Assembly (NCBI GenBank): GCA_945865545.1 | Contig: CAMBEQ010000007.1 | Coordinates: 196 to 64,195, forward strand | Direction: 5' to 3' | Source of the DNA: Sediminibacterium ginsengisoli | GTDB taxonomy: Bacteria; Bacteroidota; Bacteroidia; Chitinophagales; Chitinophagaceae | Length of the DNA: 64,000 nt | In this document: piece by piece, positions 1 through 64,000 of the stretch | How positions within the stretch are numbered: position 1 is the first letter of the stretch | Layout of the letters: each line of letters starts with the position of its first letter | Program-made: the position numbers and the translations under genes | Notes under the pieces: generated by a model | What the model was told of the DNA's origin: nothing | Database searches by the model: none | The model's input: only the letters and a program-made list of their open reading frames with translations

Positions 1-107
1 TTCATTAAAGTTTGGTACACCTTTAGCATAAATTATAATTTCATTATTGTTACAAAAAGTTTTGAATTAATTATTACATTTGCGATTGAACCACTACCTA
101 TAATCAT
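1..107 (-). pseudogene. Frameshifted 5' end of a small NAD-dependent epimerase-like gene (runs off the window)
   Basis: ATG at 107 reads MIIGSGSIANVIINSKLF, then VTIMKL-stop. Adding one T to the T5 run (A5 at 55-59 on the + strand) gives CNNNEIIIYAKGVPNFNE to the window edge. The joined peptide resembles the MIIGxGxIA...IIFASGVSN start of a small epimerase-like family (recalled, not searched). Confidence 0.45.
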
Positions 108-127
108 TTTATAATTTATTTATTAAA

Positions 128-679
128 TTAATGTCTGACGCCCTTACTAAAAATCACATTTTTAAACGTCTTGAATATTATTTCGAAGTCAAATAATAAA
201 GATTTAGTGAACAAATACTCCTCTTCTAGCTGCACTTTTTTTTCAATCGTGATATCATCTCTTCCATTAATCTGTGCCCAACCAGTAACACCTGGCTTCA
301 ATTTATAAACACCAGTAGCAACTCTATACTCCATTAAATCATATTGATTGTATAATGCTGGACGAGGACCAACAAATACCATTTCACCTTTTATTATATT
401 AATAAGATTGGGGAGTTCATCTAGACTTGTTTTTCTTATGAACTTACCTATTTTAAATAAATATTGATCTGGATTTATTAGTAAATGCGTTGCAACATTT
501 GGCGTATTCTTTTTCATGCTTCTAAACTTGTAAATATTGAAGAAGGTATAATTAATACCTACGCGTTTTTGAATGAAAAAAAATGGAAAGCCATCTTCAA
601 TAACTATAGTAATTATAACTATTAAGAAAATTGGGGAAAGGATAATAAGGAAAAGTAGGGCAAAAATCCTATTAAGCAT
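128..679 (-). CDS. Small monotopic phosphoglycosyl transferase (Bac_transf family; initiating Und-P sugar-1-P transferase)
   Basis: Single N-terminal hydrophobic segment, FFIQKRVG, YKFRSM, RKTSLDELPNL, GPRP and PGVTGWAQINGRD motifs. Confidence 0.92.
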   Translation of the reverse strand: MLNRIFALLFLIILSPIFLIVIITIVIEDGFPFFFIQKRVGINYTFFNIYKFRSMKKNTPNVATHLLINPDQYLFKIGKFIRKTSLDELPNLINIIKGEMVFVGPRPALYNQYDLMEYRVATGVYKLKPGVTGWAQINGRDDITIEKKVQLEEEYLFTKSLLFDFEIIFKTFKNVIFSKGVRH

Positions 680-699
680 TTTTTATTTTTTTAATTTTC

Positions 700-843
700 T
701 TAAATATAATTTAAAGATAAAAGTGAAATTATAATCAAAACACTCTGAAAAGGAATCATGAATCTAGAAGCATTAACAGGGCCAGTGATGTAAATATAAA
801 AAATATTTATATTTATATGGTAGATTAAATTTATAAAACTAAA
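700..843 (-). pseudogene. Remnant of the C-terminus of a polytopic membrane protein
   Basis: Stop-bounded frame with no ATG start reading FSFINLIYHINIFYIYITGPVNASRFMIPFQSVLIIISLLSLNYI-stop (approximately). The GPVxASRF + hydrophobic tail resembles the last helix of membrane GT/polymerase-like proteins. Confidence 0.35.
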
Positions 844-961
844 TTATATAAATAATAAAAATTCTTTCAATGATGTAAAATAAGACTAGTAGGAATGTAG
901 TAGTAAATAAAATATTAGAACTATTAAAAAATAATTTAAACAATTTTGAATTTGGATTATT

Positions 962-1861
962 TTACCCCCTAAATGAAATAAATGTTTTGAAAAGTTCTAC
1001 ATTTGTTTTGTATGGCATATTATTACCAATTGCAGCTGTAATCTTTCTATTAGATACCAAGTAATTTTCTGTTATTTTTTTTAATAAAATTGAATTATAT
1101 TTTGATTTTAATATACCACCAAAATAAAAAAGTAATTTTATAATTTTTTTTGGTATTGAAATGAAATAGATCTTTTTACCGGTTATGTCTGAGATTATCG
1201 AAATTATTTGATTAGTAGATATTGTATCATCATCTGCAATATTATATATTCCAGATTCAATATTATGTTGTATAATCAATTCGTTTATGGTGTAACAAAG
1301 ATTATCTACGTAACAGAATGAACGTTTATTGATAAATGCTGATAAAGGCCAAAATCTTGATTTTGTAACAAAGTTATATAATAAATTTAGATTTCCTTTA
1401 TTCCCTAAACCATATACCATTGCTGGCCTTAATATGTAAAATTTTTTAAAAGAATTAAGACTGTGATTTAAAATATACTTATCAGCTGCTAATTTGCTTC
1501 TCCCATAAATACTACTAGGTGCTTCAAAAGTATTTTCTGTAATAAAATTATTTTCAGAAAAATCAGATACAGCTTTTATTGAACTTATAGTTATGAATTT
1601 AATTGCATTTGAAGATAAAAATGAATCAAAAATCCTATTACACAATTTAGTATTGACATTGAAATATTCACTTGAATTTGAAATATTATTGGTATCATGT
1701 GCCTTGCCTGCAAGATTTATTATTACATCAAAATTATTTGCATTAAAATTATATTTAGCTAATCTTAAACTAATTATAGTTATATCATAATTAAATTTAG
1801 ATAAAAATAATTTTAAGTTACTTCCTATAAAACCTGATGCACCTATTATAGCAATTTTCAT
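962..1861 (-). CDS. NAD-dependent epimerase/reductase (extended SDR; WbpV/WreQ-like 4-reductase)
   Basis: GASGFIG, NLAGKAHD, SSIKAV, YGRSK (YxxxK), RPAMVYG.GNKGNL, RSFCYVDNL. Confidence 0.8.
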   Translation of the reverse strand: MKIAIIGASGFIGSNLKLFLSKFNYDITIISLRLAKYNFNANNFDVIINLAGKAHDTNNISNSSEYFNVNTKLCNRIFDSFLSSNAIKFITISSIKAVSDFSENNFITENTFEAPSSIYGRSKLAADKYILNHSLNSFKKFYILRPAMVYGLGNKGNLNLLYNFVTKSRFWPLSAFINKRSFCYVDNLCYTINELIIQHNIESGIYNIADDDTISTNQIISIISDITGKKIYFISIPKKIIKLLFYFGGILKSKYNSILLKKITENYLVSNRKITAAIGNNMPYKTNVELFKTFISFRG

Positions 1862-1866
1862 ATTTA

Positions 1867-2706
1867 TTAGAATTGCTTAAGGCAATCCTTATTAATTATT
1901 TTTCTGTTAATGTCATTAAACCAGTTCCATTTATTATAAAAATAAAATGCAGATCTTAAATATATTATAAACAGTTTAAAATTTTTATTTGCTCCAGAAG
2001 CATAACCATGATATACTGATACTAATGGATAATATATTGTCTTATATTTCATATGTATTCTTCTTGAAAGATCCCAATCTTCAAAATACATAAAATATCT
2101 CTCATCATATAATCCAATTTTTGTTATTGATTCTAAATTTAATAAAGTAAAACATCCAGATAATATTGGAGAATTGTAAATTAGATTAGAATTAATATTT
2201 CTTAATTCAATTTGATTTACGATTAAACGATTTATAATTGGTAAATATTTAAATTTTCTAAAAAACAATTGTAACGGTGATGGTAGTAATTTAGGTAAAA
2301 ATTGTATAGTGCCATCTAAATTTAGAATTTTAGGCATAATCATTCCAATAGTTTTATCTGAAATTACATAATTCAACAAATGATTTATTGTACCTAATGG
2401 AATTATTATATCTGGATTTATAATGAAATGATAAGAAAAATTCTTTTTAATTGCATCATTAAGTGCGATATTATGAGACTTACCAAAACCAGGATTACTT
2501 GGATTATGTAAATATACTACATTATAAAAATGATTAAAATCAGATTTATTATTATTGATAGAATTATCAATTAAATAAATACATTTAATATTAGAAAAAA
2601 TTAAATTTTGAATTAACTTAATAATTTCATTTATATTGCTATTGTAAAGTACAATAGAAGCACTTGCTCTAATTGAAAGGGGCTTGGTAATAAAAATATT
2701 AGACAT
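1867..2706 (-). CDS. Glycosyltransferase family 2 (WbbL/rhamnosyltransferase-like)
   Basis: SIVLYN, IDN, NPGFGKSHN, INPD, SGCF, DERYFMYFEDWDL, HGY. Confidence 0.88.
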   Translation of the reverse strand: MSNIFITKPLSIRASASIVLYNSNINEIIKLIQNLIFSNIKCIYLIDNSINNNKSDFNHFYNVVYLHNPSNPGFGKSHNIALNDAIKKNFSYHFIINPDIIIPLGTINHLLNYVISDKTIGMIMPKILNLDGTIQFLPKLLPSPLQLFFRKFKYLPIINRLIVNQIELRNINSNLIYNSPILSGCFTLLNLESITKIGLYDERYFMYFEDWDLSRRIHMKYKTIYYPLVSVYHGYASGANKNFKLFIIYLRSAFYFYNKWNWFNDINRKIINKDCLKQF

Positions 2707-3289
2707 TTATCCATATTTTAAATTCAAAATCATATCTTTTAATAACTCTAGCTGGATTACCAATAGCTATTGAATTTTTAGGAATATCCTTTGTAACTAC
2801 TGATAAGGTACCAATTATTGAACCTTCCCCAATTGTTACACCAGGTAGAATACAAGAGCCTTCTCCAATCCAAACATTATCTTCTATTGTTACAGGAGAA
2901 GTACTTAATTTTCGATTTTTGGGTATGGATGTTGGTTCATCTTGAATTAATCCTTTGTATGAACCATGATTAATATCGGTAATAAATATTTTACTAGCAA
3001 TTAAAACATTATTCCCAATATTAATACATTCGCCTGCTGATATATGAACATTATCATTAATTTCAACATTTTCTCCGAATAAAAGAACAGCTTTACTTTT
3101 ATTTGAAAATGGATAAGCTTCAAATCTACAATTGTATCCACAGGTTAAATTGTTACCAATTTTAATAAACTTTTTATTTCGAATGTCAAATGGAAATCTT
3201 ATTAACCTAGCATTACTATAAAATAATTTTGTTAAAATAAAAGATCTTATTAATCTACAAAATCCAAAAAAATCATATTGTTTATACAA
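2699..3289 (-). CDS. Hexapeptide-repeat O-acetyltransferase (WbbJ-like)
   Basis: RLIRFPFDIR N-terminus, [LIV]Gxx hexapeptide repeats, ITDINHG, VWIGE, GNPARVIK. Confidence 0.88.
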   Translation of the reverse strand: MYKQYDFFGFCRLIRSFILTKLFYSNARLIRFPFDIRNKKFIKIGNNLTCGYNCRFEAYPFSNKSKAVLLFGENVEINDNVHISAGECINIGNNVLIASKIFITDINHGSYKGLIQDEPTSIPKNRKLSTSPVTIEDNVWIGEGSCILPGVTIGEGSIIGTLSVVTKDIPKNSIAIGNPARVIKRYDFEFKIWINV

Positions 3290-3296
3290 GGTATTT

Positions 3297-4427
3297 TTAT
3301 TTTGATATATTATTTAAAATAGTAAGATATTCCATTGCTCTTTCTTGTGCTGAATTGAAATTTTTTAATCTGGACTTTCCTAGTGAAATTAGATTAATCC
3401 TCAAATTATGATTATTTTTAATATCTAAAATTTTATTTACTATATCAACTGGATTAATCGGATCAAAGTAATAAGCGGCTTCTTGACAGATTTCCTTAGC
3501 GAATGTTAGATTAGAAGTTAAAATAGGTTTATTCATAACCATAGCTTCAGGATAATTAGCCGTAAAACATTCTAAAAGCGTAGGCAAAAAAACTACATCA
3601 GATATTTCATACAATTCTGGGCATTCTTTTACATCAATTCTACCTAAATTGATAATTGATTTTTTAGCAATTGGATGAAAATTTTTTTCATATAAATTTT
3701 TATCAATAGTAAGAATAAATTTAATGTTGTTATTTATATCTATTTTGTTTAGTAACGGAATTACTTCATTTAAAATAATTAAATTTTTATGTTTTTCAAA
3801 TGAACACAAACTTAGTAATATAAAATCATTGGTATTAATTGTTGGTATTTTAATAGTATTAAAATGGTTAATTTTAGTAAAATAATTGTTATATGTGTTA
3901 CTCACAGTAAAAATATTATTTATATTTACTTTTAATAATTTATGTAATCTTTTAGTTACATCTTTAGTTTCACATACAAAATATTTACCATTTCTTTTTA
4001 AAAAAAATACATGTATTATTTTTTTTAAAAAAATTAAAAGCCTATCATATAATGGTATTATATTAAAAAATGGTGATTCAGGATATACATAATGAGGATA
4101 TGCATAACCTATCAAATGAGGATATTTTGGAGTCCACCAAGAGGGTCCAAAAATTGAAAAAACACAATTTGGGTTAATTTTATTAGAAAGAGTTCTTAAT
4201 CTATTCCTAATTGTAAATCCATAAAATAAATTTAAAGGGTGCTTTTTAAAAATATAAAATTTAAAATTCTTGGGGAAATCAGTGATTTTAATTTGATTTA
4301 ACACAGTTTTACTTAAAAAAACATGATACTCATTATCTGAAATTTCTATACATTCATAAAGAAAAGATACACTTACCTGAGTAACACCTGTCCCACTCAA
4401 AGTAGAAGTATTGATAATAATTTTCAA
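3297..4427 (-). CDS. Glycosyltransferase family 4 (WbbK-like)
   Basis: HKNL, FLPTLLECFTANYPEAM, KPILTSNL, AAYYFDP. Confidence 0.88.
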   Translation of the reverse strand: MKIIINTSTLSGTGVTQVSVSFLYECIEISDNEYHVFLSKTVLNQIKITDFPKNFKFYIFKKHPLNLFYGFTIRNRLRTLSNKINPNCVFSIFGPSWWTPKYPHLIGYAYPHYVYPESPFFNIIPLYDRLLIFLKKIIHVFFLKRNGKYFVCETKDVTKRLHKLLKVNINNIFTVSNTYNNYFTKINHFNTIKIPTINTNDFILLSLCSFEKHKNLIILNEVIPLLNKIDINNNIKFILTIDKNLYEKNFHPIAKKSIINLGRIDVKECPELYEISDVVFLPTLLECFTANYPEAMVMNKPILTSNLTFAKEICQEAAYYFDPINPVDIVNKILDIKNNHNLRINLISLGKSRLKNFNSAQERAMEYLTILNNISK

Positions 4428-5194
4428 GAAATCTTAATATTAAATTTGTATAAAATTTGTCTAATATTAAATTTAATTCGCATTAAAAACGCATTATAAT
4501 ATATTAAAAAATAATTTTGTGTAAAGTTACTTTTTTTTGCATTTATTATTTCTCTATTAATTTTTTTTGCATTTCTCATTCCTATACCACCTTCGCGAAT
4601 AGTTGCTGAAATAAAATCTGTAAATACTGGATTAATAAATTTATAACACCTTAATAAAAATTCATAATCACCAGCTATTTTATAATTAATATTAAATTTA
4701 CCAAAATTATGAAATAATTTTCTATGATGTAATGAAGCTACATGAGCAATAGTGCAATATCTTTTCATTTTATTATTCCATGGCTTACCTATAATTCGAA
4801 TCTGTTTTAAATTAGAGTTAACTAATTTATTCTTTGAAGAAATAAAATTACAATTAATATTTTTTTTAATTTGAGCATTGTAATTATTAAAAGCATTGGG
4901 ATTAAAAAAATCATCACCGCCAATAAATGTTACCCAATTAGCTGAAGTTAGTTCTAAGCCTTTATTCCATGCATCATAAATACCATGATCTTTTTCTGAT
5001 ATCCATTTTAATTTATCATCAAATAATAGTTCAAATTTTTTTAATATTTCTACTGTTGCATCATAAGAATTACCATCAATTATTACTAATTCAAAATTAG
5101 TATAATTTTGTTCTAAAATAGAAACTAAGCACATTTCTATTGTTTTTTCGGAATTATATGTTGCTATAATAATTGAAATTTTATTTTCAAACAT
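4424..5194 (-). CDS. Glycosyltransferase family 2 (WcaE-like)
   Basis: SIIIATYN, IDGNSYDAT, SEKDHGIYDAWNKG, FIGGDD, AGDYEF. Confidence 0.9.
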   Translation of the reverse strand: MFENKISIIIATYNSEKTIEMCLVSILEQNYTNFELVIIDGNSYDATVEILKKFELLFDDKLKWISEKDHGIYDAWNKGLELTSANWVTFIGGDDFFNPNAFNNYNAQIKKNINCNFISSKNKLVNSNLKQIRIIGKPWNNKMKRYCTIAHVASLHHRKLFHNFGKFNINYKIAGDYEFLLRCYKFINPVFTDFISATIREGGIGMRNAKKINREIINAKKSNFTQNYFLIYYNAFLMRIKFNIRQILYKFNIKIS

Positions 5195-6456
5195 TAATTA
5201 TAATTGAATAAAAGTTTTAAAGAGCCCATAAATGGGTCAAGTGGATGTTCAAAGGCAAGAAATTGGATTGATGAGATTTTATTAATAACCATAAAGGAAG
5301 TTCTTAGTAAGCCCGATAAGAAAATAAAAATCACGAAAATTAAAATTTTATTTTTTGAAAAATTAAAAATAAGCCACCTAAATATATAAATTCCAATAAA
5401 GGGAATTGAAAAGTATGTAACTCTATTTATAATACTACTAATAGATGGCAGAAGTACTGTTAAAAAACTTAAAATTAAGGTAATGAAAAATATATAATTG
5501 TTCCAATTATCATTTTTGAAAAAATAAAATGTGAATAATAAAAATGAAGAAAAAAATAACATGACAATAATTTGTCTAAAATTATTGCCTGAATCTGAAT
5601 CTATATAAGCAATAATTCGATCTAAATTTAATGTAGATAGATAATTTATTGCACTTGTAAATGTGATAAATAAAATTGAAGTTATAAATAATATAAATAG
5701 AATAATTGGTAATTTGTTAAGATAAAATTTAGTTTGTTTAAATGAAATAAAAAGTAAAAAGAAAATTACAAATATTATTGAAACTAAATGGATAAGAGGT
5801 GTAATTAAAATATAAATAATTCCAATTCGTTTATTTGAAATAAAATATTTTACAGTACCAAGTAAAAAAAAGGAGAAGGCAAGTTGTTGTCTCCAAATGT
5901 GAAATATCGAATCTAATGACCCAGGGGTTATAAAAAAATAAGCTAATGCAATTATAAGAAAATACTTATTTGATATAGTATAAAATGAATAAAATAAAAT
6001 TATAAATATTAAAAAATAGTGTGTAAATAAAAATTGGTTTTCGCCAAAATTTAAGAAATTTAATAAAAACCAAAATGGCAAATGCCAAAGTGGTTCATTG
6101 TTACCAGGAAATTCAAAAAATCTTGTAAAGATATCACTAAATGATAATTTGAAATTTGTATTATAAAGTAAAATATAATTAGTTACATCGTCTCCAGCAG
6201 TATCATCGGCCCAAAAAACACCATATTTTCTAGAATAGAAAAATAAAGTAAATGCAAATGCAGGGGCAAATATAGTAATTAATTTAGGTGGGGTAATAAA
6301 TTTAGATAAAATAGCTAAAAAAAAGAGTGCCAAAAATGGATTTAAAAATAAGAAAGCTGTAATACAAATAATAGAAGATAAATAAAATATATTTATTTTA
6401 TCTTTATTTTTTTTAAATAAATAGTTTTCTTTATAAAATTCTTGATTTATTAACAA
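5194..6456 (-). CDS. wzy: EpsG-family polytopic membrane protein, putative polysaccharide polymerase
   Basis: About 10 hydrophobic segments; D..NY, EPLW, WRQQLAFSF and IHLVSI motifs typical of EpsG/Wzy; lies among GTs. Confidence 0.7.
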   Translation of the reverse strand: MLINQEFYKENYLFKKNKDKINIFYLSSIICITAFLFLNPFLALFFLAILSKFITPPKLITIFAPAFAFTLFFYSRKYGVFWADDTAGDDVTNYILLYNTNFKLSFSDIFTRFFEFPGNNEPLWHLPFWFLLNFLNFGENQFLFTHYFLIFIILFYSFYTISNKYFLIIALAYFFITPGSLDSIFHIWRQQLAFSFFLLGTVKYFISNKRIGIIYILITPLIHLVSIIFVIFFLLFISFKQTKFYLNKLPIILFILFITSILFITFTSAINYLSTLNLDRIIAYIDSDSGNNFRQIIVMLFFSSFLLFTFYFFKNDNWNNYIFFITLILSFLTVLLPSISSIINRVTYFSIPFIGIYIFRWLIFNFSKNKILIFVIFIFLSGLLRTSFMVINKISSIQFLAFEHPLDPFMGSLKLLFNYN

Positions 6457-6466
6457 CTAAATATTA

Positions 6467-7186
6467 TTATAAATTTCTAAAAAATATTGCATCAACTTGT
6501 AATAATTTTCCTGTTTCTGAATTAATAAAAACAGGGTAATATGCCCATAAATTATACCCAAGTTTATTAAGCTTATCTACCATTTCATTATATAAAATTT
6601 GCCCACTATACAATTGTACAAAAGATAATTCGACTTGAATTCCAATTATATTTTTAAGTATTTCAGAAGCTCCATCCAATACTCTGTCTTCAAAACCTTG
6701 TGTGTCAATTTTTAAAAAATAATTTAATTGATTGGTATTTAATTCATGAAATATTGTATCAAACTTATGAATTGTCACTTCTTCTCTCCCGATAAACATA
6801 GAGTTATTGTCCGCAGTGACATGTGAATCTAAAATATTTAATATTGAGCTGCTTTCTGAATTTTCAGAAATATTAATATTAGTTACACCATCTTCATTTC
6901 CAATAGCCATTCTAGGTGCTACTTGCCAATTTATATCTTTTTTGGATGTTTTAATTAATTTAATGTAAGCACTAGACAATGGTTCAAATGAAATAATATT
7001 ACCTTTAAACCCAATATCTCGTAAGTACAAACCATAATTTCCTTCATTTGCTCCAATATCAAAAATTGTTTTTATATTAAATTTATTTAACATTCTATTA
7101 TAAATGAATTTAGGATCTTTTTCTTTTTTATAGCGACTTAAATTATATCCAAGATAATTGATACTTCTTTTTAAAATATTTTTCAT
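6467..7186 (-). CDS. FkbM-family methyltransferase
   Basis: IFDIGANEG, SFEP, LKIDTQGFEDRVLDGA, QVELS, QVDAIF. Confidence 0.92.
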   Translation of the reverse strand: MKNILKRSINYLGYNLSRYKKEKDPKFIYNRMLNKFNIKTIFDIGANEGNYGLYLRDIGFKGNIISFEPLSSAYIKLIKTSKKDINWQVAPRMAIGNEDGVTNINISENSESSSILNILDSHVTADNNSMFIGREEVTIHKFDTIFHELNTNQLNYFLKIDTQGFEDRVLDGASEILKNIIGIQVELSFVQLYSGQILYNEMVDKLNKLGYNLWAYYPVFINSETGKLLQVDAIFFRNL

Positions 7187-7189
7187 AAA

Positions 7190-8338
7190 TTAATTTAATA
7201 TTTCTTTAATAGCCTGAATTACATCATCAACATCATTATCTGTTAATTTAGCTGATAGCGGTAAACTTAAAATACTTCTACCCACTTTCATAGCATTAGG
7301 GGTCATCTCAGGCTCCCAACCTAATACATCTTGGTAATATGGATGTTCTGGAATACTTAAATAATGTACCCCAACTCCAATTTTATAATCTTTTAGTCTA
7401 TCAATAAATTCATCTCTTGAAATTCCACATAATTCTTTTTCAATTAAAATAGTAAACAAATGATACCCGTGTATTGTATTTTGTGCAGGAGCTGGGGGTA
7501 ATATTATGGGTAGGTCTTTAAATTCTATCATATACTTCTTCCAAATCAATTCTCTTCTTTCCCAAAAAGGTGTTATTTTTTTTAATTGTTGTATTCCAAT
7601 ACTAGCTTGTAAATCCATCATATTATACTTAAAACCACATTCAACAACTTGATAGTGTTTATAACCGTCATCACCAAATCTTTTCCATGCATCCTTGTTC
7701 ATTCCGTGTAAACCTAACGTTTTTATTCTTGTAGCAAACTCATTATTTTTTGTTAATACCATGCCACCTTCACCAGTTACAATATTTTTTGTAACATAAA
7801 AACTAAAACAACCAAAATCTCCTATAGTACCAACATGCTGCCCATGATATACAGTTTCAATAGCATGTGCACAATCCTCAATAATTTTCAAATTAAAATC
7901 GGATGAGATTTTCATAATTTCATCCATATCACATGGTCTGCCAGCAAAATGTACTGGTATAATTGCCTTCGTTTTGCTTGTGATTTTTTTTCTAATCTCG
8001 ACTGTACTAATATTTAAAGTATCAATATCTATATCAGCTAATATTGGTGTACCGCCTGCATGAATTATTGCATTGACGGTAGCACAAAATGTTAATGGAG
8101 TAGTTATTACCTCATCTCCTGGTTTTATGCCTGATACCAACATACTTAGATGCAAGGCTGCCGTACAAGAACTCAATGCAATTGAATAATTTGCATTTTT
8201 ATACTCTTTAAAATCTGATTCAAATTGTGCAACTTTTGGGCCTGATCCTAACCAACCTGATTTTAAAGTTTTAATTACTTCATCAATTTCTTCTTCTTCA
8301 ATAAATGGTTGTGCAAAAATCAAAAAGTCATTTCTCAT
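7190..8338 (-). CDS. DegT/DnrJ/EryC1/StrS PLP-dependent NDP-sugar aminotransferase (ArnB/SpsC-like)
   Basis: SGWLGSGPKV, SSCTAALHL, PVHFAG, EDCAHA, FSFYVTKN (catalytic Lys present), GEGG. Confidence 0.92.
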   Translation of the reverse strand: MRNDFLIFAQPFIEEEEIDEVIKTLKSGWLGSGPKVAQFESDFKEYKNANYSIALSSCTAALHLSMLVSGIKPGDEVITTPLTFCATVNAIIHAGGTPILADIDIDTLNISTVEIRKKITSKTKAIIPVHFAGRPCDMDEIMKISSDFNLKIIEDCAHAIETVYHGQHVGTIGDFGCFSFYVTKNIVTGEGGMVLTKNNEFATRIKTLGLHGMNKDAWKRFGDDGYKHYQVVECGFKYNMMDLQASIGIQQLKKITPFWERRELIWKKYMIEFKDLPIILPPAPAQNTIHGYHLFTILIEKELCGISRDEFIDRLKDYKIGVGVHYLSIPEHPYYQDVLGWEPEMTPNAMKVGRSILSLPLSAKLTDNDVDDVIQAIKEILN

Positions 8339-9341
8339 TATAATACAATTTAGTTAGATATGTTTCAGAATATATATTAAATCTTTTTGTAAAAATTCTT
8401 TTTAGGTCTTTAAAACTTTGTAATAGTACAAAAAATAAATTAAAACCAAATATGTCTCTATAATTATATCTAGCAGGATAATATCTTTTGAAATTATAGT
8501 TGATATCAATACTAATAATAAGCTTTTCTGCATCAATTAGTAAATTTACATATGAAGAATATATATATGTAATAACATTTTTTGTATATCTATATCTACC
8601 AAGTTCATATAAACCATTAGGGTATCTTCCAAATGCATGATAGTGATAAAATATTATTGGAGTATTATTTACATATAACATTTGATCTTTTATAAATATT
8701 CTATATTGAAGTATATTCCATGGAGCAACACCAGCACCAATATTATTAATGACTTTAACACCATTAAAATTATCAACCCAATTATCTAAACAGAGTTGCC
8801 CAGGATATAAAGTTGGTGTATTTTTACTATATTTAAAACACTCTGTTTTCCAATAATTTAATACTGATAATCCATCTAAATTATTTTTGAATGCATTAAA
8901 TTGAATACAATAATTCCCAGCTGATTTAGCATTATCAGTATCTAATGAAAAGTTATGTGGTACTAGACAAGATGAATACCCCTCTAATTCGTTTATAATT
9001 ATTTCAGGATCAGAAAAAAATATTGTATCGGATTCTTGATAAATAATCATGTCTAAATAAAATGTATTTAATAAATATTCACAAAATACTGGTTGACATA
9101 CCCAACAAAATTGTCCAAATGTAGTTTCATTACGAACTATATTTAGTTGAGAATTCATTAAATCATCTATATGTATTGGAATTAAATTAGTTAATTTAAA
9201 TTTAATTAAAAGTTTGAAAGATTCTGTATCCATACATAGACAAAATAATTGATAGTTTCGGCTTGAGTATTTTAAAGAATTATAAAGTGCTAATCCTTGA
9301 ATTAAATAATTTTTATCAAAAATTGTACAATATGATCTCAT
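8328..9341 (-). CDS. Putative glycosyltransferase (GT-A, GT8-like uncharacterised family)
   Basis: CTIFDKNYL..GLALYNSL, ESDTIFFSDP, GQLCLDNW, GAGVAPWN, PIIFYHYH. Confidence 0.65.
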   Translation of the reverse strand: MRSYCTIFDKNYLIQGLALYNSLKYSSRNYQLFCLCMDTESFKLLIKFKLTNLIPIHIDDLMNSQLNIVRNETTFGQFCWVCQPVFCEYLLNTFYLDMIIYQESDTIFFSDPEIIINELEGYSSCLVPHNFSLDTDNAKSAGNYCIQFNAFKNNLDGLSVLNYWKTECFKYSKNTPTLYPGQLCLDNWVDNFNGVKVINNIGAGVAPWNILQYRIFIKDQMLYVNNTPIIFYHYHAFGRYPNGLYELGRYRYTKNVITYIYSSYVNLLIDAEKLIISIDINYNFKRYYPARYNYRDIFGFNLFFVLLQSFKDLKRIFTKRFNIYSETYLTKLYYNEK

Positions 9342-10267
9342 GTAAATATTAATTGAAAATTAAAAAAACATTTTTTTATAAGTTGTATTAATTTATTTAA
9401 TTTATACATATATTTACCTTTTATATAAAATTTCCGGAGATTTACAAAAGCTTGTTTTAATTCATTTTTTTCAATTCTATAAACTTTTATATCTATTTTT
9501 GAAACTTGAGTATTAAAAATACTAATGTTCCCACTATGGACACCTGAACCATCAAATCCGATGTTATTTACTAAACTTTTAGATGGATATAAACATAGCA
9601 TTTTATTTAAAAATATTGAAGCGTACCATCTAATTGCCCAAGAATCATTTTTTTGTCTAATTTGATCTTCAAGCATATTGAAATAATTTACTGTGCCATC
9701 TAAATCAAAACTATGTTTTAAATTATTTTTTAAAATTTTATTTTTTAAAATTTCACCATCAATTTCAAATTTATCCCATGCTCTTCTCCAAGTTCCCCAT
9801 CCCCATGATGAAGAACATCGTAAAAAAAATGTCTCTGAATTTATTTTTCTTGTGGGATACCAATATCCACAAATTGAGGCAACATTTTGATCATATTCAT
9901 AAAGCGTTAATGCATCGTTCATGAACTTTAGAAAATAATTAGATGTAATAATATCATCTTCTAGTATTATTAGTTTATTTGAAAAAGATGTAACATAATT
10001 TATACCTTTGATAACTGAATTTGCTAAACCTTGATTTTCTGAAACTTCAATTACTTTAACTTGGTTAAATCTACTTTCATTTTTTGCAATTTCCCTAGTC
10101 AATATAATTTGCTTCTCCTCTTCATAAGAAATATTTTTTGGATAACCATCACAATAAATATATAAATTAGAATTTTTAGATTCATTATTTAGTGAAAGTG
10201 CATTTAATGTAGCTAGAAGTTTATTGGGTCTATTAAATGCAAAAATTAATATAGGTACAAAATTCAT
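9338..10267 (-). CDS. GT-A fold glycosyltransferase
   Basis: PILIFAFNRP, LEDD, SSWGWGTW, DSWAIRW, NIGFDGSGVH. Confidence 0.8.
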   Translation of the reverse strand: MNFVPILIFAFNRPNKLLATLNALSLNNESKNSNLYIYCDGYPKNISYEEEKQIILTREIAKNESRFNQVKVIEVSENQGLANSVIKGINYVTSFSNKLIILEDDIITSNYFLKFMNDALTLYEYDQNVASICGYWYPTRKINSETFFLRCSSSWGWGTWRRAWDKFEIDGEILKNKILKNNLKHSFDLDGTVNYFNMLEDQIRQKNDSWAIRWYASIFLNKMLCLYPSKSLVNNIGFDGSGVHSGNISIFNTQVSKIDIKVYRIEKNELKQAFVNLRKFYIKGKYMYKLNKLIQLIKKCFFNFQLIFT

Positions 10268-10323
10268 TATTTATATTTAATGATATCTAAATCAATTTTA
10301 AGAAATGAATTTACTGAATTCAA

Positions 10324-11898
10324 TTATAATTTTTCTTTAAAATAATTTAAAAATTTATCATTAAAGATTTCCTCTTTAAGACTCAACACTTTTTCTAAAT
10401 AATTATCGCTGTTAACATCGTATTTATAGGAAAAAGTTGATAGTATTTGATAAAGTTGGTAATTATCACTTGACATCTCGTTAATATATGCTTGGTAATA
10501 GAAGGACAGGATATTTGTTTTATTAAAATCTATTTGCGTACTTAAATCTCCTCTTAGAATTAAAAAAAAATCTTTTAGGTTATAACATGTATGAACAAAA
10601 TTGAAATTTGTATAAATATTGTCGTATAATGCTACAGTGGGTATTCCATGATATGCCATCTCTATTCCTATAGTTCCTCTTGCAGTACAAATTAAATCAG
10701 GTTTAATATTTATTATATTTAAATTTGATATGTTAGTATCTAATATATAAAAATGAGGGGAATTATAACTATTAATTAAATTAATAGCAATGTCATTACT
10801 TCCTTCAACTGCATTTGGATGTAGTTTTATAAATATACTTGTACTTTTTAGATCAATTAAGGCCGCTAAAGTTTGTTTCAGAAATTGATACATATCGGGA
10901 AATTGAAGTGACCTAAACATATGTGGCGAATCATAAAAATCATGCATAAAAATAACTACGTTTCTAGTTCGAATTTTGAATTGTTCTATTAAATTCGGAT
11001 TACAAAAATTATTATTATATGCAGATGCCCTCATATAAATTGTAGCGGTATCAATTTCTCCTAAAAACCTTGACTCTAGATTTTTTTTTGCTAATTCTAA
11101 TTGTTCATTATTTAAATTAAAATTTGAGTTAAATCTAGTATGATTTATATTATGAAAGGGATAATTAATTTGTATTTTTTGAAATATTGGATCTACTGTA
11201 TAAACATCGATATTTTTCTGTAAACAAGTACGAAGTGTAATTCCATGATGTATATATGAAGTATAAGTATTAACAAGTATTTTTAAATTTATTTTAGTAA
11301 TTAAGAATTTAAAACTATAATATAGATTCAAAGCTTTTTCAATTACTTTAATAACATTTTTATCAATATTTAAAATTGTTGGTTGATGATAGAATCTTAG
11401 ATAGGTGTCATAAATTAAATCACCAACTAAAATATTTTCAAAATTTAACACTAATAAATTTTCAGGATTGTTATTAAGATTTTTAATTATATTATATAGT
11501 TCATTTTTAATGAATTTTTGATTGTAAAATTTTTTATTGTTGCTAAAAAGCACTGATTCACCAAAAGATAAATATAAATTTTTATTTTTTCTATACAATA
11601 TTCTAGTAATAATTTCATGCTTTTTTGACCAAAAGATATTTACATCATGTAAACTAATAAGTAAATTATGTTTATTCGCTAAAACTTTACTAGCAGCTGC
11701 AAGTTTAATTGTATTTTCATTATCTTTAACAAGTTGTACAAGTAAAATTCCATTTTCTTTCCCTTTAACAGTATCAGATTTAAAAAAAATAAAAAGATTT
11801 CGAAATAATATATTATTTTTTGAATACCATTCTTGCAAAATCATATTCAAAAAATTATGTATAGATTTTAATTTTTTATTTATAGAATAAAAATTCAT
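10324..11898 (-). CDS. KpsS/KpsC-like (Capsule_synth) protein, candidate ulosonic-acid transferase
   Basis: C-terminal VIFMHDFYDSP, IKLHPN, RGTIGIEMAYHGIP pattern. Confidence 0.6.
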   Translation of the reverse strand: MNFYSINKKLKSIHNFLNMILQEWYSKNNILFRNLFIFFKSDTVKGKENGILLVQLVKDNENTIKLAAASKVLANKHNLLISLHDVNIFWSKKHEIITRILYRKNKNLYLSFGESVLFSNNKKFYNQKFIKNELYNIIKNLNNNPENLLVLNFENILVGDLIYDTYLRFYHQPTILNIDKNVIKVIEKALNLYYSFKFLITKINLKILVNTYTSYIHHGITLRTCLQKNIDVYTVDPIFQKIQINYPFHNINHTRFNSNFNLNNEQLELAKKNLESRFLGEIDTATIYMRASAYNNNFCNPNLIEQFKIRTRNVVIFMHDFYDSPHMFRSLQFPDMYQFLKQTLAALIDLKSTSIFIKLHPNAVEGSNDIAINLINSYNSPHFYILDTNISNLNIINIKPDLICTARGTIGIEMAYHGIPTVALYDNIYTNFNFVHTCYNLKDFFLILRGDLSTQIDFNKTNILSFYYQAYINEMSSDNYQLYQILSTFSYKYDVNSDNYLEKVLSLKEEIFNDKFLNYFKEKL

Positions 11899-11927
11899 TT
11901 TTTATATTTTAATGTAGGAAAAATCTC

Positions 11928-13211
11928 TTACCAATGAAATGCCTTTTCAAATAAATCAATCGAATTCTCAATAGATAATTCTGCTCTTAATTTAAATATA
12001 TTTTTTCTAAATAAAAATGCTTTATCTCTAAATTGAGAATAATTTTCAATTATATCATACATTGTATTAGCTAAACTTTCGTTACTTTCACAACATATAC
12101 CAATTGGTAGATCAATCTTATTGAAATTATTAATGCAATCATTATTTAAATGTAAAACAGGTTTCATGTATGATAAACTTTCGAGAATTGAATTTGAACA
12201 ACTAAGTTTATAACGATTTTTATTGTGTAATATAAGAAATACATCGATATCCTTCGCCTGCTTTTCCATTTCAATCCTATCTAAACGCTTTCCTGGACTT
12301 GAACATGTAACATTCTGGAAACCATCAATTCCTCTATCATCCATTCCAATTATTCGTATTTCATAAGGTTTAGTTATTGTTTTTTCTGAGAGTTGCAAAA
12401 GCAAATCTTTCAAGGCACTTGAATTCCCATATCCAAAAGTTGCGAATTTCACATGATTATTAATTGGCATTGGGAGAGGTTCAACAAAAATAATTGGAAG
12501 TGTTAATAAATTAATATTTAAACTTTTAATATCAATATAATTTTTAGCATTTTTTATGATATGGGATGATAAAGCAATGTATTTATAATCATCGGTATTA
12601 TTCCATAAAATAATTTTTTTAGTTTGAAATAAATTACTAATTATTAAATGGTTCCATCTCATTAGAAAATTGTATTTATTCAAAACATTTTTTAAAATAA
12701 ATATTATTTTTTTAAAAAAATGTTTTGAATACAATTTTTTTAACCTATATAATAGAGGTTTTTTATCAACAATTGGCGGTATGAATTCATTTTTTTCATT
12801 TGAAATATTTTCAAAATCTCCATGAAGTACAAAACTAAATTTAAAATCCTTATATTTTTTATTTTGTTTTAAATTTTTAATAAGATATAATATAGGTGGA
12901 GTAAATGATAAAAAGAAAATTTTATTTATATTTTTTTTTTGGATAATTGAAAATAATTTTTTAAAAAATAGATAATATTTAAATATTCCAATAAAACTTT
13001 TTGAATCTAAAAAATTAATTGGGATATATTCAATATTTTTTATTAAAACTTTATCATGTTTTAAAATATATTTTATTGCAGTTATATGGGATAAATGTGC
13101 ATAAAATAATATTTTATCATTTGGAAAAGCTAAATGAAGTCCATAAATAAAGCCACTATTAACTTTTTCATGTGTAATTTCTTTACACTGAGGTTCAATT
13201 ATTACAATCAT
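11928..13211 (-). CDS. Putative GT-B glycosyltransferase
   Basis: C-terminal FATFGYG, DVFLIL, YKLSCSNSILESLSYMKPV resembles GT4-type acceptor/donor motifs; divergent. Confidence 0.5.
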   Translation of the reverse strand: MIVIIEPQCKEITHEKVNSGFIYGLHLAFPNDKILFYAHLSHITAIKYILKHDKVLIKNIEYIPINFLDSKSFIGIFKYYLFFKKLFSIIQKKNINKIFFLSFTPPILYLIKNLKQNKKYKDFKFSFVLHGDFENISNEKNEFIPPIVDKKPLLYRLKKLYSKHFFKKIIFILKNVLNKYNFLMRWNHLIISNLFQTKKIILWNNTDDYKYIALSSHIIKNAKNYIDIKSLNINLLTLPIIFVEPLPMPINNHVKFATFGYGNSSALKDLLLQLSEKTITKPYEIRIIGMDDRGIDGFQNVTCSSPGKRLDRIEMEKQAKDIDVFLILHNKNRYKLSCSNSILESLSYMKPVLHLNNDCINNFNKIDLPIGICCESNESLANTMYDIIENYSQFRDKAFLFRKNIFKLRAELSIENSIDLFEKAFHW

Positions 13212-13480
13212 ATTTCTTTTAACATTAAATCAGCAAAATTATGAAAATTAACTTTAGGATTCCAGGCAATACTTTTTATTAGTTTTGGATTACTGACTAA
13301 ATTTATGATTTCGTTAAAAACATATTTTGATTCTATCTTGCATCTTCATTTGGAGTAAAAAAAGTCAGCCCTCAAATTATTATCCACACCATATGCTTCA
13401 AAACCTGTTGAATCTAAATGTCGCATAACTTCAGACCTTATTAAACAACATGATCCTGTTTCAAGATTTTATTTTTTATC
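13208..13480 (-). pseudogene. Chimeric deletion scar: N-terminus of an RfbE/CDP-tyvelose-epimerase-like SDR joined to the C-terminus of a Gmd-like SDR
   Basis: One frame from 13465: LETGSCCLIRSEVMRHLDSTGFEAYGVDNNLRADFFYSK-stop(13346-13348)-RCKIESKYVFNEIINLVSNPKLIKSIAWNPKVNFHNFADLMLKEI-stop. The last stop (13208-13210) overlaps the ATG of the next gene. Confidence 0.7.
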
Positions 13481-13573
13481 TATGAGAATTTTTATAATTT
13501 GAAATATTTCTTAGTATCAGTTAAGCAAAATAAATGTTAAGAAATATTTATTAAATACATATGCATTCAAAAC

Positions 13574-14803
13574 TTATACGATCTCTATCTCTGGTAATGG
13601 GAAAATAAATTTACCTCCTTTTTCCATAAAAGTTTGTTCTTTTTCTAAAATTGAATGCTTAAAATGCCAAGGTAAAACTAGAAAATAATCGGGGTTCATT
13701 TCTTTTGCTTCTTTTTCTGAAATAATAGGTATATGTGTCCCAGGCGTAAAGCTGCCAAATTTTTCTGCATTCACTTCTGCAATAAAAGGGATTTGTTTTG
13801 GCGTAAAATTACAGAATTGTAATAAAACATTTCCTTTTGTTGAAGCACCGTATCCAAATACTTTTTTTCCATCAGCAACTAACGCTTCAATTAAATCTAC
13901 TAAATTTTTTCTATGTTTGAAAACACGTTCTTCAAAATCACGATATGGTTTTGGAGTGTCTAAACCCATATCTTCTTCTTGTTGAATCATCCAATTTATT
14001 ATAGGGTTATTTGACATATAACTAGCATTTGTTTTACAAGCAGTAACCGCAAAACTACCACCATTTATTGCATTCATTTGAACATCAATAACTTTCATAC
14101 CACAACTTTCCAATAAATTTTTAACAACTTTAAATGAGTAGAACTCTAAATGTTCATGACAGATAGTATCATATGAATTGGTGCGAAGCATTGAAGGCAT
14201 ATAACTTTGTTCAAAATGCCAGATACCATCTTCTGTTAAACATTGTTCTATGTCTTTTACAAAAGTGGCAGGATTTTCAAGATCATAGAACATTGCAATT
14301 GAGGTGATAATTTTAGCTTTTTCATTAGGAAAACTATTTTTAAAAGAAGTTGCAGAAAAAAATGTTGGGATCAACGATATATCATCTGTGTAAAATTCCT
14401 TAAATTTAAGACCTGTAGGGTCAATCCCAACTTTACGATGCTTCCCAGTATATGCTTTTAGGGATGTTGCATCATTACTGCCAATATCAATGACTAAATC
14501 ATTCACATTAAGTTTTAACAAGCGTTCCAAAGTATTTATCTTATTAGTCAAATGTTTAACCATAGATCCATTTAAGCCAGATCTATAACCATAATTATCG
14601 CCATACATTTCATCTAAACTATAGGATTGTTTCATCTGCAACAAACCGCTATCAGGGCACCAAACTAAATCCAATGGCCCTTTTGTAACTTCTTCATTTA
14701 CTGTTTTAGGGAATACACCAGTAAGATATTGTTCACCCAATGAAAGTACTGTTATTAAATTTTTACTACTGCTTATTCTGCATTTTGAAATTTCTGAATA
14801 CAT
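13574..14803 (-). CDS. NDP-sugar C-methyltransferase (TylC3/NovU-type, SAM-dependent)
   Basis: CRIS...SLGEQYLTGVFP, IDIGSNDAT, YDTICHEHLEFYS, GYGASTKGNVLLQ, LVLPWHF. Start moved to ATG 14803 because the track start 14842 overlaps the upstream gene. Confidence 0.88.
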   Translation of the reverse strand: MYSEISKCRISSSKNLITVLSLGEQYLTGVFPKTVNEEVTKGPLDLVWCPDSGLLQMKQSYSLDEMYGDNYGYRSGLNGSMVKHLTNKINTLERLLKLNVNDLVIDIGSNDATSLKAYTGKHRKVGIDPTGLKFKEFYTDDISLIPTFFSATSFKNSFPNEKAKIITSIAMFYDLENPATFVKDIEQCLTEDGIWHFEQSYMPSMLRTNSYDTICHEHLEFYSFKVVKNLLESCGMKVIDVQMNAINGGSFAVTACKTNASYMSNNPIINWMIQQEEDMGLDTPKPYRDFEERVFKHRKNLVDLIEALVADGKKVFGYGASTKGNVLLQFCNFTPKQIPFIAEVNAEKFGSFTPGTHIPIISEKEAKEMNPDYFLVLPWHFKHSILEKEQTFMEKGGKFIFPLPEIEIV

Positions 14804-14810
14804 ATTTATT

Positions 14811-15257
14811 TTATTTAATTTTTTTATTGTGTAAAAGTTCAATTAAGTTATTATCGATCTCATCTATACATTTAGTTCTTTCTAGATTGAGAATTGCTAG
14901 TTGCTTAACAACTATATCTTTTTGCAAAATTGGCACATTTTCAAAGTCATAAACTTTTTCTTGTTCGTGCCAAAGGCTGCAATTTACTTCTGCAAGTGTA
15001 CAGAAAATATTTCCGATACTCCCTCTAATTATTTTTATTTCATTTCCTTCTTGTTTAAAAACTTTATTAGACTTGAAAGTTAATTTCTTCAAAGGTATGA
15101 GGCCAGATAATGCATCTGAAATAAATTCTTCTATTTCATCAGTAAGTTGATTACATTGTTGTTCAAGACTCAAGAGTCTAATTTTGTCTTCTGTATGATA
15201 TTGCTTAAGTTTTACTATAGTTAGCTTATCGCAAAGTGTACCTAATGTTTCAGCCAT
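14811..15257 (-). CDS. Hypothetical helical protein (DUF4254-like, internally duplicated motif)
   Basis: ETLGTLCDKLTIVKLKQYH and SIGNIFCTLAEVNCSLWHEQE...LNLERTKCIDEID. Family assignment is from recall. Confidence 0.5.
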   Translation of the reverse strand: MAETLGTLCDKLTIVKLKQYHTEDKIRLLSLEQQCNQLTDEIEEFISDALSGLIPLKKLTFKSNKVFKQEGNEIKIIRGSIGNIFCTLAEVNCSLWHEQEKVYDFENVPILQKDIVVKQLAILNLERTKCIDEIDNNLIELLHNKKIK

Positions 15258-15309
15258 TAATATTAAAAATTTGAATGATTAAATTTCATACTATAATTTA
15301 TATAAATTA

Positions 15310-17097
15310 TTAATCCCAACATAATTTATCAATAATATTTTGGTCATTTGTCATTTTATCAACAAATATTGCATTTACATGATTGCTATAAATGTATAAA
15401 TATTTATTATTATCCATATACTTAATTATTTCTGAAGAGTCTATATTACTTTCAACCATAATAATTGTTGGTCGGTATATAGACCAATTATTACTTTTTA
15501 AAACAGCTAAATCATGACCCTCAGCATCTACAGACATAAAATCTATATTTCTATTCCCTAAATAATTATCAAAAACATCAGAAAGTCTCAAAACATCTAT
15601 TGTAGAAGTTATTAAATCCTTATTATAAGTTTTAGCCATTTTTATAGCTGTATCATAATCTAAGGTAGATAATGATGAATCATTACCTATTTTATAAAAA
15701 GTAAGTTTTCCTGTTTCAAAAGAGACGGCGATATTTAAATTAATATCAAATTGCCTGTTAGTGGCAATTTTTTCAAACTCATTTTTTCCGGGTTCTATAT
15801 TTATTCCTCTCCAACCACGCAAATAGAATCTTCGTGTATTACTATTAAAAAAGGGATCATTAGCACCTATATCAACATACATACCTTTTTGTTTCCCGCT
15901 AAATAATAAATCTATTAATAAGTCTTCCTGAAATTGACTATTTGACTGTAAAATCTGGTGAACAAAAGGCTTTAAAATTGAAGGTGCATGATCTAAATTA
16001 TCATTACGAGAAGCTTTTCTAAACTTATTTCTTAGCTTAAATAATATTGGTGGAATAAATTCTACAAGCACTTGCCGAGTAAGTAATTTGTTAACAAACC
16101 TAAATGGTCGATTTAAAAGTGGTAATTTAGTTTTAGATCCAATTTCAATTTCTATTGGCTTAACACTATTTTCTGTCAAAACATTTTCAAATTGCTGTAT
16201 AAAATTTAGTTGACTCCAATCATTCTGAATCTTTTTTACCAAAGTGATTGTTGTTTCAATAGATTCTTTTAAACTTAAATACGGATAGGGTTTTATATAA
16301 GTATGAATATGCCTGAAAGTTGGATTTGTTGAAATTGCAAGAGGTCGTCCGCTTGCAATAGCCTGATCGGTAGTAGCGGATAACCCGTTACCGATTCTTC
16401 TATTATATAAAAAAACATTTAGTGTATTTTGAGCACACCAATTAATTAGTTCATTTTTAGTAAAATAATGATTCGACAATTCAACTTTTATACCATTTTT
16501 AATATTGAAACCTGAAATCAAAGTATTAAAATCAGCGATCACTTTTGGTGTAACATTTACAGAATCCGGAACATTGATTTTTATGATGGCTGCATCGAAC
16601 TCTTCATTAACAGCTTTTACAACATCATCGAATCCTTTATCAGAAAAACTAAGCCCGAAAGTTCCTATAGTTGGTATTGCCGTAATCACATATGGCTCTA
16701 TTACAGTCGCTGCAACTTCCAAGGGTCTTGAAAATGCATACACATTCTTCATAAAATGCTTGCAAGTAGGATCTAAAACCAAATATGCATCAAAATCATC
16801 TGGTGAGACACAGTCAAATGGAGAATTCTGCGACATCTCTAAAACAATCGTTGCTTTAAATCCTGGAATTTTCTTTATCAACTTAGTATCCAACCAGCCC
16901 ATTTTATCAAAATGATAATTGAATAGGTAAAAATCATAATCAAGGCTGATCTCTCTATTTTCAGCATATATCTCAATATAGTCTAATGTATAATTTGTTG
17001 ACTGAGCTAAACAATCAAAACACATTTTTCCAGATTCGTATATGCTACAAATTTCTTTTTTTGTATTTAAAAATAGCCCATGTAGTCGTTTTCCCAT
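15310..17097 (-). CDS. Two-domain protein: GT-like N-terminal domain fused to an FkbM methyltransferase
   Basis: C-terminal YVDIGANDP, GWRGINIEPG, IDFMSVDAEGHDLAVL, PTIIMVE. N-terminal IGTFG..KGF, SATTDQAIASGRPLAIS resembles GT-B. Confidence 0.72.
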   Translation of the reverse strand: MGKRLHGLFLNTKKEICSIYESGKMCFDCLAQSTNYTLDYIEIYAENREISLDYDFYLFNYHFDKMGWLDTKLIKKIPGFKATIVLEMSQNSPFDCVSPDDFDAYLVLDPTCKHFMKNVYAFSRPLEVAATVIEPYVITAIPTIGTFGLSFSDKGFDDVVKAVNEEFDAAIIKINVPDSVNVTPKVIADFNTLISGFNIKNGIKVELSNHYFTKNELINWCAQNTLNVFLYNRRIGNGLSATTDQAIASGRPLAISTNPTFRHIHTYIKPYPYLSLKESIETTITLVKKIQNDWSQLNFIQQFENVLTENSVKPIEIEIGSKTKLPLLNRPFRFVNKLLTRQVLVEFIPPILFKLRNKFRKASRNDNLDHAPSILKPFVHQILQSNSQFQEDLLIDLLFSGKQKGMYVDIGANDPFFNSNTRRFYLRGWRGINIEPGKNEFEKIATNRQFDINLNIAVSFETGKLTFYKIGNDSSLSTLDYDTAIKMAKTYNKDLITSTIDVLRLSDVFDNYLGNRNIDFMSVDAEGHDLAVLKSNNWSIYRPTIIMVESNIDSSEIIKYMDNNKYLYIYSNHVNAIFVDKMTNDQNIIDKLCWD

Positions 17098-17149
17098 CTG
17101 TCTTAAATTTTAAAACACGTTAATAAATAAAATGAAATAAATTATCACA

Positions 17150-18925
17150 TTACATGTGAACCTTATTAAATAACCATCTAATCCATTTAAATATAATAGG
17201 TTTAATAGTATTTATGATTTTTTTCTTGAGTAGTAAAGAAGTGACAAAACTAGTGCTGAATGAGATCCCTTCTAATAGATTTAATTTTTGTCCATTACTT
17301 ATAATTGAATTGGCAAGAAACATACCGCTTCTTTTATCTGAACAGGAAATAAAGGTTAACTGTGAGAAATGTTCTTTTGCTTTATTTATTATAGACTTAT
17401 AAGAATCCGCTGAGCAACAATTAAAAATTAATGCCCCTCCGTTTGTTAAGTATGGCAAAAGGCACAGTAGATGTTTCTCAAACTCTTCTCCAATAGTTTC
17501 TTCTTTTATGAAGGCTAAATCAAAGGTAAAAATACCTATAAAAGTATCAGTGATACGATTGATAGCAGTTTGAATATCGCCATTGATTATACGTAAATAT
17601 CCACGATAGGGTGAGATTGTATAAATATATGAAATATCAAATGGATTGTTCTGTTTCGCAACCCCTTCCAATATATCTGCCTTGAATATTTCAACACTTG
17701 GGCACGTTGCAGCCACAACGCCAGTAGCAGGCGTAAGGCATGTAAAAAATTCTAAATATCTTCGGGGATAATTAAAATAACTATACCACGCAAGTAAACA
17801 TAATGCATTTAAATCTCCTTTATTTAATTCTTGTCCCTTCAAATAATATATCGATTTCTTTACATTTTGTAAAATATCAACATTTTTTATCTGTCTTTGA
17901 AAATCTTCTAGATTAAGGCTTTTCGTTATATAATAATCGTTATTTTCACTTACAGCCTCGCTATTTATTCCATTTTCTATATTAAAATTTTTCGGCACTG
18001 CTTGCTGTATATTCAAATCAATATCACCCAAACCCCAATTCTCATCATTGACATAAATTTTAGTATTATAAATTATTGGAGTTGGCTTGACATTTTTTTG
18101 TTTAAAAAGGCGACGCCCCCTAACAGGAGGATGCCCCATATGGTACAAAAATACACCTATACTTGATAAAGAGAGATGAGGATAATATTGAGTAACTCGG
18201 AAACCCAACTCTACATCGTTTGAAGAATATTCATAATTTGGTTCATCAAAGCCTCTAAATTTATTCCATAATGAGTAGTGCATTAAAAATCCACCAGCGT
18301 CTCCGAAAAAAGAAAATATTCCGGAATTTTCTAAAGATGTATTTTTACTGCATATTGAGAAATAACGATCCCATTCGACAAGATCAGGTTGTCTTTCCAT
18401 AAACTGCCATGGCACATCATACCTAGGAATTAAAAAATATGATCGTTCTAAATCGATAGATATAGGAAGTTCCCCATTGAGAAATCTAATTAATGTCTCA
18501 AAAGAATACTGTGAAATAAGTGTATCCCCAGGATATGTTAAAATGTACTTTCCACTAGCTCGCCTAGCCGCAACATTAGGTGGAATTGACAAATGCCAGT
18601 CATCTTTTCCGCTCTTCGTAACACCGCATATAATTTCAGATTCTACATATATAAAACGAGTGATTTTAGAAGCTTCCTGTGAAAGATCCAGCGTTTGACA
18701 AATCGGTATATCACTGCCCCAATCAGTGATGAGTATCTCTATATCATCCAACAAGTTTAAATTTTTGATACTACGTGCAAGATGATTAATTGTTGTATTA
18801 ATTCTATATTTGAAATCTACAAAATAATTATCATCCCTACCTGGTATACAAATAGATAATATTTTTGTTGGTGTAATTAAATTGTCTAATTTAAATTTTT
18901 TATCATTTTGTTTATTATCGCTCAT
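17150..18925 (-). CDS. Two-domain protein: GT-A (GT2/GT7-like) N-terminus plus degenerate Rossmann/methyltransferase-like C-terminus
   Basis: ILITDWGSD, NVAARRASGKYIL, GDAGGF..FRGFDE, DVELGFR, HMGH. The C-terminal domain call is weak. Confidence 0.5.
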   Translation of the reverse strand: MSDNKQNDKKFKLDNLITPTKILSICIPGRDDNYFVDFKYRINTTINHLARSIKNLNLLDDIEILITDWGSDIPICQTLDLSQEASKITRFIYVESEIICGVTKSGKDDWHLSIPPNVAARRASGKYILTYPGDTLISQYSFETLIRFLNGELPISIDLERSYFLIPRYDVPWQFMERQPDLVEWDRYFSICSKNTSLENSGIFSFFGDAGGFLMHYSLWNKFRGFDEPNYEYSSNDVELGFRVTQYYPHLSLSSIGVFLYHMGHPPVRGRRLFKQKNVKPTPIIYNTKIYVNDENWGLGDIDLNIQQAVPKNFNIENGINSEAVSENNDYYITKSLNLEDFQRQIKNVDILQNVKKSIYYLKGQELNKGDLNALCLLAWYSYFNYPRRYLEFFTCLTPATGVVAATCPSVEIFKADILEGVAKQNNPFDISYIYTISPYRGYLRIINGDIQTAINRITDTFIGIFTFDLAFIKEETIGEEFEKHLLCLLPYLTNGGALIFNCCSADSYKSIINKAKEHFSQLTFISCSDKRSGMFLANSIISNGQKLNLLEGISFSTSFVTSLLLKKKIINTIKPIIFKWIRWLFNKVHM

Positions 18926-19005
18926 CTAAATATACTATTGATTTGTAAAAATTATATTTTATGATTCTACTAGGTTGAAATGTAATTTCAGAATCTTAAA
19001 CAATT

Positions 19006-19449
19006 TTATTTGAAAAATAACGAAAGAGGATTATTCACAGATTTATGTAAATTAACATCGGGTTTATCTACCCATTTGTAATTATTATGAAGCTTGTCAA
19101 TTTTCAACAAACAGATATCTATTGTTGACATTAAACAACAAATATTTACAGTGTGGATGTCAGTTAACATATTTTCATTTTTTTTAAAAACTGTTTCTTC
19201 TATAGTTAGTATTTTTATAAAATCACAGACAAGATTCGTTTCTTCTTTTGCTTTTCTAATCGAAGCGTTTTCAATTGATTCCAATTTATTTACTCTTCCC
19301 CCAGGAAACCAATATTGACCTTTTACAGGCTCATTGTCTCTTTTTAATAATAAACACTTTTTTTCAGATATTATCAGTAAATCAACACACAAAATTGGAA
19401 TTTTTTGCAGGATCAGATTATACTCAATTTCAGGAATAAACATGATCAA
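19006..19449 (-). CDS. NUDIX hydrolase (GDP-mannose mannosyl hydrolase Gmm/WcaH-like)
   Basis: PILCVDLLI, LLLKRDNEPVKGQYWFPGGRVNKLESIE..KAKEETNL, HTVNI. Confidence 0.85.
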   Translation of the reverse strand: MIMFIPEIEYNLILQKIPILCVDLLIISEKKCLLLKRDNEPVKGQYWFPGGRVNKLESIENASIRKAKEETNLVCDFIKILTIEETVFKKNENMLTDIHTVNICCLMSTIDICLLKIDKLHNNYKWVDKPDVNLHKSVNNPLSLFFK

Positions 19450-20594
19450 AAAGTTGTTTTAATTATCTCAGACAATAATTCTAGTCTCTCATCATTTACA
19501 AATTGATTATTGCCAATGTAAAAACCATTTTCATGCACAATTTGAGCAGTTTTAAAATCTTTAAAATCTCCAAATTGCATAAAACAAGGTTGAAGAAGAA
19601 GGTTACCGCTAACAATTGGTCTACTCTCTATATCATCTTTCAAAGCCTTATGTAATTTTTCTTTGTCTACTTTATTTTTAAAAATAAATGGAAGACAAAA
19701 AGAAGAAATGCCATCGCTGTCAACTTTATACAGTTTTTCCTTTATAGGATTAATTATTTCTAAATATCTTTTGTGATTTCGATTTCGAATTTGAATATAC
19801 CTCTCTAAATGCTTAAGTTGTTCTATTCCCAATACAGCATGTAACTCAGTATTTCTAAAATTATACCCATGGGTAAGAAATAAAAAATTGAAATCTAAAT
19901 GAGGGTATTTGTCCTTGTATTTTTGATGTTTTGAAGAATCAAGTTCTCTAGCAAGTCCATGAGATCTTTTAAGAATAAAAAGATCATTTAAATCCTCATT
20001 TTCAGTACAAATCATACCACCCTCAACAGTTGTGAGATGGTGTCCCCAATAAAAACTAAAAGTACTGGCAATTCCAAAATTTCCTACTTTTTTATTTTTA
20101 AAAGTTGCTCCATGTGATTCACAACAGTCTTCTAAAATAAGTAAAGAATATTTTTCGGCTATTTTTTTTATTACATCAATGTTAGCTGGTAATCCTATCA
20201 AATGAGTAATTAAAATGATTTTCGTTTTTGATGTTATTGACTTTTCTAGCATTTCATAATCAAATGAATAATCTACTAAATTAATATCCACAAAAACTGG
20301 AGTTAATTTGGCCTGAATTACAGATGTTATATTTGTTGTCCAAGTAACGGCAGGGACTAACACTTCCGCACCATCCTCTAAATTATAAAACTCTTTTACT
20401 GCATCTAGCATAATAAGATCAGCTGAACTCCCAGAATTTACAAAAGTTGAAAAATTACAATTCTGCCATTCTGACCAATCTTTTTCAAAAGCTTTTACCT
20501 TTGAAAATTGAGTAAATCTATCTGTAGTCTTTATGAATTCGACTAAGTGTTGTTTGTCTTTTCCCTCTAAAATATTTTCTTGAAGTTTCCACAT
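19446..20594 (-). CDS. PLP/PMP-dependent NDP-4-keto-6-deoxysugar 3-dehydratase (ColD/E1-like)
   Basis: DegT fold (VNSGSSADL, EDCCESHGA) with FSFYWGHHLTTVEGG, i.e. His in place of the catalytic Lys. Confidence 0.8.
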   Translation of the reverse strand: MWKLQENILEGKDKQHLVEFIKTTDRFTQFSKVKAFEKDWSEWQNCNFSTFVNSGSSADLIMLDAVKEFYNLEDGAEVLVPAVTWTTNITSVIQAKLTPVFVDINLVDYSFDYEMLEKSITSKTKIILITHLIGLPANIDVIKKIAEKYSLLILEDCCESHGATFKNKKVGNFGIASTFSFYWGHHLTTVEGGMICTENEDLNDLFILKRSHGLARELDSSKHQKYKDKYPHLDFNFLFLTHGYNFRNTELHAVLGIEQLKHLERYIQIRNRNHKRYLEIINPIKEKLYKVDSDGISSFCLPFIFKNKVDKEKLHKALKDDIESRPIVSGNLLLQPCFMQFGDFKDFKTAQIVHENGFYIGNNQFVNDERLELLSEIIKTTF

Positions 20595-20602
20595 AATTTT
20601 AT

Positions 20603-21553
20603 TTATTTTTTTTTAGATAATTGAAAAGTTTTATCAAAATCATCGTATGCTTTGGATAAGTCATTTAATAAATCACTTTTTGATTTCCACCCGAGCAATT
20701 CGGCTCTACTCGAATCTAATAATTTCCTGGGGGTTCCGTTAGGTTTTGATAGATCATATTTTATTTCTCCATCAAATCCCGAAATATCCTTGATAAAAGA
20801 TGCAATTTCCGAAATAGTATAGTCTACCCCACTACCTATGTTTATGATATCATTACCAGAATAAGTATTCATAAAATAAAGGCTGGCATCCGCCAATTCA
20901 TCTGAACATAATATTTCTCGTTTTGGTGATCCAGTACCCCAAATTTCTACAATTTTATTCCCTTGCAATTTAGCCTCATAAAATTTACGAATTAGCGCAG
21001 CTACTAAATGCGAATTCTGAGAGTCATAATTATCATTGATGCCAAATAAATTTGTCGGCATTAGACAAATGTAATCAGTATTAAATTGCTTGTTAAATGA
21101 CTGGCATAGTTCTATGCCAGCAATTTTTGCAATTGCGTATGGCCTATTTGATTCTTCCAAAAAACCAGATAGTAAATACTCTTCTTTAATGGGCTGCTCT
21201 GAGTGCTTAGGATAAATACAACTACTCCCTAAATAAAGGAGTTTTTTAACTCCTGTTTGTAAAGAAGCCTGAAGAGTATTGAGAATAATGGAAATATTAT
21301 TTGATATAAAATCAGCTGGATAAGTCTTATTAGCCATTATTCCACCCACGGTTCCAGCAGCAAAAAAAACATATTCTGGCTGTTCTTTTATAAAAAAACT
21401 TAGCACCTTTTCATTAATTCTAAGATCTAACTCATTTGAAGATGGTATAAGTAAATTATAATACCCTTCATTAGAAAGTTTTCTCACTATTGCTGAACCA
21501 GCTAATCCATTACTTCCTGCTACAAATATTTTCGCATTTTTTTCCATTTTCAT
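20603..21553 (-). CDS. GDP-L-fucose synthase / ColC-type epimerase-reductase
   Basis: AGSNGLAGSA, LDLR, VGGIMAN, LGSSCIYPK, PYAIAKIAG, MPTNLFG, WGTGSPKRE. Confidence 0.9.
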   Translation of the reverse strand: MKMEKNAKIFVAGSNGLAGSAIVRKLSNEGYYNLLIPSSNELDLRINEKVLSFFIKEQPEYVFFAAGTVGGIMANKTYPADFISNNISIILNTLQASLQTGVKKLLYLGSSCIYPKHSEQPIKEEYLLSGFLEESNRPYAIAKIAGIELCQSFNKQFNTDYICLMPTNLFGINDNYDSQNSHLVAALIRKFYEAKLQGNKIVEIWGTGSPKREILCSDELADASLYFMNTYSGNDIINIGSGVDYTISEIASFIKDISGFDGEIKYDLSKPNGTPRKLLDSSRAELLGWKSKSDLLNDLSKAYDDFDKTFQLSKKK

Positions 21554-21578
21554 AATAATTCTATTTTTAAAATAATAA

Positions 21579-22616
21579 TTATGCTAATAAGTTATAATAT
21601 TTCATAATATTATTTAATCCAGCTTTATTATCAATAAAACTGTTTTTGCCAAATTCTCTTACATACCTATCAATATCCATGCGAACAACTATGGGTGAAT
21701 TTTTTGAAATTAACTCATCCTTGATTTCTTTTACAGAAACTTTTGCATCTAAAAGCTTTGCAATCAATTGTGCTAATTCCAAAATTGTTATTGAATCTAT
21801 ATTAGATGCTACATTATAGACTAATTCTTTACCTTTTAAAGATATATTCAATATCATTTCTACCGAATCAGAAATATAACAAAATGTCCTTACAGCTAAA
21901 CCGTTATCTAATAAATTAATTTCCTTTTGTTCATTTGCTTTACGGATAAATTGCTGGATTACTCTTTCATCATAATAGGTTGTACCTGGTCCATAGGTTA
22001 GGGAAATCCTACATATTTTAATTTTTAGTCTATTAGATTCGCTGAGACAGAGAGCTTCACCTAGTCGTTTAGATATAATATAACAAGCTCTGTTACTTGA
22101 AATACTATAATTGCCATTATATGATTCTTTTGTTGGTATATTCTCAATATTAGGATCTCCATAAATTTCTGATGACGACATATAAGTAAAAGTTGCATCA
22201 TTTTTCATACCAGAAAGAATGGAATAAAGACCTAACGTGTTTATCAAAGAAGTTTTAATAGGTTCCTTAATAAATTTAGCAGGTTGAGCATACCCCGAAC
22301 AATAATAAACATAATCTACATCATTAATTTTAACCATATCCTTATCAATTGGAGTAGAAGCATCCCAGCTAAAATAATTAACTCGTTTTATTAAACTCTT
22401 ATCAAATATACTTTCAGATAACGAAGATGAAAAAGATGTACAAATTATATTTATATTATAAATATTGCTAAGCTTATAAAAAAAATTTAGGAGATATCCG
22501 CCAATTAAACCATTACAACCTGTAATTAATATTGTCTTATTATTAAATAAAGACCAATCAAATTTATCTAGTAATGACAATATCTCACTATTAATTATAT
22601 CCTTGTTAGTTTCCAT
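21579..22616 (-). CDS. UDP-glucuronate decarboxylase (UXS)-like SDR
   Basis: TGCNGLIG, AQPAKFIKEPIKTSLIN, SSSEIYGDP, RACYIISKRLGEALC, TYGPG, RTFCYISD. Confidence 0.72.
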   Translation of the reverse strand: METNKDIINSEILSLLDKFDWSLFNNKTILITGCNGLIGGYLLNFFYKLSNIYNINIICTSFSSSLSESIFDKSLIKRVNYFSWDASTPIDKDMVKINDVDYVYYCSGYAQPAKFIKEPIKTSLINTLGLYSILSGMKNDATFTYMSSSEIYGDPNIENIPTKESYNGNYSISSNRACYIISKRLGEALCLSESNRLKIKICRISLTYGPGTTYYDERVIQQFIRKANEQKEINLLDNGLAVRTFCYISDSVEMILNISLKGKELVYNVASNIDSITILELAQLIAKLLDAKVSVKEIKDELISKNSPIVVRMDIDRYVREFGKNSFIDNKAGLNNIMKYYNLLA

Positions 22617-23478
22617 AAATTGTTTTTTTTAATAAATGTGGAGTTAAGCCAAGAAATTCGCGTTGTTCATCATAAGTCCCATAATGATCTAAAAATGCAT
22701 TGGGTATTCCAATTTTATTCAATTTGTTTTTTGTTAAATCGAAAATTGCATCGCCTAGCCCTCCTACTACATTATTCTCCTCAACCACAAAAATTTCTTT
22801 TCCTTTCATGTCATTAATCAAGTGTTCTATTGAATTTACTTCAAGATTAGTTATTGAATTTGTGTAATATATCGTAGAGTCTTGCTCAATATCTATTATA
22901 TCTTTAAGCATATGACCTGTAGTAATAATTAATTTATTGTCATTCCCTTTTTTAACTATTTTCATTTCATGTGGAAGAATATCTAATGTCTGATTGTGCT
23001 CTCGACTAGTAAGCTTGATATATTTTGCTCTGCCGTTTCCTATTGTTTTTTTTATTATATCGTCAAACTCAAAAGAGGAACCTGGGATATAAATATCAAG
23101 ATTCGGAACAACCCTAAGTATAGAAATATCATTTGTACAATGATGAGAGCAACCCATATGGGCGTAATCAAATGAAGCTCCAACTGAAATTATAATAACT
23201 TCCACATTCTGATATCCTATATCTAATTTTATTTGTTCGTATACCCTCTCAGTACAAAATGGCGCTATAGTATGTACAATAGGCAACTTCCCTTCTAAGC
23301 TTAAGCCACTTGCGAGGCCAATAAGTGTTTGTTCAGCAATACCTAAATTATAAAATCTATTCTTAAATTTATCTTCAATATTAGTCAATAAATAATGACT
23401 AATATCTCCAATTAAGACCACTACCTGACTATTAAAAGTCATTATTTCGTCTAATGTTTTAGCTAATTGCTTCCTCAT
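22606..23478 (-). CDS. Transketolase-like, C-terminal (pyrimidine-binding) subunit
   Basis: GDIS, NLGIAEQTLIG.ASGL, RVYEQIK, GCSHHCTNDI, VVEEN..GGLG. Confidence 0.88.
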   Translation of the reverse strand: MRKQLAKTLDEIMTFNSQVVVLIGDISHYLLTNIEDKFKNRFYNLGIAEQTLIGLASGLSLEGKLPIVHTIAPFCTERVYEQIKLDIGYQNVEVIIISVGASFDYAHMGCSHHCTNDISILRVVPNLDIYIPGSSFEFDDIIKKTIGNGRAKYIKLTSREHNQTLDILPHEMKIVKKGNDNKLIITTGHMLKDIIDIEQDSTIYYTNSITNLEVNSIEHLINDMKGKEIFVVEENNVVGGLGDAIFDLTKNKLNKIGIPNAFLDHYGTYDEQREFLGLTPHLLKKTIYGN

Positions 23479-24226
23479 GAATTTCTTTTATATATAATTT
23501 TAACAAATTGTCAGTGATCCCCTTATGATGCCATTCTTGAAAATTTGATTCCATGTCTGCAATTCCTTTCCCTTTTTTAGTATTCATAATTACACACAAT
23601 GGGTTAATTGTGTTTAAATTAAATACACTTAGGATTTCATTACTATTATGGCCATCGATTGTTATAACATCCCAACCGAAAGAACTAAATTTTTTTTGCA
23701 AATTTGGAGTCGGTATTGATCTATTTTGGGATTGATTATTATCAACTATACATATTAAATTATTAAGTTTTAAATTGTCTGCAAGAATAGCAGATTCCCA
23801 AGTTGTGCCTTCATTTGCTTCTCCATCGCCTATTAAACAAAATATTTTTTTAGATGATTGATTAATTTTTGCAGCTAATGCCTTACCTACTGCAATTGGT
23901 AACCCATGACCTAGTGAACCTGTTGATGCTTTAATTTCATTATTTTTTCGTAGATGTGGATGACCCCCAAGTATAGAATCAAAGTCTCCAAAACTAAAAA
24001 AAACTTCTGTTGTAATATAATTAAAATGCTCTAATACACTATAAAGTGCAAGACATCCGTGGCCTTTGCTTAAAATAAAATCATTATTAATATTTAATTT
24101 ATTTTCATAAAATAAATATACAAAATTAATAATCGAAAAGGCACTAGGTATATGGCCTTTATTTTTCTTGTTTGCAAGAAGAAGTATATTTTTTTTAGAT
24201 TCCCTTATATTTTTTGAAATTTCCAT
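23459..24226 (-). CDS. Transketolase-like, N-terminal ThDP-binding subunit
   Basis: GHIPSAFS, ILSKGH, GGHP, STGSLGHGLP, GDGEANEG...DNN ThDP motif, DGH, KGKG, WHHK. Confidence 0.9.
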   Translation of the reverse strand: MEISKNIRESKKNILLLANKKNKGHIPSAFSIINFVYLFYENKLNINNDFILSKGHGCLALYSVLEHFNYITTEVFFSFGDFDSILGGHPHLRKNNEIKASTGSLGHGLPIAVGKALAAKINQSSKKIFCLIGDGEANEGTTWESAILADNLKLNNLICIVDNNQSQNRSIPTPNLQKKFSSFGWDVITIDGHNSNEILSVFNLNTINPLCVIMNTKKGKGIADMESNFQEWHHKGITDNLLKLYIKEIHEEAIS

Positions 24227-24250
24227 TGAATTTATTCTTTATGTGTTTCA

Positions 24251-25552
24251 TTATAATAACGAATTATATTGTAGATTCCATTCGGCACCTCCCATAACAC
24301 AACACCAACTTTTAGCACTACTACCATAAATTGCCATCTTTGAACCAGTTTCAATTATGTTAAATCGGAAAATATTCTCGCGTGTATCGATGTTTAATTT
24401 GTTGGGGTAATGGGCAGAAATTCTAACAGTGTACATGTCTGGAACTAGAAAATTCCCTTTTAAACTTATTGAAGCACAATATGAACCCGGCTTAAGTTCA
24501 ATGAAAGTTTTATCATTGTCATCAGATAAGCTACTAAATAATACATTAACTCCACTTGTATTTGACAAAACTATAGTTATCTCTGTATCTTTTGTATAGC
24601 TCAATACATTAAATTCAAGTCCAAGAATAAATTCATTTTGTACATCAATATCAGAATTAGGATTACCTTCTTTATCATTAATCCAAATTTTAGTAAACGT
24701 AACGTTGGCTTCTAATTTAGGGTCTAGAATAACAATGCCATCTGTTTCAACTTGTTTATTTGTAATGTATTTATTGATAATATCTGAAGTATTTCCAATT
24801 GCAGCAATTGTTCCCTGATTAAGTAAAATTGCTTTGGAGCACAATGATTTTATTGCAGAAATATTATGACTTACGAAAAGAACGGTTCTACCTTCTTTAT
24901 TACTAATATCACTCATCTTACCTAAACATTTTTTTTGAAATTCAGCATCCCCAACTGCCAGTACTTCATCAACAATAAGAATTTCGGATTCCAAATAAGC
25001 AGCAACAGCAAATGCTAATCTCACATACATTCCACTACTATATCGTTTTACAGGTGTATCTAGGAATTTTTCTACTCCACTAAAATCAACTATATCGTCA
25101 AACTTTGTTTTTATTTCAGTACGACTCATTCCTAAAATGGCCCCATTAAGAAAAATATTTTCCCGGCCCGACAACTCAGGATGAAACCCCGTACCAACTT
25201 CTAAAAGGCTTGCTAACCTTCCATTAATTTCAATACGTCCATAGGTTTGTTCTGTAATCCTTGACAAAATTTTCAATAGTGTACTTTTCCCTGCACCATT
25301 TCGCCCAATAATACCTAGTGTTTCTCCTTTTTTAACCTCAAAATTAATATCTTTTAATGCCCAAAATTCCTCTATCTCTTCCCCGCTGATGCTACTTGAT
25401 GCATCATTCCGGAACATCCTTTGAATCCCTTTTCCAAATCCTTTCACATTATTGGCAATCACATCACGCATAGCTGTGTAAGAAACTTGATTCTCGTGAC
25501 CAATAAAATATCTTTTTCCTAGCCCTTCAACTTTAATGATTGTATCTGACAT
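24251..25552 (-). CDS. wzt: ABC transporter ATP-binding protein with C-terminal carbohydrate-binding (Wzt_C) extension
   Basis: Walker A GRNGAGKST, YSSGMYVRLAF, IVDEVLAVGD, VSH, plus about 170 extra C-terminal residues. Confidence 0.95.
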   Translation of the reverse strand: MSDTIIKVEGLGKRYFIGHENQVSYTAMRDVIANNVKGFGKGIQRMFRNDASSSISGEEIEEFWALKDINFEVKKGETLGIIGRNGAGKSTLLKILSRITEQTYGRIEINGRLASLLEVGTGFHPELSGRENIFLNGAILGMSRTEIKTKFDDIVDFSGVEKFLDTPVKRYSSGMYVRLAFAVAAYLESEILIVDEVLAVGDAEFQKKCLGKMSDISNKEGRTVLFVSHNISAIKSLCSKAILLNQGTIAAIGNTSDIINKYITNKQVETDGIVILDPKLEANVTFTKIWINDKEGNPNSDIDVQNEFILGLEFNVLSYTKDTEITIVLSNTSGVNVLFSSLSDDNDKTFIELKPGSYCASISLKGNFLVPDMYTVRISAHYPNKLNIDTRENIFRFNIIETGSKMAIYGSSAKSWCCVMGGAEWNLQYNSLL

Positions 25553-25555
25553 ATA

Positions 25556-26389
25556 TTATATTAAATCTGCAAAAGTTTTTTCCATTTTTCTAAACTTGTA
25601 GATAGCGTATACAAGTATTAATATCGTAATACCTAATGATAAAGCAAAATATCCAGTAAAAGGATTTGCAGCACCATCTCCAATAATACACCACCTAAAA
25701 CCGTCAATAACACTTACCATTGGGTTTAGATAATACAACAATTTCCATTGCTGGGGTATAACAGAACTGCTGAACCCAACCGGAGATATGTACAACCCAA
25801 TTTGTACAATAAATGGAACAACATAACGAAAATCACGAAATTTAACGTTGAGGGCTGCTAAGTAAAGTCCAAACCCAAAAGATTGCAGAAATGCTAAGAA
25901 CATAAAGAATGGCAAGCAAACCATTTGGAAATTTGGAAGATACCTATAATATGCCATGAGTAAGATTAAAATGACAAAGGATAATAAAAAATCCACAAAA
26001 CTGGTGATGATGGCACTTGTTGGCACAATTAATCTTGGAAAATAAACCTTTCCTAGCAAATTTGCATTTGAAATCAAACTTTCACTGGCACTGGAAAAAG
26101 CAGAAGAAAAAAATAGCCAGGGCAATAAACCGGCAAATACCATAATTGCATAAGGCGCAGAACCCACTGATTTCATGCCGGCTACTTTACCAAAAACAAT
26201 TGTAAAAACAATCATGGTTAAAAATGGTCTCAAAAATGCCCAAATGATCCCAATTACAGTTTGCTTATACCTTACTCTTACATCTCGCCAGCTAAGAATA
26301 TAAAACAACTCCCTGTACCTCCAAAGATCAGCCCAATAATTCTTTTCGGAACGGCCTGGCTCTAAAATTAAGTGATATTTATTCTCCAT
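25556..26389 (-). CDS. wzm: ABC-2 polysaccharide permease
   Basis: RDVRVRYKQT.IG..W, KVYFPR, FRDFRYVVPF, YISPVG, LNPM; six TM segments. Confidence 0.95.
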   Translation of the reverse strand: MENKYHLILEPGRSEKNYWADLWRYRELFYILSWRDVRVRYKQTVIGIIWAFLRPFLTMIVFTIVFGKVAGMKSVGSAPYAIMVFAGLLPWLFFSSAFSSASESLISNANLLGKVYFPRLIVPTSAIITSFVDFLLSFVILILLMAYYRYLPNFQMVCLPFFMFLAFLQSFGFGLYLAALNVKFRDFRYVVPFIVQIGLYISPVGFSSSVIPQQWKLLYYLNPMVSVIDGFRWCIIGDGAANPFTGYFALSLGITILILVYAIYKFRKMEKTFADLI

Positions 26390-26414
26390 TATTTATTTTT
26401 TGATTTAATTTAAA

Positions 26415-26612
26415 TCAAACCGCTCTTAATTTTTCAACATTCTGGATAAATTTACTTCCCAAAATCTTTGGCAAATATTTTGAATGCAAACCATAGCCAA
26501 GTTTAATTGAACTTACATTTATATCTTTAACTAAATCACCCAATTTAGAATCTTTAACAATATATAAAGATCTAGAAAAATCTTTCCCTATTTTTTGCTT
26601 GGGTGTAGGCAA
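26415..26612 (-). pseudogene. pseI: Orphan C-terminal SAF-domain remnant of a second pseudaminic acid synthase
   Basis: KQKIGKDFSRSLYIVKDSKLG...SIKLGYGLHSKY...LG aligns by eye with the C-terminus of the intact PseI (KQQRGKDYCRSLYVVEDIKSG...SIRPGYGLHPKY...LG). No catalytic domain lies upstream. Confidence 0.8.
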
Positions 26613-26617
26613 ATATA
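26610..26617 (-). promoter_or_regulatory. Candidate Bacteroidota sigma-A -7 element (TATATTTG) upstream of the wzm unit
   Basis: Exact TAnnTTTG match; no convincing -33 TTTG at 19-21 nt; AT-rich background. Confidence 0.35.
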
Positions 26618-26895
26618 AAATTTATTGAATATAGTCATAAAAGTATTAATTAAGAGATTTTAAAAATATCACTAAAGAATATTTTAAAGATATCCTAGTT
26701 TTATATAATAAACAAATATCTAGGTGGTAAATTTTATTATTGAGTTTTTTTAATAAATTTTAGTTTATAAAAATAAACTTACAAAGATTGGATATAATGA
26801 TTAATTCTCAATTAGCTATATAAAAAATATCTAAGGAAATAAAGAGTGGATTAATGATATATTTATAACTGCATACAGTATTAAGTCGCATGAAT

Positions 26896-28251
26896 TTAGA
26901 TTATTTTAAAATCCATTTTTTGCGAGTTTGACAATACTAAATAATTTAAACTGAAAGTAACAGATGGATAAAAAATATTTGGAATTCTTTCAAATAAACA
27001 GAGAGCTCCGATAGTACCATTCCAAACTTTTTTTCTAATTAAACACAAGTAAAACGATCGAAAGTCAATTTTAATAGTTAACAATCCTTTGCACTCGGAT
27101 TGGTTACTTCTTAATGTAAATTCACAAATCGGATTATCAAGTACTTCATTCAACTCTTCATTTAATGTCAAATCCTTATATAAAATAAATTTTATATCCT
27201 GTTCTATTTCTATATTTTTTTGGGTAATTACATCAATCCAATTACATTTGGCTATTTCAAAAAGCTCAGATATTTTCTCAATTGAAACTTCACAGACTTC
27301 CATTTCATAATCATATAAATCGTCTTTGTGATTATCAATACTTTTTATAATTTCACTGCAAAGAGGTAAAAATTCAGTGGATAATTGTATAGGATTTTTA
27401 AGGCCTAAATTAATCTTAACACTATTGCCACCTTCTAAATGCAATAAATTACAGTCTATATTGTTATTTTTTAATGAATCTCGTATTTCATTGATCGAAG
27501 GCTGAGCAATCAGTGAATTTAAAGGATGAAGTTTCCCTGGAATGATATATGTGCCTCCTGCAGGAAAATAATACTCAGGTTTTAAAATATTTAATTTTTC
27601 AACAAGTTTTCGCAAACTACTTTTAATTATAAACTCCTTTTCTTGAATTCTTTCAATATTTAAAAACATATGAGGATATTCACTAGCAGCTCCTGCCATC
27701 AAAGCGGCAATTGTTATTTTACCATAGTTAGTATCAATCCAATTACTAAGTTTTATATAATCATTTGTAGAATAAGGATTATCAACTTGATTAAAAAATA
27801 CATGAGTCCCGTCTGAAATAATAAATGAAGTATCAAGATCATATTCAACATCTTCATCAAGATCATCGGAATTGGATGACATTTGAGGGAGTATTGACAT
27901 TATAACTTTTCCTAATGTAAATTTTTCATAAGGTTGAAGTTCGTATATCTCTCTTACACCAATTAATTTTAATTTATTTATAAGTACTTTAAAATGAAAA
28001 TTTTTAATGATAAATTTTTTTTCTACTAGTTTACTTTCAATTAAAAAGTTTAAATCTAGATGGTCATCGTGCAAATGCGATATATATACTATATCCACAT
28101 TTTCTAGGTGTGTTATTAACTGACTTTTATCATATTCTGGGAATGAATGCCAACCACCATAATTTGCTATCCCAACCCATGGGTCACAACAAATTTTCAT
28201 GTTATTGACTTCAATAGTTATAAATGAATTTGATAAATGTGTAATTTTCAT
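26896..28251 (-). CDS. Metallo-beta-lactamase-fold protein resembling the catalytic domain of CMP-N-acetylneuraminate hydroxylase (CMAH), lacking the Rieske domain
   Basis: ITHLSNS, DPWV...GGW, DIVYISHLHDDHL, LDTSFII, FFNQVD, AGAASEYP, LKPEYYFPAGG. Confidence 0.7.
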   Translation of the reverse strand: MKITHLSNSFITIEVNNMKICCDPWVGIANYGGWHSFPEYDKSQLITHLENVDIVYISHLHDDHLDLNFLIESKLVEKKFIIKNFHFKVLINKLKLIGVREIYELQPYEKFTLGKVIMSILPQMSSNSDDLDEDVEYDLDTSFIISDGTHVFFNQVDNPYSTNDYIKLSNWIDTNYGKITIAALMAGAASEYPHMFLNIERIQEKEFIIKSSLRKLVEKLNILKPEYYFPAGGTYIIPGKLHPLNSLIAQPSINEIRDSLKNNNIDCNLLHLEGGNSVKINLGLKNPIQLSTEFLPLCSEIIKSIDNHKDDLYDYEMEVCEVSIEKISELFEIAKCNWIDVITQKNIEIEQDIKFILYKDLTLNEELNEVLDNPICEFTLRSNQSECKGLLTIKIDFRSFYLCLIRKKVWNGTIGALCLFERIPNIFYPSVTFSLNYLVLSNSQKMDFKII

Positions 28252-28257
28252 AAATAA

Positions 28258-28920
28258 TTATTTTGTAGCTATAGCAATTATAGATGTACTTCTCCCTTTT
28301 AAAAATCCAGGTATATATTTAGCATCCCCCCTAAAAGGTAACAAATAGTTTGCTTTAAAAAATCGATATTCCCCTAAATAAAACCATTTAGCTTTACATC
28401 TTAAACCTGGATAGGTTTTTGGATTACTAAATCCGTACATTAATAATATACGTTCTAAAGTCAATGGATTATATGGCTTTACATGTGTAGGGTCATTATA
28501 AAATGCTCTATAATCATAAAACCAATTTGGGGTAGTAATATAAATTATACCGCCAGGTTTCAATACTCGAAATATTTCACTTAGAAAATTATCTGGATTT
28601 GAAATGTGTTCAATAACGGCCAAAGAAACTATGAATTCAATAGAATCATTCTCATAAGGAAATCTATCGAATTCAAAATTAATATCTGTTATATCTAATC
28701 CTAGATATTCCATTTGTCTTGTTACAACAGGTTTTTTTAGATGTTGATCCCCACAACCTAAATCTAAGAAACGTATGTTTCCTTTGTTATTAGGAATTGT
28801 ATTTTGATAAATTTCTAAAATATTAAATAGTGTTTGTATTTCTCTTTCACCTTTTTCTTGTCTATTGATAATCTTACTTGATTTTTCACGTTCCTGTTCA
28901 AAATATTTTAGTCCTAGCAT
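28258..28920 (-). CDS. Class I SAM-dependent methyltransferase
   Basis: FLDLGCG, FPYENDSIEFIVSLAVIEH, RVLKPGGIIYITTPN. Confidence 0.9.
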   Translation of the reverse strand: MLGLKYFEQEREKSSKIINRQEKGEREIQTLFNILEIYQNTIPNNKGNIRFLDLGCGDQHLKKPVVTRQMEYLGLDITDINFEFDRFPYENDSIEFIVSLAVIEHISNPDNFLSEIFRVLKPGGIIYITTPNWFYDYRAFYNDPTHVKPYNPLTLERILLMYGFSNPKTYPGLRCKAKWFYLGEYRFFKANYLLPFRGDAKYIPGFLKGRSTSIIAIATK

Positions 28921-29007
28921 AATTTTAAATTTGTATTTTAATAATTATTTAAACAATTTATTGATAAATTTAAAAAAATAATTATTACGTTAGTTTAAAT
29001 AAAATAT

Positions 29008-30024
29008 TTAGAAAATTATTTTTAAAATAGTTCCTCCCCAAGAATAACCAACTCCGAAACCAGCTAATAAAATATGATTTCCTTTAAATAATTTATTCTC
29101 TATTTTTGCATGGTAAAGTGCTATAGGAATTGTTGATGATACAGTATTTCCACAATCTTCAATGTGCATATAAAATTTATCATTTTCTATTGCTGACTTT
29201 TTCTTGAGGCTATCAAGCATGAATTTATTTGCTTGATGAAAAATATATAAATCGATATCACCTTTATTAAGCATATTCTTATTTAAAGTTTCTAAAATCA
29301 AATTTGGAACAGATGCTAAAGTAAATAAAAATATCTCCTGCCCATTCATATATAAGAAGTCATCAGGATTATATTCATCAGTATTTGAAACAGGGCCGTG
29401 AGCAAATGTACTAAAATTTCTTAATCCGCGATTTCTAACAATTAGATTTTCAGCTCCTTTACCATCTGTGCCATATTGAAAGTCCATGATTTCAGCAAAT
29501 CCAGTTTCTGAAGAAATTAATGTTGCAGCTGCTGCATCACCGAAGATAGTCCTATTTCCTTTATCACTTGGGTGAATAAATTTAGAATAAGTCTCAGAGG
29601 TTATTAATAAAACGTTTTTAGCTTGTTGCGAATGGATTAATCCTTTTGCCAAACCTAGTCCATATATATAACCTGAACATCCCAGATTAATATCTATTGC
29701 ACCAGTTGTTGTAGAAAGTCCTAATTTGTCCTGAATTATACATGCTGTAGTAGGTAAAAAATAATCAGGACTTTGAGTGCATAAAATGATATAGTCTATT
29801 AAATTTTTTTCAATATTATGTTCAGCAAAAAGTTTTTTTGCAACTTCTATTGCCATATCACCTGAAGTCTGATTTATATCTGAAATAAACCTATTTCGAA
29901 TACCTGTTTTTTCAATGATTTTTTGGCTTGGCCATTCTGGAAATTCTATATTAATTTTATCATTATCTAAAACATTTGTTGGTAAATAATATGATATAGC
30001 TCTTATAAATGATTTCATTTTCAC
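29008..30024 (-). CDS. 3-oxoacyl-ACP synthase III (FabH-like), copy 1
   Basis: Catalytic triad LGCSG / FHQAN / GNTVSSTIP; FGDAAAA; GFGVGYSWG. Confidence 0.92.
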   Translation of the reverse strand: MKMKSFIRAISYYLPTNVLDNDKINIEFPEWPSQKIIEKTGIRNRFISDINQTSGDMAIEVAKKLFAEHNIEKNLIDYIILCTQSPDYFLPTTACIIQDKLGLSTTTGAIDINLGCSGYIYGLGLAKGLIHSQQAKNVLLITSETYSKFIHPSDKGNRTIFGDAAAATLISSETGFAEIMDFQYGTDGKGAENLIVRNRGLRNFSTFAHGPVSNTDEYNPDDFLYMNGQEIFLFTLASVPNLILETLNKNMLNKGDIDLYIFHQANKFMLDSLKKKSAIENDKFYMHIEDCGNTVSSTIPIALYHAKIENKLFKGNHILLAGFGVGYSWGGTILKIIF

Positions 30025-30034
30025 AATGGATTAA

Positions 30035-30781
30035 TTAAAAAGTACTAGATCTACCTCCATCAATATTTAAAACTGCGCCTGTAATCCATCTACTTTTAGA
30101 GGAAAGCAAAAAAACCGACAAATTAGCAACGTCTTCTGGGATCCCATATCCAAGAGGGTATTTTTTTTTATCAATTAAAATCGCCTCTAAAGATACTTTA
30201 GATTCAATTTCTACAGTCAATTTAGTTTCAACTTGACCAGGAGCAATAGAATTAACCCTTATTCGTTGAGATGCTAATTCTGATGCTAAAACTTTAGTTG
30301 TTGAATTCAAAGCTGCTTTTGTAGATGAATAAATTGAATTTCCTTTCATTCCCATTTCACTTGCAATAGAACTAATAAAAATTATTGACGCGTCTTTATT
30401 TATTTTTTTAATTTTCAATAACTTTGAAATTATTACCAAAATTGAATCGTAATTAACTTTTCGGATTTTATTTAGAACTTCGATATTAAAGAATTTTATA
30501 GGAAGTAATTGAACAATTCCAGCACAGTGAACAATGCCATCAAGTTGATGATCTATTTTCGAAATTAATTTATCTAACCCATCTATGTTTATTAAATCAT
30601 AATTTATTCCAACAAAACTCGGTAATTGATTTGATAAAGCATTTAACTTTTCAGTATTTCTACCTACCCCAATTACTATACCTCCATATTTTGAAATTTG
30701 AAGACATGTTTCAAGCCCTATACCTGAAGTAGCGCCAGTAACCAAAAATACTTTTCCGTTTAAATTTATAAAATTTTCCAC
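30035..30781 (-). CDS. Classical SDR oxidoreductase (FabG-like 3-oxoacyl-ACP reductase)
   Basis: VTGATSGIG, HCAG, SSIAS, YSSTK, RVNSIAPG, WITG..LNIDGG. Confidence 0.88.
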   Translation of the reverse strand: MENFINLNGKVFLVTGATSGIGLETCLQISKYGGIVIGVGRNTEKLNALSNQLPSFVGINYDLINIDGLDKLISKIDHQLDGIVHCAGIVQLLPIKFFNIEVLNKIRKVNYDSILVIISKLLKIKKINKDASIIFISSIASEMGMKGNSIYSSTKAALNSTTKVLASELASQRIRVNSIAPGQVETKLTVEIESKVSLEAILIDKKKYPLGYGIPEDVANLSVFLLSSKSRWITGAVLNIDGGRSSTF

Positions 30782-31867
30782 TTATATTAATTCTAAATAT
30801 TTTTCATGAAAACTATTGATTCTACTCTCTTCTTTACCCAAAAAATATGTATTTTCAACAAATGGCATATTTTTTTGAATTTGTTCAAGAATAACTTTAT
30901 CTTCTTCAAGAATTTGATTGATAGAAGTTTTAACCATTTCTAGAAATGCTTTATGAATAGCCTCCTTAGGAATAAAATTATCTCGAAATTTAGGGCTATA
31001 AAAACGCTTTCTTAATATTGATTTTTCTGAATTTACTGGCAAAATATTGCCTACATAAATACTTGTTCCTTCTGTTGATGAAATCAATAAGTTAGGAAAA
31101 ATAAAATAGTGTCTAAAAGTATCATGTTTAATTTCGATATTGTCAAGGTATTTTAATAATTTATTGCCTTCATCTACTTTATCCGATTTTGGATAATCTG
31201 CAACCGAATGTCCATTATAATAATCGTTATTTACTTCTGATTTTCTACAAAACCCCATATTATATAATGTGTTTTGATGAATTGCTGGACAGTGATATGC
31301 TTCAACAACATTTTCAACAATTAATTTCCAATTAATGTTTTGCAAATCATCCTCGAAATAAAAATTATAGTCTATTGCTAAACTTACTTCTAATAGCTTA
31401 TCATGAAAAACTCCCAAATATTCTTTTATCGACTCTGAATTTTGATCAAGGGAAACGAATACAAATTTTCCTACTATTTCTATCCGCAAAGGCTTAACCT
31501 TTAAACAATTGAAATCTTGATGACTCTCATTAAAAGAAGATTTCTTTGGAATTGACTTAACATTACCCTCTTTATCAAAACTCCAATTATGGTATCCACA
31601 TATAAAAAAATCTATTCCTTTAGTTTTAGTTTGAATCCTGTTAAATCTGTGCGGGCATATGTTTTGAAATGCCCTTAATTCACCATTAAAGTTTTGTATA
31701 ACAATTGGGTAATCTAAGATGTCCAGTGTAATAAATGAATTATTTTCTAAGAAATCACTTAACATTCCTGCAAATAACCAATTTTTTGAAAATACTTTAT
31801 CGAACTCTAATTGCTGAGTACTATTTCCAAAATAAAATTTTGGATGAATTAATTTATTGTTATCCAT
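30782..31867 (-). CDS. Rieske non-heme iron oxygenase, alpha-subunit type
   Basis: Rieske ligands NICPHR / FICGYHNW; mononuclear Fe site ENVVEAYHCPAIH ... EEDK; NWKL; IFPNL. Confidence 0.92.
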   Translation of the reverse strand: MDNNKLIHPKFYFGNSTQQLEFDKVFSKNWLFAGMLSDFLENNSFITLDILDYPIVIQNFNGELRAFQNICPHRFNRIQTKTKGIDFFICGYHNWSFDKEGNVKSIPKKSSFNESHQDFNCLKVKPLRIEIVGKFVFVSLDQNSESIKEYLGVFHDKLLEVSLAIDYNFYFEDDLQNINWKLIVENVVEAYHCPAIHQNTLYNMGFCRKSEVNNDYYNGHSVADYPKSDKVDEGNKLLKYLDNIEIKHDTFRHYFIFPNLLISSTEGTSIYVGNILPVNSEKSILRKRFYSPKFRDNFIPKEAIHKAFLEMVKTSINQILEEDKVILEQIQKNMPFVENTYFLGKEESRINSFHEKYLELI

Positions 31868-32936
31868 GGTAATAACTCATATTCGTTTTTAAAGATTTGT
31901 TTAAATTCAATAAAACACTACCCCAAGAAAGTCCTACGCCAAATCCACAGAGCAACACAGACAAATTATTTTTTTGAATTAAATTATTAAATGACTGAAC
32001 AATTGTTAAGGGTATAGATGCACCATTTGTATTTCCGAAGTTTTGAATAGAATTAGGCATTTTGTCTTTGTCAACTTTTAATTTTTTTCTTATTGTCTCA
32101 TTCATAAATAAATTAGCTTGATGGAGAAAAAAATAATCGATATCATCTGTCCTTTTTGACACATATTTAAGAATATTGAAAATTGAATTCGGAGCTTTCT
32201 TTATGGCAAAATTAAACACATCTATGCCTTCTAATTGCAAATCAACACTACTTCTTTTGCCTTGTGATGGGTCATTTATATTAATATCTTTTAAATCAAA
32301 TGAATTTTTATTAGTTCTAAACCTTGATCCTCCAGCCTTAATTTTTATTGCATCACTACCTGTGCCATCACTACCTATATCGAATGTCCAATTACAATTG
32401 GATTGAATATCAAATTCAATTGCTGTTGCTGTCCCAGCATCGCCAAATAATGGATAAACGCTTTTATCATACTTAGAAGTATATGTGCTAATTGTATCCC
32501 CCACCAACAATAATGCTCTATTGAACTTAATGTTTTGAAGTAAGTTTGAAACCAAACTTAACCCATAAATGTATCCCGAGCAGCCTAACGATACATCTAG
32601 ACAAAAACAATCTTGACTTAGACCAAGTCTACTTTGCAATAAATTAGATGTTGCTGGTAAAATATAATCTGATGACTGAGACACAAAAATTAAAATATCA
32701 ATATCATCTTTATGCCAAGCAAGTTCAGTAAGAATTTTTTCAGCAGCCTGTAAACACAAGTCAGACGCACAAGAATCACCTTCTGAGATATGTCGCTGAG
32801 TTATGCCTGTATTTTGTATAAATTTTTCTGCATCTTCATTCGAAAAAAAATCTAAATCAACGGTGCGAATTTTTTTTTCAGGAACACATGCTGAAATACC
32901 CCTTATCTGAACATTTTGAACTTCTAGCAAAGCCAT
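31860..32936 (-). CDS. 3-oxoacyl-ACP synthase III (FabH-like), copy 2
   Basis: LGCSG / LHQAN / GNTNGASIP triad; FGDAGTA; GFGVGLSWG. Confidence 0.92.
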   Translation of the reverse strand: MALLEVQNVQIRGISACVPEKKIRTVDLDFFSNEDAEKFIQNTGITQRHISEGDSCASDLCLQAAEKILTELAWHKDDIDILIFVSQSSDYILPATSNLLQSRLGLSQDCFCLDVSLGCSGYIYGLSLVSNLLQNIKFNRALLLVGDTISTYTSKYDKSVYPLFGDAGTATAIEFDIQSNCNWTFDIGSDGTGSDAIKIKAGGSRFRTNKNSFDLKDININDPSQGKRSSVDLQLEGIDVFNFAIKKAPNSIFNILKYVSKRTDDIDYFFLHQANLFMNETIRKKLKVDKDKMPNSIQNFGNTNGASIPLTIVQSFNNLIQKNNLSVLLCGFGVGLSWGSVLLNLNKSLKTNMSYYHG

Positions 32937-32941
32937 ATTGA

Positions 32942-33169
32942 TTACTTATTACTTAATAATTGAAATAAATCTTCAATTGTAGTACAATTCTTGAAATCCT
33001 CACCAGAAAGAGTTTTTGAATAGTTTTCATCTATAAAAGCAATAATTATTAAAGCCATCATCGAACTCCACTCATCTAATTCCCTAAAATTTGTTTCAAG
33101 GTTTATTAAGCTCAAGTCGGTGTCATCAAATTGCTCCTGAAATCCTTTTAAAAATTCTTCTCTTGTCAT
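32942..33169 (-). CDS. Acyl carrier protein
   Basis: 75 aa, acidic, ELDEWSSMMAL (phosphopantetheine Ser region), CTTIEDLF. Confidence 0.88.
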   Translation of the reverse strand: MTREEFLKGFQEQFDDTDLSLINLETNFRELDEWSSMMALIIIAFIDENYSKTLSGEDFKNCTTIEDLFQLLSNK

Positions 33170-33693
33170 GATATTTTATTTAAAATTTTCCTTATTTTTT
33201 TTGTTTTATTTTTATAATTATCTCTTGATATTGTAAAGTAGACATAATCAGCTGTACTTTTTTCTTCATTCACAATACCCCCTTGTGCGATAGTTGATGA
33301 TATTGCTTTTTTGTTGTCTCGTTTTACATGAGAGAAAATAAAATTTAAGTTCAAATCATCAAATACAAAATCATTGAAGCACAATATCATTCTAGCAACA
33401 ATACTAGATTCTTCGAATTTCTCGCTTGCTAGATAAATTGCTCCTTCCCCTGAGTTTTCTATAATATTTCTAATATTAATAACTCCTACTTTTTCATTTT
33501 TGTACTCTCCGATGAAATAATAATTAAGTTCATTATTAATTTCATCAAACCATTTCTCTTGCATCTCTTTTGTTATGTATTCATTCGAAACCATTCTTTT
33601 ATTAACAAAATCGGAATTCCTCCAGTTTCTTAGCAATTCCAAATCGCTATAACAAACTCTTCTTAGAGAAATATTAAATTTATTTTTTTGCAA
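33166..33693 (-). CDS. pseH: PseH-type GNAT N-acyltransferase
   Basis: DLELLRNWRNS..V...M.....IT.EMQEKWF N-terminus; directly follows pseI; TTG start. Confidence 0.82.
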   Translation of the reverse strand: MQKNKFNISLRRVCYSDLELLRNWRNSDFVNKRMVSNEYITKEMQEKWFDEINNELNYYFIGEYKNEKVGVINIRNIIENSGEGAIYLASEKFEESSIVARMILCFNDFVFDDLNLNFIFSHVKRDNKKAISSTIAQGGIVNEEKSTADYVYFTISRDNYKNKTKKIRKILNKIS

Positions 33694-33711
33694 ATTTAAT
33701 TTTTTTTCAAT

Positions 33712-34752
33712 TTAATGTAAATCATCCAAACTTAACCTATCTCCTTTTTCTAAATCTCGTTTAACGATTTTTCCCAAAACCTCGTAATAATATTTAGGAT
33801 GGAGGCCATATCCAGGCCTAATTGATCTAATATTATTCTTACTAATAATTGCACCAGATTTAATATCTTCAACAACATATAAGGAACGACAATAATCTTT
33901 GCCACGCTGTTGTTTCTCTGACAATTGATAATCAATTTTTCCAATTGCTCTCTCCGCATCTCTAATTGACTTTACCATTTGAGTAAATTCAGTTTCATCC
34001 ATTGAAAAAGATGCGTCTGGTCCACCAATTGAATGATCTAAAATAAAATGTTTTTCTATGATTTTCGCCCCAAAACAAGTTGCCACAATAGGCACCGTAC
34101 TACCTATTGTATGATCAGATAGACCTGCAATAACGCCAAATTTATAAGAAAAATCTTTTACCATAACCATATTAGCTTCCTCAATTGGAGCAGGGTAACT
34201 TGATGTACATTTTAATAATGCAACTTCGTAATTACCTTGTTTATGACATGCATTGATTGCTAATTCGATATCTTCCAAAGTTGCTATTCCGGTTGAAATA
34301 ATTACAGGTTTCCCTTTAGATGCAACTAATTCAATTAACGGGATATCTGTTATTTCAAAAGAAGCAATTTTGTATGCTGGTGCATCCAAACTTTCTAATA
34401 ATTCTACAGCAGATGGATCGAAAGGCGAGGAAAAACAAATTAACCCCTCTTGCTTTGCTACCTTAAATAATTCTACATGCCATTCCCAAGGAGTAAAAGC
34501 TTCCTGATAAAGTTCAAAAAGATTTCTTCCATCCCAAATACTCCCACTATTAATTAAAAAATCATTTTTTTTTGAATCAAGGGTAATTGTGTCAGCTTTG
34601 TAAGTCTGCAGTTTTATACAATCTGCACCTGCTCTTTTTGCAGCTTTAATAGTTTCAATCGCGATCTCGATACTCCCATTGTGATTTGCGGACAACTCTG
34701 CAATTATAAAAACTTTGGAAGTTTGATTAATAGTAAAATTATCGATTTTCAT
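33712..34752 (-). CDS. pseI: Pseudaminic acid synthase
   Basis: FIIAELSANHNG, KLQTY, FTPWEWH, KIASFE, KCTSSYPA, GLSDHT, IEKHF, C-terminal SAF domain. Confidence 0.96.
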   Translation of the reverse strand: MKIDNFTINQTSKVFIIAELSANHNGSIEIAIETIKAAKRAGADCIKLQTYKADTITLDSKKNDFLINSGSIWDGRNLFELYQEAFTPWEWHVELFKVAKQEGLICFSSPFDPSAVELLESLDAPAYKIASFEITDIPLIELVASKGKPVIISTGIATLEDIELAINACHKQGNYEVALLKCTSSYPAPIEEANMVMVKDFSYKFGVIAGLSDHTIGSTVPIVATCFGAKIIEKHFILDHSIGGPDASFSMDETEFTQMVKSIRDAERAIGKIDYQLSEKQQRGKDYCRSLYVVEDIKSGAIISKNNIRSIRPGYGLHPKYYYEVLGKIVKRDLEKGDRLSLDDLH

Positions 34753-34811
34753 TATTTAAATTAAATTGTTCATAAACATAATTTGGTTAACAATTAAATT
34801 TTAAAAATATA

Positions 34812-35798
34812 TCAATTATCTATTGCTAGATTATAAAATATATTTAAATAATTTTGATCATTTAAGTTTATTTTATTTTTTTGATTTTGTATAATATTTT
34901 TTTTATTCTTCAACAAAAAGAATGCGTCAGTTAATCTAATTTGATAATCTTCGGAATTAAAATGATTTATATTTACAATCAACCCCAACTTCTCAAATTC
35001 GGATAATGAAAACCTCTGATTTTCTACAAACCATCCAGATATTATTGGTATACCAACTGTAAAGGCTTCCAATAATATAGTACTAGCTGGCAAAATTGCA
35101 AAATCAGACTTTCTAATAAGTTCAATTATATTACTAGGATTTAAGTTACTGAATGTATTAATCTGAGCTTTTTCATTACTAATTTCATTAACTAAACTTT
35201 CATTAACCAAAATATTGAAAATATCAATTTTATTTTTAATTAATACTTTGATTGTTTCATTTATTAATCTAATTTGATTACTGCCTCCAAAGCAAATAAA
35301 TACACTTTTAAAGTTATCTGAAATAATTGTATTTCGCTTTAATTTTGAAATTTTTCTAAATTCTTTTTTAACCATTAAATAGTCTAACCCTAAGTAAAAT
35401 CTAGTTTTAGTATTAGAATTGTAATCTTCTTTTTTATATACAACTCCATGGTTTATAATTGCATCGCAATTATAAACCATGGAGTTTAAATCGTCAATTA
35501 CAACTAATTTTACATTTTTTTTATTGATTTCACTTTGTACATATTCATTAAATTCATAAGAATCTACTACAACAATATTTCCAGGTTTTAAAAGATCAAA
35601 GAAATCATTCTCATCATCTACAAATATAATTGAATAATGATTGGTTTTTATTAAGTCGACATTTGTAGTAATATTTTTATTAAAGACGAAATTAACTTTA
35701 TACTTATTTTCAGTTATTTCAGCAATAGAAAGACATCTAGAGTAATGTCCAAAACCAATTATATTATTAAAATCAGTTCTAAAAAATATTTTATTCAC
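34812..35798 (-). CDS. pseG: UDP-2,4-diacylamido-2,4,6-trideoxy-beta-L-altropyranose hydrolase
   Basis: FRTD...IGFGHYSRCL, VVDSY, VIDD, LGLDYLMVKKEF, CFGGS, ENQ. Confidence 0.85.
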   Translation of the reverse strand: MNKIFFRTDFNNIIGFGHYSRCLSIAEITENKYKVNFVFNKNITTNVDLIKTNHYSIIFVDDENDFFDLLKPGNIVVVDSYEFNEYVQSEINKKNVKLVVIDDLNSMVYNCDAIINHGVVYKKEDYNSNTKTRFYLGLDYLMVKKEFRKISKLKRNTIISDNFKSVFICFGGSNQIRLINETIKVLIKNKIDIFNILVNESLVNEISNEKAQINTFSNLNPSNIIELIRKSDFAILPASTILLEAFTVGIPIISGWFVENQRFSLSEFEKLGLIVNINHFNSEDYQIRLTDAFFLLKNKKNIIQNQKNKINLNDQNYLNIFYNLAIDN

Positions 35799-35800
35799 AA

Positions 35801-36016
35801 TTATTCTAGTACATTTTTTTTAAACTCTTGAGCATTTGAAATTTTTTTTATTTTTGTCCACTGCTTCCCAATTTCTAAATTATTTGATCCTTTATAAACG
35901 TCTAATGTTTCTGTATCTATAAGAACCCATTTTCTGGGAGCCTTCGTATAAACTGAAAGTGTAATTGCATTATCTAATTCTGGGATTTCTTCATCAATAC
36001 ATTTTCTCATTTTCAT
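35801..36016 (-). CDS. Small hypothetical protein embedded in the pse operon
   Basis: 71 aa; ATGA overlap with the pseF stop; ends 2 nt before the pseG start. Confidence 0.6.
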   Translation of the reverse strand: MKMRKCIDEEIPELDNAITLSVYTKAPRKWVLIDTETLDVYKGSNNLEIGKQWTKIKKISNAQEFKKNVLE

Positions 36017-36702
36017 ACTAAATGATTATTGATTTTATATTTTATTTCTGCCAAATTCCAATCTTCTTCATTATCAATATCTTGAACATGAAATCCATCT
36101 AAAATAACTGGTTTAATACTACTAAAATTTCTTTTAGTTAAACTTTCACTTGAATACCAATACCATTGTCCACAGTCATGATATGCAACTTGCAAATCTT
36201 GACTTCTTGTTTTTTCAAACTCAGGCCACCTCATTTTAACATTTCCATGTTCATCTAAAATAAGGCTTCTTAAAATTGGATATGAAAAAGTAGTAATTGG
36301 ATAAACAACATCAATTTCTCTATTTTTTGATAATATTTCATAACCATTGGCAATATCTTTAACTTGAATCAATGGCGCGGTTGGATATATACAACAAATA
36401 TTTATAAACGATTTATTTCTTAATGCATATTCTTTAACTACCTCATCTATAACATCTAAAGTTGTTGCAAAATCATTTGAATTTTCTTGACTTCTATAAA
36501 AAGGTACTTTTGCACCATATTTTATAGCAACTTCAGCAATTTCAATATCATCCGTTGAAACCATAACTTGATCAAATAACTCAGATTTTAAAGCAGCTTC
36601 TATTGAATATGCAATTATTGGTTTGCCAAAAAAATCTTTTATATTTTTTCTTGGAATTCTTTTACTACCCCCTCTAGCTGGTATTATAGCTAAATTATCC
36701 AT
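36013..36702 (-). CDS. pseF: Pseudaminic acid cytidylyltransferase
   Basis: AIIPARGGSKRIPRKNIK, VSTDD, CCIYPTAP, RSQDL, DCGQWYW, QDIDNEEDW. Confidence 0.95.
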   Translation of the reverse strand: MDNLAIIPARGGSKRIPRKNIKDFFGKPIIAYSIEAALKSELFDQVMVSTDDIEIAEVAIKYGAKVPFYRSQENSNDFATTLDVIDEVVKEYALRNKSFINICCIYPTAPLIQVKDIANGYEILSKNREIDVVYPITTFSYPILRSLILDEHGNVKMRWPEFEKTRSQDLQVAYHDCGQWYWYSSESLTKRNFSSIKPVILDGFHVQDIDNEEDWNLAEIKYKINNHLV

Positions 36703-37900
36703 TGTAAAATTCTTTGATTTTATTAATTACAAAATCTTGGTCAGATTCGGTAAGTGTTGGATACATTGGTAAGCTAATACAACGTGTATAATATTCTTCG
36801 GCATTTGTCATATCTCCAGCTTTCCACCCAAATTGTCTATAATAGGGCATTAAATGGGTAGGTATATAATGTATTTGAGCAAATATTTTATTTTCTTTTA
36901 GAAAATTATAAAGCTCTAATCGTTTATCTACCTCAATTATATATAAATGATAAGCATGCCCTTTTAAAAAGCCAGATTGCCCTTTAATAAATTTACAAAC
37001 GCTAAATGCTTCATTATATTTTTCAGCAATTTGACTTCTCTTTTCAATTCCTGAGTCTGCTCTTTTCAGTTGAGAAATACCTAATGCAGATTGAAAATCT
37101 GTAAGTCTATAATTGTAGCCAAGTTCTTGCATTTCCATATACCATCCTGGAAAATTTTGATTTTCCATACTTGAATTAGAAATACCACTTGCCCAATTAA
37201 TATCATTAATAAATTCATTGCTTGATCTTATTATACCATGTGAGCGTAATTTTATAAGCCTTTTATAAAGTAATTCGTTATTTGTTGTAATCATACCCCC
37301 TTCACCAGTTGCAATATGTTTTACAGGATGAAATGAAAAAATAGCCAAATCAGCAAATTTACTATTTCCACAATATTGTTTTATATTATTACTATCTAGA
37401 AAAAACCCACCTGGAGCATGACACGCATCTTCAATAATCCAAAGTCCAAATTCGTCTGCTAAATTTCTAAATTCCTCTAAATTAATTGCCCTTCCTGCGA
37501 AATCAACAGGAATAATTCCTTTATAAGTTCCTTTGGGTGCAGATTCAAGTAAATGCCTAACTTTTTGAATATCTAATAAATATGTTTGAGGATTGATATC
37601 ACTAAAAACAACCTCACCTCCACAATATCTTATGCAATTAGCAGATGCCGCAAATGTAATTGGTGTTGTAATTACCTTTTGCCCTTCTTTTATACTAAGA
37701 GCTAGTGCACATAAATGCAATGCGGCTGTTCCATTTGCAACTGCGACTGCATATTTACATCCAATATAATCTGCAAATTTTGATTCAAATTCTTCAATTT
37801 TTGGACCTTGAGTTAAATAGTCTGACTTTAAAGCTTTAACAACAGCTTCAATATCTTCATCTGTTATATGTTGTTTGCCGTATGGTATATTAAGCTCCAT
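36695..37900 (-). CDS. pseC: UDP-4-amino-4,6-dideoxy-N-acetyl-beta-L-altrosamine transaminase
   Basis: IPYGKQHI, LTQGP, NGTAALH, EDACHA, FSFHPVKHIATGEGG, LGYNYRLTD. Confidence 0.95.
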   Translation of the reverse strand: MELNIPYGKQHITDEDIEAVVKALKSDYLTQGPKIEEFESKFADYIGCKYAVAVANGTAALHLCALALSIKEGQKVITTPITFAASANCIRYCGGEVVFSDINPQTYLLDIQKVRHLLESAPKGTYKGIIPVDFAGRAINLEEFRNLADEFGLWIIEDACHAPGGFFLDSNNIKQYCGNSKFADLAIFSFHPVKHIATGEGGMITTNNELLYKRLIKLRSHGIIRSSNEFINDINWASGISNSSMENQNFPGWYMEMQELGYNYRLTDFQSALGISQLKRADSGIEKRSQIAEKYNEAFSVCKFIKGQSGFLKGHAYHLYIIEVDKRLELYNFLKENKIFAQIHYIPTHLMPYYRQFGWKAGDMTNAEEYYTRCISLPMYPTLTESDQDFVINKIKEFYNG

Positions 37901-37903
37901 GTT

Positions 37904-38932
37904 TTAAATGGAAAACGTTTTATCTACATGTTCTTGAATTAAGAGTCTCAACTCCTCTATCGATACCCATTCTGAATTGGTTCCTGAATTGTAAGTAAAC
38001 CCTTCAATTACTTTTTGTGCTTTAAACTTTTCTACAAAGTCACTTATTGACCATTTTGGAGTTTGTGGAATAATGGCAAAATATTTACCTAAATCATATG
38101 TAAAAAAAGAATCTGAAGAAGTTATCATTTCTTCATGAATTTTCTCACCTGGCCTAATACCAATAATTCTTTGTTCACAATTTGGTCCAATTGCGGATGC
38201 AATATCTGTAATACGGTATGATGGAATCTTAGGAACAAATATTTCTCCACCCCATGCTGAATTTAATGCATGTAAAACCATATCAACTCCCCCTTGTAAT
38301 GAAATATTAAATCTTGTCATTTCTGCAACTGTAATTGGCAATACACCTTCTTCTCTTTTTTTTATAAAAAAAGGAATAACAGAGCCATTGGAACCCATAA
38401 CATTTCCATATCGAACAACAGAAAATACAATTGGATTAGTTCCTTTTATGTTATTTGCTGCTATGAATAATTTATCTGATGCTAATTTAGTCGCTCCATA
38501 TAAATTAATTGGTGCAGCAGCTTTATCTGTTGACAAAGCTACAACCTTAGTTACACCAGTTTCTAATGCTGCGTTTATTACATTTTCTGCTCCATTTATG
38601 TTTGTTTTAATACATTCCATTGGATTATACTCAGCAATAGGCACGTGCTTCATTGCTGCAGCATGAATAATATAATCTACCCCTTTAAATGCCATTCTTA
38701 GCCTTTCATAATCTCTTACATCTCCAATAAAAAAACGTAATTGAGGGTAATCCTTAATTGGATATTCTTGAGCCATCTGAAATTGCTTCTGTTCATCCCT
38801 AGAAAGAATGATAATTTTTTTAATTTTGGGCCATTTAGAAACTATATTTTTGGTCAGAGCCTTACCAAGAGATCCAGTGCCGCCTGTTATCAAAATAGTT
38901 TTATCATCTAAATTTAAACTACTATTTATCAT
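37904..38932 (-). CDS. pseB: UDP-N-acetylglucosamine 4,6-dehydratase (inverting)
   Basis: TGGTGSLG, SRDEQKQ, HAAAMKHVP.AEYNP, STDKAAAPINLYGATK, RYGNV.GS.GSV, GIRPGEKIHE. Confidence 0.96.
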   Translation of the reverse strand: MINSSLNLDDKTILITGGTGSLGKALTKNIVSKWPKIKKIIILSRDEQKQFQMAQEYPIKDYPQLRFFIGDVRDYERLRMAFKGVDYIIHAAAMKHVPIAEYNPMECIKTNINGAENVINAALETGVTKVVALSTDKAAAPINLYGATKLASDKLFIAANNIKGTNPIVFSVVRYGNVMGSNGSVIPFFIKKREEGVLPITVAEMTRFNISLQGGVDMVLHALNSAWGGEIFVPKIPSYRITDIASAIGPNCEQRIIGIRPGEKIHEEMITSSDSFFTYDLGKYFAIIPQTPKWSISDFVEKFKAQKVIEGFTYNSGTNSEWVSIEELRLLIQEHVDKTFSI

Positions 38933-39845
38933 AATATTTTTTTAAAATCTATAATTTTTTTCTTCAAGCCTTCATTCAAAGGAATTTTATTCCTCCATCC
39001 AAGTGAAGTAATTTTTGTAATATATAATAATTTTTCTACACGTTCCATTTGGTATACTTTGATCAAATTCAAAGCTTTCATTATATACAATTATTTCTTT
39101 AATGATTTTTGCAATTTTATAAATTGAAATTTCTAAGCCGTTTCCAATTTTTACTTTAGCACTTTCATTATAATTTTGTTTAAGAAAGAAACAAGCTTCA
39201 GCAAGATCATCAACATGCAAAAATTCTCTTCTGGTCCTACCTGTTCCCCAAATAGATACCCTTGCGTCATTATTTATTTTTACAAAAACAACTCTTCTAA
39301 TAAATGCAGGAAGCCCATTTGAATTATCTGGATGGTAATTATCATTGGTGCGATACAAATTAATAGGCATAGCAGAGATGAAATTACAACCATATTGTGC
39401 CCTATAACTATCACACATTTCAATTCCTGCTATTTTAGCAATTGCATAAGGTTGGTTTGTATATTTTAGATATCCACTTAATAAATATTCTTCTTTTAAA
39501 GGCTGCTCAGCTAATTTAGGATATATGCAAGATGAATAAATATATAATAACTTATTTAAATATTAAGAATGAATAATATTTGCCTCAATAATTAAATTAT
39601 CGTAAATAAATTCTACTCTATAAAGTATTATTTGAGTAAATTCCACCCACCTTTGCTGCAGCAAGTATTACAAATTCAGGTTTTTCTTTTTCAAAAAAAT
39701 TATTTACTGCTTGTTGATTTCTTAAATCTAGTTCAATAGAAGTTCTTGTCATTAATGTTGTTTTACCCCATCTTAATTTACGATCTAAGCTAGAATCTAC
39801 CATTCCTCTATGTCCAGCCATATATATTTTAGCAGTTTGTTTCAT
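38922..39845 (-). pseudogene. fcl: GDP-L-fucose synthase pseudogene
   Basis: Continuous Fcl homology broken by a +1 frameshift near 39622, an in-frame TAA at 39563-39565 and a +1 frameshift in the T5 run at 39031-39035. Conserved motifs also eroded (GSA to DSS, PTNLYG to PINLYR). The original stop overlaps the pseB start. Confidence 0.9.
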
Positions 39846-39847
39846 GG

Positions 39848-40936
39848 TTATAATCCACTTTCTTTGATATACAATTCCTTTTTAAATAAAGAAATATCAC
39901 TCGCTACCATTTCTTTAACCAATGCCGCTAAATCATATTTAGGCTTCCATCCTAATTTAGTCATTGCTTTTTTAGGATCCCCAATTAATAAATCAACTTC
40001 CGTTGGTCTATAATATTTAGGATCCACTTTTACAACAACTCTGCCTTGTTCTAATTTGTATTCACCAGTATTTTTAACAACATAACCTTCTTCTGCTTCA
40101 TTTTTTCCTCTAAATCCTAATTCTATACCCAACTCTGCAAAACTCATTTTCACAAAATCACGAATTGTAGTAGTGATACCAGTTGCTAAAACAAAATCCT
40201 CAGGTTTTTCTTGTTGCAATATCAAATACATTCCTTCTATATAATCTTTTGCGTGTCCCCAGTCTCTTTTAGCATCTAAGTTTCCTAAGTATAAACAATT
40301 GTCCATGCCTAAAACAATTTTTGCTGTTGCTCTCGTGATTTTTCTAGTTACAAAGGTTTCACCTCTTTGTGGAGATTCGTGATTAAACAAAATACCATTA
40401 CAAGCATACATATTATATGCTTCTCTATAGTTTACTGTTATCCAATATGCATATAGCTTGGCAACAGCATAAGGAGACCGTGGATAAAATGGAGTTGTTT
40501 CAGATTGAGGCACAGCTTGTACTAAACCATACAATTCTGAAGTAGATGCTTGGTAAATTTTTGTTTTCTTAATTAAACCTAATAGACGAACTGCTTCTAA
40601 AATTCTTAATGTACCAATACCATCTGCATTTGCTGTATATTCAGGTTCTTCGAAACTCACATGTACATGGCTCATTGCTGCTAGGTTATATATTTCGTCA
40701 GGTTGAACTTCTTGAATGATACGAATTAAATTAGTACTATCAGTTAAATCACCATAATGTAAATGAAGATGCCTGTTTGGTGTATGTGGATCTTCGTATA
40801 TATGATCAATCCTTTGTGTGTTTATTAATGAAGCCCTTCTCTTAATACCATGCACTTCATATCCCTTTTTTAATAAGAACTCGGCAAGATAAGCGCCGTC
40901 TTGCCCAGTAATTCCAGTAATGATTGCCTTTTTCAT
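39848..40936 (-). CDS. gmd: GDP-mannose 4,6-dehydratase
   Basis: [73 protein letters not shown]. Confidence 0.97.
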
Positions 40937-41668
40937 TTATATTAAATTATTTGTGAAAGTTTTGGGCTGTTTAACGTAAAAATAAAAATTTGCATCAAAA
41001 CTATTATAATCAATTTCTATTTTTTCAAAATGGGGTGTAAATAAATCTTTAATCAAATCTGAGTTTTCAAATTCAGTTTTATGATCTATATGTCCATTTG
41101 CCTTAGGAAGCATCCCAATCAGTTGCATTTCTTTTGTTCCACAAGAAATAATTTTATAGATAATGAAATTTATTTCTTCTATAGTAAAATAGCAAATCCC
41201 AGCATTCCAGATAAATGTATCATAATTTTTATCTGGAAATTCTTCTTCTAAAATATTAATTTTTAGAAAATTTATTTTAGGATGTTTATAAAAATAATTA
41301 GCATATTTAATAGCATTATTATCAATATCTATTGCATCTATTTTTGACGATATATCTTGATAAAAGAAAAAAGAATAAGAACCATCACCACAACAAATAT
41401 CCAAAGTTTTAGAATTTTGTATCATTTTCTCTCTGGCTTTAACACCTCGCAAAACCCATACCCATTCAGATGGATCAAATCTCCAGCTATTAAAGTTAAT
41501 TGAATGTTTAAAAAATTTTGGAGGATTGTTTGCATTTATCCCTGACCACTCTTTTATTAAAAGTAGCTGAGAGAAGAAATAATTCATTTTAGCAAAATAA
41601 AATATAATTAAATCTAATAAAAAAGTATTTATAATATTATTTATAATTGCTTTTTTTAAAAATTTCAT
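40937..41668 (-). CDS. Class I SAM-dependent methyltransferase
   Basis: TLDICCGDG, IDAIDID, YDTFIWNAGICYF. Confidence 0.78.
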   Translation of the reverse strand: MKFLKKAIINNIINTFLLDLIIFYFAKMNYFFSQLLLIKEWSGINANNPPKFFKHSINFNSWRFDPSEWVWVLRGVKAREKMIQNSKTLDICCGDGSYSFFFYQDISSKIDAIDIDNNAIKYANYFYKHPKINFLKINILEEEFPDKNYDTFIWNAGICYFTIEEINFIIYKIISCGTKEMQLIGMLPKANGHIDHKTEFENSDLIKDLFTPHFEKIEIDYNSFDANFYFYVKQPKTFTNNLI

Positions 41669-41696
41669 AAGAACCTAGTTAAAATTTAATAAATTT

Positions 41697-42230
41697 CTAA
41701 ATCAATTTCATAAATACCCCAACCTCCTTTAGTATTTTCTCGGTAAATTCATGGGGTTGATATAGGGCTAGGCGTATTTTTTTGTCTATAACAGTTTCTG
41801 CCTTTTCAATCAACTGGTATAAATAAGCTTTATCAATATCACCTACTATCACTAAATCAACAAAGGGGTTGTTTTTTCCTAAAGCTAGGTCGCCGGTTAA
41901 ATATACTTTGTCCACATTGCCTAGTTTGTCCAATACATTTTCAATTATCTGATCTAACCCAACATATTGCATTATCACCCCCCTTAATGATTTAAACATA
42001 GGATGATTGGTGTTTACTGAATAATGTTTGGTTTTTGTATTGATGCTTTCGGTATGTTCATGTATCAAGTGCATTTCTGATAACCTATTTAATTCCAATC
42101 GCACGGTATTACTGCTTACTTCTAATTCTCTCTCTAAGCCACGTAAATACACGGTGCTAGAGGGATTGAGTAGCAATTTGGTGAGCAACTGCACTCTAAT
42201 TTTTCCAGTAAAAATTTTATCTAAGATCAT
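41697..42230 (-). CDS. Winged-helix (ArsR-like) regulator fused to a minimal nucleotidyltransferase-like domain
   Basis: YLRGLERELEVSSNTVRLELNRL HTH; VYLTGDLA...VDLVIVGD NT motif. ATG 42230 preferred over the track's GTG 42296, which runs through the leader element. Confidence 0.78.
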   Translation of the reverse strand: MILDKIFTGKIRVQLLTKLLLNPSSTVYLRGLERELEVSSNTVRLELNRLSEMHLIHEHTESINTKTKHYSVNTNHPMFKSLRGVIMQYVGLDQIIENVLDKLGNVDKVYLTGDLALGKNNPFVDLVIVGDIDKAYLYQLIEKAETVIDKKIRLALYQPHEFTEKILKEVGVFMKLI

Positions 42231-42273
42231 TGGGAGTAGATGAATAATAAGTAAATAGATAAAGAAATATACT

Positions 42274-42313
42274 ATGGCTTCGCCACCCTGTGTCACACAT
42301 TAATCATGAAGAC
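42274..42313 (-). promoter_or_regulatory. ops-like leader element, copy 2 (imperfect hairpin followed by GGCGAAGCC)
   Basis: Minus strand TGTGACACAGGGTGGCGAAGCCAT (42297-42274); 20/24 identical to the copy at 48098-48121; 44 nt upstream of ATG 42230. Confidence 0.6.
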
Positions 42314-42418
42314 TCAATATTGTTCATTAAAAATAGCGCAATTTTGAGTAGTAAAAATAAGAATTATTGAGTATATTATAAAATATTTAGACGAAAGTTT
42401 AATTAGCCTTAGAAATTG

Positions 42419-44359
42419 CTATTTTCTAGCCCTCGTTATATCCAATATCTTGGTTTGAAGACTAGAATCTAGGCGCTCAAATATGCTATTATTACTAATA
42501 AATTCAGGAACCAGTTCCTTCATTTTAGCTACTAATTGCATTTCACTTGCAGCAATTACAATTAATTGGCTTAGTTCTTCAAAGTGTAGTTTATTGTTGA
42601 TAAGTTCCACCTCCCTTACTTTAGCTATCAATATTTTATCGTGATAAGTTGCTAAGGTGTTTTCAGCATCGTTTAAAAGCTCTTCGTATAATTTCTCGCC
42701 AGGGCGTAAACCACTATAAGTAATATTAATATCAATATTCGGGATCATACCATACAAACGAATCATTTTTTTAGCCAAATCGGCAATGGCAACAGGTTGT
42801 CCCATATCAAAAACAAATATTTCACCACCATTGCCCATACTGCCAGCTTCCAATACCAATTGACATGCTTCTGGAATGGTCATAAAATAACGTGTAATAT
42901 TAGGATGCGTTACCGTTAAAGGTCCACCCTTTTCTATTTGATCCTTGAATCTATTAATCACCGATCCATTGGAGCCAAGTACATTTCCAAAACGAGTAGT
43001 GATAAATTTAGTCGTAATATTTTTTTCACTCGATATGCCTTGTACATAAATTTCGGCCATTCTTTTACTTGCCCCCATTACATTGGTAGGGTTTACTGCC
43101 TTATCGGTACTTATCATTACAAATCTTTCGGCATGATATTTCACAGCTAAGTCGGCTAATATTTTAGTACCAATTACATTATTTCTTACCGCTTCGGTTG
43201 GGCAAAGTTCCATCATAGGAACATGCTTATAAGCAGCAGCATGGTATACATAATGTGGCTTAAAAGTTTCAAATAACCCTTCAATTCTTTTTTCATTGGT
43301 GATATCCGCTAAAAAAGAAACGCAGTTGATTCTTGTACCACGCTCATGTAATTCTAATTCAATATTATGAAGAGGGGTTTCGGCCTGGTCACACATGATA
43401 ATCATTTCGGGAGCGTATGGAATTAACTGCCTTACTATTTCACTTCCAATAGATCCTGCAGCCCCTGTTACTAATACACGCTTGCCTTTTATTTGCGAAC
43501 GTATTTGATTATTATTGATCACAATTGGATCACGTTCTAATAAATCTTCAATTTTGATAGATTGTAATTGATTGCTGCTAAACTTACCTTCGGCCCACCT
43601 ATCATAAGCGGGAACGCTTAACACTTTAATATCATGATCCAAGCAAAAATCGACCAACTCATTTTTTCGTTTGGTGGGAATGGTAAAGCTGGCAATAATT
43701 AATTCGTCAATGGGTTGTATAGGAACTAATTTTATAAAATCATCATAACGGACTACTTGTATCCCATTTAAATTTTTATTGGTTTTCTTTTTATCATCGT
43801 CAACAAAAGCAACTATATTAATATTACTGGCTCCATCATTTTCTAATACACGTTGTGTAGCGACACCTGCATCGGCAGCGCCAAAAATAACTACATTTTT
43901 CTTTTTCATTTTGTAGTTTTTGGCATAAGCAAATAAAAACTTTACAAGCACACGATAACTTACGAGTATTAAAAAACTAAAGCCAGCATATACAATTACC
44001 ACTACAGTGCTTAATACAAATTCTTGGCTATAGCGATAAGAAACACTGTTTACAATAAATAAAATAGCAGCCGATCCAATAACAGAGATACTTATTCTAA
44101 AAGCGTCTTGTATGCCGGTGTACCTAACAATACCTGAATAAGTTTTAATAGAAGTAAATACCAAGGTATTAGTAATAAATACCAATACAAAAGTATTTAG
44201 CACCGCTTCCCAGCTTAACCCCATTAAGGTTAAGTTTTGTTTAATAGCAATGGCTAATAAAAGCGAAAACAAAGTGCCCCCAATATCTAATGAAAATATA
44301 ATCCAACGAGGAACAATACTAAAATTTTTAAACATACTACTGGTTTTTATTTGATTCAT
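42419..44359 (-). CDS. Membrane-anchored UDP-GlcNAc 4,6-dehydratase (CapD/WbpM/PglF family)
   Basis: Four N-terminal TM segments, IFGAADAG, EDLLERDP, TGAAGSIGSE, HAAAYKHVP, STDKAVNPTNVMGASKR, GLRPGEKLYEEL. Confidence 0.95.
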   Translation of the reverse strand: MNQIKTSSMFKNFSIVPRWIIFSLDIGGTLFSLLLAIAIKQNLTLMGLSWEAVLNTFVLVFITNTLVFTSIKTYSGIVRYTGIQDAFRISISVIGSAAILFIVNSVSYRYSQEFVLSTVVVIVYAGFSFLILVSYRVLVKFLFAYAKNYKMKKKNVVIFGAADAGVATQRVLENDGASNINIVAFVDDDKKKTNKNLNGIQVVRYDDFIKLVPIQPIDELIIASFTIPTKRKNELVDFCLDHDIKVLSVPAYDRWAEGKFSSNQLQSIKIEDLLERDPIVINNNQIRSQIKGKRVLVTGAAGSIGSEIVRQLIPYAPEMIIMCDQAETPLHNIELELHERGTRINCVSFLADITNEKRIEGLFETFKPHYVYHAAAYKHVPMMELCPTEAVRNNVIGTKILADLAVKYHAERFVMISTDKAVNPTNVMGASKRMAEIYVQGISSEKNITTKFITTRFGNVLGSNGSVINRFKDQIEKGGPLTVTHPNITRYFMTIPEACQLVLEAGSMGNGGEIFVFDMGQPVAIADLAKKMIRLYGMIPNIDINITYSGLRPGEKLYEELLNDAENTLATYHDKILIAKVREVELINNKLHFEELSQLIVIAASEMQLVAKMKELVPEFISNNSIFERLDSSLQTKILDITRARK

Positions 44360-44381
44360 ACAACAGCGGGATTGTATTTAA

Positions 44382-45476
44382 CTAAGCAATTAATTTTTTA
44401 TATAAACTTGAAAATATTAAATAAAAGGCTGTTAAAAAACTCGAAAGTAAACTACCTACTATTATCGAATTTAATTTGCTCACTTCTTTTTTAACTAATG
44501 GAAAAGTTGGAGAATCAATAATTTGTATTAAAGGGGTTTCCTTTCGAAGTGCCATTTTAGACATCTCCAAATTAGCAACTAAGCTATTGAGCATTGCAGT
44601 ATTAGCCTGCACATCAACCTGCCTGCGTGTACTTAGCGTTTTTTTTATATTCATTGCTGAATTTAAATTAAATACATTGTCATTTGCAGATGCTACCCCT
44701 GTAATAGCATTATTTAGTTCAGCTCTAATACTATCTGTTTGACGTTGTAAAATATTTAAATTAGTCCGTGCTTTTTTGCTTTTTATTTCAATATAGTATT
44801 TAGAAGTTTCAGTTGCTAAATTCTCGCAAAATACCTTTGCGAAATTTTCATTTTCATTTATTATTTCAATACTTGTAATAGATACTTTCTTATCCTTTTG
44901 GCCAATACTAAAAAATTTTGGCCTAATTAGACTTGAATATATGCCATTTAAAATAGAATTTTGATTTAGTGAAAATTTTGATCTATCGGCATTAGGTAAA
45001 AATTGGATACTTTTTAATTTAGGTATTTTGCTCCAATTTTCTCTTAATTTATTTATTTGAATATAATATTCAGCTATGCTAATAGTTGAGCCATTAATTA
45101 CTACCGGATTCAACAAAGTTTTCTCTACCAGTAAACGACTTTTCATCAGTTCAATTAAATTTGATCCAGCAAAAACTCCTCCGCCGCCGCTTGAGCCGAA
45201 ATCAATGCCAAAGCTACTAGCTAATCCAAGTGCGCCACTTAGTCCACCGCCTTTATCTTCTTCCAACACAAAAGTTAGCACCGCTTTATAAGTAGGCTTT
45301 TCAAAACAAGCATTAACCAGCCCAATAGTTGCTCCAAAAAAACTAGCTAGAAAAATAATTTTCCAATTGGTTTTTAAATAATCAGCTAACTCATTAATTT
45401 TTTGAATGTGTTCCTTTAACGAAATTTTATCCAAATCGCTGGAATTACTAATTGGATTTATCTCTTGTTCAATCAT
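44382..45476 (-). CDS. Polysaccharide co-polymerase / chain-length determinant (Wzz-like, no kinase domain)
   Basis: Two terminal TM segments, glycine-rich loop, coiled coil, TPLIQIIDSP. Confidence 0.85.
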   Translation of the reverse strand: MIEQEINPISNSSDLDKISLKEHIQKINELADYLKTNWKIIFLASFFGATIGLVNACFEKPTYKAVLTFVLEEDKGGGLSGALGLASSFGIDFGSSGGGGVFAGSNLIELMKSRLLVEKTLLNPVVINGSTISIAEYYIQINKLRENWSKIPKLKSIQFLPNADRSKFSLNQNSILNGIYSSLIRPKFFSIGQKDKKVSITSIEIINENENFAKVFCENLATETSKYYIEIKSKKARTNLNILQRQTDSIRAELNNAITGVASANDNVFNLNSAMNIKKTLSTRRQVDVQANTAMLNSLVANLEMSKMALRKETPLIQIIDSPTFPLVKKEVSKLNSIIVGSLLSSFLTAFYLIFSSLYKKLIA

Positions 45477-45486
45477 GTTGTATAAA

Positions 45487-48021
45487 TTATTTGTTCAACA
45501 ATTTCACCGTAGCTAATGCTGCAATTACTTGTGCAATTACAGTTGTAAAAGATAAAATAGTTGCTAATGGTTTGTCTAATTTCTCATTGGTCTCTGGAAG
45601 AATTACTTCACAACCTGGTTTAATGGCTGGGCTTATTCTAAAAAATCCAAAATGTTTGGTGCGGTTACTTTTACCATTGGCATATACCACATAAGCACGT
45701 CCTCTTTTTGCATATTCGCTAATGCCGCCTGCAGCTGATATACAATCGTTGATATTAATACCCTCTCTATATACAATATTCGTTGATCTTAATACCCCGC
45801 CACTTATTTTTATGCGGTTATCTACTTTAGGGATTACTAATTCATCTTTGTCTTTTAATACCAAATCATCCTCTGATCCCGGATGAGTAATAATATAATT
45901 GATATCAATAGCAATTTGATAATAATCATTATTTAAATCGTTCATGATTGCATTGAGGGTGTCGGATAAACTTTTTTTGTTGGCATTTTGGTCGGCTATG
46001 GGAGCACCTAACTGATTTTGGATATCAGCTTTTTCTGTGGCTTGTTGTGCTTTCAATTTTCTTCTATACACTTCCTCAATACTGGTTTTTGTTTCATCAG
46101 CTTTTAAAGTATCTACAACATGTTTGCTTCTTTTAATAAAAGCTCCTTCTCCATAAGCATCTCCAATTAATCCGCCAGCTCTAGTAACAATATCACTTAC
46201 TCTTTCTACCCTGGTTCTTAAAGTATATTTTCCTGCATTTTGTACCTGACCACTGACAGAAATTATTTCTGGAGTAGTAAAGCCTGCTTTTTTAGTAATG
46301 GTAACCACATCAAAAGGCTGCAACACTATATTTTCATTGCCATTTGTAAAACTTAAATCCCCATTAATTTCTGTTTTAAAAATAGTAGATACGCGGTTAT
46401 TATCTACTTTATTTTCAAATTGAACCATTCTGGCTACTTCAATACTTTTATTGGCTGCATAATTAAAACCGCCCGCCATTAATATTAAATCCTTCACAGT
46501 CATACTGTCTATGTAAACATACCTACCCGCATTTCTAGTTTCTCCTATTAAATCTACCGATAAAGAGTCCCTTAAATCCAATACCGAATTAATGTATAAT
46601 TCATCCTCTCTTTGTAATAAAATATTTTCTGTAGCATCATTTCTTAATGCCTTTCCTAGATTAATGCTTATGAGTTCTTTTAATAAATTGGGTTTTAATC
46701 GAATTAATTGCGCCCTTCCTGTAAACGCATCTTCTTTTAATCCATCGGCTCTTCTAACTAAATCGGCAATCCGCATCCCTGAAGATAATTCATACACATC
46801 GGGTCTGAATACCGCACCCGTTAATTTAACTCTATTTTGAAAACGATCTAATATTTTAGAAATAACAAATACATCCCCTCCACCTGGTTCATATTTTTCA
46901 AAATCAAGTTTGGCTAAATCTTTAACCGATTTTTCTTTATCCAATTTTTGAATCACTTTTACAACAGCTGTATACGCCGTATCATCAAACCCACCTGCAT
47001 AGTTTAAAAATTGACTAAAATTTTCTTTACCTACCAATTCAAAAATACCTGGGCGTTTTATTTGACCTCTTATTTCTACTCTATTTTTATAGGGTGGTAC
47101 ACGAATAACATCATGGTCTTTTAAACCTATATTTTGAGACTGATCGCCATTTTGCATAAAATGATACAAGTCAATGGTCTTAAATACTTTATTATTTCTA
47201 ATTAATTCAATGGCTCTGTAACTTCCAATTTCACTTGGGCCACCTGCTTCTGTTAAAGCACTTAACACATTGGATAAAGAAGAAATATTGTAATTACCGC
47301 TTCGGGCTGCACCAATAACTGTTACTTGTATGGTGCGAATATCACCTAAGGTTAAGGCTATTTTAGATTCTCCTCTGGCAATGCTCGGATAAGCACTGCG
47401 TATCATTTGATTTTTTAAGCGATCCGTTGCTGCTTCAATGGTTAATCCTGCCACTTTTACTTGACCCACATTTTTTACCTGTATGAACCCTTCCTTACTC
47501 ACTGTTAAATCATCACTATATTCTTGCACACCATATACCACTAATTTCAACACATCATTTGGGCCAATTTCATAATTTAAGGGGGTGGCAATATTTTGAT
47601 TTTCACCAAACCCGGTTCCATTGTCATTAAATAATTCAGAACCGTAGATGAGTGGATTGATATTATTTTCTGGCCTTTGTTTTCTTTCGTTACCAGTAGT
47701 ATCTGCATAGGCATTTTGTCCTTTTTTCCCAGTCATTTTTCTTAAGGGCGAGTTAGCATTAGGCCTAGCCCCTTTGGTACTTCCCAATTTTGCTTTTAGT
47801 TTTGCAAATTCTGCAGGGCTCATCCCTTTGGCTATGGCTTGTTGTTCCACTTGATCGATAGTCATGCCTGCTTGTTGCAATTGGGCTTGTATTTGAGCAA
47901 TTTCAGTTTCGGTTAAAGCATCCACTTTTAAAGTACTTAAGTCTTTTGAACTTAATAAGTTTTGTGCTTGCACACCAATGCTAAAACAAACCAATAGTAA
48001 ACCTGTAAAAAACAATTTCAT
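45487..48021 (-). CDS. Polysaccharide export protein with multiple SLBB domains (Wza/KpsD-like)
   Basis: Signal peptide, PLNYEIGPND (Poly_export), repeated V.G.V.RPG SLBB units, C-terminal TM. Confidence 0.92.
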   Translation of the reverse strand: MKLFFTGLLLVCFSIGVQAQNLLSSKDLSTLKVDALTETEIAQIQAQLQQAGMTIDQVEQQAIAKGMSPAEFAKLKAKLGSTKGARPNANSPLRKMTGKKGQNAYADTTGNERKQRPENNINPLIYGSELFNDNGTGFGENQNIATPLNYEIGPNDVLKLVVYGVQEYSDDLTVSKEGFIQVKNVGQVKVAGLTIEAATDRLKNQMIRSAYPSIARGESKIALTLGDIRTIQVTVIGAARSGNYNISSLSNVLSALTEAGGPSEIGSYRAIELIRNNKVFKTIDLYHFMQNGDQSQNIGLKDHDVIRVPPYKNRVEIRGQIKRPGIFELVGKENFSQFLNYAGGFDDTAYTAVVKVIQKLDKEKSVKDLAKLDFEKYEPGGGDVFVISKILDRFQNRVKLTGAVFRPDVYELSSGMRIADLVRRADGLKEDAFTGRAQLIRLKPNLLKELISINLGKALRNDATENILLQREDELYINSVLDLRDSLSVDLIGETRNAGRYVYIDSMTVKDLILMAGGFNYAANKSIEVARMVQFENKVDNNRVSTIFKTEINGDLSFTNGNENIVLQPFDVVTITKKAGFTTPEIISVSGQVQNAGKYTLRTRVERVSDIVTRAGGLIGDAYGEGAFIKRSKHVVDTLKADETKTSIEEVYRRKLKAQQATEKADIQNQLGAPIADQNANKKSLSDTLNAIMNDLNNDYYQIAIDINYIITHPGSEDDLVLKDKDELVIPKVDNRIKISGGVLRSTNIVYREGININDCISAAGGISEYAKRGRAYVVYANGKSNRTKHFGFFRISPAIKPGCEVILPETNEKLDKPLATILSFTTVIAQVIAALATVKLLNK

Positions 48022-48097
48022 TATGATAGAATTTAGTAGAAGATGATCGTTTGTGTTAAAATAGCGTTTAATTTATAACAATAGTTAGTTTTTTTAT

Positions 48098-48142
48098 ATG
48101 GCTTCGCCTTCCTTAGTCACATAATAGAAATGAGATGACTAA
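48098..48142 (-). promoter_or_regulatory. ops-like leader element, copy 1 (7-bp hairpin followed by GGCGAAGCC)
   Basis: TTAGTCA (48113-48119) / TGACTAA (48136-48142) inverted repeat, then GGAA-GGCGAAGCC-AT on the transcribed strand, 77 nt upstream of the export gene ATG. Confidence 0.62.
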
Positions 48143-48382
48143 AGATTTGCAATTAGTTGAGAACTATTTAAAATAGACTTAGCTAATACAGATATTCAAA
48201 AACGAGTTAACTATTTCAAAATTAACACTTTATACAAATTTTAGGGGGGTACAATTTATACTGTAAAAATACCTTAATTATTAGAAATAAACAAAAAAGT
48301 TAATACATTGATAAGTATTTACTTATATATTTTAATATATTAATAATTTATATAAAGACTTTACGATAAAACTTAGATTTTA

Positions 48383-49144
48383 TTACCTTTTCCCTATAGG
48401 GATCAGCTTTTGTAGGAAAAGTGTGAAATAATAGAATAGTTCATTTTTAATGGTATAGTCCGTTCCAAGGTTTTCGTACTGGTGTAATTTAGAATGTCTA
48501 TATAATTGATCATGCCCAGTACCATAAAAAACAGTAACAGACTTTCCCAATGCAGCAGCTAAAGTGGCAGTCCCTGTAGTTAAACAATACATCCTTTTAC
48601 AAGAATACATTAAATCACAAAGCTCAAATAAATTTGAAGTAGCCATTTCTTTCTCTGCTGACTTAATAGTTAAAGCTCTGTTTTTTAGATGAACCATCTG
48701 ATAATTTACTTGTATATTTTCTTTCATAAACCAGCTTTCGATTTTTTTCCCAGTTCTTAATTTCCCAGTAAATGAAATATAGTTAGGGTCGTAAACAACT
48801 GCCCCCTCTAAATTTGATAATAATTTTGGTGCATAATAAATTTCAGGTTCATGAAAGCGGAGTCCATCCTCTAAGCCATAGGCCAACATGATAGCGTCTA
48901 ATAAATTTTCGGATTCATTTACATTTTCAGGAAAATGATACTCACCCCCTTGGTCAGTAAATCCATCCAACCAAGGATTTAATTTCCATATTAATTCAAT
49001 GGTATCAGGATGGCGACACTCAGATTGATTGGATATAAAAACTTTATCATAAGCACCTGTTTCTTTTGCTATTCGGGGTAGATGGCTGAAAAATAAATGA
49101 TCGCCTAAGCCTCCCTTTTTTAATTGTATTACCAAACTTTTCAT
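48383..49144 (-). CDS. GT9-like (heptosyltransferase-like) glycosyltransferase
   Basis: GGLGDHLF N-terminal motif and TTGTATLAAALGKSVTVFYG C-terminal motif. Confidence 0.5.
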   Translation of the reverse strand: MKSLVIQLKKGGLGDHLFFSHLPRIAKETGAYDKVFISNQSECRHPDTIELIWKLNPWLDGFTDQGGEYHFPENVNESENLLDAIMLAYGLEDGLRFHEPEIYYAPKLLSNLEGAVVYDPNYISFTGKLRTGKKIESWFMKENIQVNYQMVHLKNRALTIKSAEKEMATSNLFELCDLMYSCKRMYCLTTGTATLAAALGKSVTVFYGTGHDQLYRHSKLHQYENLGTDYTIKNELFYYFTLFLQKLIPIGKR

Positions 49145-50146
49145 CTATTGTATATTTCGGTATAGTTTGTAAAAACGATTTTTTATAAATTGTCCAAATC
49201 TTTTAATACTAGATACTTTATTAAATTGTTTATGATTAATATAATAACAATTTACTTGTTGAAATTTGGAATGCCCCAAAGCCATCACAGTTTTACTGTA
49301 ATTATTAAACAAATCAAATAATTCAGGGCGATTCATAAAGGAAGTCCGTGTTTGATATTTTGAAATTTCATATATTTTATTAAAATCATACCCACTAAAA
49401 TGATAAAAAACCAATGGGCTTTCACTGTTTACTAAATATTGACCGTCCTCCTTTTGACTAAATATTCTTTCATGTAAGTTCCAATAGGCCATATTATACC
49501 CAGGATCATGTAATATGAAAACATTTTTGAAAAAAATTGGTGCAAAGTTTAACCATATTTGATCAACAAATAAACCTTTTTCAAAATCTATATAACAATA
49601 GTATTTAAGCCTCTCTTTCCACCATTCTAATAGTTTAAATGATTCATTTCCTCTCTTTAATCCAATAAAACCAAGATTATATAAACCAGTATTTAAAAAA
49701 TCTGTTTCGCCAGGGGTCTTAGCATCAACAATTGGTTCTGTTATATGTGGGGTTAAAATAATTTGATTTTTATCTAAAGCTGCTTCTAGCGCTGTAAATT
49801 TATTATACACATAAATATCAGGGTCAAAATACAATATTGAATCTACTTCGGGATTACTTTTAAATAAATAATCAAAAAAATAAGGCTTAACTGCAGTGTT
49901 TAATTCGGTGATATTATATCGGCTATAAAAAGATTTAAAATTTTGTATATTTATTTTATCAACCTCAATTAAAGCATAGGGTAAGTTTTCAAATAAGGGT
50001 GATGGCTCAATTATTTTATCAACCAATGCAATTATAAATTTATAAGCAGAGTTTTGCTCCGTTAATGAATTCCCTAATGTTATCGCCTGAGCTAAATAAT
50101 TAATGGAGCAAATTGTAAATGCAATTTTTTTATCTGTAGTTTTCAT
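49145..50146 (-). CDS. Putative glycosyltransferase (GT8-like uncharacterised family)
   Basis: FTICSINYLAQA, ELNTAVKP, YFDPD, GLYNLGF, FVDQIWL, GYNMAYWNLHER, FYHFSG. Confidence 0.72.
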   Translation of the reverse strand: MKTTDKKIAFTICSINYLAQAITLGNSLTEQNSAYKFIIALVDKIIEPSPLFENLPYALIEVDKINIQNFKSFYSRYNITELNTAVKPYFFDYLFKSNPEVDSILYFDPDIYVYNKFTALEAALDKNQIILTPHITEPIVDAKTPGETDFLNTGLYNLGFIGLKRGNESFKLLEWWKERLKYYCYIDFEKGLFVDQIWLNFAPIFFKNVFILHDPGYNMAYWNLHERIFSQKEDGQYLVNSESPLVFYHFSGYDFNKIYEISKYQTRTSFMNRPELFDLFNNYSKTVMALGHSKFQQVNCYYINHKQFNKVSSIKRFGQFIKNRFYKLYRNIQ

Positions 50147-50170
50147 TTTTTTACAATTTAATTCAATAGC

Positions 50171-51604
50171 CTATTTTAAATTAGTAATTATTTGTTTAAA
50201 ATTAACATAAGTTATTAAAAACTTGTTATTAAAGAAATACAGTTGTAATAATATATACGTTAAACTACAACCAACCACCGCTATCAAACTTATTACAAAT
50301 GTATTATCAGTTAGCATCCTCACTCCAAATACAATAGGTATAAAAGTACAAGCAGCTAATATGGACTGTCCAAAAAATACCCATGGATATTTAAATTGAT
50401 ACACCTTATTGGTATAATAAAGGTAAATTAAGCTTACACTTAATTCTGTAATAATAGTAGCAACGGCTGCTCCTTTTTCTTGATAATGGGGAGTAAACAT
50501 TACATTGAATGCTGCACTAATAAACAAGCCCACCAGCATCGCAATAAATACTTCTTTGTTTTTTTCTGCAGGAATTAAAATTTGAAAAGCAAAAAAGTGC
50601 CCAAAGCCAATGAATAAAGGTAATACAGACATGATTTGCATGGGTAATATACTTTTATTAAATGCTTCTCCGGAAAAAATAGTCATAATTTCTGGTGCTA
50701 ATAAATAAGTTCCAAAAGCCATAGGCACTGTAAGTAATACTAAAAAATAAAAGGAATGAACTAAAATTTTCTGAATTTCCTCAATTTTATTTTGGGCGAA
50801 TTTGTAGGATAAAATTGGTATGAATACCGTGCCAACACTGGTCACAAAAGGCAATAATAACTTAATAAATTTAATGGAGGCCGTGTAAAAGCCTACAGCC
50901 ATTGGGTTAGCTAAAAATCCGAGCAAGATAGTATCCCATAAAGTATAAATACTGGAGGCCGCGGTTGCACCAAAAATATACAACAATGGTTTAAAATGTT
51001 TTTTAAATTCCAATGTGTAGGTATGGGGTTGATGCTTAAAATAAATCACCAAAAAACTATACACTTGATTGCCAAGAATAGTAAAAATTAAAATAACTAA
51101 ATATTGAATCAAGTCGTTTGGTGTTTTAACCCAGAGATATAATAATATTATTGCGATTGCTTTTACAATAATGGAACGCAGCGCAATGGTTTTAAAATCG
51201 GCCTTGCCCGCATAATACCAATCGGTATAAGTAAAACTTAAAAGGACTAAAGCGCCTGCTATCAAATACATGGTTTTATGCGCACTAAAATAAGGAATAT
51301 ACAAAACACTCAACACATACAATAAAGTTGCCACCGCACTAGCAATAAAATAAATACTGCTTAATGATAAAAAAATGGATTTGGTTTGATGATCATTTTG
51401 GTGATGCTTAGCAATTTCTTTAACTCCATAAATGGGTATACCCAGGGCTGCAAAAAGTGCAAAGTACTGAGCATATGAAAAAATAAATTGCACTTTCCCA
51501 ATGCCTTCAGGGCCTAGCACTCTTGCTGCATAAGGGAAACTTATTATTGGAAATAATATATTAGAAATAGACAATAGCAAATTGAATAAAAAATTCTTTT
51601 TCAT
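50171..51604 (-). CDS. wzx: Oligosaccharide flippase (MOP family)
   Basis: KKNFLFNLL...FP.ISFPYAARVLGPEGIG, GIPIYG, AVGFYTAS; more than 12 TM segments. Confidence 0.93.
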   Translation of the reverse strand: MKKNFLFNLLLSISNILFPIISFPYAARVLGPEGIGKVQFIFSYAQYFALFAALGIPIYGVKEIAKHHQNDHQTKSIFLSLSSIYFIASAVATLLYVLSVLYIPYFSAHKTMYLIAGALVLLSFTYTDWYYAGKADFKTIALRSIIVKAIAIILLYLWVKTPNDLIQYLVILIFTILGNQVYSFLVIYFKHQPHTYTLEFKKHFKPLLYIFGATAASSIYTLWDTILLGFLANPMAVGFYTASIKFIKLLLPFVTSVGTVFIPILSYKFAQNKIEEIQKILVHSFYFLVLLTVPMAFGTYLLAPEIMTIFSGEAFNKSILPMQIMSVLPLFIGFGHFFAFQILIPAEKNKEVFIAMLVGLFISAAFNVMFTPHYQEKGAAVATIITELSVSLIYLYYTNKVYQFKYPWVFFGQSILAACTFIPIVFGVRMLTDNTFVISLIAVVGCSLTYILLQLYFFNNKFLITYVNFKQIITNLK

Positions 51605-51610
51605 GCCTAC

Positions 51611-52270
51611 TTAATTTTCTAGCGTTACAATTTTTATATTATCAATAGACCAACTTCTGGTACAAGTGTCATTTCTTGCACCGCCTGCATCACTTAATGC
51701 CAATTCAAATGTTTTTTTGGTATGAGGTAAGCTATTAACAATTCTATAAACGCTGGTTCCTCTGATGCTATTTTTTTTACTACATGCGCCAGGTAAATAA
51801 ATTTCTTGAGCTTGATTGCCAGCTGGGCTAGTAGGTCCATTATTAAACCAGTTGGGGTAGGCTTGTTGGATGGTACTATCATTTGAAAATCCAGTAATGA
51901 GTCGGTATTCACCATCCATTTTCATTATCCAAAGATTATTTTGCCAATTATCATGTATATATAAATCAAATTCTACCCTAATTATAGTATGGCTGGGCAA
52001 AGTGTCAAATGTTAGGTTGACACTGCTATTATTAAAAGTTCCTAAAACTTTTTGATTTTGAAAGTTGGTTATTTTTTTAAATGGAAATTCACCAAAACTA
52101 TAATCTGAAAGCCATCCGGCGGTAGTAATTCCTTTAGGGTTTCCACTTTCAAAATTATTTTCATACACCGTTTTTATATTGGTTAGGTTTTTAACACATC
52201 CATTTAACAGGAATAATGCTCCAAATAGGTAAAACAAGCGGAGTCTATTGCCTTTTAACTGCATAACCAA
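51611..52270 (-). CDS. Putative lipoprotein, beta-rich
   Basis: Lipobox LLNGC after a hydrophobic stretch; true start probably ATG 52264. Confidence 0.6.
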   Translation of the reverse strand: MVMQLKGNRLRLFYLFGALFLLNGCVKNLTNIKTVYENNFESGNPKGITTAGWLSDYSFGEFPFKKITNFQNQKVLGTFNNSSVNLTFDTLPSHTIIRVEFDLYIHDNWQNNLWIMKMDGEYRLITGFSNDSTIQQAYPNWFNNGPTSPAGNQAQEIYLPGACSKKNSIRGTSVYRIVNSLPHTKKTFELALSDAGGARNDTCTRSWSIDNIKIVTLEN

Positions 52271-52283
52271 TTAATAATTTACT

Positions 52284-52291
52284 CAAAAATA
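52284..52291 (-). promoter_or_regulatory. Candidate -7 promoter element (TATTTTTG) for the lipoprotein-wzx unit
   Basis: TAnnTTTG match 14-20 nt upstream of the start; -33 not evident. Confidence 0.3.
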
Positions 52292-52378
52292 GCCCTACTT
52301 ATTCAAACTTCCGCTTCAAATTAGGTTTAAGCCTTTTTGGAAGTGAATTTTTGCAGTTTAGGTCTTAAATTGCAGCAT

Positions 52379-53761
52379 ATGTTTGTGTTCCCAATTATCT
52401 ATATTACTGCATTTATTGCCTCCCTTTACTTCTTAAAGGAAAAGCAACCAAAAGGTATTTTTTTATTTATTTTATTTGGATTACCCATCTATACACTTTC
52501 CTTATCCATTACCCATATGTATGGGTTTACTCAACTGGTTCCAGTATTGCAAACTTTTAAGGAAATAATTATACTAGGTTATTTTGTGTATGCATTTTTC
52601 CAACTCAAAACCGATAATAATTGGCAAACATTAGATAAAATTATGCTCGCCTTTTTTTGTTATAATTTATTGTATGTTCCATTACCTATTGGAGGCTATA
52701 GCTTTTTTGAAAAAATACTCGCATTTAAAAGTTTAAGCTTTTTCCCATTAGTATATTTTACAGGAAGGATTATAAATAATGATCATATAGCATTAACCAA
52801 GGTTTTCCATTACATGGCCCTACTTACTATTATAGTGGCAGTAGTATTATTTATTGAAGTAATTACCTACACACATATTCAAAGTATCAGTGGCTATGCT
52901 AAATACAATCAACATTTTTTTGATCAAGACCCTTCAGGCGCTTATGATTTATCATGGACTTTTCAAATTGAAAATGGCATGAAACGTTTTGCAAGTATAT
53001 TTTCGACCCCTTTAGAGTTAGCTGCAGCCACCCTAGTTTCATTAGCAGCCATTGCAGCCATCGTCACCAATAATAACAACAGTTTTAGTTTTTCAAAATT
53101 GACAGCGATAGCATTACTAAGTAGTTTATTTTGTATCAATTTAGCCTTATCAAGAGCCTCATTAGCAAGTTACTTGTTAATATTATATTGCTATGCCTGG
53201 TTTACCAATAAAAAATTTATTTTAAAAACCATACACTATGCAATACTATTGGCTACTCTAGCTTTGGTATTTATTTCCTTTGATAGTGATTTTGTAGATT
53301 TTATAATCAATAGCCTTACGTTTACCAATGCTTCTAGCGTTGGGCATTTGATTGAATGGGCCAATGGTCTTGACTCAATGATAAAAAGTCCGTTGGGTAT
53401 TGGGCTGGGCTCTTCGGGTCGTATATCTGCTTTTAGCGGATACAATGTAGGCGGTGAAAATGAATTTATTATTATTGGTGTACAAACAGGCATTATTGCA
53501 CTTGGCTTATATATTGCAGCTTATATTTATTTAATTAGAAAATCATACCAAATATTTACTACTTCAACAGGTCGAATTAGAAGACTGGCGTTATTTTTAT
53601 TATTACTTAAAATTGGTATGATTATCCCTCTTTTTACTTCAGAAGCAGAATCCTATATTTACATAAGTTATACTACCTGGCTTTTGAGTGGGATATTTAT
53701 AAATATGGTTAGTAAAGAAAATAGCAACAATAAAACTGAAATTGTTCATGAGCTTATTTAA
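52379..53761 (+). CDS. O-antigen ligase / Wzy-like polytopic membrane protein
   Basis: About 11-12 TM segments, RFASIF..PL, LSRAS, SSVGHL..W...L...PLGIGLG, ENEF motif. ATG 52379 preferred over TTG 52337. Confidence 0.75.
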   Translation: MFVFPIIYITAFIASLYFLKEKQPKGIFLFILFGLPIYTLSLSITHMYGFTQLVPVLQTFKEIIILGYFVYAFFQLKTDNNWQTLDKIMLAFFCYNLLYVPLPIGGYSFFEKILAFKSLSFFPLVYFTGRIINNDHIALTKVFHYMALLTIIVAVVLFIEVITYTHIQSISGYAKYNQHFFDQDPSGAYDLSWTFQIENGMKRFASIFSTPLELAAATLVSLAAIAAIVTNNNNSFSFSKLTAIALLSSLFCINLALSRASLASYLLILYCYAWFTNKKFILKTIHYAILLATLALVFISFDSDFVDFIINSLTFTNASSVGHLIEWANGLDSMIKSPLGIGLGSSGRISAFSGYNVGGENEFIIIGVQTGIIALGLYIAAYIYLIRKSYQIFTTSTGRIRRLALFLLLLKIGMIIPLFTSEAESYIYISYTTWLLSGIFINMVSKENSNNKTEIVHELI

Positions 53762-54416
53762 AATATGGGTAGACCATTCCAAAAAGGATTCTTTCGTTAA
53801 TACCATACGAAAAAAAAGATTTGCCTATCAAAAATTACTTATTGAAAAATTACTCGAAACCAAAGACACCATTAAAATATTAGACATTGGTGGTGAAATT
53901 GAATTTTGGAAACACTTAGGCTGGGAAAATAATAGATGCACTATATACTTATTGAATTTGGAAGCCGTCCCAACAATAAAGCCTACCCCTGGCTTTATAC
54001 AAATCACAGGGAATGCATTGGCACTTCCCTTTGAGCAAGGGGAATTTGATTTAATATTTTCTAATTCTGTAATTGAACATGTGGGTAGTTACCCCAACCA
54101 AGAGTTATTTGCAACCGAAACAAAAAGAATTTGCAATAGGTACATGATTCAAACTCCTAGTATTTGGTTTCCTTTAGAGCCACATAGTTTAATTCCTTTT
54201 TTTCAAGTAATTCCACATTCGTTAAGAGCTTTTTTAATTATGCTTTTTAATATCAATTACTTCCCAAAACAAAAAACCTACAAAGCCGCATTGGCTACTT
54301 CGAAATCAACACTCATGTTTTCTAAAAAAAGATTTCAAGCCTTATTCCCAGAAGCAGAGATTCAAGTAGAGCGTTTATTTGGCATTCCAAAATCATATAC
54401 AGCTATAAAAATGTAA
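53742..54416 (+). CDS. Class I SAM-dependent methyltransferase-like protein
   Basis: ILDIGG, GNALALPF..GEFDLIFSNSVIEHVG, QTPS.WFPLEPH. Confidence 0.82.
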   Translation: MFMSLFKIWVDHSKKDSFVNTIRKKRFAYQKLLIEKLLETKDTIKILDIGGEIEFWKHLGWENNRCTIYLLNLEAVPTIKPTPGFIQITGNALALPFEQGEFDLIFSNSVIEHVGSYPNQELFATETKRICNRYMIQTPSIWFPLEPHSLIPFFQVIPHSLRAFLIMLFNINYFPKQKTYKAALATSKSTLMFSKKRFQALFPEAEIQVERLFGIPKSYTAIKM

Positions 54417-54418
54417 TT

Positions 54419-55567
54419 ATGATTAAAGGCCAACAAAAAATAAAAGTAGGAATAGATATTCGTGATTTAAAAATTTCCAAAACTGGAGCGCATACTTATT
54501 TATATGAAGTGTGTAATCATTTAGATAAGGAGTCGGCTATTTTTGAATACGTTTTTTTGGACACAGTCCTACCTATTTATACTGGGCCAAATAAATTATT
54601 AAAATTGAGCGAACAGATTTCTTTTTTTATTTGGAAACAAATTACTTTACCCATAAAAGCAAATTTAAAAAAATGCGACCTGGTTTTTTGTTCTGATTAT
54701 TTTGTTCCTTATTATCAATTCGGATTTAAAACGATTGTGGTTTTTTATGACGCTTTTGTTTGGGAATACCCTACTCACTATAATAAATATTGGCTTTGGC
54801 TTTTCAATAAAATTGGAATACCTGCAGCAAAACAAGCTAAATATATTATTACCTTAACCCATTATACAAAACAACAAATTGCAAGATATTCAGGATTAGA
54901 AAAAGAAAAAATTATACCTATTTATTTGGGGCCAAAAACAAAAACTATAAACAACAGCTTCGATGAATTAACAGATGAGGTTGCAAAATTTAGTTGGCTT
55001 TTTAATAAACAATACTTATTGCATGTGGGTACCCTCGAAAAAAGAAAAAATATTGAAGCCCTCATTAATGCATTTGAATTATTAATTTCCAATGGGGACA
55101 ATACTACCTATTTAGTTTTTGTAGGACAACCCAGTAATAAAGAGACTTTAAATGAGAATTCTGTTTTTTACAAAATTAACAACAGCCAACTTCTTAGTGA
55201 GCGTATTATTTTTACTGGTTTTTTATCCGACGAGAGTGTTGCTAATTTTTATAAACATGCTACTTTATACGTTTTCCCATCCATCAATGAGGGTTTTGGC
55301 ATACCCGTTTTAGAGGCATTCGCGCATCAATTGCCGGTAGCCATTGCTAATAATTCTTGCTTACCCGAAGTAGCAGGCGACGCGGCCATTGCATTTGACC
55401 CCTATGATGTGCCAAAATTGTATGAACTAATTAAAATACTCCTTGAACAGCCCAATTTAAGAAAAGAGCTAATTGAAAAGGGTTTAAACCGGCTGGAGCA
55501 TTTTTCATGGGATAAAACAGTACTTGAATTAGAACAAGTTTTTCAAAAGGCTTACGATAATCAATAA
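54419..55567 (+). CDS. Glycosyltransferase family 4
   Basis: VGTLEKRKN, YVFPSINEGFGIPVLEAF, SCLPEVAGDAA, FSWDKT. Confidence 0.93.
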   Translation: MIKGQQKIKVGIDIRDLKISKTGAHTYLYEVCNHLDKESAIFEYVFLDTVLPIYTGPNKLLKLSEQISFFIWKQITLPIKANLKKCDLVFCSDYFVPYYQFGFKTIVVFYDAFVWEYPTHYNKYWLWLFNKIGIPAAKQAKYIITLTHYTKQQIARYSGLEKEKIIPIYLGPKTKTINNSFDELTDEVAKFSWLFNKQYLLHVGTLEKRKNIEALINAFELLISNGDNTTYLVFVGQPSNKETLNENSVFYKINNSQLLSERIIFTGFLSDESVANFYKHATLYVFPSINEGFGIPVLEAFAHQLPVAIANNSCLPEVAGDAAIAFDPYDVPKLYELIKILLEQPNLRKELIEKGLNRLEHFSWDKTVLELEQVFQKAYDNQ

Positions 55568-55581
55568 ACTAAATTTATAGT

Positions 55582-56286
55582 TTGCTATATTTATGCTTTA
55601 AAACAAGCAATATTAGCGCACTAAGCCACATACAATCAAGATTCAAAGGCCATTGGACTGGAAAAGATAAGCTCATTACCCTGGCTCGGCTTTTTATATT
55701 TTTTGTGCGCGGTTGTTGGCACCGCCCATTTTTTAGCAGTGCTAAAGGAATGGTTTTAATAGGAAAAAATGTTTCCATCCGCTATGCAGGTTATTTAAAG
55801 GCTGGCAAGGATTTAATTTTAGAAGACAATGTAGAATTGAATTGCCTTAGTATCAAAGGCATAAATTTAGGCGACCGAGTGACCATTGGGAAACATGCTA
55901 TTATAAGGCCTTCTAATATTTATGGTGGTGATATTGGAGAAGGTTTAAAGGTTGGCAATAATTCAAACATAGGGCCCTTTGCCTATATAGGCTGTTCTGG
56001 CTTTATTGAAATTGGAGACAATGTTATGATTTCCCCTCGCGTAAGCATTTTTGCAGAAAATCATGATTTTGATAATCCGAACATCATCATGAAAGAACAA
56101 GGAGTTACTAAACAATTTGTAAAAATTGAGGATGATTGCTGGATAGCCGCCAATAGTATTATACTTGCAGGAGTGACCATAGGAAAGGGATCGGTGATTG
56201 CTGCGGGTTCGGTAGTGACTAAAGATGTTCCTGCTTATAGCGTAGTTGCTGGAGTGCCGGCGGAAATTATCAAATCCAGAATTTAA
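55582..56286 (+). CDS. Hexapeptide-repeat acyltransferase (polysaccharide O-acetyltransferase-like)
   Basis: [41 protein letters not shown]. Start uncertain (TTG). Confidence 0.88.
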
Positions 56287-56332
56287 AATCAAAAGTTTAA
56301 AATCTAAAAAATGAGTAAATTAATTTTTACTG

Positions 56333-57031
56333 CTATTTCCTCAAGGGCCACTCTGCTCTCGCTTTTGCTAAATTAGCATGGGTTCCGATATCAATTAAAT
56401 AATCATCATTTTCCCAACCACTCATTTGATTGATTAACTGTGGCAATAAATCAAATCCAATATCGGCAGGAATTTTATTGGCTGTAATAAGTTTAATAAC
56501 AGAAGGATGGGCTATATATATACCAGCATTCGCTAAATTTGATGTGGGGTTTGTTGGCTTTTCAACAAAATCAATAATTGTTTTTTTTGCATCTAATGCT
56601 GCAATACCACATGCAGTAGGATGACTAGTAGTAAATAAAGCCATACTAAATAAATGTGCTTGGGCGCTATGAAATTCAAAAAGATCTTTTAACTTAATAG
56701 ACGTTAAATTATCTGAATAAATAATAAAGAAGCTTTTTTCATTTTTTACAAAATCATAATTGGCTAGCAAAGTGCCTGCGCTTCCTAGTAAAGTTTCTTC
56801 CATAAAGTAATGTACCTTAATGGAGGTCTCAATGGTTGTTACAAAGTCTTTTACCTGTTGAGGAAAATGATGTAGATTAATAAGCACTTCGGTAATACCA
56901 GCTTGTTCCATAGCATCAAACCACCAATGAATAAGGGGTTTTCCCCCTATTTCGACAAGGCATTTAGGAAGGGTATTTGTAATGGGCATTAGTCTTGTCC
57001 CAAGCCCTGCAGTTAATAAGAAAGCTTTCAT
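56333..57031 (-). CDS. hddC: Sugar-1-phosphate nucleotidyltransferase (HddC-like heptose-1-P guanylyltransferase)
   Basis: LTAGLGTRLMPIT..LPKCL, LGSAG, YSDN, FVEKP, ANAGIY, DIGT; adjacent to hddA/gmhA. Confidence 0.72.
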   Translation of the reverse strand: MKAFLLTAGLGTRLMPITNTLPKCLVEIGGKPLIHWWFDAMEQAGITEVLINLHHFPQQVKDFVTTIETSIKVHYFMEETLLGSAGTLLANYDFVKNEKSFFIIYSDNLTSIKLKDLFEFHSAQAHLFSMALFTTSHPTACGIAALDAKKTIIDFVEKPTNPTSNLANAGIYIAHPSVIKLITANKIPADIGFDLLPQLINQMSGWENDDYLIDIGTHANLAKARAEWPLRK

Positions 57032-57034
57032 TAA

Positions 57035-58009
57035 TTACTTAACGTTTAATAATATTCTTGAACCTGCAGGATCAAATTGATAACTTAGCTCTTTATATTG
57101 ATGCATGGCTGCTCTAAATTTGGCTCGATTATCTGCGGGCACATAACTCATCAAAAATCCACCCCCACCAGCTCCAGCAATTTTACAACCTGTTGCTCCA
57201 TTGGATAAAGCAATATCCACCATTTCGTTAATTTGATCATTACTTACATTGCTGGCTAGTTGCTTTTTCAAATTCCAGTTAATGGCCAATAAATTTCCTA
57301 GTAAATCAAAGTCTTTAGCATTAAATGCAGTATCTAATTGATCTACTAAATCGGAAATAGATTTTAATTCCACTAGTCTATTTTCAATATTGACTAATTG
57401 TTCCTGTAAGACACTTTCTGCTTTACGCAATATTTTAGTATTATGCAATACTAAAGAATTACTCAATTTATCTTTTTCTTCTTCAGATAAAATAATTTCA
57501 GAAAGGGTTACAGTTTCATCCGCATTAAATTCAATTTTCTTAATCCCACCATAAGCCGCAATATATTGATCTTGCTTACCAATAGGTTTTTTTAATTTTT
57601 CAATTTCGATATAACATGCCTCTTTGGCAATGGTCTCACTACTTACTTGTTTCCCTTGAAAGTGATACAAGGCATTCAATAATCCAACGGTTAATACCGA
57701 GGAAGATCCTAGGCCTGATCCCTTTGCTGTAATATCCGCCAAGGTGATTATTTCAATTCCCTTTTCAATTCCTGCATGTATTAATGCCTCTCTAATAATT
57801 TCATGTTTAATGTCGCTCACCTGTTCAACAATTTCATTTTCTGTATAATGAAGTACAATTAAATCATCTACTCTCTTTTTTACAATAACATAAATATACT
57901 TATCAATAGAAGCAGAGATTACCTGGCCTTTATTGGTTTTATAAAAATTAGCGAAGTCGGTGCCTCCTCCAACAAAACTTATACGCAAAGGCGTTTGTGA
58001 CACAACCAT
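57035..58009 (-). CDS. hddA: GHMP kinase, D-glycero-alpha-D-manno-heptose-7-phosphate kinase-like
   Basis: QTPLRISFVGGGTDF, KGSGLGSSS, IGKQDQY.AAYGG, KIAGAGGGGF. Confidence 0.85.
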   Translation of the reverse strand: MVVSQTPLRISFVGGGTDFANFYKTNKGQVISASIDKYIYVIVKKRVDDLIVLHYTENEIVEQVSDIKHEIIREALIHAGIEKGIEIITLADITAKGSGLGSSSVLTVGLLNALYHFQGKQVSSETIAKEACYIEIEKLKKPIGKQDQYIAAYGGIKKIEFNADETVTLSEIILSEEEKDKLSNSLVLHNTKILRKAESVLQEQLVNIENRLVELKSISDLVDQLDTAFNAKDFDLLGNLLAINWNLKKQLASNVSNDQINEMVDIALSNGATGCKIAGAGGGGFLMSYVPADNRAKFRAAMHQYKELSYQFDPAGSRILLNVK

Positions 58010-58027
58010 AATAAAAACATTTTACTT

Positions 58028-58993
58028 TTAATAAATTGGATTGGACCGCCATTGATAGGCCGATTCAATAATAGCTTCTAAAGAAAAAGTGGGCTGCCAT
58101 TGAATGATTTGATTTGCTTTTTCATTAGAAGCAATGAGCGAGGAAGGGTCGCCTGGTCTTTTTTCTACCAAGCTAAAATTAATTTTTTTGCCAATAATTT
58201 TTTCCGTAGCCTGAATTATTTCCATAACAGAATAGCCTTTACTTGTTCCTAAATTAATCATTTGATTCCATTTTTCAATGGGCGCCTCCATCGCTAATAA
58301 ATGGGCATTGGCTATGTCGGAAACATGTATATAATCACGAACGCCTGTGCCGTCTTGGGTGTCAAAATTATTTCCATATACAAATAATTGTTCCCTTGCA
58401 CCAATGGCGGTATCTATGGCCAATGGAATAAGATGCGACTCACAGGGCCTAGATTCTCCATGAGTAGCTGTGGCCCCTGCTGCACAGAAATACCTAAAAA
58501 TAAAATACTGCAAGCCAAATGAATGGACACAATCTTGAATAATTTGCTCATCAAATAATTTAGACCAGCCATAGGGATTAACAGGCACCAATGGATGCAG
58601 TTCGGTGATGGGAGAAAATTGCGGGTTGCCATATACCGCCGCTGTGGATGAAAATATTATTTTTTTAACCCCATACTTTTCCATTTTATTTAGAAGTGTA
58701 ATGGTTCCAGAAACATTATTCTCGTAATAATTTAAGGGATGAATGACAGAATCTGGAACATTGGCAGAGGCAGCCAAATGAATAACAAGTTCAATTTGAT
58801 GTACTGAAAATATTTGATCTAAAATTTGTTCCTCCCCATAGTTAGATTCAAAAAATAAAGTATCTGGCATGAGCGCAGCCTTTTTGCCATCTCGCAAATC
58901 ATCAATGATAATTAATTGATGCCCTAATTGGTGTAATTGTTCACTAACTACACTACCAATATAGCCAGCTCCTCCAGTAATGAGTATTTTCAT
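58028..58993 (-). CDS. galE: UDP-glucose 4-epimerase-like SDR
   Basis: TGGAGYIGS, HLAA...VPDSV..PL.YY.NN, SSTAAVYG, NPYGWSK, DGTGVRDYIHV, RPGDP. Confidence 0.85.
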   Translation of the reverse strand: MKILITGGAGYIGSVVSEQLHQLGHQLIIIDDLRDGKKAALMPDTLFFESNYGEEQILDQIFSVHQIELVIHLAASANVPDSVIHPLNYYENNVSGTITLLNKMEKYGVKKIIFSSTAAVYGNPQFSPITELHPLVPVNPYGWSKLFDEQIIQDCVHSFGLQYFIFRYFCAAGATATHGESRPCESHLIPLAIDTAIGAREQLFVYGNNFDTQDGTGVRDYIHVSDIANAHLLAMEAPIEKWNQMINLGTSKGYSVMEIIQATEKIIGKKINFSLVEKRPGDPSSLIASNEKANQIIQWQPTFSLEAIIESAYQWRSNPIY

Positions 58994-58999
58994 AAGAAA

Positions 59000-59581
59000 T
59001 TATAAACCGCCAAAAGCTTCCTTGGTTAGCCTTTCACGTAATTCAAGGACTATTAAATGAAATATTACAGTATGTATACTCTCCACCGTACACATTTCAT
59101 TGAGTGGCACATGCACATTAAAATCGGCGGCTAGTTTTAAAGCACCACCATCAAATCCAGTTATACCAATCACAAAAATATTTTTTTGTTTTGCAGCAGC
59201 CACCGCCTCCATTATATTTTTGCTATTACCCGATCCACTAATACAAACTAACAAGTCTCCATTTTTTGCAAAAGAATTAAGCTGAGCGCTAAATATTTTT
59301 TCATACCCATCATCATTGGCTATAGCTGAAATATGCGCAATATTATCCGTTAAACTTAGTGCTTTTATGGTTTTAGCTACTGGTTTATTAAAGAAGATGC
59401 CCTTGGTGATATCTTGCGCAAAATGAGAAGCATTGGCCGCACTTCCTCCATTTCCAATGACAAAAATTGTTTTTTCACCCTCATAAGCAGCTGTTAAATG
59501 ATCGGCAAACTGACTAAGTACCTTTGGATCTAAATTCCCAATACAATTTTGAACCCCATGTAAATATTTTGATATATCCAT
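59000..59581 (-). CDS. gmhA: Phosphoheptose isomerase (SIS domain)
   Basis: GNGGSAANASH, SAIAND.GY, ISGSGNS.NI, TGFDGG, VESIH. Confidence 0.87.
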   Translation of the reverse strand: MDISKYLHGVQNCIGNLDPKVLSQFADHLTAAYEGEKTIFVIGNGGSAANASHFAQDITKGIFFNKPVAKTIKALSLTDNIAHISAIANDDGYEKIFSAQLNSFAKNGDLLVCISGSGNSKNIMEAVAAAKQKNIFVIGITGFDGGALKLAADFNVHVPLNEMCTVESIHTVIFHLIVLELRERLTKEAFGGL

Positions 59582-59589
59582 ATTAGCCT

Positions 59590-59597
59590 CAAAATTA
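59590..59597 (-). promoter_or_regulatory. Candidate -7 promoter element (TAATTTTG) for the heptose cassette
   Basis: TAnnTTTG match 8 nt upstream of the gmhA ATG, in the divergent intergenic region. Confidence 0.35.
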
Positions 59598-59688
59598 AGA
59601 TATAATAAGATTAAAAGAACTTTAAAATAGGATGATTTCTATGAAAATGGATTTATTTTGCAGATATAATTAATACCTTTCCCGATAT

Positions 59689-60828
59689 ATGCATATCCTT
59701 TTTTTACATAGTTCTTCGGACTTATATGGTGCTAGTAAAATTCTGCTTGCCGTAACCAAGCTTTGCAAGGATAAAAACCATAGAATTACGGTGGTGCTTT
59801 CAGAAAAAGGCGAGCTCTCGGACAAATTAATTGAACTTGGTTGTGAGGTATTGATTATTGACCTGTCTATTTTAAGAAGACAATACTTCAATTTTAATGG
59901 GATAGTCAATAGGGCTTGGGGTTTATTGAAAGCTTACAATAAACTTAAGCATATATGTCAATTGGAAAAAGTAGAACTAATTTATTCTAATACCACCGGG
60001 GTAATTGCTGGGGTTTTGGTTGCTTCAAAATTAAAGATTCCACACATTTGGCATATTCATGAAATTATTGAAAAACCTACCTTATTATTTAGATTGCTGA
60101 GTGCTTTATTAAATAAAAAAATAAATCGTTGTTTGGTCGTTTCCGAAGCAGTAAAAAATCATTGGGCCAAATATGTCAAGAAATCAAAAATGACTGTTTT
60201 GTATAATGGAGTAGATTATTGGTTATTTGAGGATAAAAAAACCACATTTAGAGTGGAACAAAATATTTCAGATGAGGCAATAGTCATTGGTATGATGGGT
60301 CGTGTACACTATTGGAAAGGCCAGGATTACTTTTTAAGAATTGCAGGACAATTAAATCAACAATTTTCAAAACTGGTTTTTGTACTAGTGGGTGATGCCT
60401 TTCCCGGATATGAATACTTATATGATAATTTAGATAAAATTATTCTTGAAGAGAAATTAGAGGGTGTCGTAAGACAAGTAAATTATCGATCTGATATACA
60501 AAATATTTACAACGCTTTAAATATTTTTATTCTTCCTTCTCAATTGCCTGATCCAGCACCCGCAGTAGTTACAGAGGCCATGGCTGCTGGCTTGCCCGTA
60601 ATAGTGACCAACCAAGGTGGTGCTATTGAAATGATTGAAGAAGGAGTCTCGGGCATTATAATTCCTTTAAATGATGCAGCAACTGCTGCAAATAAAATTG
60701 CTTATCTAATTCAACACGAACAGATTAGAATTAAAATGGGGGCTGCAGCAAAAACAAGAATCAAACAATATTTTTCTAGAGAAAATTTTAATGTACAAAT
60801 AATTAATTTCATTGAACAAAAACAATAA
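59689..60828 (+). CDS. Glycosyltransferase family 4
   Basis: DLYGAS, WHIHE, GRVHYWKGQ, FILPS..PDP...VVTEAMAAGLPV, GGAIE. Confidence 0.92.
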   Translation: MHILFLHSSSDLYGASKILLAVTKLCKDKNHRITVVLSEKGELSDKLIELGCEVLIIDLSILRRQYFNFNGIVNRAWGLLKAYNKLKHICQLEKVELIYSNTTGVIAGVLVASKLKIPHIWHIHEIIEKPTLLFRLLSALLNKKINRCLVVSEAVKNHWAKYVKKSKMTVLYNGVDYWLFEDKKTTFRVEQNISDEAIVIGMMGRVHYWKGQDYFLRIAGQLNQQFSKLVFVLVGDAFPGYEYLYDNLDKIILEEKLEGVVRQVNYRSDIQNIYNALNIFILPSQLPDPAPAVVTEAMAAGLPVIVTNQGGAIEMIEEGVSGIIIPLNDAATAANKIAYLIQHEQIRIKMGAAAKTRIKQYFSRENFNVQIINFIEQKQ

Positions 60829-61957
60829 CCATACCATTACCATTTCAATTATTGGATCAAGGGGATATCCAATAGTATATAGTGGGTATGAAACTTTTAT
60901 TAAAGAAGTAGCGGAGCGTTTAGTTGCATCTGACATTAAAGTACGCGTTTATTGTCATAAAAATTTATTTAAAGACAGGCCTAAAAAAATCAATGGCATT
61001 GAGCTGGTTTATATTCCAACGATAGAAACAAAAATTCTGAGCCAGTTTGTGCATTCCTTTTTTTCAATGTTACATGCCTGTTTTAGTAATTCAGATATTA
61101 TTTTAGCTGTGAATGCAGCCAATGGTCCTTGGGGTTTAATTTCAAAAATATTCCAAAAAAAAACAGCTATCAATGTAGATGGCATGGAATGGTTAAGGCC
61201 TAAATGGAGGGGATTGGGTGCTCGTTATTTTAAAATGGCAGCCTGGTTGGCCACTCGTTTATATGACTGTATTATTACAGATGCAGAAGCCATGAGGCAG
61301 GTGTATTTAGAAGAATTTAATACAGATTCAACCGTTATTGCCTATGGCGCAAATATAAAATACAGTGAAAATCAATCACTTATAACAAATTTGGGGCTTA
61401 TTACACAGGATTATTACCTAATTGTAGGTAGGTTGATACCCGACAACAATGCCGACCTTATTGTAGCAGGTTATTTGGCGTCAAATTCAGGTAAAAAATT
61501 GGTCATTGTTGGAGATGTTCCCTACCAGGACCAGTATGCAGAAGCAATGAAAGCCAATGCTAGTGAAAATATTGTGTTTTTAGGCTACGTGACGGACCAA
61601 AATGTACTAGCAGAATTATACCATCATTGCTATGCTTATATACATGGCCACGAATTTGGCGGAACCAATCCTACTATGCTTAAAGCCATGGCTTATGGTT
61701 GTGCCATTATTGCTTTAAATACAGTTTTTAACCAAGAAATGTTACAAGAGGGTAAATTTGGACAATTTTTTGAAAAAACTCCAGCCTCTGTTGCCTTATC
61801 TTTGCAGCAAGCGGAGCAGCCCCATAACTGCATGGCAAAACTGAGATCTAATGCAAGAAACGGGCTCACCAATAAATACAATTGGGACGAAGTGTCAAAT
61901 GCATATATTAAAGTGTTTAAAGAATTATTAATCAATGGCAAACCCCAAATCACATAA
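60812..61957 (+). CDS. Glycosyltransferase family 4 with DUF1972-type N-terminus (WchF-like)
   Basis: IGSRGYP..YSGYETF, NVDGMEW.RPKW, VGRLIPDNN, HGHEFGGTNP.MLKAM. Confidence 0.9.
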   Translation: MNKNNNHTITISIIGSRGYPIVYSGYETFIKEVAERLVASDIKVRVYCHKNLFKDRPKKINGIELVYIPTIETKILSQFVHSFFSMLHACFSNSDIILAVNAANGPWGLISKIFQKKTAINVDGMEWLRPKWRGLGARYFKMAAWLATRLYDCIITDAEAMRQVYLEEFNTDSTVIAYGANIKYSENQSLITNLGLITQDYYLIVGRLIPDNNADLIVAGYLASNSGKKLVIVGDVPYQDQYAEAMKANASENIVFLGYVTDQNVLAELYHHCYAYIHGHEFGGTNPTMLKAMAYGCAIIALNTVFNQEMLQEGKFGQFFEKTPASVALSLQQAEQPHNCMAKLRSNARNGLTNKYNWDEVSNAYIKVFKELLINGKPQIT

Positions 61958-63341
61958 ATACGTTTTACTAAGATATATTTTTGACGCACCCATTGTTTTT
62001 TGTTCTTATTTATTGGCTCTTTATTTTTCTGGAATCATCGCTTCATCAGAAAATAATTCTAACAACTACCTTTTTACTTTTGTTGTACTTGCAGTTTGGT
62101 ACACTGCAGCTTCTTTTTCTAGATTATATGCAGATAGGCGTTCCAATAAATTTTCTGAAGAGATTATTTTTATTATTTATAGCCTCATCTTATTTGCTAT
62201 TTTACTAAGTTCAATATCATTTTTTTCAAGATCCTTTATAAAATTTACGAGCGAGTTTTTCTTTTTTTTACTTTGTGCTCTATTTATTTTACAAACCATA
62301 GAAAAATACATTATTCGAAAATTATTGCATGCGGCAATTTTTCAAGGGGGCTTATATGATAATATTTTGATTGTTGGGGCAACTAGCTCCGCATTAGATT
62401 TTTTAGATACCATTCACAGATACTATTATTATGGATATAAGTGTATTGGTTTTTTAGATGATGAGAAAAAAGAACTTAATGAAACTGAATACTTAGGTAA
62501 AATTGACAATTTACCGAATATATTAAAACAAGGAACGGTAGACGAAGTAATGATCGCTTTGGATAGTTTTAATAGTCAACAAATTCAAAGTTGTATTGAG
62601 GTATGTGATTACTACCGCATCAAAGCAAGAATTGTTCCAAATGTGCAACAATATGCAGGGGCCAGTGGCCAAGTAAATAATATTGGATTACTGCCTGTAA
62701 TTAATATTAGATCCTTGCCTTTAGATAAGCAAGAAAATAAAATACTTAAACGAATTTTTGACATTCTATTTTCATTGCTATTTTTTATCATCTTAGGATG
62801 GTGGTTGCTTCCAATAATTGCATTGGCCGTAAAAATAACTTCAAAAGGGCCAGCCATTTTTAAACAAGAGCGTTGGGGTTTAAATAATAAAAAAATTACT
62901 TGCTATAAATTTCGAACCATGCTAGCTAAAGAGCATGATGTAGATAACAATGGGTATTATCAACAAGCTACACGTAACGATCCTAGAGTGACCAAATTAG
63001 GTGCCTTTATGCGCAGTACGAATATGGATGAGCTCCCTCAATTTTGGAATGTATTAATAGGCAATATGAGCGTTGTAGGACCAAGGCCCCACCCCACTCC
63101 ATTGAATATTGAATCTATGCATACCATTGAAAATTATATGTTAAGACATATTGTTACACCCGGTATTACAGGCTGGGCGCAGGTAAACGGCGCAAGAGGG
63201 GAAACCAAAGAAACAGGTTCGATGCAAAAGAGGATCAATTTTGATTTGTATTATATACACCGATGGACTTTTTGGCTGGACAGTCAAATTATTTTGCAAA
63301 CCATTATTAATATTTTTAGGAGAGACCAAAATGCCTACTAA
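61935..63341 (+). CDS. wcaJ: Undecaprenyl-phosphate glucose-1-phosphate transferase (WcaJ family)
   Basis: Four N-terminal TM segments, CoA-binding-like domain, KRIFD, FKQER.G, KFRTM, DELPQFWNV, GPRPH, PGITGWAQVNG.RGET. Confidence 0.9.
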   Translation: MANPKSHKYVLLRYIFDAPIVFCSYLLALYFSGIIASSENNSNNYLFTFVVLAVWYTAASFSRLYADRRSNKFSEEIIFIIYSLILFAILLSSISFFSRSFIKFTSEFFFFLLCALFILQTIEKYIIRKLLHAAIFQGGLYDNILIVGATSSALDFLDTIHRYYYYGYKCIGFLDDEKKELNETEYLGKIDNLPNILKQGTVDEVMIALDSFNSQQIQSCIEVCDYYRIKARIVPNVQQYAGASGQVNNIGLLPVINIRSLPLDKQENKILKRIFDILFSLLFFIILGWWLLPIIALAVKITSKGPAIFKQERWGLNNKKITCYKFRTMLAKEHDVDNNGYYQQATRNDPRVTKLGAFMRSTNMDELPQFWNVLIGNMSVVGPRPHPTPLNIESMHTIENYMLRHIVTPGITGWAQVNGARGETKETGSMQKRINFDLYYIHRWTFWLDSQIILQTIINIFRRDQNAY

Positions 63342-63348
63342 ATTTTAT

Positions 63349-64000
63349 ATGAAAAATATTTTACTTTTTACTTCAATTTTTTTATTTAGCTTTTTAATTA
63401 AATTAGAGGCGCAAGAAGTATATGAAAATCATCGTGCTGAGATTTATAACTATCTATCAAGAATGGCTCAAAAAGGGATCATTGATTTCGAAGATCATAT
63501 TAGACCTTTAACTAGAACCTACCTAAATACTTGTTTAGACAGTGTTAATGCCAATAGAAATAAATTAAGTCCAATTGAAAAAGAGGAATTGATTTTTTAT
63601 AGGCAAGAGTATAATACAATTAATAAAAATGAAAAAGTACAAGCCAATCAAGTTCAATTTTTAAAGAAAGATAGGGCAGGAAGATGGCGTAGTCTATTTG
63701 CAGAAAATGCCAACGCGAGCATTTATCTTGAGCCTGTTTTATCAGGGGCCCTAGTAGAAGGGACTCATACAAGTTATAAGCAACAAAGTTCTGGATTTCG
63801 TTTTTTTGGTACTGCTGGTAAACATTTTAGTTATCAGTTTTTTGCAAATGACGTTAATTTAGAAGGAAAGGGTTACGATACAACAAGATTAAATTCCAGC
63901 GAGACTGGTTTTGTTAGAAAAGATACTTCAAAGTATAGAAGTTTAAATTATTCAGAGTTTAGAGGAAGTATTAATTATAGTTTCAAAAATGGAAGTATTA
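63349..64000 (+). CDS. Secreted / outer-membrane protein, 5' part only (capsule-assembly Wzi-like context)
   Basis: Absent from the ORF track because it is open at the window end. No stop in MKNILLFTSIFLFSFLIKLEA-QEVYENHRAEIYNYLSRMAQKG...; signal peptide. Alternative in-frame ATG at 63331. Confidence 0.65.
   Translation, partial: MKNILLFTSIFLFSFLIKLEAQEVYENHRAEIYNYLSRMAQKGIIDFEDHIRPLTRTYLNTCLDSVNANRNKLSPIEKEELIFYRQEYNTINKNEKVQANQVQFLKKDRAGRWRSLFAENANASIYLEPVLSGALVEGTHTSYKQQSSGFRFFGTAGKHFSYQFFANDVNLEGKGYDTTRLNSSETGFVRKDTSKYRSLNYSEFRGSINYSFKNGSI

Follow-up and report, generated by a model that had tools for sequence, protein, structure and literature searches.

A split transketolase and a UXS-like reductase in a surface-glycan operon as a candidate pair for making a GDP-linked 4-C-branched deoxysugar

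What might a transketolase do inside a surface-glycan operon? The question arises in the 64,000-nucleotide stretch of DNA analyzed here (the window), where positions 21579-24226 are filled by three overlapping genes on the minus strand, the strand that carries all of the window features described below, and the ends of this segment coincide exactly with ORF ends. The ThDP-binding (PP) subunit of a specialized split transketolase (TK-N; 23459..24226, 255 aa) overlaps by 20 nt the pyrimidine-binding subunit (TK-C; 22606..23478, 290 aa), which in turn overlaps by 11 nt an extended SDR (SDR1; 21579..22616, 345 aa), a candidate NADPH-dependent reductase of a ketol made by the transketolase (TK). 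The initial annotation had described overlapping tkt-N and tkt-C genes followed by an SDR, and the ORF ends match that description. Directly after SDR1 lie FclL, a GDP-L-fucose synthase or ColC-like 3,5-epimerase-4-reductase (20603..21553), a ColD-type PMP-dependent GDP-4-keto-6-deoxymannose 3-dehydratase of the DegT family (19446..20594), and a NUDIX hydrolase resembling GDP-mannose mannosyl hydrolase (19006..19449). Immediately upstream of TK-N and in the same operon are Wzt, an ABC ATPase with a Wzt_C domain, and the permease Wzm (24251..26389; Pfam ABC_tran, Wzt_C and ABC2_membrane), and gmd, encoding GDP-mannose 4,6-dehydratase (39848..40936; Pfam GDP_Man_Dehyd, 499.7 bits), is found 16 kb upstream. 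We propose, at a probability of about one half, that TK-N/TK-C and SDR1 are a dedicated nucleotide-sugar tailoring pair making a GDP-linked 4-C-branched C8 deoxysugar, and not a pentose-phosphate transketolase.

TK-N matches Pfam Transketolase_N with 90.9 bits (E=9.9e-26) versus 41.5 bits for E1_dh (PF00676), a difference on which an E1-type alpha subunit of the AviB1/AviB2 kind was rejected, and its best PDB match is 6yak, the split TK of C. hydrogenoformans (137 bits). TK-C matches Pfam Transket_pyr with 72 bits (E=5.8e-20) and PDB 6yaj with 102 bits. A single-chain, three-domain POX/ALS enzyme of the YerE type was likewise rejected, since the best Pfam and PDB matches are TK and DXS; the TPP_enzyme_C match reaches only 24 bits and lies over the ThDP motif. 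The genome encodes a second, canonical split TK elsewhere, with its N subunit on contig C12 and its C subunit on contig C10, at 27-30% identity to the window proteins (29.5% between TK-N and the C12 subunit). In a phylogenetic tree, 77 TK pairs from glycan clusters separate from four housekeeping pairs with SH-aLRT 99, and phyla are intermixed inside the glycan-cluster clade. The canonical copy and the separate clade together identify the window TK, as judged from sequence, as a specialized paralogue and not the housekeeping enzyme.

The pattern of residue conservation in this clade distinguishes the catalytic machinery from the substrate site. The ThDP/Mg motif GDG..N is retained in TK-N; among 38 TK-N homologues the residues matching E. 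coli His26, His66 and His100 never vary, and the one matching His261 is conserved in at least 90%. In TK-C the equivalents of R358, E411 (the cofactor-activating Glu) and H473 are retained and invariant, E411 and H473 across 88 sequences. By contrast, three of the four positions of the phosphate site formed by Arg358, Ser385, His461 and Arg520 have changed, only Arg358 being kept: H461 is replaced by Gly, S385 by Phe or Tyr in most family members and by His in the window, and R520 varies within group A, the cassette's own branch. The acceptor C2-OH ligand Asp469 has also changed, to Met in the window and Leu in the family. All four housekeeping TK controls are canonical at the sugar-phosphate positions and at Asp469. 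Three of the changed positions (385, 469 and 520) coincide with sites that protein engineers mutate in E. coli TK. The sequences thus indicate a glycan-cluster split TK whose ThDP and catalytic machinery is retained and whose substrate site is rebuilt.

These changes bear on whether the pair is an ordinary TK copy that boosts sugar-phosphate flux (sedoheptulose-7-phosphate, fructose-6-phosphate) for GDP-sugar synthesis. Such a precursor-supply role finds some encouragement in sister group B, whose TKs are located in GDP-heptose clusters with GmhA, GmhB and HddA. We nevertheless consider it very improbable for the window pair, in which Asp469 has changed along with three of the four phosphate ligands, the cassette carries no heptose genes, a housekeeping TK is encoded elsewhere, and the fixed pairing with SDR1 would be left without explanation.

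In canonical TK, His100 and His473 bind the C1-OH of the ketol donor, whereas the donor of DXS is pyruvate, and the genome's own DXS has Phe at the His100 position. Retention of the His100 and His473 equivalents in the window family therefore favors transfer of a hydroxyacetyl unit over an acetyl unit, in agreement with the hydroxyacetyl or dihydroxyethyl branch suggested by the initial annotation. If the enzyme instead behaved like DXS, pyruvate would be decarboxylated, an acetyl branch would be placed at C4 and SDR1 would reduce it to a 1-hydroxyethyl group, giving a GDP-linked analogue of yersiniose. TK-C scores nearly equally against DXS (83 bits) and TK (84 bits) models, DXS structures rank second in its PDB search, and both YerE and AviB1/B2 use pyruvate (PMC9306805). 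The invariant His100 equivalent and the retained His473 make this donor unlikely, as does the nearest characterized reductase to SDR1, which works on a hydroxymethyl ketone (PMC10918830).

SDR1 belongs to the Pfam Epimerase family (E=5.9e-31), and its nearest solved relative is human UDP-xylose synthase (UXS1; 97.6 bits), which bears out its earlier description as UXS-like. An AF2 model (pLDDT 93.6) predicts a helix at residues 6-16 ahead of the Rossmann fold, and the top Foldseek matches of this model are human UXS1 (2b69) and the C. jejuni CDP-6-D-glucitol synthase HS5.17 (8v4g/8v4h). A profile of the SDR1 family scores 190 bits against human UXS1 and 183 bits against HS5.17; with 8v4g, the only one of the two to align over the N-terminal helix, the match begins at residue 3. 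HS5.17 and SDR1 share about 22-25% identity and have in common a UXS-like fold, an atypical helix of some 20 residues that precedes the Rossmann fold, and YxxxK, Glu and three Arg residues: Tyr167, Lys171, Glu140, Arg164, Arg208 and Arg233 of HS5.17 correspond to the conserved Y179, K183, E150, R176, R218 and R243 of SDR1. The substrate of HS5.17 is a nucleotide-linked sugar with a HOCH2-C(=O)- ketol, which the enzyme reduces with NADPH (PMC10918830). The Asp at the end of β2 that binds the NAD ribose is absent in all 18 SDR1 orthologues, where Ser, Thr or His stands instead, and from this absence alone SDR1 would be predicted to prefer NADP(H).

These features also weigh on a route resembling that of eurekanate, in which SDR1 would be a true UXS/ArnA-type decarboxylase converting an NDP-hexuronate to an NDP-4-keto-pentose, the TK would branch the pentose, and Gmd, ColD and Fcl would serve a separate colitose pathway. 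Human UXS1 is indeed the top match in both sequence and fold, the UXS/ArnA-type motifs are conserved (SSSE as S/T-x-E, YIISK as YxxxK, and the closing Arg equivalent to R243), JGI automatic annotation labels SDR1 homologues as UDP-glucuronate decarboxylase, and AviE2 together with AviB1/B2 offers an analogy. The Glu and Arg were, however, rejected as a mark of decarboxylation, since HS5.17 keeps both without decarboxylating, employing them as ligands for the diphosphate and a hydroxyl (PMC10918830), and it is HS5.17, not UXS, that shares the N-terminal helix of SDR1. The initial annotation had placed a C2 branch on an NDP-4-keto sugar, leaving the choice between a 4-keto-pentose and a 3,6-dideoxy-4-ketohexose; we favor the hexose, whereas the pentose route through an AviE2-like decarboxylase is disfavored because no SDR1 orthologue has the NAD-binding Asp, Ugd does not regularly accompany the cassette (a UDPG_MGDP_dh gene lies near only 3 of 18 curated loci, versus Gmd near most), and the genome has a separate, genuine Ugd-UXS pair on contig C33. 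We accordingly give the decarboxylase route a low probability.

An equally low probability attaches to an open-chain product, that is, a nucleotide-linked alditol or ketose (cf. CDP-glucitol) or another C2-extended polyol substituent in place of a C4-branched pyranose. TK acceptors are normally aldehydes, and HS5.17, whose score trails that of the top match UXS1 by only 7 bits, acts on an open-chain nucleotide sugar, CDP-6-fructose, in partnership with a cytidylyltransferase (PMC10918830). The partners of SDR1 are instead the TK and Gmd, and the conserved Gmd and ColD would give ring-locked GDP-ketosugars; among the window genes and the relatives' loci, the cassette contains no nucleotidyltransferase, including a fructose-6-phosphate cytidylyltransferase.

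The genes that would supply the acceptor are well defined. The DegT protein has its best PDB matches in ColD/WbdK (2gms and 3gr9) with 208 bits, versus 114 bits for perosamine synthase, and the GHH of its motif FSFYWGHH aligns with SHH of ColD, in which His replaces the catalytic PLP-binding Lys; the same His motif is present in 34 of 35 DegT genes beside viral TK cassettes. With FclL and the NUDIX gene on either side, this identification substantiates the 3-dehydratase module noted earlier. FclL scores 409 bits against NCBIfam GDPFucSynFcl, under the equivalog cut-off of 500, and 290 bits against PDB 8du0/1bsv, and its motifs GSSCIYP (Ser-x-Cys), YAIAK (YxxxK) and NSH leave the Ser-Tyr-Lys triad and the Cys/His epimerization pair intact. 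The NUDIX protein (Pfam NUDIX, 40.9 bits; NCBIfam PRK15434, 42 bits) follows ColD also in two relatives' loci, L009 and L010, and Gmd adjoins TK-N/TK-C/SDR1 in these two, in L027 and L030, and in most viral loci. The window operon thus resembles the GDP-L-colitose pathway of E. coli O55 in having Gmd, a ColD-type dehydratase with His for Lys, an Fcl/ColC-like enzyme and a Gmm-like NUDIX hydrolase. It differs from that pathway in the insertion of the TK and SDR1, which many relatives keep while dropping ColC.

The arrangement recurs in the same order in unrelated metagenomes, at a TK-N identity of 58-63%, and also in many phyla and on IMG/VR contigs, and is therefore not a product of chance. 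All 18 curated group-A loci carry TK-N, TK-C and SDR1, almost always side by side in this order, and of 70 non-redundant IMG/VR loci 62 include SDR1. The commonest IMG/VR set, found in 11 non-redundant loci, consists of Gmd, ColD, TK and SDR1 with no other reductase or epimerase; Fcl was on this ground rejected as an obligatory member, and FclL is optional. A single-protein pattern scan of genomes returned distant relatives only, and an alignment-based scan of species-representative genomes, used instead, found at least 599 stretches with the cassette pattern. A relative is encoded on 169 IMG/VR contigs, and a search of GenBank phages yielded no close match (at most 36% identity). Carriers of the cassette include Patescibacteria, SAR11 relatives and freshwater Bacteroidota, and every group-A carrier found is an uncultured genome. 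Within the window's own phylum only three of 401 genomes surveyed carry the TK, and the other two carriers both belong to the heptose-linked group B.

We infer the acceptor, the donor, the order of steps and the product as follows. Gmd would form GDP-4-keto-6-deoxy-D-mannose, and ColD would remove the 3-OH to give GDP-4-keto-3,6-dideoxy-D-mannose. With hydroxypyruvate or a ketose as ketol donor (the cassette contains no donor-forming gene for the TK), TK-N/TK-C would form dihydroxyethyl-ThDP and add the dihydroxyethyl unit to the C4 ketone; the resulting GDP-3,6-dideoxy-4-C-(hydroxyacetyl)hexose would carry a tertiary alcohol. SDR1 with NADPH would then reduce the branch carbonyl to a 1,2-dihydroxyethyl branch, the product being a C8 sugar of a 'hydroxy-yersiniose' type. 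FclL would be dispensable: it would either turn the same intermediate into GDP-L-colitose as a parallel product or epimerize C5 ahead of branching. This branching role of the TK is suggested by the remodeled site of a specialized paralogue, its fixed pairing with SDR1 and linkage to Gmd and ColD, the retained His pair for the donor C1-OH, and the likeness of SDR1 to a proven NADPH ketol reductase. Two other chemistries were rejected: ThDP-driven C3-C4 cleavage or epimerization of the keto sugar, given the variants with ColD, which lack the 3-OH, and C6 chain extension, given that the Gmd route has no aldehyde intermediate. Weighing against the branching route is the Fcl-like gene that follows SDR1 in many cassettes, whose product would compete for the same 4-keto intermediate. 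SDR1 could also be a plain C4 reductase in the minimal Gmd, ColD, TK and SDR1 sets, with the TK in another role.

To our knowledge, no TK accepts a ketone on a nucleotide sugar, and we know of ThDP-dependent C-branching of NDP-4-keto sugars only in acetolactate-synthase-type enzymes of the YerE family, with E1-type pairs inferred to catalyze it as well. If our reading is true, a TK acting on a GDP-sugar would constitute a third independent enzymatic route and imply a family of surface sugars that has yet to be described. The ThDP-made C4-acyl-branched sugars that have been characterized or proposed (YerE/YerF, ErwE/ErwF) use a 3,6-dideoxy-4-keto NDP-sugar as acceptor, followed by a reductase (PMC9306805). 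The yersiniose A (YerE/YerF) and erwiniose (ErwE/ErwF) systems resemble what we propose for the window cassette: a ThDP enzyme adds an acyl anion equivalent at C4 of an NDP-linked 3,6-dideoxy-4-keto hexose, a reductase then works on the new branch with NAD(P)H, and the genes lie in an O-antigen cluster beside a 3-dehydratase. YerE and ErwE, however, are single-chain acetolactate-synthase-type enzymes using 2-keto acids and CDP-sugars, whereas the window combines a two-subunit TK fold with GDP-sugars (Gmd, ColD) and, probably, a hydroxyacetyl or dihydroxyethyl branch. The eurekanate system of avilamycin and everninomicin (AviB1/AviB2 with AviE2) likewise pairs a two-subunit ThDP enzyme with a UXS-like SDR, but AviB1/B2 are of the E1 (pyruvate dehydrogenase) type, versus Transketolase_N here, and AviE2 is a UDP-GlcA decarboxylase, whereas in SDR1 the NAD-binding Asp is missing and the genomic link is to Gmd rather than to Ugd. 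Our full-text literature search found no characterized TK-made branched nucleotide sugar and only the unproven proposal that split-gene TKs of miharamycin and amipurimycin biosynthesis move a hydroxyacetyl group onto a keto sugar (PMC12247030). Those enzymes belong to Streptomyces secondary metabolism and act on a nucleoside core, in contrast to the window clade, which occurs in surface-glycan clusters of many phyla and on virus-like contigs.

More tentatively, the enzyme of this TK clade may be the first in the TK family to act on the ketone of a nucleotide-activated ketosugar, with GDP-3,6-dideoxy-4-C-(1,2-dihydroxyethyl)hexose as the product here and a 3-O-methyl/6-deoxy analogue in the variants with MT311, defining a novel class of branched C8 sugars that would have spread horizontally over many phyla and on virus-like contigs. 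As the cassette is common and occurs in Patescibacteria, SAR11 relatives and freshwater Bacteroidota, such a sugar could play a part in how phages recognize their hosts in natural waters. Biocatalysis has its own interest in natural TKs able to convert ketones to chiral tertiary alcohols (PMC12247030).

The branched sugar would be incorporated into a polysaccharide by u591 or a neighboring glycosyltransferase and exported by Wzm/Wzt, which flank the cassette also in L032, L035 and L038, and it may be a chain-end cap read by the carbohydrate-binding domain of Wzt. Beside gmd lies a decayed fcl (38987..39881), a pseudogene recovered as two tblastn pieces in different frames, with stop codons, a frameshift near 39620 and NSH changed to NSNG. 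The u591 product (17150..18925) has no match of its own in Pfam or PDB; weak matches of 42 homologues to PF10111, PF02709 and PF13578, together with its context, make it a candidate glycosyltransferase and O-methyltransferase for the new sugar. Its homologues occur near TK modules, two of the three contexts collected from them contain a two-subunit ThDP enzyme, and the two-subunit ThDP enzymes with which the family co-occurs are of the TK type as well as the E1 type.

The initial annotation had read positions 21579–24226 as a split transketolase (TK) and a UXS-like SDR in a probable branched-sugar pathway, and the interval resolves in full into three minus-strand ORFs with those outer coordinates: TK-N (23459–24226; 255 aa; Transketolase_N, E = 9.9e-26), TK-C (22606–23478; 290 aa; Transket_pyr, E = 5.8e-20) and SDR1 (21579–22616; 345 aa; Epimerase, E = 5.9e-31). 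TK-N and TK-C share 20 nt, TK-C and SDR1 share 11 nt, and gaps of only 24–25 nt separate this triad from the upstream Wzt gene and the next downstream gene, which makes it and its flanking genes one operon. Downstream of SDR1 lie a GDP-L-fucose-synthase-like gene (FclL, 20603–21553; 409 bits against NCBIfam Fcl, cut-off 500, and 290 bits against solved Fcl structures), a DegT-family, ColD-type gene (19446–20594) whose best solved relative is ColD/WbdK (208 bits) and which carries His at the PLP-binding Lys position of aminotransferases, and a GDP-mannose-mannosyl-hydrolase-like NUDIX gene (19006–19449). The GDP-mannose 4,6-dehydratase gene, gmd, is located at 39848–40936. The genes described in the initial annotation are thus fully borne out. 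The fcl directly downstream of it (38987–39881, minus strand) is a pseudogene, disrupted near 39620 by a frameshift and stop codons and reading NSNG in place of the catalytic NSH, leaving FclL as the cluster's sole intact Fcl-type gene; another Gmd paralogue, of the short type (38.6% identity), lies at 71671–72624 of contig C7, 8 kb beyond the window's high end.

The genome (2.26 Mb, 92% complete) encodes a canonical split TK elsewhere, with the N subunit on contig C12 and the C subunit on C10. The window's pair is only 27–30% identical to it, and TK-N scores 89 bits against Pfam versus 173 bits for its C12 counterpart. When 81 concatenated TK-N and TK-C pairs are placed in a maximum-likelihood tree, one branch (SH-aLRT 99) divides 77 glycan-cluster pairs from four housekeeping pairs. 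By these comparisons, the window's TK is not the housekeeping enzyme. Phyla are thoroughly intermixed within the glycan clade, where a supported subclade groups the window's TK with metagenomic and virus-like sequences. Of the 401 genomes sampled from the window's phylum, only three carry a close TK-C, which indicates that the cassette has spread horizontally. The genome's own DXS is 87–89% identical to those of freshwater Bacteroidota MAGs (one labelled Sediminibacterium) and 76–77% identical to those of Chitinophagaceae.

To place active-site residues in E. coli TktA numbering, we aligned motifs to the genome's own canonical TK. The GDG..N ThDP motif is kept. Equivalents of His26, His66 and His100 are invariant and that of His261 is at least 90% conserved among 38 TK-N homologues, and 88 TK-C sequences show no variation at Glu411, His473 or Arg358. 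By contrast with the housekeeping controls, canonical in 4/4 cases at positions 461, 385, 469 and 520, the window's group has Gly for His461, Leu for Asp469 (Met in the window) and no conservation at Arg520, while Ser385 is replaced by Phe or Tyr in most of the family and by His in the window. The active site is thus intact and the substrate site rebuilt, the latter having lost three of its four phosphate-binding positions as well as the residue reading the acceptor's 2-hydroxyl, which argues against sugar-phosphate substrates. A role of this TK in simple precursor supply is very improbable beside this rebuilt substrate site. In canonical TK, the His100/His473 pair binds the C1 hydroxyl of the donor. 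The window's TK retains this pair, whereas the genome's pyruvate-using DXS has Phe at the equivalent of His100, which favours transfer of glycolaldehyde (hydroxyacetyl) over acetyl. Pyruvate as donor, giving an acetyl branch by the same chemistry, is accordingly doubtful.

The gene order Gmd–TK-N–TK-C–SDR1–Fcl-like–ColD–NUDIX is repeated on two metagenome contigs (TK-N identity 58–63%). An alignment-based scan of species-representative genomes matched the pattern in at least 599 stretches; the matches listed include 80 loci from many phyla, with carriers such as Patescibacteria, Omnitrophota, Acidobacteriota, Verrucomicrobiota, Pelagibacteraceae, Paenibacillus and Bradyrhizobium. The relatives form three groups. 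Group A, which contains the window, has TK-N, TK-C and SDR1 in 18/18 curated loci, adjacent in that order in nearly all, and a bona fide Gmd within 9 kb in 11 of them. Its sister, group B, is found within GDP-heptose clusters alongside GmhA, GmhB, an HddA-like kinase, a Gmd-like 4,6-dehydratase, RmlC and Fcl-like SDRs, and the more distant group C is of mixed composition. Split TKs of group B (L045, L053, L054, L091, L025 and L026, heptose genes being checked in L045 only) keep Asp469, and the clade includes TKs of cultured Bradyrhizobium guangxiense and Desulfocucumis palustris.

In IMG/VR, 169 contigs encode relatives of the cassette, and SDR1 adjoins TK in 62 of 70 non-redundant loci, the commonest set (11 loci) being Gmd, ColD, TK and SDR1 with no further epimerase or reductase. 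The ColD His motif is present in 34/35 DegT genes adjoining these cassettes. ColD and a ~311-aa methyltransferase are near mutually exclusive partners of TK and SDR1, co-occurring in one locus only, which would fit both acting at sugar position 3. Neither the Fcl-like gene nor a small cupin nor NUDIX is obligatory, which reduces the recurrent core of the pathway to Gmd, optionally ColD, then TK and SDR1. Some of these contigs (among L194–L273, L012, L019 and L020) carry PhoH, a PD-(D/E)XK nuclease and FUT8/NodZ-like transferases; in virus-like L020, a 290-aa ORF without a Pfam match (9770–10642) lies between TK-N and TK-C.

Human UXS1 is the best match of SDR1 in both sequence and fold, which explains the earlier UXS-like label, followed by the C. 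jejuni HS:5 CDP-6-D-glucitol synthase HS5.17 (8V4G/8V4H). A profile of 61 SDR1 homologues scores 190 bits against UXS1 and 183 bits against HS5.17, but only HS5.17 aligns with the first 25 residues. The AlphaFold model (pLDDT 93.6) places a helix at residues 6–16, before the first Rossmann strand, a feature reported as unique to HS5.17 in the SDR superfamily (PMC10918830). The UXS-like Glu and Arg are conserved in SDR1; in HS5.17 they bind the diphosphate and sugar hydroxyls with no role in driving decarboxylation (PMC10918830), and their conservation is therefore no evidence of decarboxylase chemistry. The Asp at the β2 end that binds NAD ribose in UXS is absent from all SDR1 orthologues examined, UDP-glucose dehydrogenase is rarely near the cassette (3/18 group-A loci), and an ordinary Ugd–UXS pair is encoded on contig C33. 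Several results thus point away from a decarboxylase, and a eurekanate-like decarboxylase route is unlikely despite the UXS1 match. An open-chain, nucleotide-alditol product would echo HS5.17 itself and is similarly improbable.

We favour a route, at a probability of about one half, in which Gmd would form GDP-4-keto-6-deoxymannose, ColD would convert it to GDP-4-keto-3,6-dideoxymannose, TK would attach a dihydroxyethyl carbanion at C4 to produce a tertiary alcohol bearing a hydroxyacetyl branch, and SDR1 would reduce this branch with NADPH to 1,2-dihydroxyethyl. All four alternatives fit the residue and synteny data less well. The product of transketolase is a ketol, and the carbonyl of the branch in a GDP-4-C-hydroxyacetyl-hexose would be at a distance of five carbons from the oxygen that carries the diphosphate, as is C2 in CDP-6-fructose. 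Against the route, we know of no TK that accepts a ketone on a nucleotide sugar. A further weakness is the role of FclL, which has all catalytic residues and probably either makes GDP-L-colitose from the same 4-keto intermediate or epimerises C5 before branching.

In the YerE/YerF and ErwE/ErwF systems, a 3,6-dideoxy-4-keto NDP-sugar serves as acceptor before a reductase acts (PMC9306805). The proposed route parallels them in both respects but differs in its transketolase-fold catalyst and GDP-linked sugars. ThDP-dependent C-branching of NDP-ketosugars is known; different here would be the enzyme fold and the nucleotide, and probably also the branch. A comparable reaction of split-gene TKs was proposed, never demonstrated, in miharamycin and amipurimycin biosynthesis (PMC12247030), and no description of this TK clade was found in the literature searched.

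Further downstream, a 591-aa protein (17150–18925, minus strand; hereinafter u591) has no Pfam or PDB match of its own. Its family numbers 42 proteins, some with weak GT-A and O-methyltransferase Pfam matches. Homologues occur near group B TK modules, and a two-subunit ThDP enzyme is present in two of three homologue contexts (one TK-type, one E1-type), making u591 a candidate transferase for such branched sugars. Wzm/Wzt with a Wzt_C domain adjoin this cassette and those of three other group-A loci, so that the branched sugar could, speculatively, be a chain-end cap.

The window is nearly all glycan biosynthesis, with Wzm/Wzt, a nonulosonic-acid set, numerous methyltransferases and glycosyltransferases, and Wza/Wzx-type export genes. 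A TylC3-type NDP-hexose C-methyltransferase (13574–14842, minus strand; PF08421 and PF08484) is 77% identical to a paralogue on contig C14 (4495–5721) that lies beside another 4,6-dehydratase, and the genome therefore probably also makes a C-methyl-branched sugar; C-methyltransferases likewise occur close to the TK cassettes of L033, L034 and L046. Within 26896–38932 (minus strand), the nonulosonic-acid set, made up of a PseB/LegB-like dehydratase, an aminotransferase, NeuB, a CMP-transferase and a GNAT protein, precedes a pair of KAS-III genes, a Rieske ring-hydroxylating oxygenase, a FabG-like SDR, a methyltransferase and a metallo-beta-lactamase-fold protein. This arrangement may specify an unusual N-acyl modification of the nonulosonate.

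Follow-up and report, generated by a model that had tools for sequence, protein, structure and literature searches.

A putative acyl side-chain cassette with two KAS III enzymes in a pseudaminic acid operon of Sediminibacterium ginsengisoli

A six-gene cassette is found within the pseudaminic acid (Pse) operon of Sediminibacterium ginsengisoli, in the 64 kb stretch of DNA analysed here (the window). It encodes a PseH-like GNAT, an ACP, two KAS III enzymes designated KSA and KSB after their clades, a Rieske oxygenase and an SDR. The balance of evidence leans modestly towards a portable module, GNAT-ACP-KSA-Rieske-SDR-KSB, in which a short, oxygenated acyl group would be assembled on the dedicated ACP and then take the place of the acetyl group of an amino sugar. 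In this operon the acylated position is most likely Pse N7. The genes present, their intact catalytic residues, their conserved linkage and the module's portability are direct observations. A kit of this kind is known from the Flavobacterium psychrophilum O-antigen; the present cassette can be regarded as a variant of it that has not been described before, and reveals no new principle. An earlier note on this DNA had proposed a minimal dissociated polyketide-like assembly; the position of the genes in the pse operon points instead to a module that supplies a side chain within a sugar pathway.

The cassette sits in the pseB-pseC-pseF-pseG-pseI operon, where it is flanked by pseI and wzm/wzt (Table 1). 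Its genes, from that of the GNAT to that of KSB, are tightly packed, with overlaps or gaps of no more than 10 nt; the GNAT and ACP genes overlap by 4 nt. The Rieske gene is located between both KAS III genes, and the ACP and GNAT genes are directly upstream in the same operon. The Pse block shows the Pfam domains NeuB, CTP_transf_3, DegT and Polysacc_synt_2. The methyltransferase gene listed in Table 1 possibly provides a tailoring step outside the portable cassette, and a homologue after KSB is absent from three related loci (L005, L006 and L099). The closest metagenomic relatives show 83–87% identity, and the same cassette is carried by Flavobacterium myungsuense CECT 7649, which is in culture.

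Table 1. Features of the cassette and the adjoining pseudaminic acid genes (positions are those of the window).
Feature	Position	Strand	Domain or model evidence
SAM-dependent methyltransferase	28258..28920	-	Methyltransf_23/11 domains
KAS III, KSB clade, 338 aa; proposed second condensing enzyme	29008..30024	-	ACP_syn_III + ACP_syn_III_C
FabG-like 3-ketoacyl-ACP reductase, the only SDR	30035..30781	-	adh_short + KR domains; FabG models
Rieske non-haem iron oxygenase alpha subunit	30782..31867	-	Rieske + Ring_hydroxyl_A
KAS III, KSA clade, 358 aa	31860..32936	-	ACP_syn_III + ACP_syn_III_C
Dedicated ACP	32942..33169	-	PP-binding domain
PseH-like GNAT, proposed N-acyltransferase	33166..33693	-	Pfam Acetyltransf_3; NCBIfam PseH, 51 bits
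Pse pathway genes (block)	33712..38932	-	NCBIfam + Pfam
pseI	33712-34752	-	NCBIfam PseI, 498 bits
pseG	34812-35798	-	NCBIfam PseG, 146.5 bits, just below cut-off 153.55
ORF of 71 aa between pseG and pseF	35801-36016	-	
pseF	36013-36702	-	
pseC	36695-37900	-	
pseB	37904-38932	-	

The earlier note described two divergent KAS III enzymes with intact Cys-His-Asn triads, and this description holds. KSA and KSB are 34% identical, and both score above the Pfam thresholds of PF08545 and PF08541. Alignment to E. coli FabH shows that Cys112, His244 and Asn274 (E. coli numbering) are kept in both proteins. The triad is also invariant among the relatives in each of three clades, i.e. 84 of 84 for KSA, 12 of 12 for a clade termed KSA' and 42 of 42 for KSB. 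With the TIGR00747 model of bona fide FabH (cut-off 292 bits), KSB at 235.8 bits and KSA at 195 bits both fall short; with PRK09352 (cut-off 249 bits), KSB passes with 269 bits and KSA fails with 226. In a phylogenetic tree the KSB sequences form a clade apart from those of KSA and KSA' and from the genome's housekeeping FabH. KSA and KSB are members of the KAS III/FabH superfamily and are not housekeeping FabH; a condensing activity is predicted from their sequences. The best PDB matches are 4efi for KSA (5e-63) and 3gwa for KSB (1e-97), two solved KAS III structures in which the fold is already visible.

Three FabH residues, W32, R36 and R249, are replaced in KSA, KSA' and KSB alike. In E. 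coli FabH, W32 and R249 function in CoA adenine binding and ACP docking; with both replaced in all three clades, substrate delivery is not readable from FabH. The CoA/ACP-binding residues were also considered as indicators of primer preference, but were dropped because none of the three positions discriminates between clades. A type III polyketide synthase identity was looked at as well; such synthases work iteratively on CoA substrates and do not use an ACP. Matches to Chal_sti_synt_N amount to 27–32 bits over a partial domain, close to the cut-off of 27 bits, and are far weaker than the KAS III matches, and neither protein has a match to the C-terminal CHS domain. The weak N-domain, the missing C-domain and the dedicated ACP together indicate that KSA and KSB are not type III polyketide synthases.

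The FabG-like enzyme is the only SDR, in agreement with what was previously noted. Its S138, Y151 and K155 are intact with YxxxK spacing, an Arg is found at the NADPH 2'-phosphate position, and it scores 83.7 bits with FabG as against 43.5 with FabI. A six-frame search of the whole 64 kb window with E. coli FabZ, FabD, FabI, FabG and FabH as queries gave no match for FabZ or FabD, and FabI matched only the SDR reading frame, with no separate FabI relative. This bears out the earlier statement that FabZ- and FabI-like genes are lacking. The single FabA/FabZ domain and the single FabD of the genome are located on other contigs. The dedicated ACP has no second copy elsewhere in the genome, and the Ser that aligns with the phosphopantetheine site of E. 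coli AcpP is invariant in 78 of 78 homologues.

Related loci were retrieved with KSA as query, which gave 79 loci, 56 of them with complete flanks. All 79 carry a gene of the KSA clade, as the choice of query implies. The core consists of ACP and KSA, with or without an SDR, and most loci adjoin amino-sugar (DegT aminotransferase) and acyltransferase genes. Of the 56 complete loci, 38 have two KAS III genes with one SDR gene, which is the most frequent layout; KSA, KSB and one SDR are found in 30, and KSA, KSA' and one SDR in seven. KSA with an SDR makes up another 11. The Rieske-bearing layout is rare. However rare, an identical six-gene cassette is present in two Flavobacterium loci (L005 and L006) with 65–68% identity, and the pathway there is that of a 3-amino-sugar (RmlB/FdtA/DegT). 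Since the cassette serves another sugar in these loci, the module, Rieske oxygenase included, is sugar-independent. The Rieske gene accompanies the KS/ACP module into the non-Pse sugar loci L005, L006, L042 and L099. A search of the literature found no KSB-type locus from an organism for which a glycan structure could be traced, and nothing for pseudaminic acid together with 3-hydroxybutanoyl and ACP; papers on Pse5Ac7RHb did come up.

The GNAT falls below the NCBIfam PseH cut-off of 93 bits, but PseH is still its best NCBIfam match, and C. jejuni PseH (4xpk) is its best PDB match. There is no canonical PseH in the genome; no gene passes the cut-off, and this GNAT scores best. Pairing of a GNAT with an ACP gene recurs in L005, L006 and L020. 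More broadly, 45 of the 56 complete loci have a PglD-like or GNAT acyltransferase gene at a distance of up to 5 kb, in most cases adjoining the ACP gene. It should be pointed out that the GNAT could use acetyl-CoA instead of acyl-ACP.

In the pathway proposed for the cassette, housekeeping AcpS and FabD would supply holo-ACP and malonyl-ACP. One KAS III would condense acetyl-CoA with malonyl-ACP to form acetoacetyl-ACP, which the single FabG-like reductase would convert to 3-hydroxybutyryl-ACP. The other KAS III would then add a second malonyl unit, followed again by the same reductase, and because there is no dehydratase or enoyl reductase, a chain of the 3,5-dihydroxyhexanoyl type would be expected. 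The Rieske enzyme would put further oxygen on the ACP-bound chain. The PseH-like GNAT would transfer the chain to UDP-4-amino-4,6-dideoxy-beta-L-AltNAc, whose 4-amino group corresponds to N7 of Pse, and PseG, PseI and PseF would then yield CMP-pseudaminic acid acylated at N7, destined for a polysaccharide exported by Wzm/Wzt.

The Rieske protein carries the CPH...CGYH and E-x2-H-x4-H motifs, and its nearest structures are the carnitine monooxygenase CntA and Stc2. A ferredoxin or reductase partner was not seen in the cassette. The presence of the Rieske gene amid the cassette suggests an acyl product that is probably at a higher oxidation level than a simple diol. The earlier prediction of a 1,3-polyol chain is upheld in part: it has a precedent in the 3,5-dihydroxyhexanoyl group associated with the Wfp proteins of F. 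psychrophilum, but it overlooked the Rieske oxygenase, and the second KAS is KSB, not KSA'. Given this difference in clade, a C6 diol as product of the window cassette is an analogy. The ACP and the PseH-like GNAT, like the Rieske oxygenase, had been left out of the earlier note. A more specific and quite tentative suggestion is that cassettes with KSB and a Rieske oxygenase make a tri-oxygenated C6 chain (e.g. trihydroxyhexanoyl), which the GNAT would attach to Pse N7 to give an undescribed nonulosonic acid derivative. If true, this would be the first demonstrated case of a Rieske enzyme acting on short acyl-ACP during glycan biosynthesis, and it would explain the related cassette of Burkholderia flagellar loci as well.

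The question arises of whether both KAS III enzymes extend the chain. Were there one extension only, the product would be C4, i.e. 3-hydroxybutyryl, possibly hydroxylated by the Rieske enzyme. The second KAS III would then either initiate with a different starter or load the primer onto the ACP as an acyl-CoA:ACP transacylase. Transacylation of this type is a known side activity of FabH. In addition to the loci that have KSA as sole KAS, three loci have KSB as sole KAS and no SDR (L101, L102 and L103), with ACP and KSB alone in L101 and L103. Neither enzyme is therefore obviously restricted to elongation; each can probably initiate, and a C4 product, with one KAS redundant or primed differently, becomes possible. 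The higher PRK09352 score makes KSB the more FabH-like of the two, and the chemistry of N-3-hydroxybutyryl nonulosonic acids is well established. However, redundancy poorly explains why 30 of the 56 complete loci retain KSA as well as KSB alongside just one ACP and one SDR. The full triad required for decarboxylative condensation is invariant throughout the KSB clade, and the sole two-KAS cassette of known product leads to a C6 chain (PMC6519341). On these grounds a C4 product appears rather unlikely, and the two-extension pathway is preferred.

DpsC and CerJ are KAS III-like acyltransferases of antibiotic pathways. It is improbable that one KAS III of the window, most likely KSB, plays a similar part and hands the ACP-bound chain over to the sugar. 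As far as is known, the characterised enzymes of this type carry a modified triad, in which Ser or Cys is combined with His-Asp, and do not decarboxylate, whereas Cys-His-Asn is complete in both proteins and in their clades. The frequent location of KSB next to a DegT aminotransferase gene would suit such a transferase, as would the six of the 30 KSA, KSB and one-SDR loci in which no acyltransferase is recognised within 5 kb. The other 24, and the window, do have a GNAT or PglD-like N-acyltransferase within that distance, and the GNAT of the window is the only PseH candidate of the genome. The earlier suggestion of a KAS III acting as a transacylase is likewise disfavoured, as far as transfer to the sugar is concerned, by the invariant triad and by the acyltransferases that flank most complete loci; a part in loading the ACP is conceivable.

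It is very hard to credit a self-contained minimal polyketide or lipid pathway that releases its product instead of attaching it to a sugar. The weak Pfam likeness to chalcone synthase N-terminal domains might suggest it, and a thioesterase would be unnecessary if the chain lactonises. Against this, the cassette brings along no cyclase, thioesterase or exporter and lies between pseI and wzm/wzt; among the 79 related loci, most are beside amino-sugar and acyltransferase genes, and every published precedent is an N-acyl sugar (PMC6519341; PMC3927599).

The N-acyl groups carried by nonulosonic acids and further amino sugars count among the major antigenic determinants in O-antigens, capsules and the glycans of flagellin. 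Genes for the longer hydroxyacyl groups have so far been assigned by inference only, in one fish pathogen. The three dedicated KAS III clades combine in modular fashion with reductases, oxygenases and two acyltransferase folds. This offers a rule of thumb by which side-chain length and oxidation may be read from sequence, which can be useful for in-silico serotyping.

With respect to known systems, the cassette resembles housekeeping FabH and type II fatty acid synthesis in fold, domains, Cys-His-Asn triad, growth of an ACP-bound chain from malonyl units and a FabG-like reductase. It differs in that its KAS III enzymes belong to separate clades, its ACP is dedicated and FabZ and FabI are missing.

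The viosamine island of Pseudomonas syringae pv. tabaci (vioA, vioS, vioR, acp, vioB, vioM and vioT) has a single KAS, and vioS, vioR, acp and vioB lead to N-(3-hydroxybutyryl)viosamine (Yamamoto et al., 2011; PMC3927599). Deletion mutants of vioA, vioB, vioT, vioR and vioM were analysed, and vioS and acp were assigned by homology; the role of the reductase is backed by mutants and mass spectrometry (PMC3927599). The island and the window both have a KAS III, a ketoreductase, an ACP, an acyltransferase and a methyltransferase nearby, and a 3-hydroxyacyl group is placed on a 4-amino sugar, as is proposed here. Unlike the window, the island has one KAS III (C4 product) and no Rieske gene, and it serves a flagellin glycan as opposed to a polysaccharide.

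The set of parts found in the window, Rieske oxygenase included, is present in a Betaproteobacterium, Burkholderia glumae BGR1 (NZ_DQ996271.1), where vioA, KAS III, ACP, a second KAS III, SDR, acetyltransferase and Rieske genes flank flagellin genes. The first KAS III is 46.8% identical to KSB, the Rieske protein is 25.6% identical to that of the window, and the second KAS III is split into two frames in this record. The agreement in mass of a 291.1 Da flagellin glycan of B. pseudomallei with viosamine plus trihydroxyhexanoyl (291.13) was considered and rejected as evidence, as Neu5Ac shares the nominal residue mass.

The precedent for a 1,3-diol product is the O-polysaccharide of F. psychrophilum, with the R1-group genes wfpC, wfpD, wfpE, wfpF and wfpG (Cisar et al., 2019; PMC6519341). 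NMR has proven that Qui2NAc4N carries 3,5-dihydroxyhexanoyl there, and the functions of the wfp genes were inferred from glycan structure and not from enzymology (PMC6519341). Both systems have two different KAS III enzymes, a dedicated ACP and one 3-ketoacyl-ACP reductase, lack a dehydratase and an enoyl reductase, and adjoin an N-acyltransferase and an amino-sugar pathway. A KSA-clade enzyme is common to the window and to a MAG locus labelled F. psychrophilum (L032; KSA-ACP-KSA'-SDR, 50% identity). The tree places the second KAS in KSA' in that locus and in KSB in the window. The transferase is PglD-like (LbH fold) in the Wfp system and a PseH-like GNAT in the window, the Wfp system has no Rieske oxygenase whereas the window has one, and bacillosamine there corresponds to pseudaminic acid here.

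The two KAS III genes, here termed KSA and KSB, are part of a long minus-strand operon in a Bacteroidota genome of low G+C content (2.26 Mb in 66 contigs, 92% complete). Between neighbouring genes from the GNAT to KSB there is either an overlap or a gap of no more than 10 nt. The earlier note omitted the Rieske gene between the two KAS III genes, as well as the ACP and GNAT genes just upstream. These six genes form the portable cassette; the downstream methyltransferase and metallo-beta-lactamase-fold protein are outside it. Two short ORFs of 143 and 75 aa at window positions 38987-39845 carry fragments of an NAD-dependent epimerase/dehydratase domain and look like a broken fcl-type gene; the GDP-mannose 4,6-dehydratase gene upstream of them (39848-40936) is intact.

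Genes of the operon in reading direction (window coordinates)
Gene	Position	Strand	Domains
pseB	37904-38932	minus	
pseC	36695-37900	minus	
pseF	36013-36702	minus	
71-aa ORF	35801-36016	minus	
pseG	34812-35798	minus	
pseI	33712-34752	minus	
PseH-like GNAT	33166-33693	minus	
ACP	32942-33169	minus	
KAS III (KSA)	31860-32936	minus	ACP_syn_III + ACP_syn_III_C
Rieske oxygenase	30782-31867	minus	
FabG-like SDR	30035-30781	minus	
KAS III (KSB)	29008-30024	minus	ACP_syn_III + ACP_syn_III_C
SAM methyltransferase	28258-28920	minus	
Metallo-beta-lactamase-fold protein	26896-28251	minus	
wzm + wzt (last)		minus	

KSA and KSB share 34% identity, and alignment with E. coli FabH shows that both retain Cys112, His244 and Asn274. 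This triad is invariant across the KSA and KSB clades and a third clade, KSA′, to which the second KAS of the F. psychrophilum Wfp cassette belongs; in a tree, all three separate from one another and from the FabH of the genome itself. In the SDR, the FabG residues Ser138, Tyr151 and Lys155 are retained in YxxxK spacing, and the 2′-phosphate position is occupied by Arg. All 78 ACP homologues share the ACP serine. E. coli Fab proteins were used as queries against a six-frame translation of all 64 kb. FabZ and FabD found no match there, FabH matched the two KAS III genes only, and the sole match to FabI was the SDR ORF, at 43.5 bits vs 83.7 for FabG. Elsewhere in the genome, a single FabA/FabZ domain occurs on contig 3, in an open frame of 470 aa, and a single FabD on contig 36, adjoining the housekeeping FabH. 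Thus the pairing of two intact KAS III enzymes with a single SDR, and the absence of a FabZ/FabI-like gene, are borne out by domains, alignment and six-frame search.

Several FabH residues are replaced: W32 by K in KSA and KSB (variable in KSA′), R36 by T/S in KSA and K in KSA′ and KSB, and R249 by F/L/M in KSA and F/Y in KSA′ and KSB. In KSB a Trp is conserved at position 28 instead. At the sequence level, these changes hint at a different primer or ACP binding mode. The nearest solved structures, 3gwa for KSB and 4efi for KSA, are Burkholderia structural-genomics entries whose molecule names read merely ‘3-oxoacyl-ACP synthase’.

The earlier note regarded the genes as a minimal dissociated polyketide-like assembly. 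The Pse operon and the acyltransferase and DegT neighbours indicate instead a module for a sugar side chain. KSA homologues number in the thousands, mainly in Bacteroidota. A scan of one genome per species, with the 80 best matches as the sample and no random draw, provided 79 related loci, in which ORFs were called and scored against the window proteins. An ACP+KSA core, usually with an SDR, is almost always found beside an N-acyltransferase, either PglD-like (hexapeptide fold) or GNAT, and a DegT aminotransferase. Of the main layouts in the 56 loci with complete flanks, 30 have KSA, KSB and one SDR, 11 have KSA and SDR with a single KAS, seven have KSA, KSA′ and one SDR, and three have KSA, KSB and Rieske with the SDR present or absent. 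An acyltransferase was recognised within 5 kb in 45/56 loci overall, and in 24 of the 30 with KSA, KSB and one SDR. Therefore, two KAS III enzymes with one reductase and no dehydratase are no oddity, but the commonest form of the module among the closest relatives. A MAG labelled Neisseria sp. has ACP-KSA-SDR-KSB in tandem duplicate, with the first KSB copy cut to about 95 codons. An ArnC-like GT2 and a small membrane protein resembling EamA are often near the cassette (e.g. positions 7924-9231 of the Flavobacterium myungsuense CECT 7649 locus L006, and many loci with SDR, GT2 and GNAT), a hint that some loci load the acylated amino sugar onto a polyprenyl phosphate carrier.

In the pseudaminic acid pathway, the PseH step acylates the 4-amino group that later becomes N7. 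No gene in the genome passes the PseH cut-off of 93 bits; the window GNAT comes closest, at 50.7 bits, and among solved structures C. jejuni PseH is its best match. With pseB, pseC, pseF, pseG and pseI present, the GNAT most likely fills this step. The GNAT and ACP genes overlap by 4 nt.

The exact order GNAT-ACP-KSA-Rieske-SDR-KSB recurs in two Flavobacterium loci (L005 and L006) at 65-68% identity. The neighbours of the L006 cassette are an RmlB-like dehydratase, two FdtA isomerases and DegT aminotransferases, with no Pse genes among them. In another family, ACP-KSA-Rieske-SDR-KSB is found in unchanged order (L099). The Rieske gene travels with acyl-building genes independently of sugar genes, and this partnership argues that its substrate is the acyl chain. 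Among the fetched loci it is confined to those containing KSB (the window, L005, L006, L042, L028, L033, L066 and L099); of a phylum-wide sample of 400 other genomes, one had it (E <= 1e-30). KSB-type genes are present in 4/200 sampled genomes of the host's family. Such patchiness in both is what variable glycan loci would be expected to show. L028, L033 and L066 have ACP-KSA-KSB-PglD-GT2-Rieske followed by an FAD amine-oxidase-like gene, without an SDR. Such a two-KAS cassette would make a diketo chain unless a reductase comes from elsewhere.

Two known systems are relevant to chain length. In F. psychrophilum, Qui2NAc4N carries a 3,5-dihydroxyhexanoyl group, determined by NMR and assigned to five genes: wfpC and wfpE, ‘different 3-ketoacyl-ACP synthases’, wfpD (ACP), wfpF (reductase) and wfpG (PglD homologue) (Cisar et al., 2019, PMC6519341). 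V. cholerae O3 and O100 carry the same group on bacillosamine. The viosamine island of P. syringae, the basis of N-(3-hydroxybutyryl)viosamine, has one KAS III (vioS), vioR, acp and vioB; a vioR mutant is without the modified sugar, and the assignment of vioS and acp was by homology (Yamamoto et al., 2011, PMC3927599). In these precedents one KAS goes with a C4 chain and two with a C6 1,3-diol. The flagellin of B. cenocepacia is another bearer of 3-hydroxybutanoyl-viosamine.

For the window, the earlier note proposed that each KAS would add one unit and that the single reductase would act after each round, without dehydration, to give a 1,3-polyol chain. The logic is sound and has the Wfp precedent, but a C6 diol here would be an analogy. 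This is because the second KAS is KSB, whereas a MAG labelled F. psychrophilum has PglD-KSA-ACP-KSA′-SDR, and because KSB can be the sole KAS of a cassette without any SDR. Three loci of the host's family have KSB-only cassettes: PseI, an AAC(3)-fold N-acyltransferase, DUF4910, ACP and KSB (L101); PseG-GNAT-ACP-KSB-KSB-PseI, without SDR or KSA and with an internal TAA in one KSB (L102); and a CE4 deacetylase, ACP and KSB (L103). Thus KSB, like KSA, looks able to initiate, and either might act first in the window. A KAS III may also have a transacylase role in loading the ACP. The alternative in the earlier note, that one KAS III is a transacylase, is unlikely for moving the chain to the sugar, as the triad is invariant and a dedicated acyltransferase is nearby. 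Overall, the observation of the earlier note holds, and its interpretation is partly supported.

Burkholderia glumae BGR1 (NZ_DQ996271.1, 7856-13884) has, in this order, vioA, KAS III, ACP, a second KAS III, SDR, acetyltransferase and Rieske genes. The first KAS III has 46.8% identity to KSB, and the second is split into two frames in this record. The parts list is that of the window, but this is a Betaproteobacterial flagellar locus, with flagellin, fliD and fliT genes and a TPR protein as neighbours. For the unsolved 291.1 Da flagellin glycan of B. pseudomallei (PMC3958885), the nominal mass fits, by arithmetic only, a viosamine residue with a trihydroxyhexanoyl group (291.13), but it equally fits Neu5Ac. 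This type of kit is already known; the window's version is new in having KSB as the second KAS, a Rieske oxygenase gene inserted in the cassette, and a GNAT resembling PseH that most likely supplies the pseudaminic acid pathway.

Follow-up and report, generated by a model that had tools for sequence, protein, structure and literature searches.

Ops-type elements ahead of a Bacteroidota polysaccharide cluster as probable loading sites for a UpxY-family factor

Introduction

What function is served by two similar elements that precede the polysaccharide genes of a 64-kb stretch of Bacteroidota DNA (the window, by which we mean the whole stretch analysed), and which protein might read them? An initial annotation proposed that both are pause or loading sites for a UpxY-like factor encoded in trans. 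RfaH and the UpxY proteins of Bacteroides are loaded at leader pause sites and antiterminate long polysaccharide operons, and d(GCGAAGC) is an unusually stable DNA mini-hairpin. In E. coli, RfaH reads ops, a 12-nt element (GGCGGTAGCGTG) within JUMPStart; the NusG paralogue LoaP serves polyketide operons of Bacillus, and its KOW domain has been proposed to bind an RNA hairpin. To our knowledge, gut Bacteroides are the only bacteria in which UpxY/ops control has been elucidated; there, every capsule operon comes with a dedicated UpxY and a divergent site of its own. Literature searches on the motif strings, or on UpxY outside Bacteroidales, found nothing relevant.

Results

Both elements lie on the minus strand, with the 24-mer of site 1 (TGTGACTAAGGAAGGCGAAGCCAT) at 48121-48098 and that of site 2 (TGTGACACAGGGTGGCGAAGCCAT) at 42297-42274. 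Their description as similar GC-rich 24-mers in AT-rich DNA proved accurate in coordinates and composition: they are identical at 20/24 positions, and the G+C content of both is 50%, against about 30% in the surrounding DNA. Allowing up to three mismatches, the pattern TGTGACNNNGGNNGGCGAAGCCAT occurs exactly twice in the 64 kb and in none of 100 shuffles, and exact copies of GGCGAAGCC are confined to these two sites within the window; none of this is expected by chance. Both copies are intergenic and in the sense orientation relative to the genes downstream, in agreement with the claim that they lie on the transcribed strand; the other half of that claim, their position in 5' leaders, we infer from candidate -7 boxes and the conservation of these boxes. 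The candidate Bacteroidota -7 box of site 1, TAATTTTG (48217..48224, minus strand, 103 nt upstream of the 24-mer), is the sole exact TAnnTTTG within 300 nt upstream and falls inside a block conserved among close relatives. At site 2, the putative box TATTTTTA (42328..42335, minus strand, 38 nt upstream of the 24-mer) has one mismatch to TAnnTTTG, and two relatives (L175 and L179) carry the exact TATATTTG at the aligned -7 position, within an invariant TTGCG.TAT.TTT block. Across UpxY leaders, -7 boxes peak at -90 to -80. A sigma-70 promoter scan gave chance-level results, its model not being applicable to Bacteroidota. None of the metatranscriptome contigs covers either motif, and the high depth in the two leader bins was traced to an unrelated contig with 20-nt chance matches and to conserved coding sequence of the wHTH gene described below.

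The genes that follow are all on the minus strand. Site 1 is succeeded by a long Wza-type polysaccharide export protein of 844 aa (45487..48021; Pfam Poly_export and SLBB), a Wzz-type chain-length determinant (44382..45476; Pfam Wzz), and a CapD/WbpM-type sugar dehydratase (42419..44359; Pfam Polysacc_synt_2). Site 2 is succeeded by a 177-aa protein resembling winged helix-turn-helix (wHTH) and nucleotidyltransferase proteins (41697..42230; HTH_DeoR and NTP_transf_2 matches, sub-threshold only) and then by about 40 co-directional polysaccharide biosynthesis genes (128..41668, from the ORF list and from Pfam on the source contig). The elements had been placed ahead of two long operons; this holds for site 2, which precedes a co-directional string of about 42 kb, and needs a qualifier for site 1, which precedes a 5.6-kb wza-wzz-capD module. 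Both positions recur in relatives, that of site 1 at 75-100 nt ahead of wza in at least 13 of them. Cultivable relatives with the motif ahead of wza include Sediminibacterium ginsengisoli DSM 22335 and S. goheungense DSM 28323, and the closest genome bins include CANFOM01, with 94% Wza identity, CANHLZ01, and the long-read MAG CAXNLL01. The wHTH protein is highly conserved, at 80-90% identity over hundreds of proteins from freshwater metagenomes.

The element at site 1 is complete. It spans 48096..48146 (minus strand) and consists of a putative pause hairpin, a spacer, a mini-hairpin, and a conserved T, as delineated by folding and by R1, a covariance model built from UpxY leaders of other genomes, which scores it at 24.6 bits (E = 2.8e-5). 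The 5' arm UCUUUAGUCAU (48135..48145) pairs with the 3' arm (48120-48110) in a stem of 11 bp that includes two U.G pairs and encloses a 14-nt loop, with a fold energy of -13.7 kcal/mol (z = -2.97); a close relative (L168) carries a compensatory change in this stem, CTTTGTCA/TGACAAAG. The mini-hairpin is an exact GGCGAAGCC (G-GCGAAGC-C, 48100..48108, minus strand) that is computed to fold as single-stranded DNA, and the candidate pause T is at 48098.

At site 2, R1 matches 42272..42312 (minus strand) at 16.3 bits (E = 0.009), with the mini-hairpin at 42284-42276 and the candidate pause T at 42274. A residual 5' arm, TTGAGTC (42311..42317, minus strand), pairs with GACACAG (42294-42288) across a 16-nt loop with one A.A mismatch, and this hairpin is no better than those of shuffled sequences (z = -0.11; percentile 0.67). 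The claim that the TGAC arm closes an upstream hairpin at the same distance in both elements is therefore restricted to site 1. Relatives retain TTGAGT/ACTCAG pairing at site 2, so the copy in the window carries one disruptive substitution.

The family to which these sites belong preserves the hairpin by covariation. Paired bases fill 91-94% of cells, against 26-38% with slid partners, and double changes occur at five pairs. At one position of the stem, U.G and C-G are equally frequent, with 22 sequences each, an alternation that fits pairing in sense-strand RNA and does not fit a DNA palindrome. For the sites ascertained by pattern, an energy-based test shows upstream pairing of the 3' arm (mean z = -1.14, p = 2e-9). 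This test and the covariance model supersede a rough count of gap-free stems relative to mononucleotide shuffles (6.34 vs 5.86 bp, not significant), which permitted G.U in AT-rich DNA and examined the wrong part of the arm. In the mini-hairpin, the outer pair covaries (G-C, G-T, or A-T) and the loop base varies among A, T, and G, as in the YGCGNAGCR of B. fragilis. The T two bases past it is 89% conserved, and the neighbouring bases are free.

Such RNA-type covariation raises the possibility that the element acts entirely as RNA, its hairpin and a GGC-GAA-GCC stem-loop being bound by the KOW domain of a factor, as for LoaP, or serving as a cis-regulatory RNA or attenuator with no DNA hairpin involved. 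We consider this unlikely. GGCGAAGCC does also fold as RNA, and a GUGGC/GCCAU stem at site 2, with a T-rich run after it, drew a terminator-like call; however, that stem is the mini-hairpin itself, and the T-rich tail is missing at site 1 and not conserved in the family, and we reject an intrinsic terminator there. Rfam models, JUMPStart included, gave no match in the window at gathering score, nor at either site even at E <= 10. The sequence of the 3' arm is conserved even in copies that have no 5' arm, which fits DNA recognition. Recognition in B. fragilis needs the NGN domain and DNA rather than hairpin RNA, and on opsB scaffolds from which the RNA hairpin was removed, with non-template and upstream DNA kept, the effect of the factor persists (Saba et al., Nat Commun 2024, PMC11685472).

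Outside Bacteroidales, the family consensus in Bacteroidota is TGTGACTnAGG-nn-GGCGAAGCC-nT. The exact pattern is present at no fewer than 80 loci in species-representative genomes, and about 66 of the matches listed are intergenic, in Chitinophagales, Cytophagales, Sphingobacteriales, and Flavobacteriales. At 60 such sites, the ORFs that come next downstream encode Poly_export proteins (20), NusG-family proteins (11), and tyrosine recombinases (4), with Wzz, GDP-mannose dehydratase, and glycosyltransferases also represented. The NusG-family proteins that follow the motif in other genomes include two that score 119.2 and 145.7 bits with NF033644, the curated UpxY model (cut-off 100 bits), and the Pfam NusG model matches 7/7 proteins tested downstream of the motif. 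Approached from the other side, 80 UpxY genes chosen by protein, independently of the motif, have NGC[GA]NAGCN within 300 nt upstream in 78 cases, against about 14% expected, and R1 matches 54 of these 80 loci at E <= 0.01. With no window sequence in its training, R1 finds only the two sites at E < 0.01 in the window and 42 kb of contig flanks. Variants of the ops sequence group with UpxY clades, a clustering that shared descent alone could explain.

This distribution bears on whether the 24-mers belong to a REP-like or mobile repeat dispersed without regard to operon leaders; a scattered REP-like repeat was one of the findings that the initial annotation had named as fatal to its proposal. 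Some copies do precede recombinase genes, and in one MAG three copies (L033, L056, and L060) are almost the same in sequence and share their flanks. Against this, the window has two copies in 64 kb and its 42 kb of flanks a single weak, hairpin-less R1 match (E = 0.03); Bacteroidota copies lie between genes, almost always with an ORF of the same orientation downstream, and the first such ORF is most often for polysaccharide export or UpxY; and relatives have them at orthologous positions. With copies so few and so placed, the repeat explanation is contradicted and we give it almost no credence.

That the window contains no NusG paralogue was borne out, with all ORF matches to NusG/UpxY at E > 1. 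Called genes at record positions 5613-88826 (83 kb) of the 94.6-kb source contig likewise include none, nor did a six-frame HMM search of both contig flanks find NusG/UpxY. In 27 relatives no UpxY or other NusG paralogue lies up to 6 kb from wza, and 58 of 60 metagenomic relatives have none up to 10 kb from the wHTH gene; one sister lineage has the order UpxY-wza-wzz-ops-wHTH. Seven UpxY proteins combined into one profile proved too diverse to locate such loci. The sister-lineage UpxY used as a query retrieved mostly Flavobacterium-type proteins at 65-70% identity, with no close orthologue that is abundant and none clearly from the lineage of the window, and a genome scan with the Sediminibacterium UpxY recovered that gene alone. 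Neither site is followed first by upxY or upxZ, the genes there being wza and the wHTH gene, and the factor is presumably encoded elsewhere in the genome. Flavisolibacter OZ252003.1 has an ops-like site at 264-272 kb and a UpxY at 765-772 kb.

The lack of a UpxY gene near the locus in this lineage would also suit a leader feature that works with no dedicated NusG paralogue, either a pause stabilised by the hairpin or an mRNA-protecting stem-loop at the 5' end. Yet the mini-hairpin and T are near-invariant across the family while the RNA hairpin is dispensable in many copies, and the tight association with UpxY genes elsewhere would go unexplained; we regard such a factor-independent role as very improbable indeed. 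The wHTH protein offers two further candidate roles. In 41 of 42 relatives its gene comes next after the motif, in most cases at a constant distance of 31-32 nt, and it follows the motif in a Chitinophaga MAG as well. The lineage might do without UpxY at these sites, and the element might be read by the wHTH/nucleotidyltransferase-like protein, acting as the factor or as an indispensable co-factor; we think this decidedly unlikely, and if true it would provide a non-NusG partner for an ops-type signal. Alternatively, the conserved block could be a double-stranded DNA operator for a transcription factor, with the wHTH protein as candidate, that controls initiation rather than elongation. Conservation of TGTGACTnAGG does exceed what pairing requires. 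However, the candidate -7 boxes are upstream of the element, which is strictly oriented with the downstream genes and is neither a palindrome nor a direct repeat; its hairpin tolerates G.U but not A.C, the mark of a sense-strand RNA; and a neighbouring wHTH gene is missing from most sites, among them the 78 of 80 UpxY leaders. An operator is accordingly a very unlikely explanation.

Discussion

We propose that both elements lie in transcribed leaders and act as ops-type recruitment sites for a UpxY-family factor, a reading that the sequence comparisons make likely. The association of the 24-mer with UpxY and polysaccharide genes, its independent detection by R1, and an anatomy shared with the opsX sites of B. 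fragilis together lend comparative support to the pause- or loading-site interpretation first put forward for this locus.

On this proposal, polymerase would start at an upstream Bacteroidota-type promoter and transcribe the element, and the nascent RNA would form the hairpin of which the TGTGACTnAGG block is the 3' arm. A pause would follow about 12 nt later, probably at the T two bases past the mini-hairpin. In the open bubble, the non-template strand G-GCGAAGC-C could adopt the d(GCGAAGC) mini-hairpin, and a UpxY-family NusG paralogue may read this mini-hairpin together with the upstream TGTGACTnAGG duplex. The factor would then displace NusG and render polymerase resistant to pausing and termination, and read-through would cover the wza-wzz-capD module and the biosynthesis string of about 42 kb. 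Site 2 might be served by a weak promoter of its own or might re-load polymerases that come from site 1.

The closest known counterpart is class-1 opsX of B. fragilis, in which a pause RNA hairpin is combined with a GCGNAGC non-template hairpin at -11 to +1 and the upstream duplex is recognised by the UpxY NGN domain (PMC11685472). Here too the elements appear, on the evidence of the candidate -7 boxes, to lie in leaders of polysaccharide operons, with a nascent-RNA hairpin right upstream of a predicted non-template GCGNAGC mini-hairpin whose outer pair is complementary. The RNA hairpin is well defined at site 1 and by family covariation; at site 2 it is not significant in the window copy alone and is present in relatives. 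The core GCGAAGC is identical to that of opsE (CTGCGAAGCATA; PMC11685472) and is followed by a conserved T, a sequence-specific block lies upstream where UpxY contacts duplex DNA, and the family is associated with NF033644 proteins. Differences are also apparent. The outer pair is G...C (or A...T) here and Y...R in opsX, so the mini-hairpins of the window do not satisfy YGCGNAGCR literally, and the T lies one base further from the hairpin than in opsE. TGTGACTnAGG is common to several orders, whereas the opsX block is operon-specific. The operon heads here have no upxY/upxZ, no invertible promoter is evident, and two sites occur in one co-directional cluster.

Similarities to the E. coli ops element are more limited. 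Taking the conserved T as -1, both have GGCG at -11 to -8, these and the T being the only positions that align with the E. coli sequence, and both have a small non-template hairpin with a G.A-closed loop, here a predicted one. Both target long surface-polysaccharide operons, and the factor gene lies apart from its targets in E. coli and, as we propose, here. By contrast, ops is only 12 nt long and has no RNA pause hairpin (a type-2 pause), its loop is GGTA rather than GAA, and its factor is RfaH rather than UpxY. The LoaP system likewise pairs a NusG paralogue with a hairpin-bearing leader element ahead of very long operons; it differs in having no GCGNAGC DNA mini-hairpin, in its phylum, and in that LoaP is usually encoded beside its target.

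The mechanism is known from gut Bacteroides; what is new is a widespread version with no factor gene nearby. In four orders outside Bacteroidales, polysaccharide operons, UpxY genes, and some further operons share one well-conserved consensus, which could be used as a simple marker when UpxY-controlled operons are annotated in environmental Bacteroidota. The site variants, which parallel the clades of the factor, form a natural series in which to study how NusG paralogues read DNA. The locus described here may represent a case resembling the RfaH regulon, with the factor apart from its targets, made of UpxY-type parts, and the mechanism is open to direct test in cultivable relatives such as Sediminibacterium and Pontibacter. 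We also note that the lineage of the window is abundant in freshwater.

Two ops-like elements in a polysaccharide locus

Two 24-mers on the minus strand, site 1 (TGTGACTAAGGAAGGCGAAGCCAT, 48121-48098) and site 2 (TGTGACACAGGGTGGCGAAGCCAT, 42297-42274), are identical at 20 of 24 positions, as the initial annotation had described, in a window averaging ~30% G+C. A degenerate pattern allowing up to three mismatches matches these two sites only in the 64 kb and nothing in 100 shuffles; exact GGCGAAGCC occurs at both and nowhere else in the window. A 360-nt gap holding site 1 precedes the gene of a long Wza-type exporter (48021-45487, minus strand), which is followed by Wzz and CapD/WbpM-type enzyme genes. 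Site 2 occupies the gap between the CapD/WbpM-type gene and a 177-aa gene (42230-41697, minus strand), from which ~40 co-directional biosynthesis genes extend to the window's start. On comparative evidence, the best supported of the readings we weighed is that both are putative loading sites for a trans-encoded factor resembling UpxY, a NusG paralogue that antiterminates polysaccharide operons in Bacteroides. What is new is a broad, conserved, non-Bacteroidales form of the element, used without a locus-encoded UpxY.

Conservation in relatives and the search for a factor gene

The source contig (94.6 kb) is of lake metagenome origin, and its lineage, a freshwater group, appears among MAGs under the label Chitinophagales or Sediminibacterium, the best match being in CANFOM01 (Wza identity 94%). 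Site 1 is retained 75-100 nt ahead of wza in at least 13 relatives. Using the 177-aa winged-helix (wHTH) protein, we gathered 60 metagenomic loci, 42 with upstream DNA; the motif precedes the wHTH gene in 41 of the 42, ending 31-32 nt from the start codon (18 nt in three sister-lineage loci; 43 nt in the window, with a 10-nt insertion). A REP-like repeat, a weaker explanation, is contradicted by these orthologous positions and by a copy number of two in 64 kb. Multiple sites within one co-directional locus are also seen elsewhere, as in locus L057.

The earlier statement that the window lacks a NusG paralogue stands: no NusG-family ORF turned up in the window, among the called genes at positions 5613-88826 of the source contig, or in the two contig flanks searched by HMM in six frames. 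None of 27 relatives carries UpxY within 6 kb of wza, and only 2 of the 60 wHTH loci, both from the sister lineage, have a UpxY gene (order UpxY-wza-wzz-ops-wHTH). The closest homologues of this UpxY are Flavobacterium proteins (65-70% identity), and it does not identify the factor of the window's organism. Factor gene and site can be apart, as on Flavisolibacter chromosome OZ252003.1, where an ops-like site ahead of wza (264-272 kb) lies 500 kb from a UpxY gene (765-772 kb).

The wHTH protein itself (window 41697-42230, minus strand; L195-L254) combines a winged helix with a minimal nucleotidyltransferase-like part, with sub-threshold Pfam matches only and no relative in the PDB. It is 80-90% identical over hundreds of freshwater metagenome proteins, a conservation exceeding that of the adjacent Wza.

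A family of elements associated with UpxY

An exact pattern scan of one genome per species matched at least 80 loci. Among the matches listed, ~14 are coding matches in G+C-rich non-Bacteroidota, as chance would predict, and ~66 are intergenic (Chitinophagaceae, Pontibacter, Pedobacter and Flavobacteriales), with the consensus TGTGACTGAGGnnGGCGAAGCCAT. For 60 intergenic sites among the matches listed, the first downstream ORF is Poly_export in 20, NusG family in 11 and tyrosine recombinase in 4, the rest being Wzz, GDP-mannose dehydratase, glycosyltransferases and others. The downstream NusG-family proteins score above the curated cut-off of NF033644, the UpxY model.

In the reverse direction, we picked 80 UpxY genes by protein and inspected the upstream 300 nt: NGC[GA]NAGCN is present in 78 of the 80, where ~14% would be expected. 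The commonest context is aTGTGAyTGAGrT-GGCGAAGCy-rT; clade-specific variants (TGTAACyGAGATG-GGCGGAGCC, TGTAACTGATATC-GGCGTAGCC and TGTTACyGGGAAA-AGCGAAGCT) group in line with the UpxY tree. A pause independent of any factor is a weaker reading, as it leaves this association with UpxY genes unexplained.

Flavisolibacter MAG DASVSM01 (L059, L104) has two UpxY genes with differing site variants (TGTGACTTAGGAAGGCGAAGCC and TGTAACCGAGATGGGCAGAGCC), and two tandem sites precede a single UpxY gene in L092, L105 and L136, which together hint at factor-site specificity classes as in Bacteroides. The 24-mer is further found ahead of tyrosine recombinase genes (L019, L040, L048, L067) and a phage-tail-sheath-like gene (L077), and one Chitinophagales MAG carries it three times with shared flanks ahead of non-polysaccharide genes (L033, L056, L060). 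UpxY-type control may thus reach beyond polysaccharide operons.

Proposed RNA and DNA components of the element

We trained a covariance model, R1, on 33 UpxY leaders, excluding the window sequence. Its structure is a 9-bp hairpin with 3' arm TGTGACTG, plus a 3-bp GGC/GCC stem. Among 53 distinct leaders, hairpin cells are paired in 91% of cases versus 26-38% with slid partners, five pairs show two-sided changes, and at one pair U.G and C-G occur in 22 sequences each. Tolerance of G.U and not of A.C points to a sense-strand RNA structure. The outer pair of the mini-hairpin (G-GCGNAGC-C) is G-C in 36 sequences and G-U in 17, with A-T in further variants; the T two bases past it is conserved at 89% of 97 sites, unselected at these positions, while adjacent positions are free. 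The reading of the element as a double-stranded DNA operator bound by the wHTH protein is hard to square with this RNA-type covariation, with the element's strand bias and with its tie to UpxY genes at loci lacking a wHTH gene.

R1 finds exactly two significant matches in the window and 42 kb of contig flanks, at site 1 (48144-48096, 24.6 bits, E = 2.8e-5) and site 2 (42312-42272, 16.3 bits, E = 0.009). The initial annotation had placed a hairpin at both, and its observations hold apart from that at site 2. Site 1 forms an 11-bp hairpin (-13.7 kcal/mol, z = -2.97) with a compensatory change in relative L168; the hairpin at site 2 is no better than shuffles. TTGAGT/ACTCAG is kept at site 2 in relatives, and the window copy has a single disruptive T-to-A change. 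Over 68 pattern-selected sites, upstream pairing of the 3' arm exceeds dinucleotide shuffles (mean z = -1.14, p = 2e-9), with only 31% below the 5th percentile, so the hairpin is common and not universal, the 24-mer being conserved either way. A weak R1 match (GAGGTGGCGAAGCTGGGG, E = 0.03; L083 12113-12139, minus strand), located on the source contig ~1.4 kb outside the low end of the window, has no hairpin and is probably chance; it falls in the 3' end of an ORF of 211 aa, and a DUF218 gene follows. No Rfam family matches the element.

B. fragilis capsule leaders hold single pause sites, opsX, of which class 1 combines a NusA-stimulated RNA pause hairpin with a DNA hairpin of the non-template strand (5'-YGCGNAGCR, positions -11 to +1); the NGN domain of the cognate UpxY reads this DNA hairpin and the upstream duplex, ~40 bp in total (Saba et al., PMC11685472). 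The window elements share the GCGAAGC core, a complementary outer pair (G...C versus Y...R in opsX) and an RNA hairpin immediately upstream, and their conserved block falls exactly where upstream duplex contacts would lie. They also have the conserved T, but one base farther out than in opsX (opsE, CTGCGAAGCATA; PMC11685472). With this T as -1, the mini-hairpin would span -11 to -3, GGCG would align with E. coli ops (GGCGGTAGCGTG), and the site 1 hairpin would end at -13, the usual distance for pauses stabilised by a hairpin. That the element acts as RNA alone is not favoured: its 3' arm is conserved in sequence even in copies lacking a 5' partner, and in B. fragilis recognition by UpxY depends on DNA. 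Our literature search found UpxY work in gut Bacteroidales only, and no mention of the consensus.

Candidate promoters

In UpxY leaders, matches to the Bacteroidota -7 box (TAnnTTTG) are most frequent at -90 to -80 relative to the motif (22 of 76). Site 1 has a sole exact match, TAATTTTG (48224-48217, minus strand), at -103, in a block conserved among close relatives. The candidate at site 2 is inexact (TATTTTTA, 42335-42328, minus strand, at -38); relatives have exact TATATTTG at the aligned position, inside an invariant block. These conserved upstream candidates suggest that both elements probably lie in leaders. The sole metatranscriptome holding related sequence has no contigs across either motif.

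Close relatives share with the window a run of six C (48250-48262, minus strand; seven C in one relative) immediately 5' of the candidate promoter for site 1. In relatives, the 3' end of the capD-like gene also carries ~11-15 consecutive G (L167 ~11610-11630; L175, L179), just ahead of the candidate promoter region for site 2. This tract, absent in the window, may serve phase variation by strand slippage or be an artefact of assembly.

Other features of the locus

A GDP-mannose 4,6-dehydratase gene (39848-40936) is followed by a GDP-fucose synthase-type epimerase-like gene in several frames (38929-39845, minus strand; N-terminal 75 aa at 39618-39845, C-terminal 143 aa at 38987-39418), either a pseudogene or the product of sequencing errors. 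R1 detected no ops-like site in a second polysaccharide locus on the plus strand (52337-64000 and L085), which encodes Wzy, glycosyltransferases and a priming transferase and, beyond the window's end, a Wzi-like protein, another long Wza and Wzz. Along the main gene string, G+C is 22-25% in the distal third (1-14000) versus ~30% in 14000-48000, which suggests a mosaic locus built of cassettes of differing origin.
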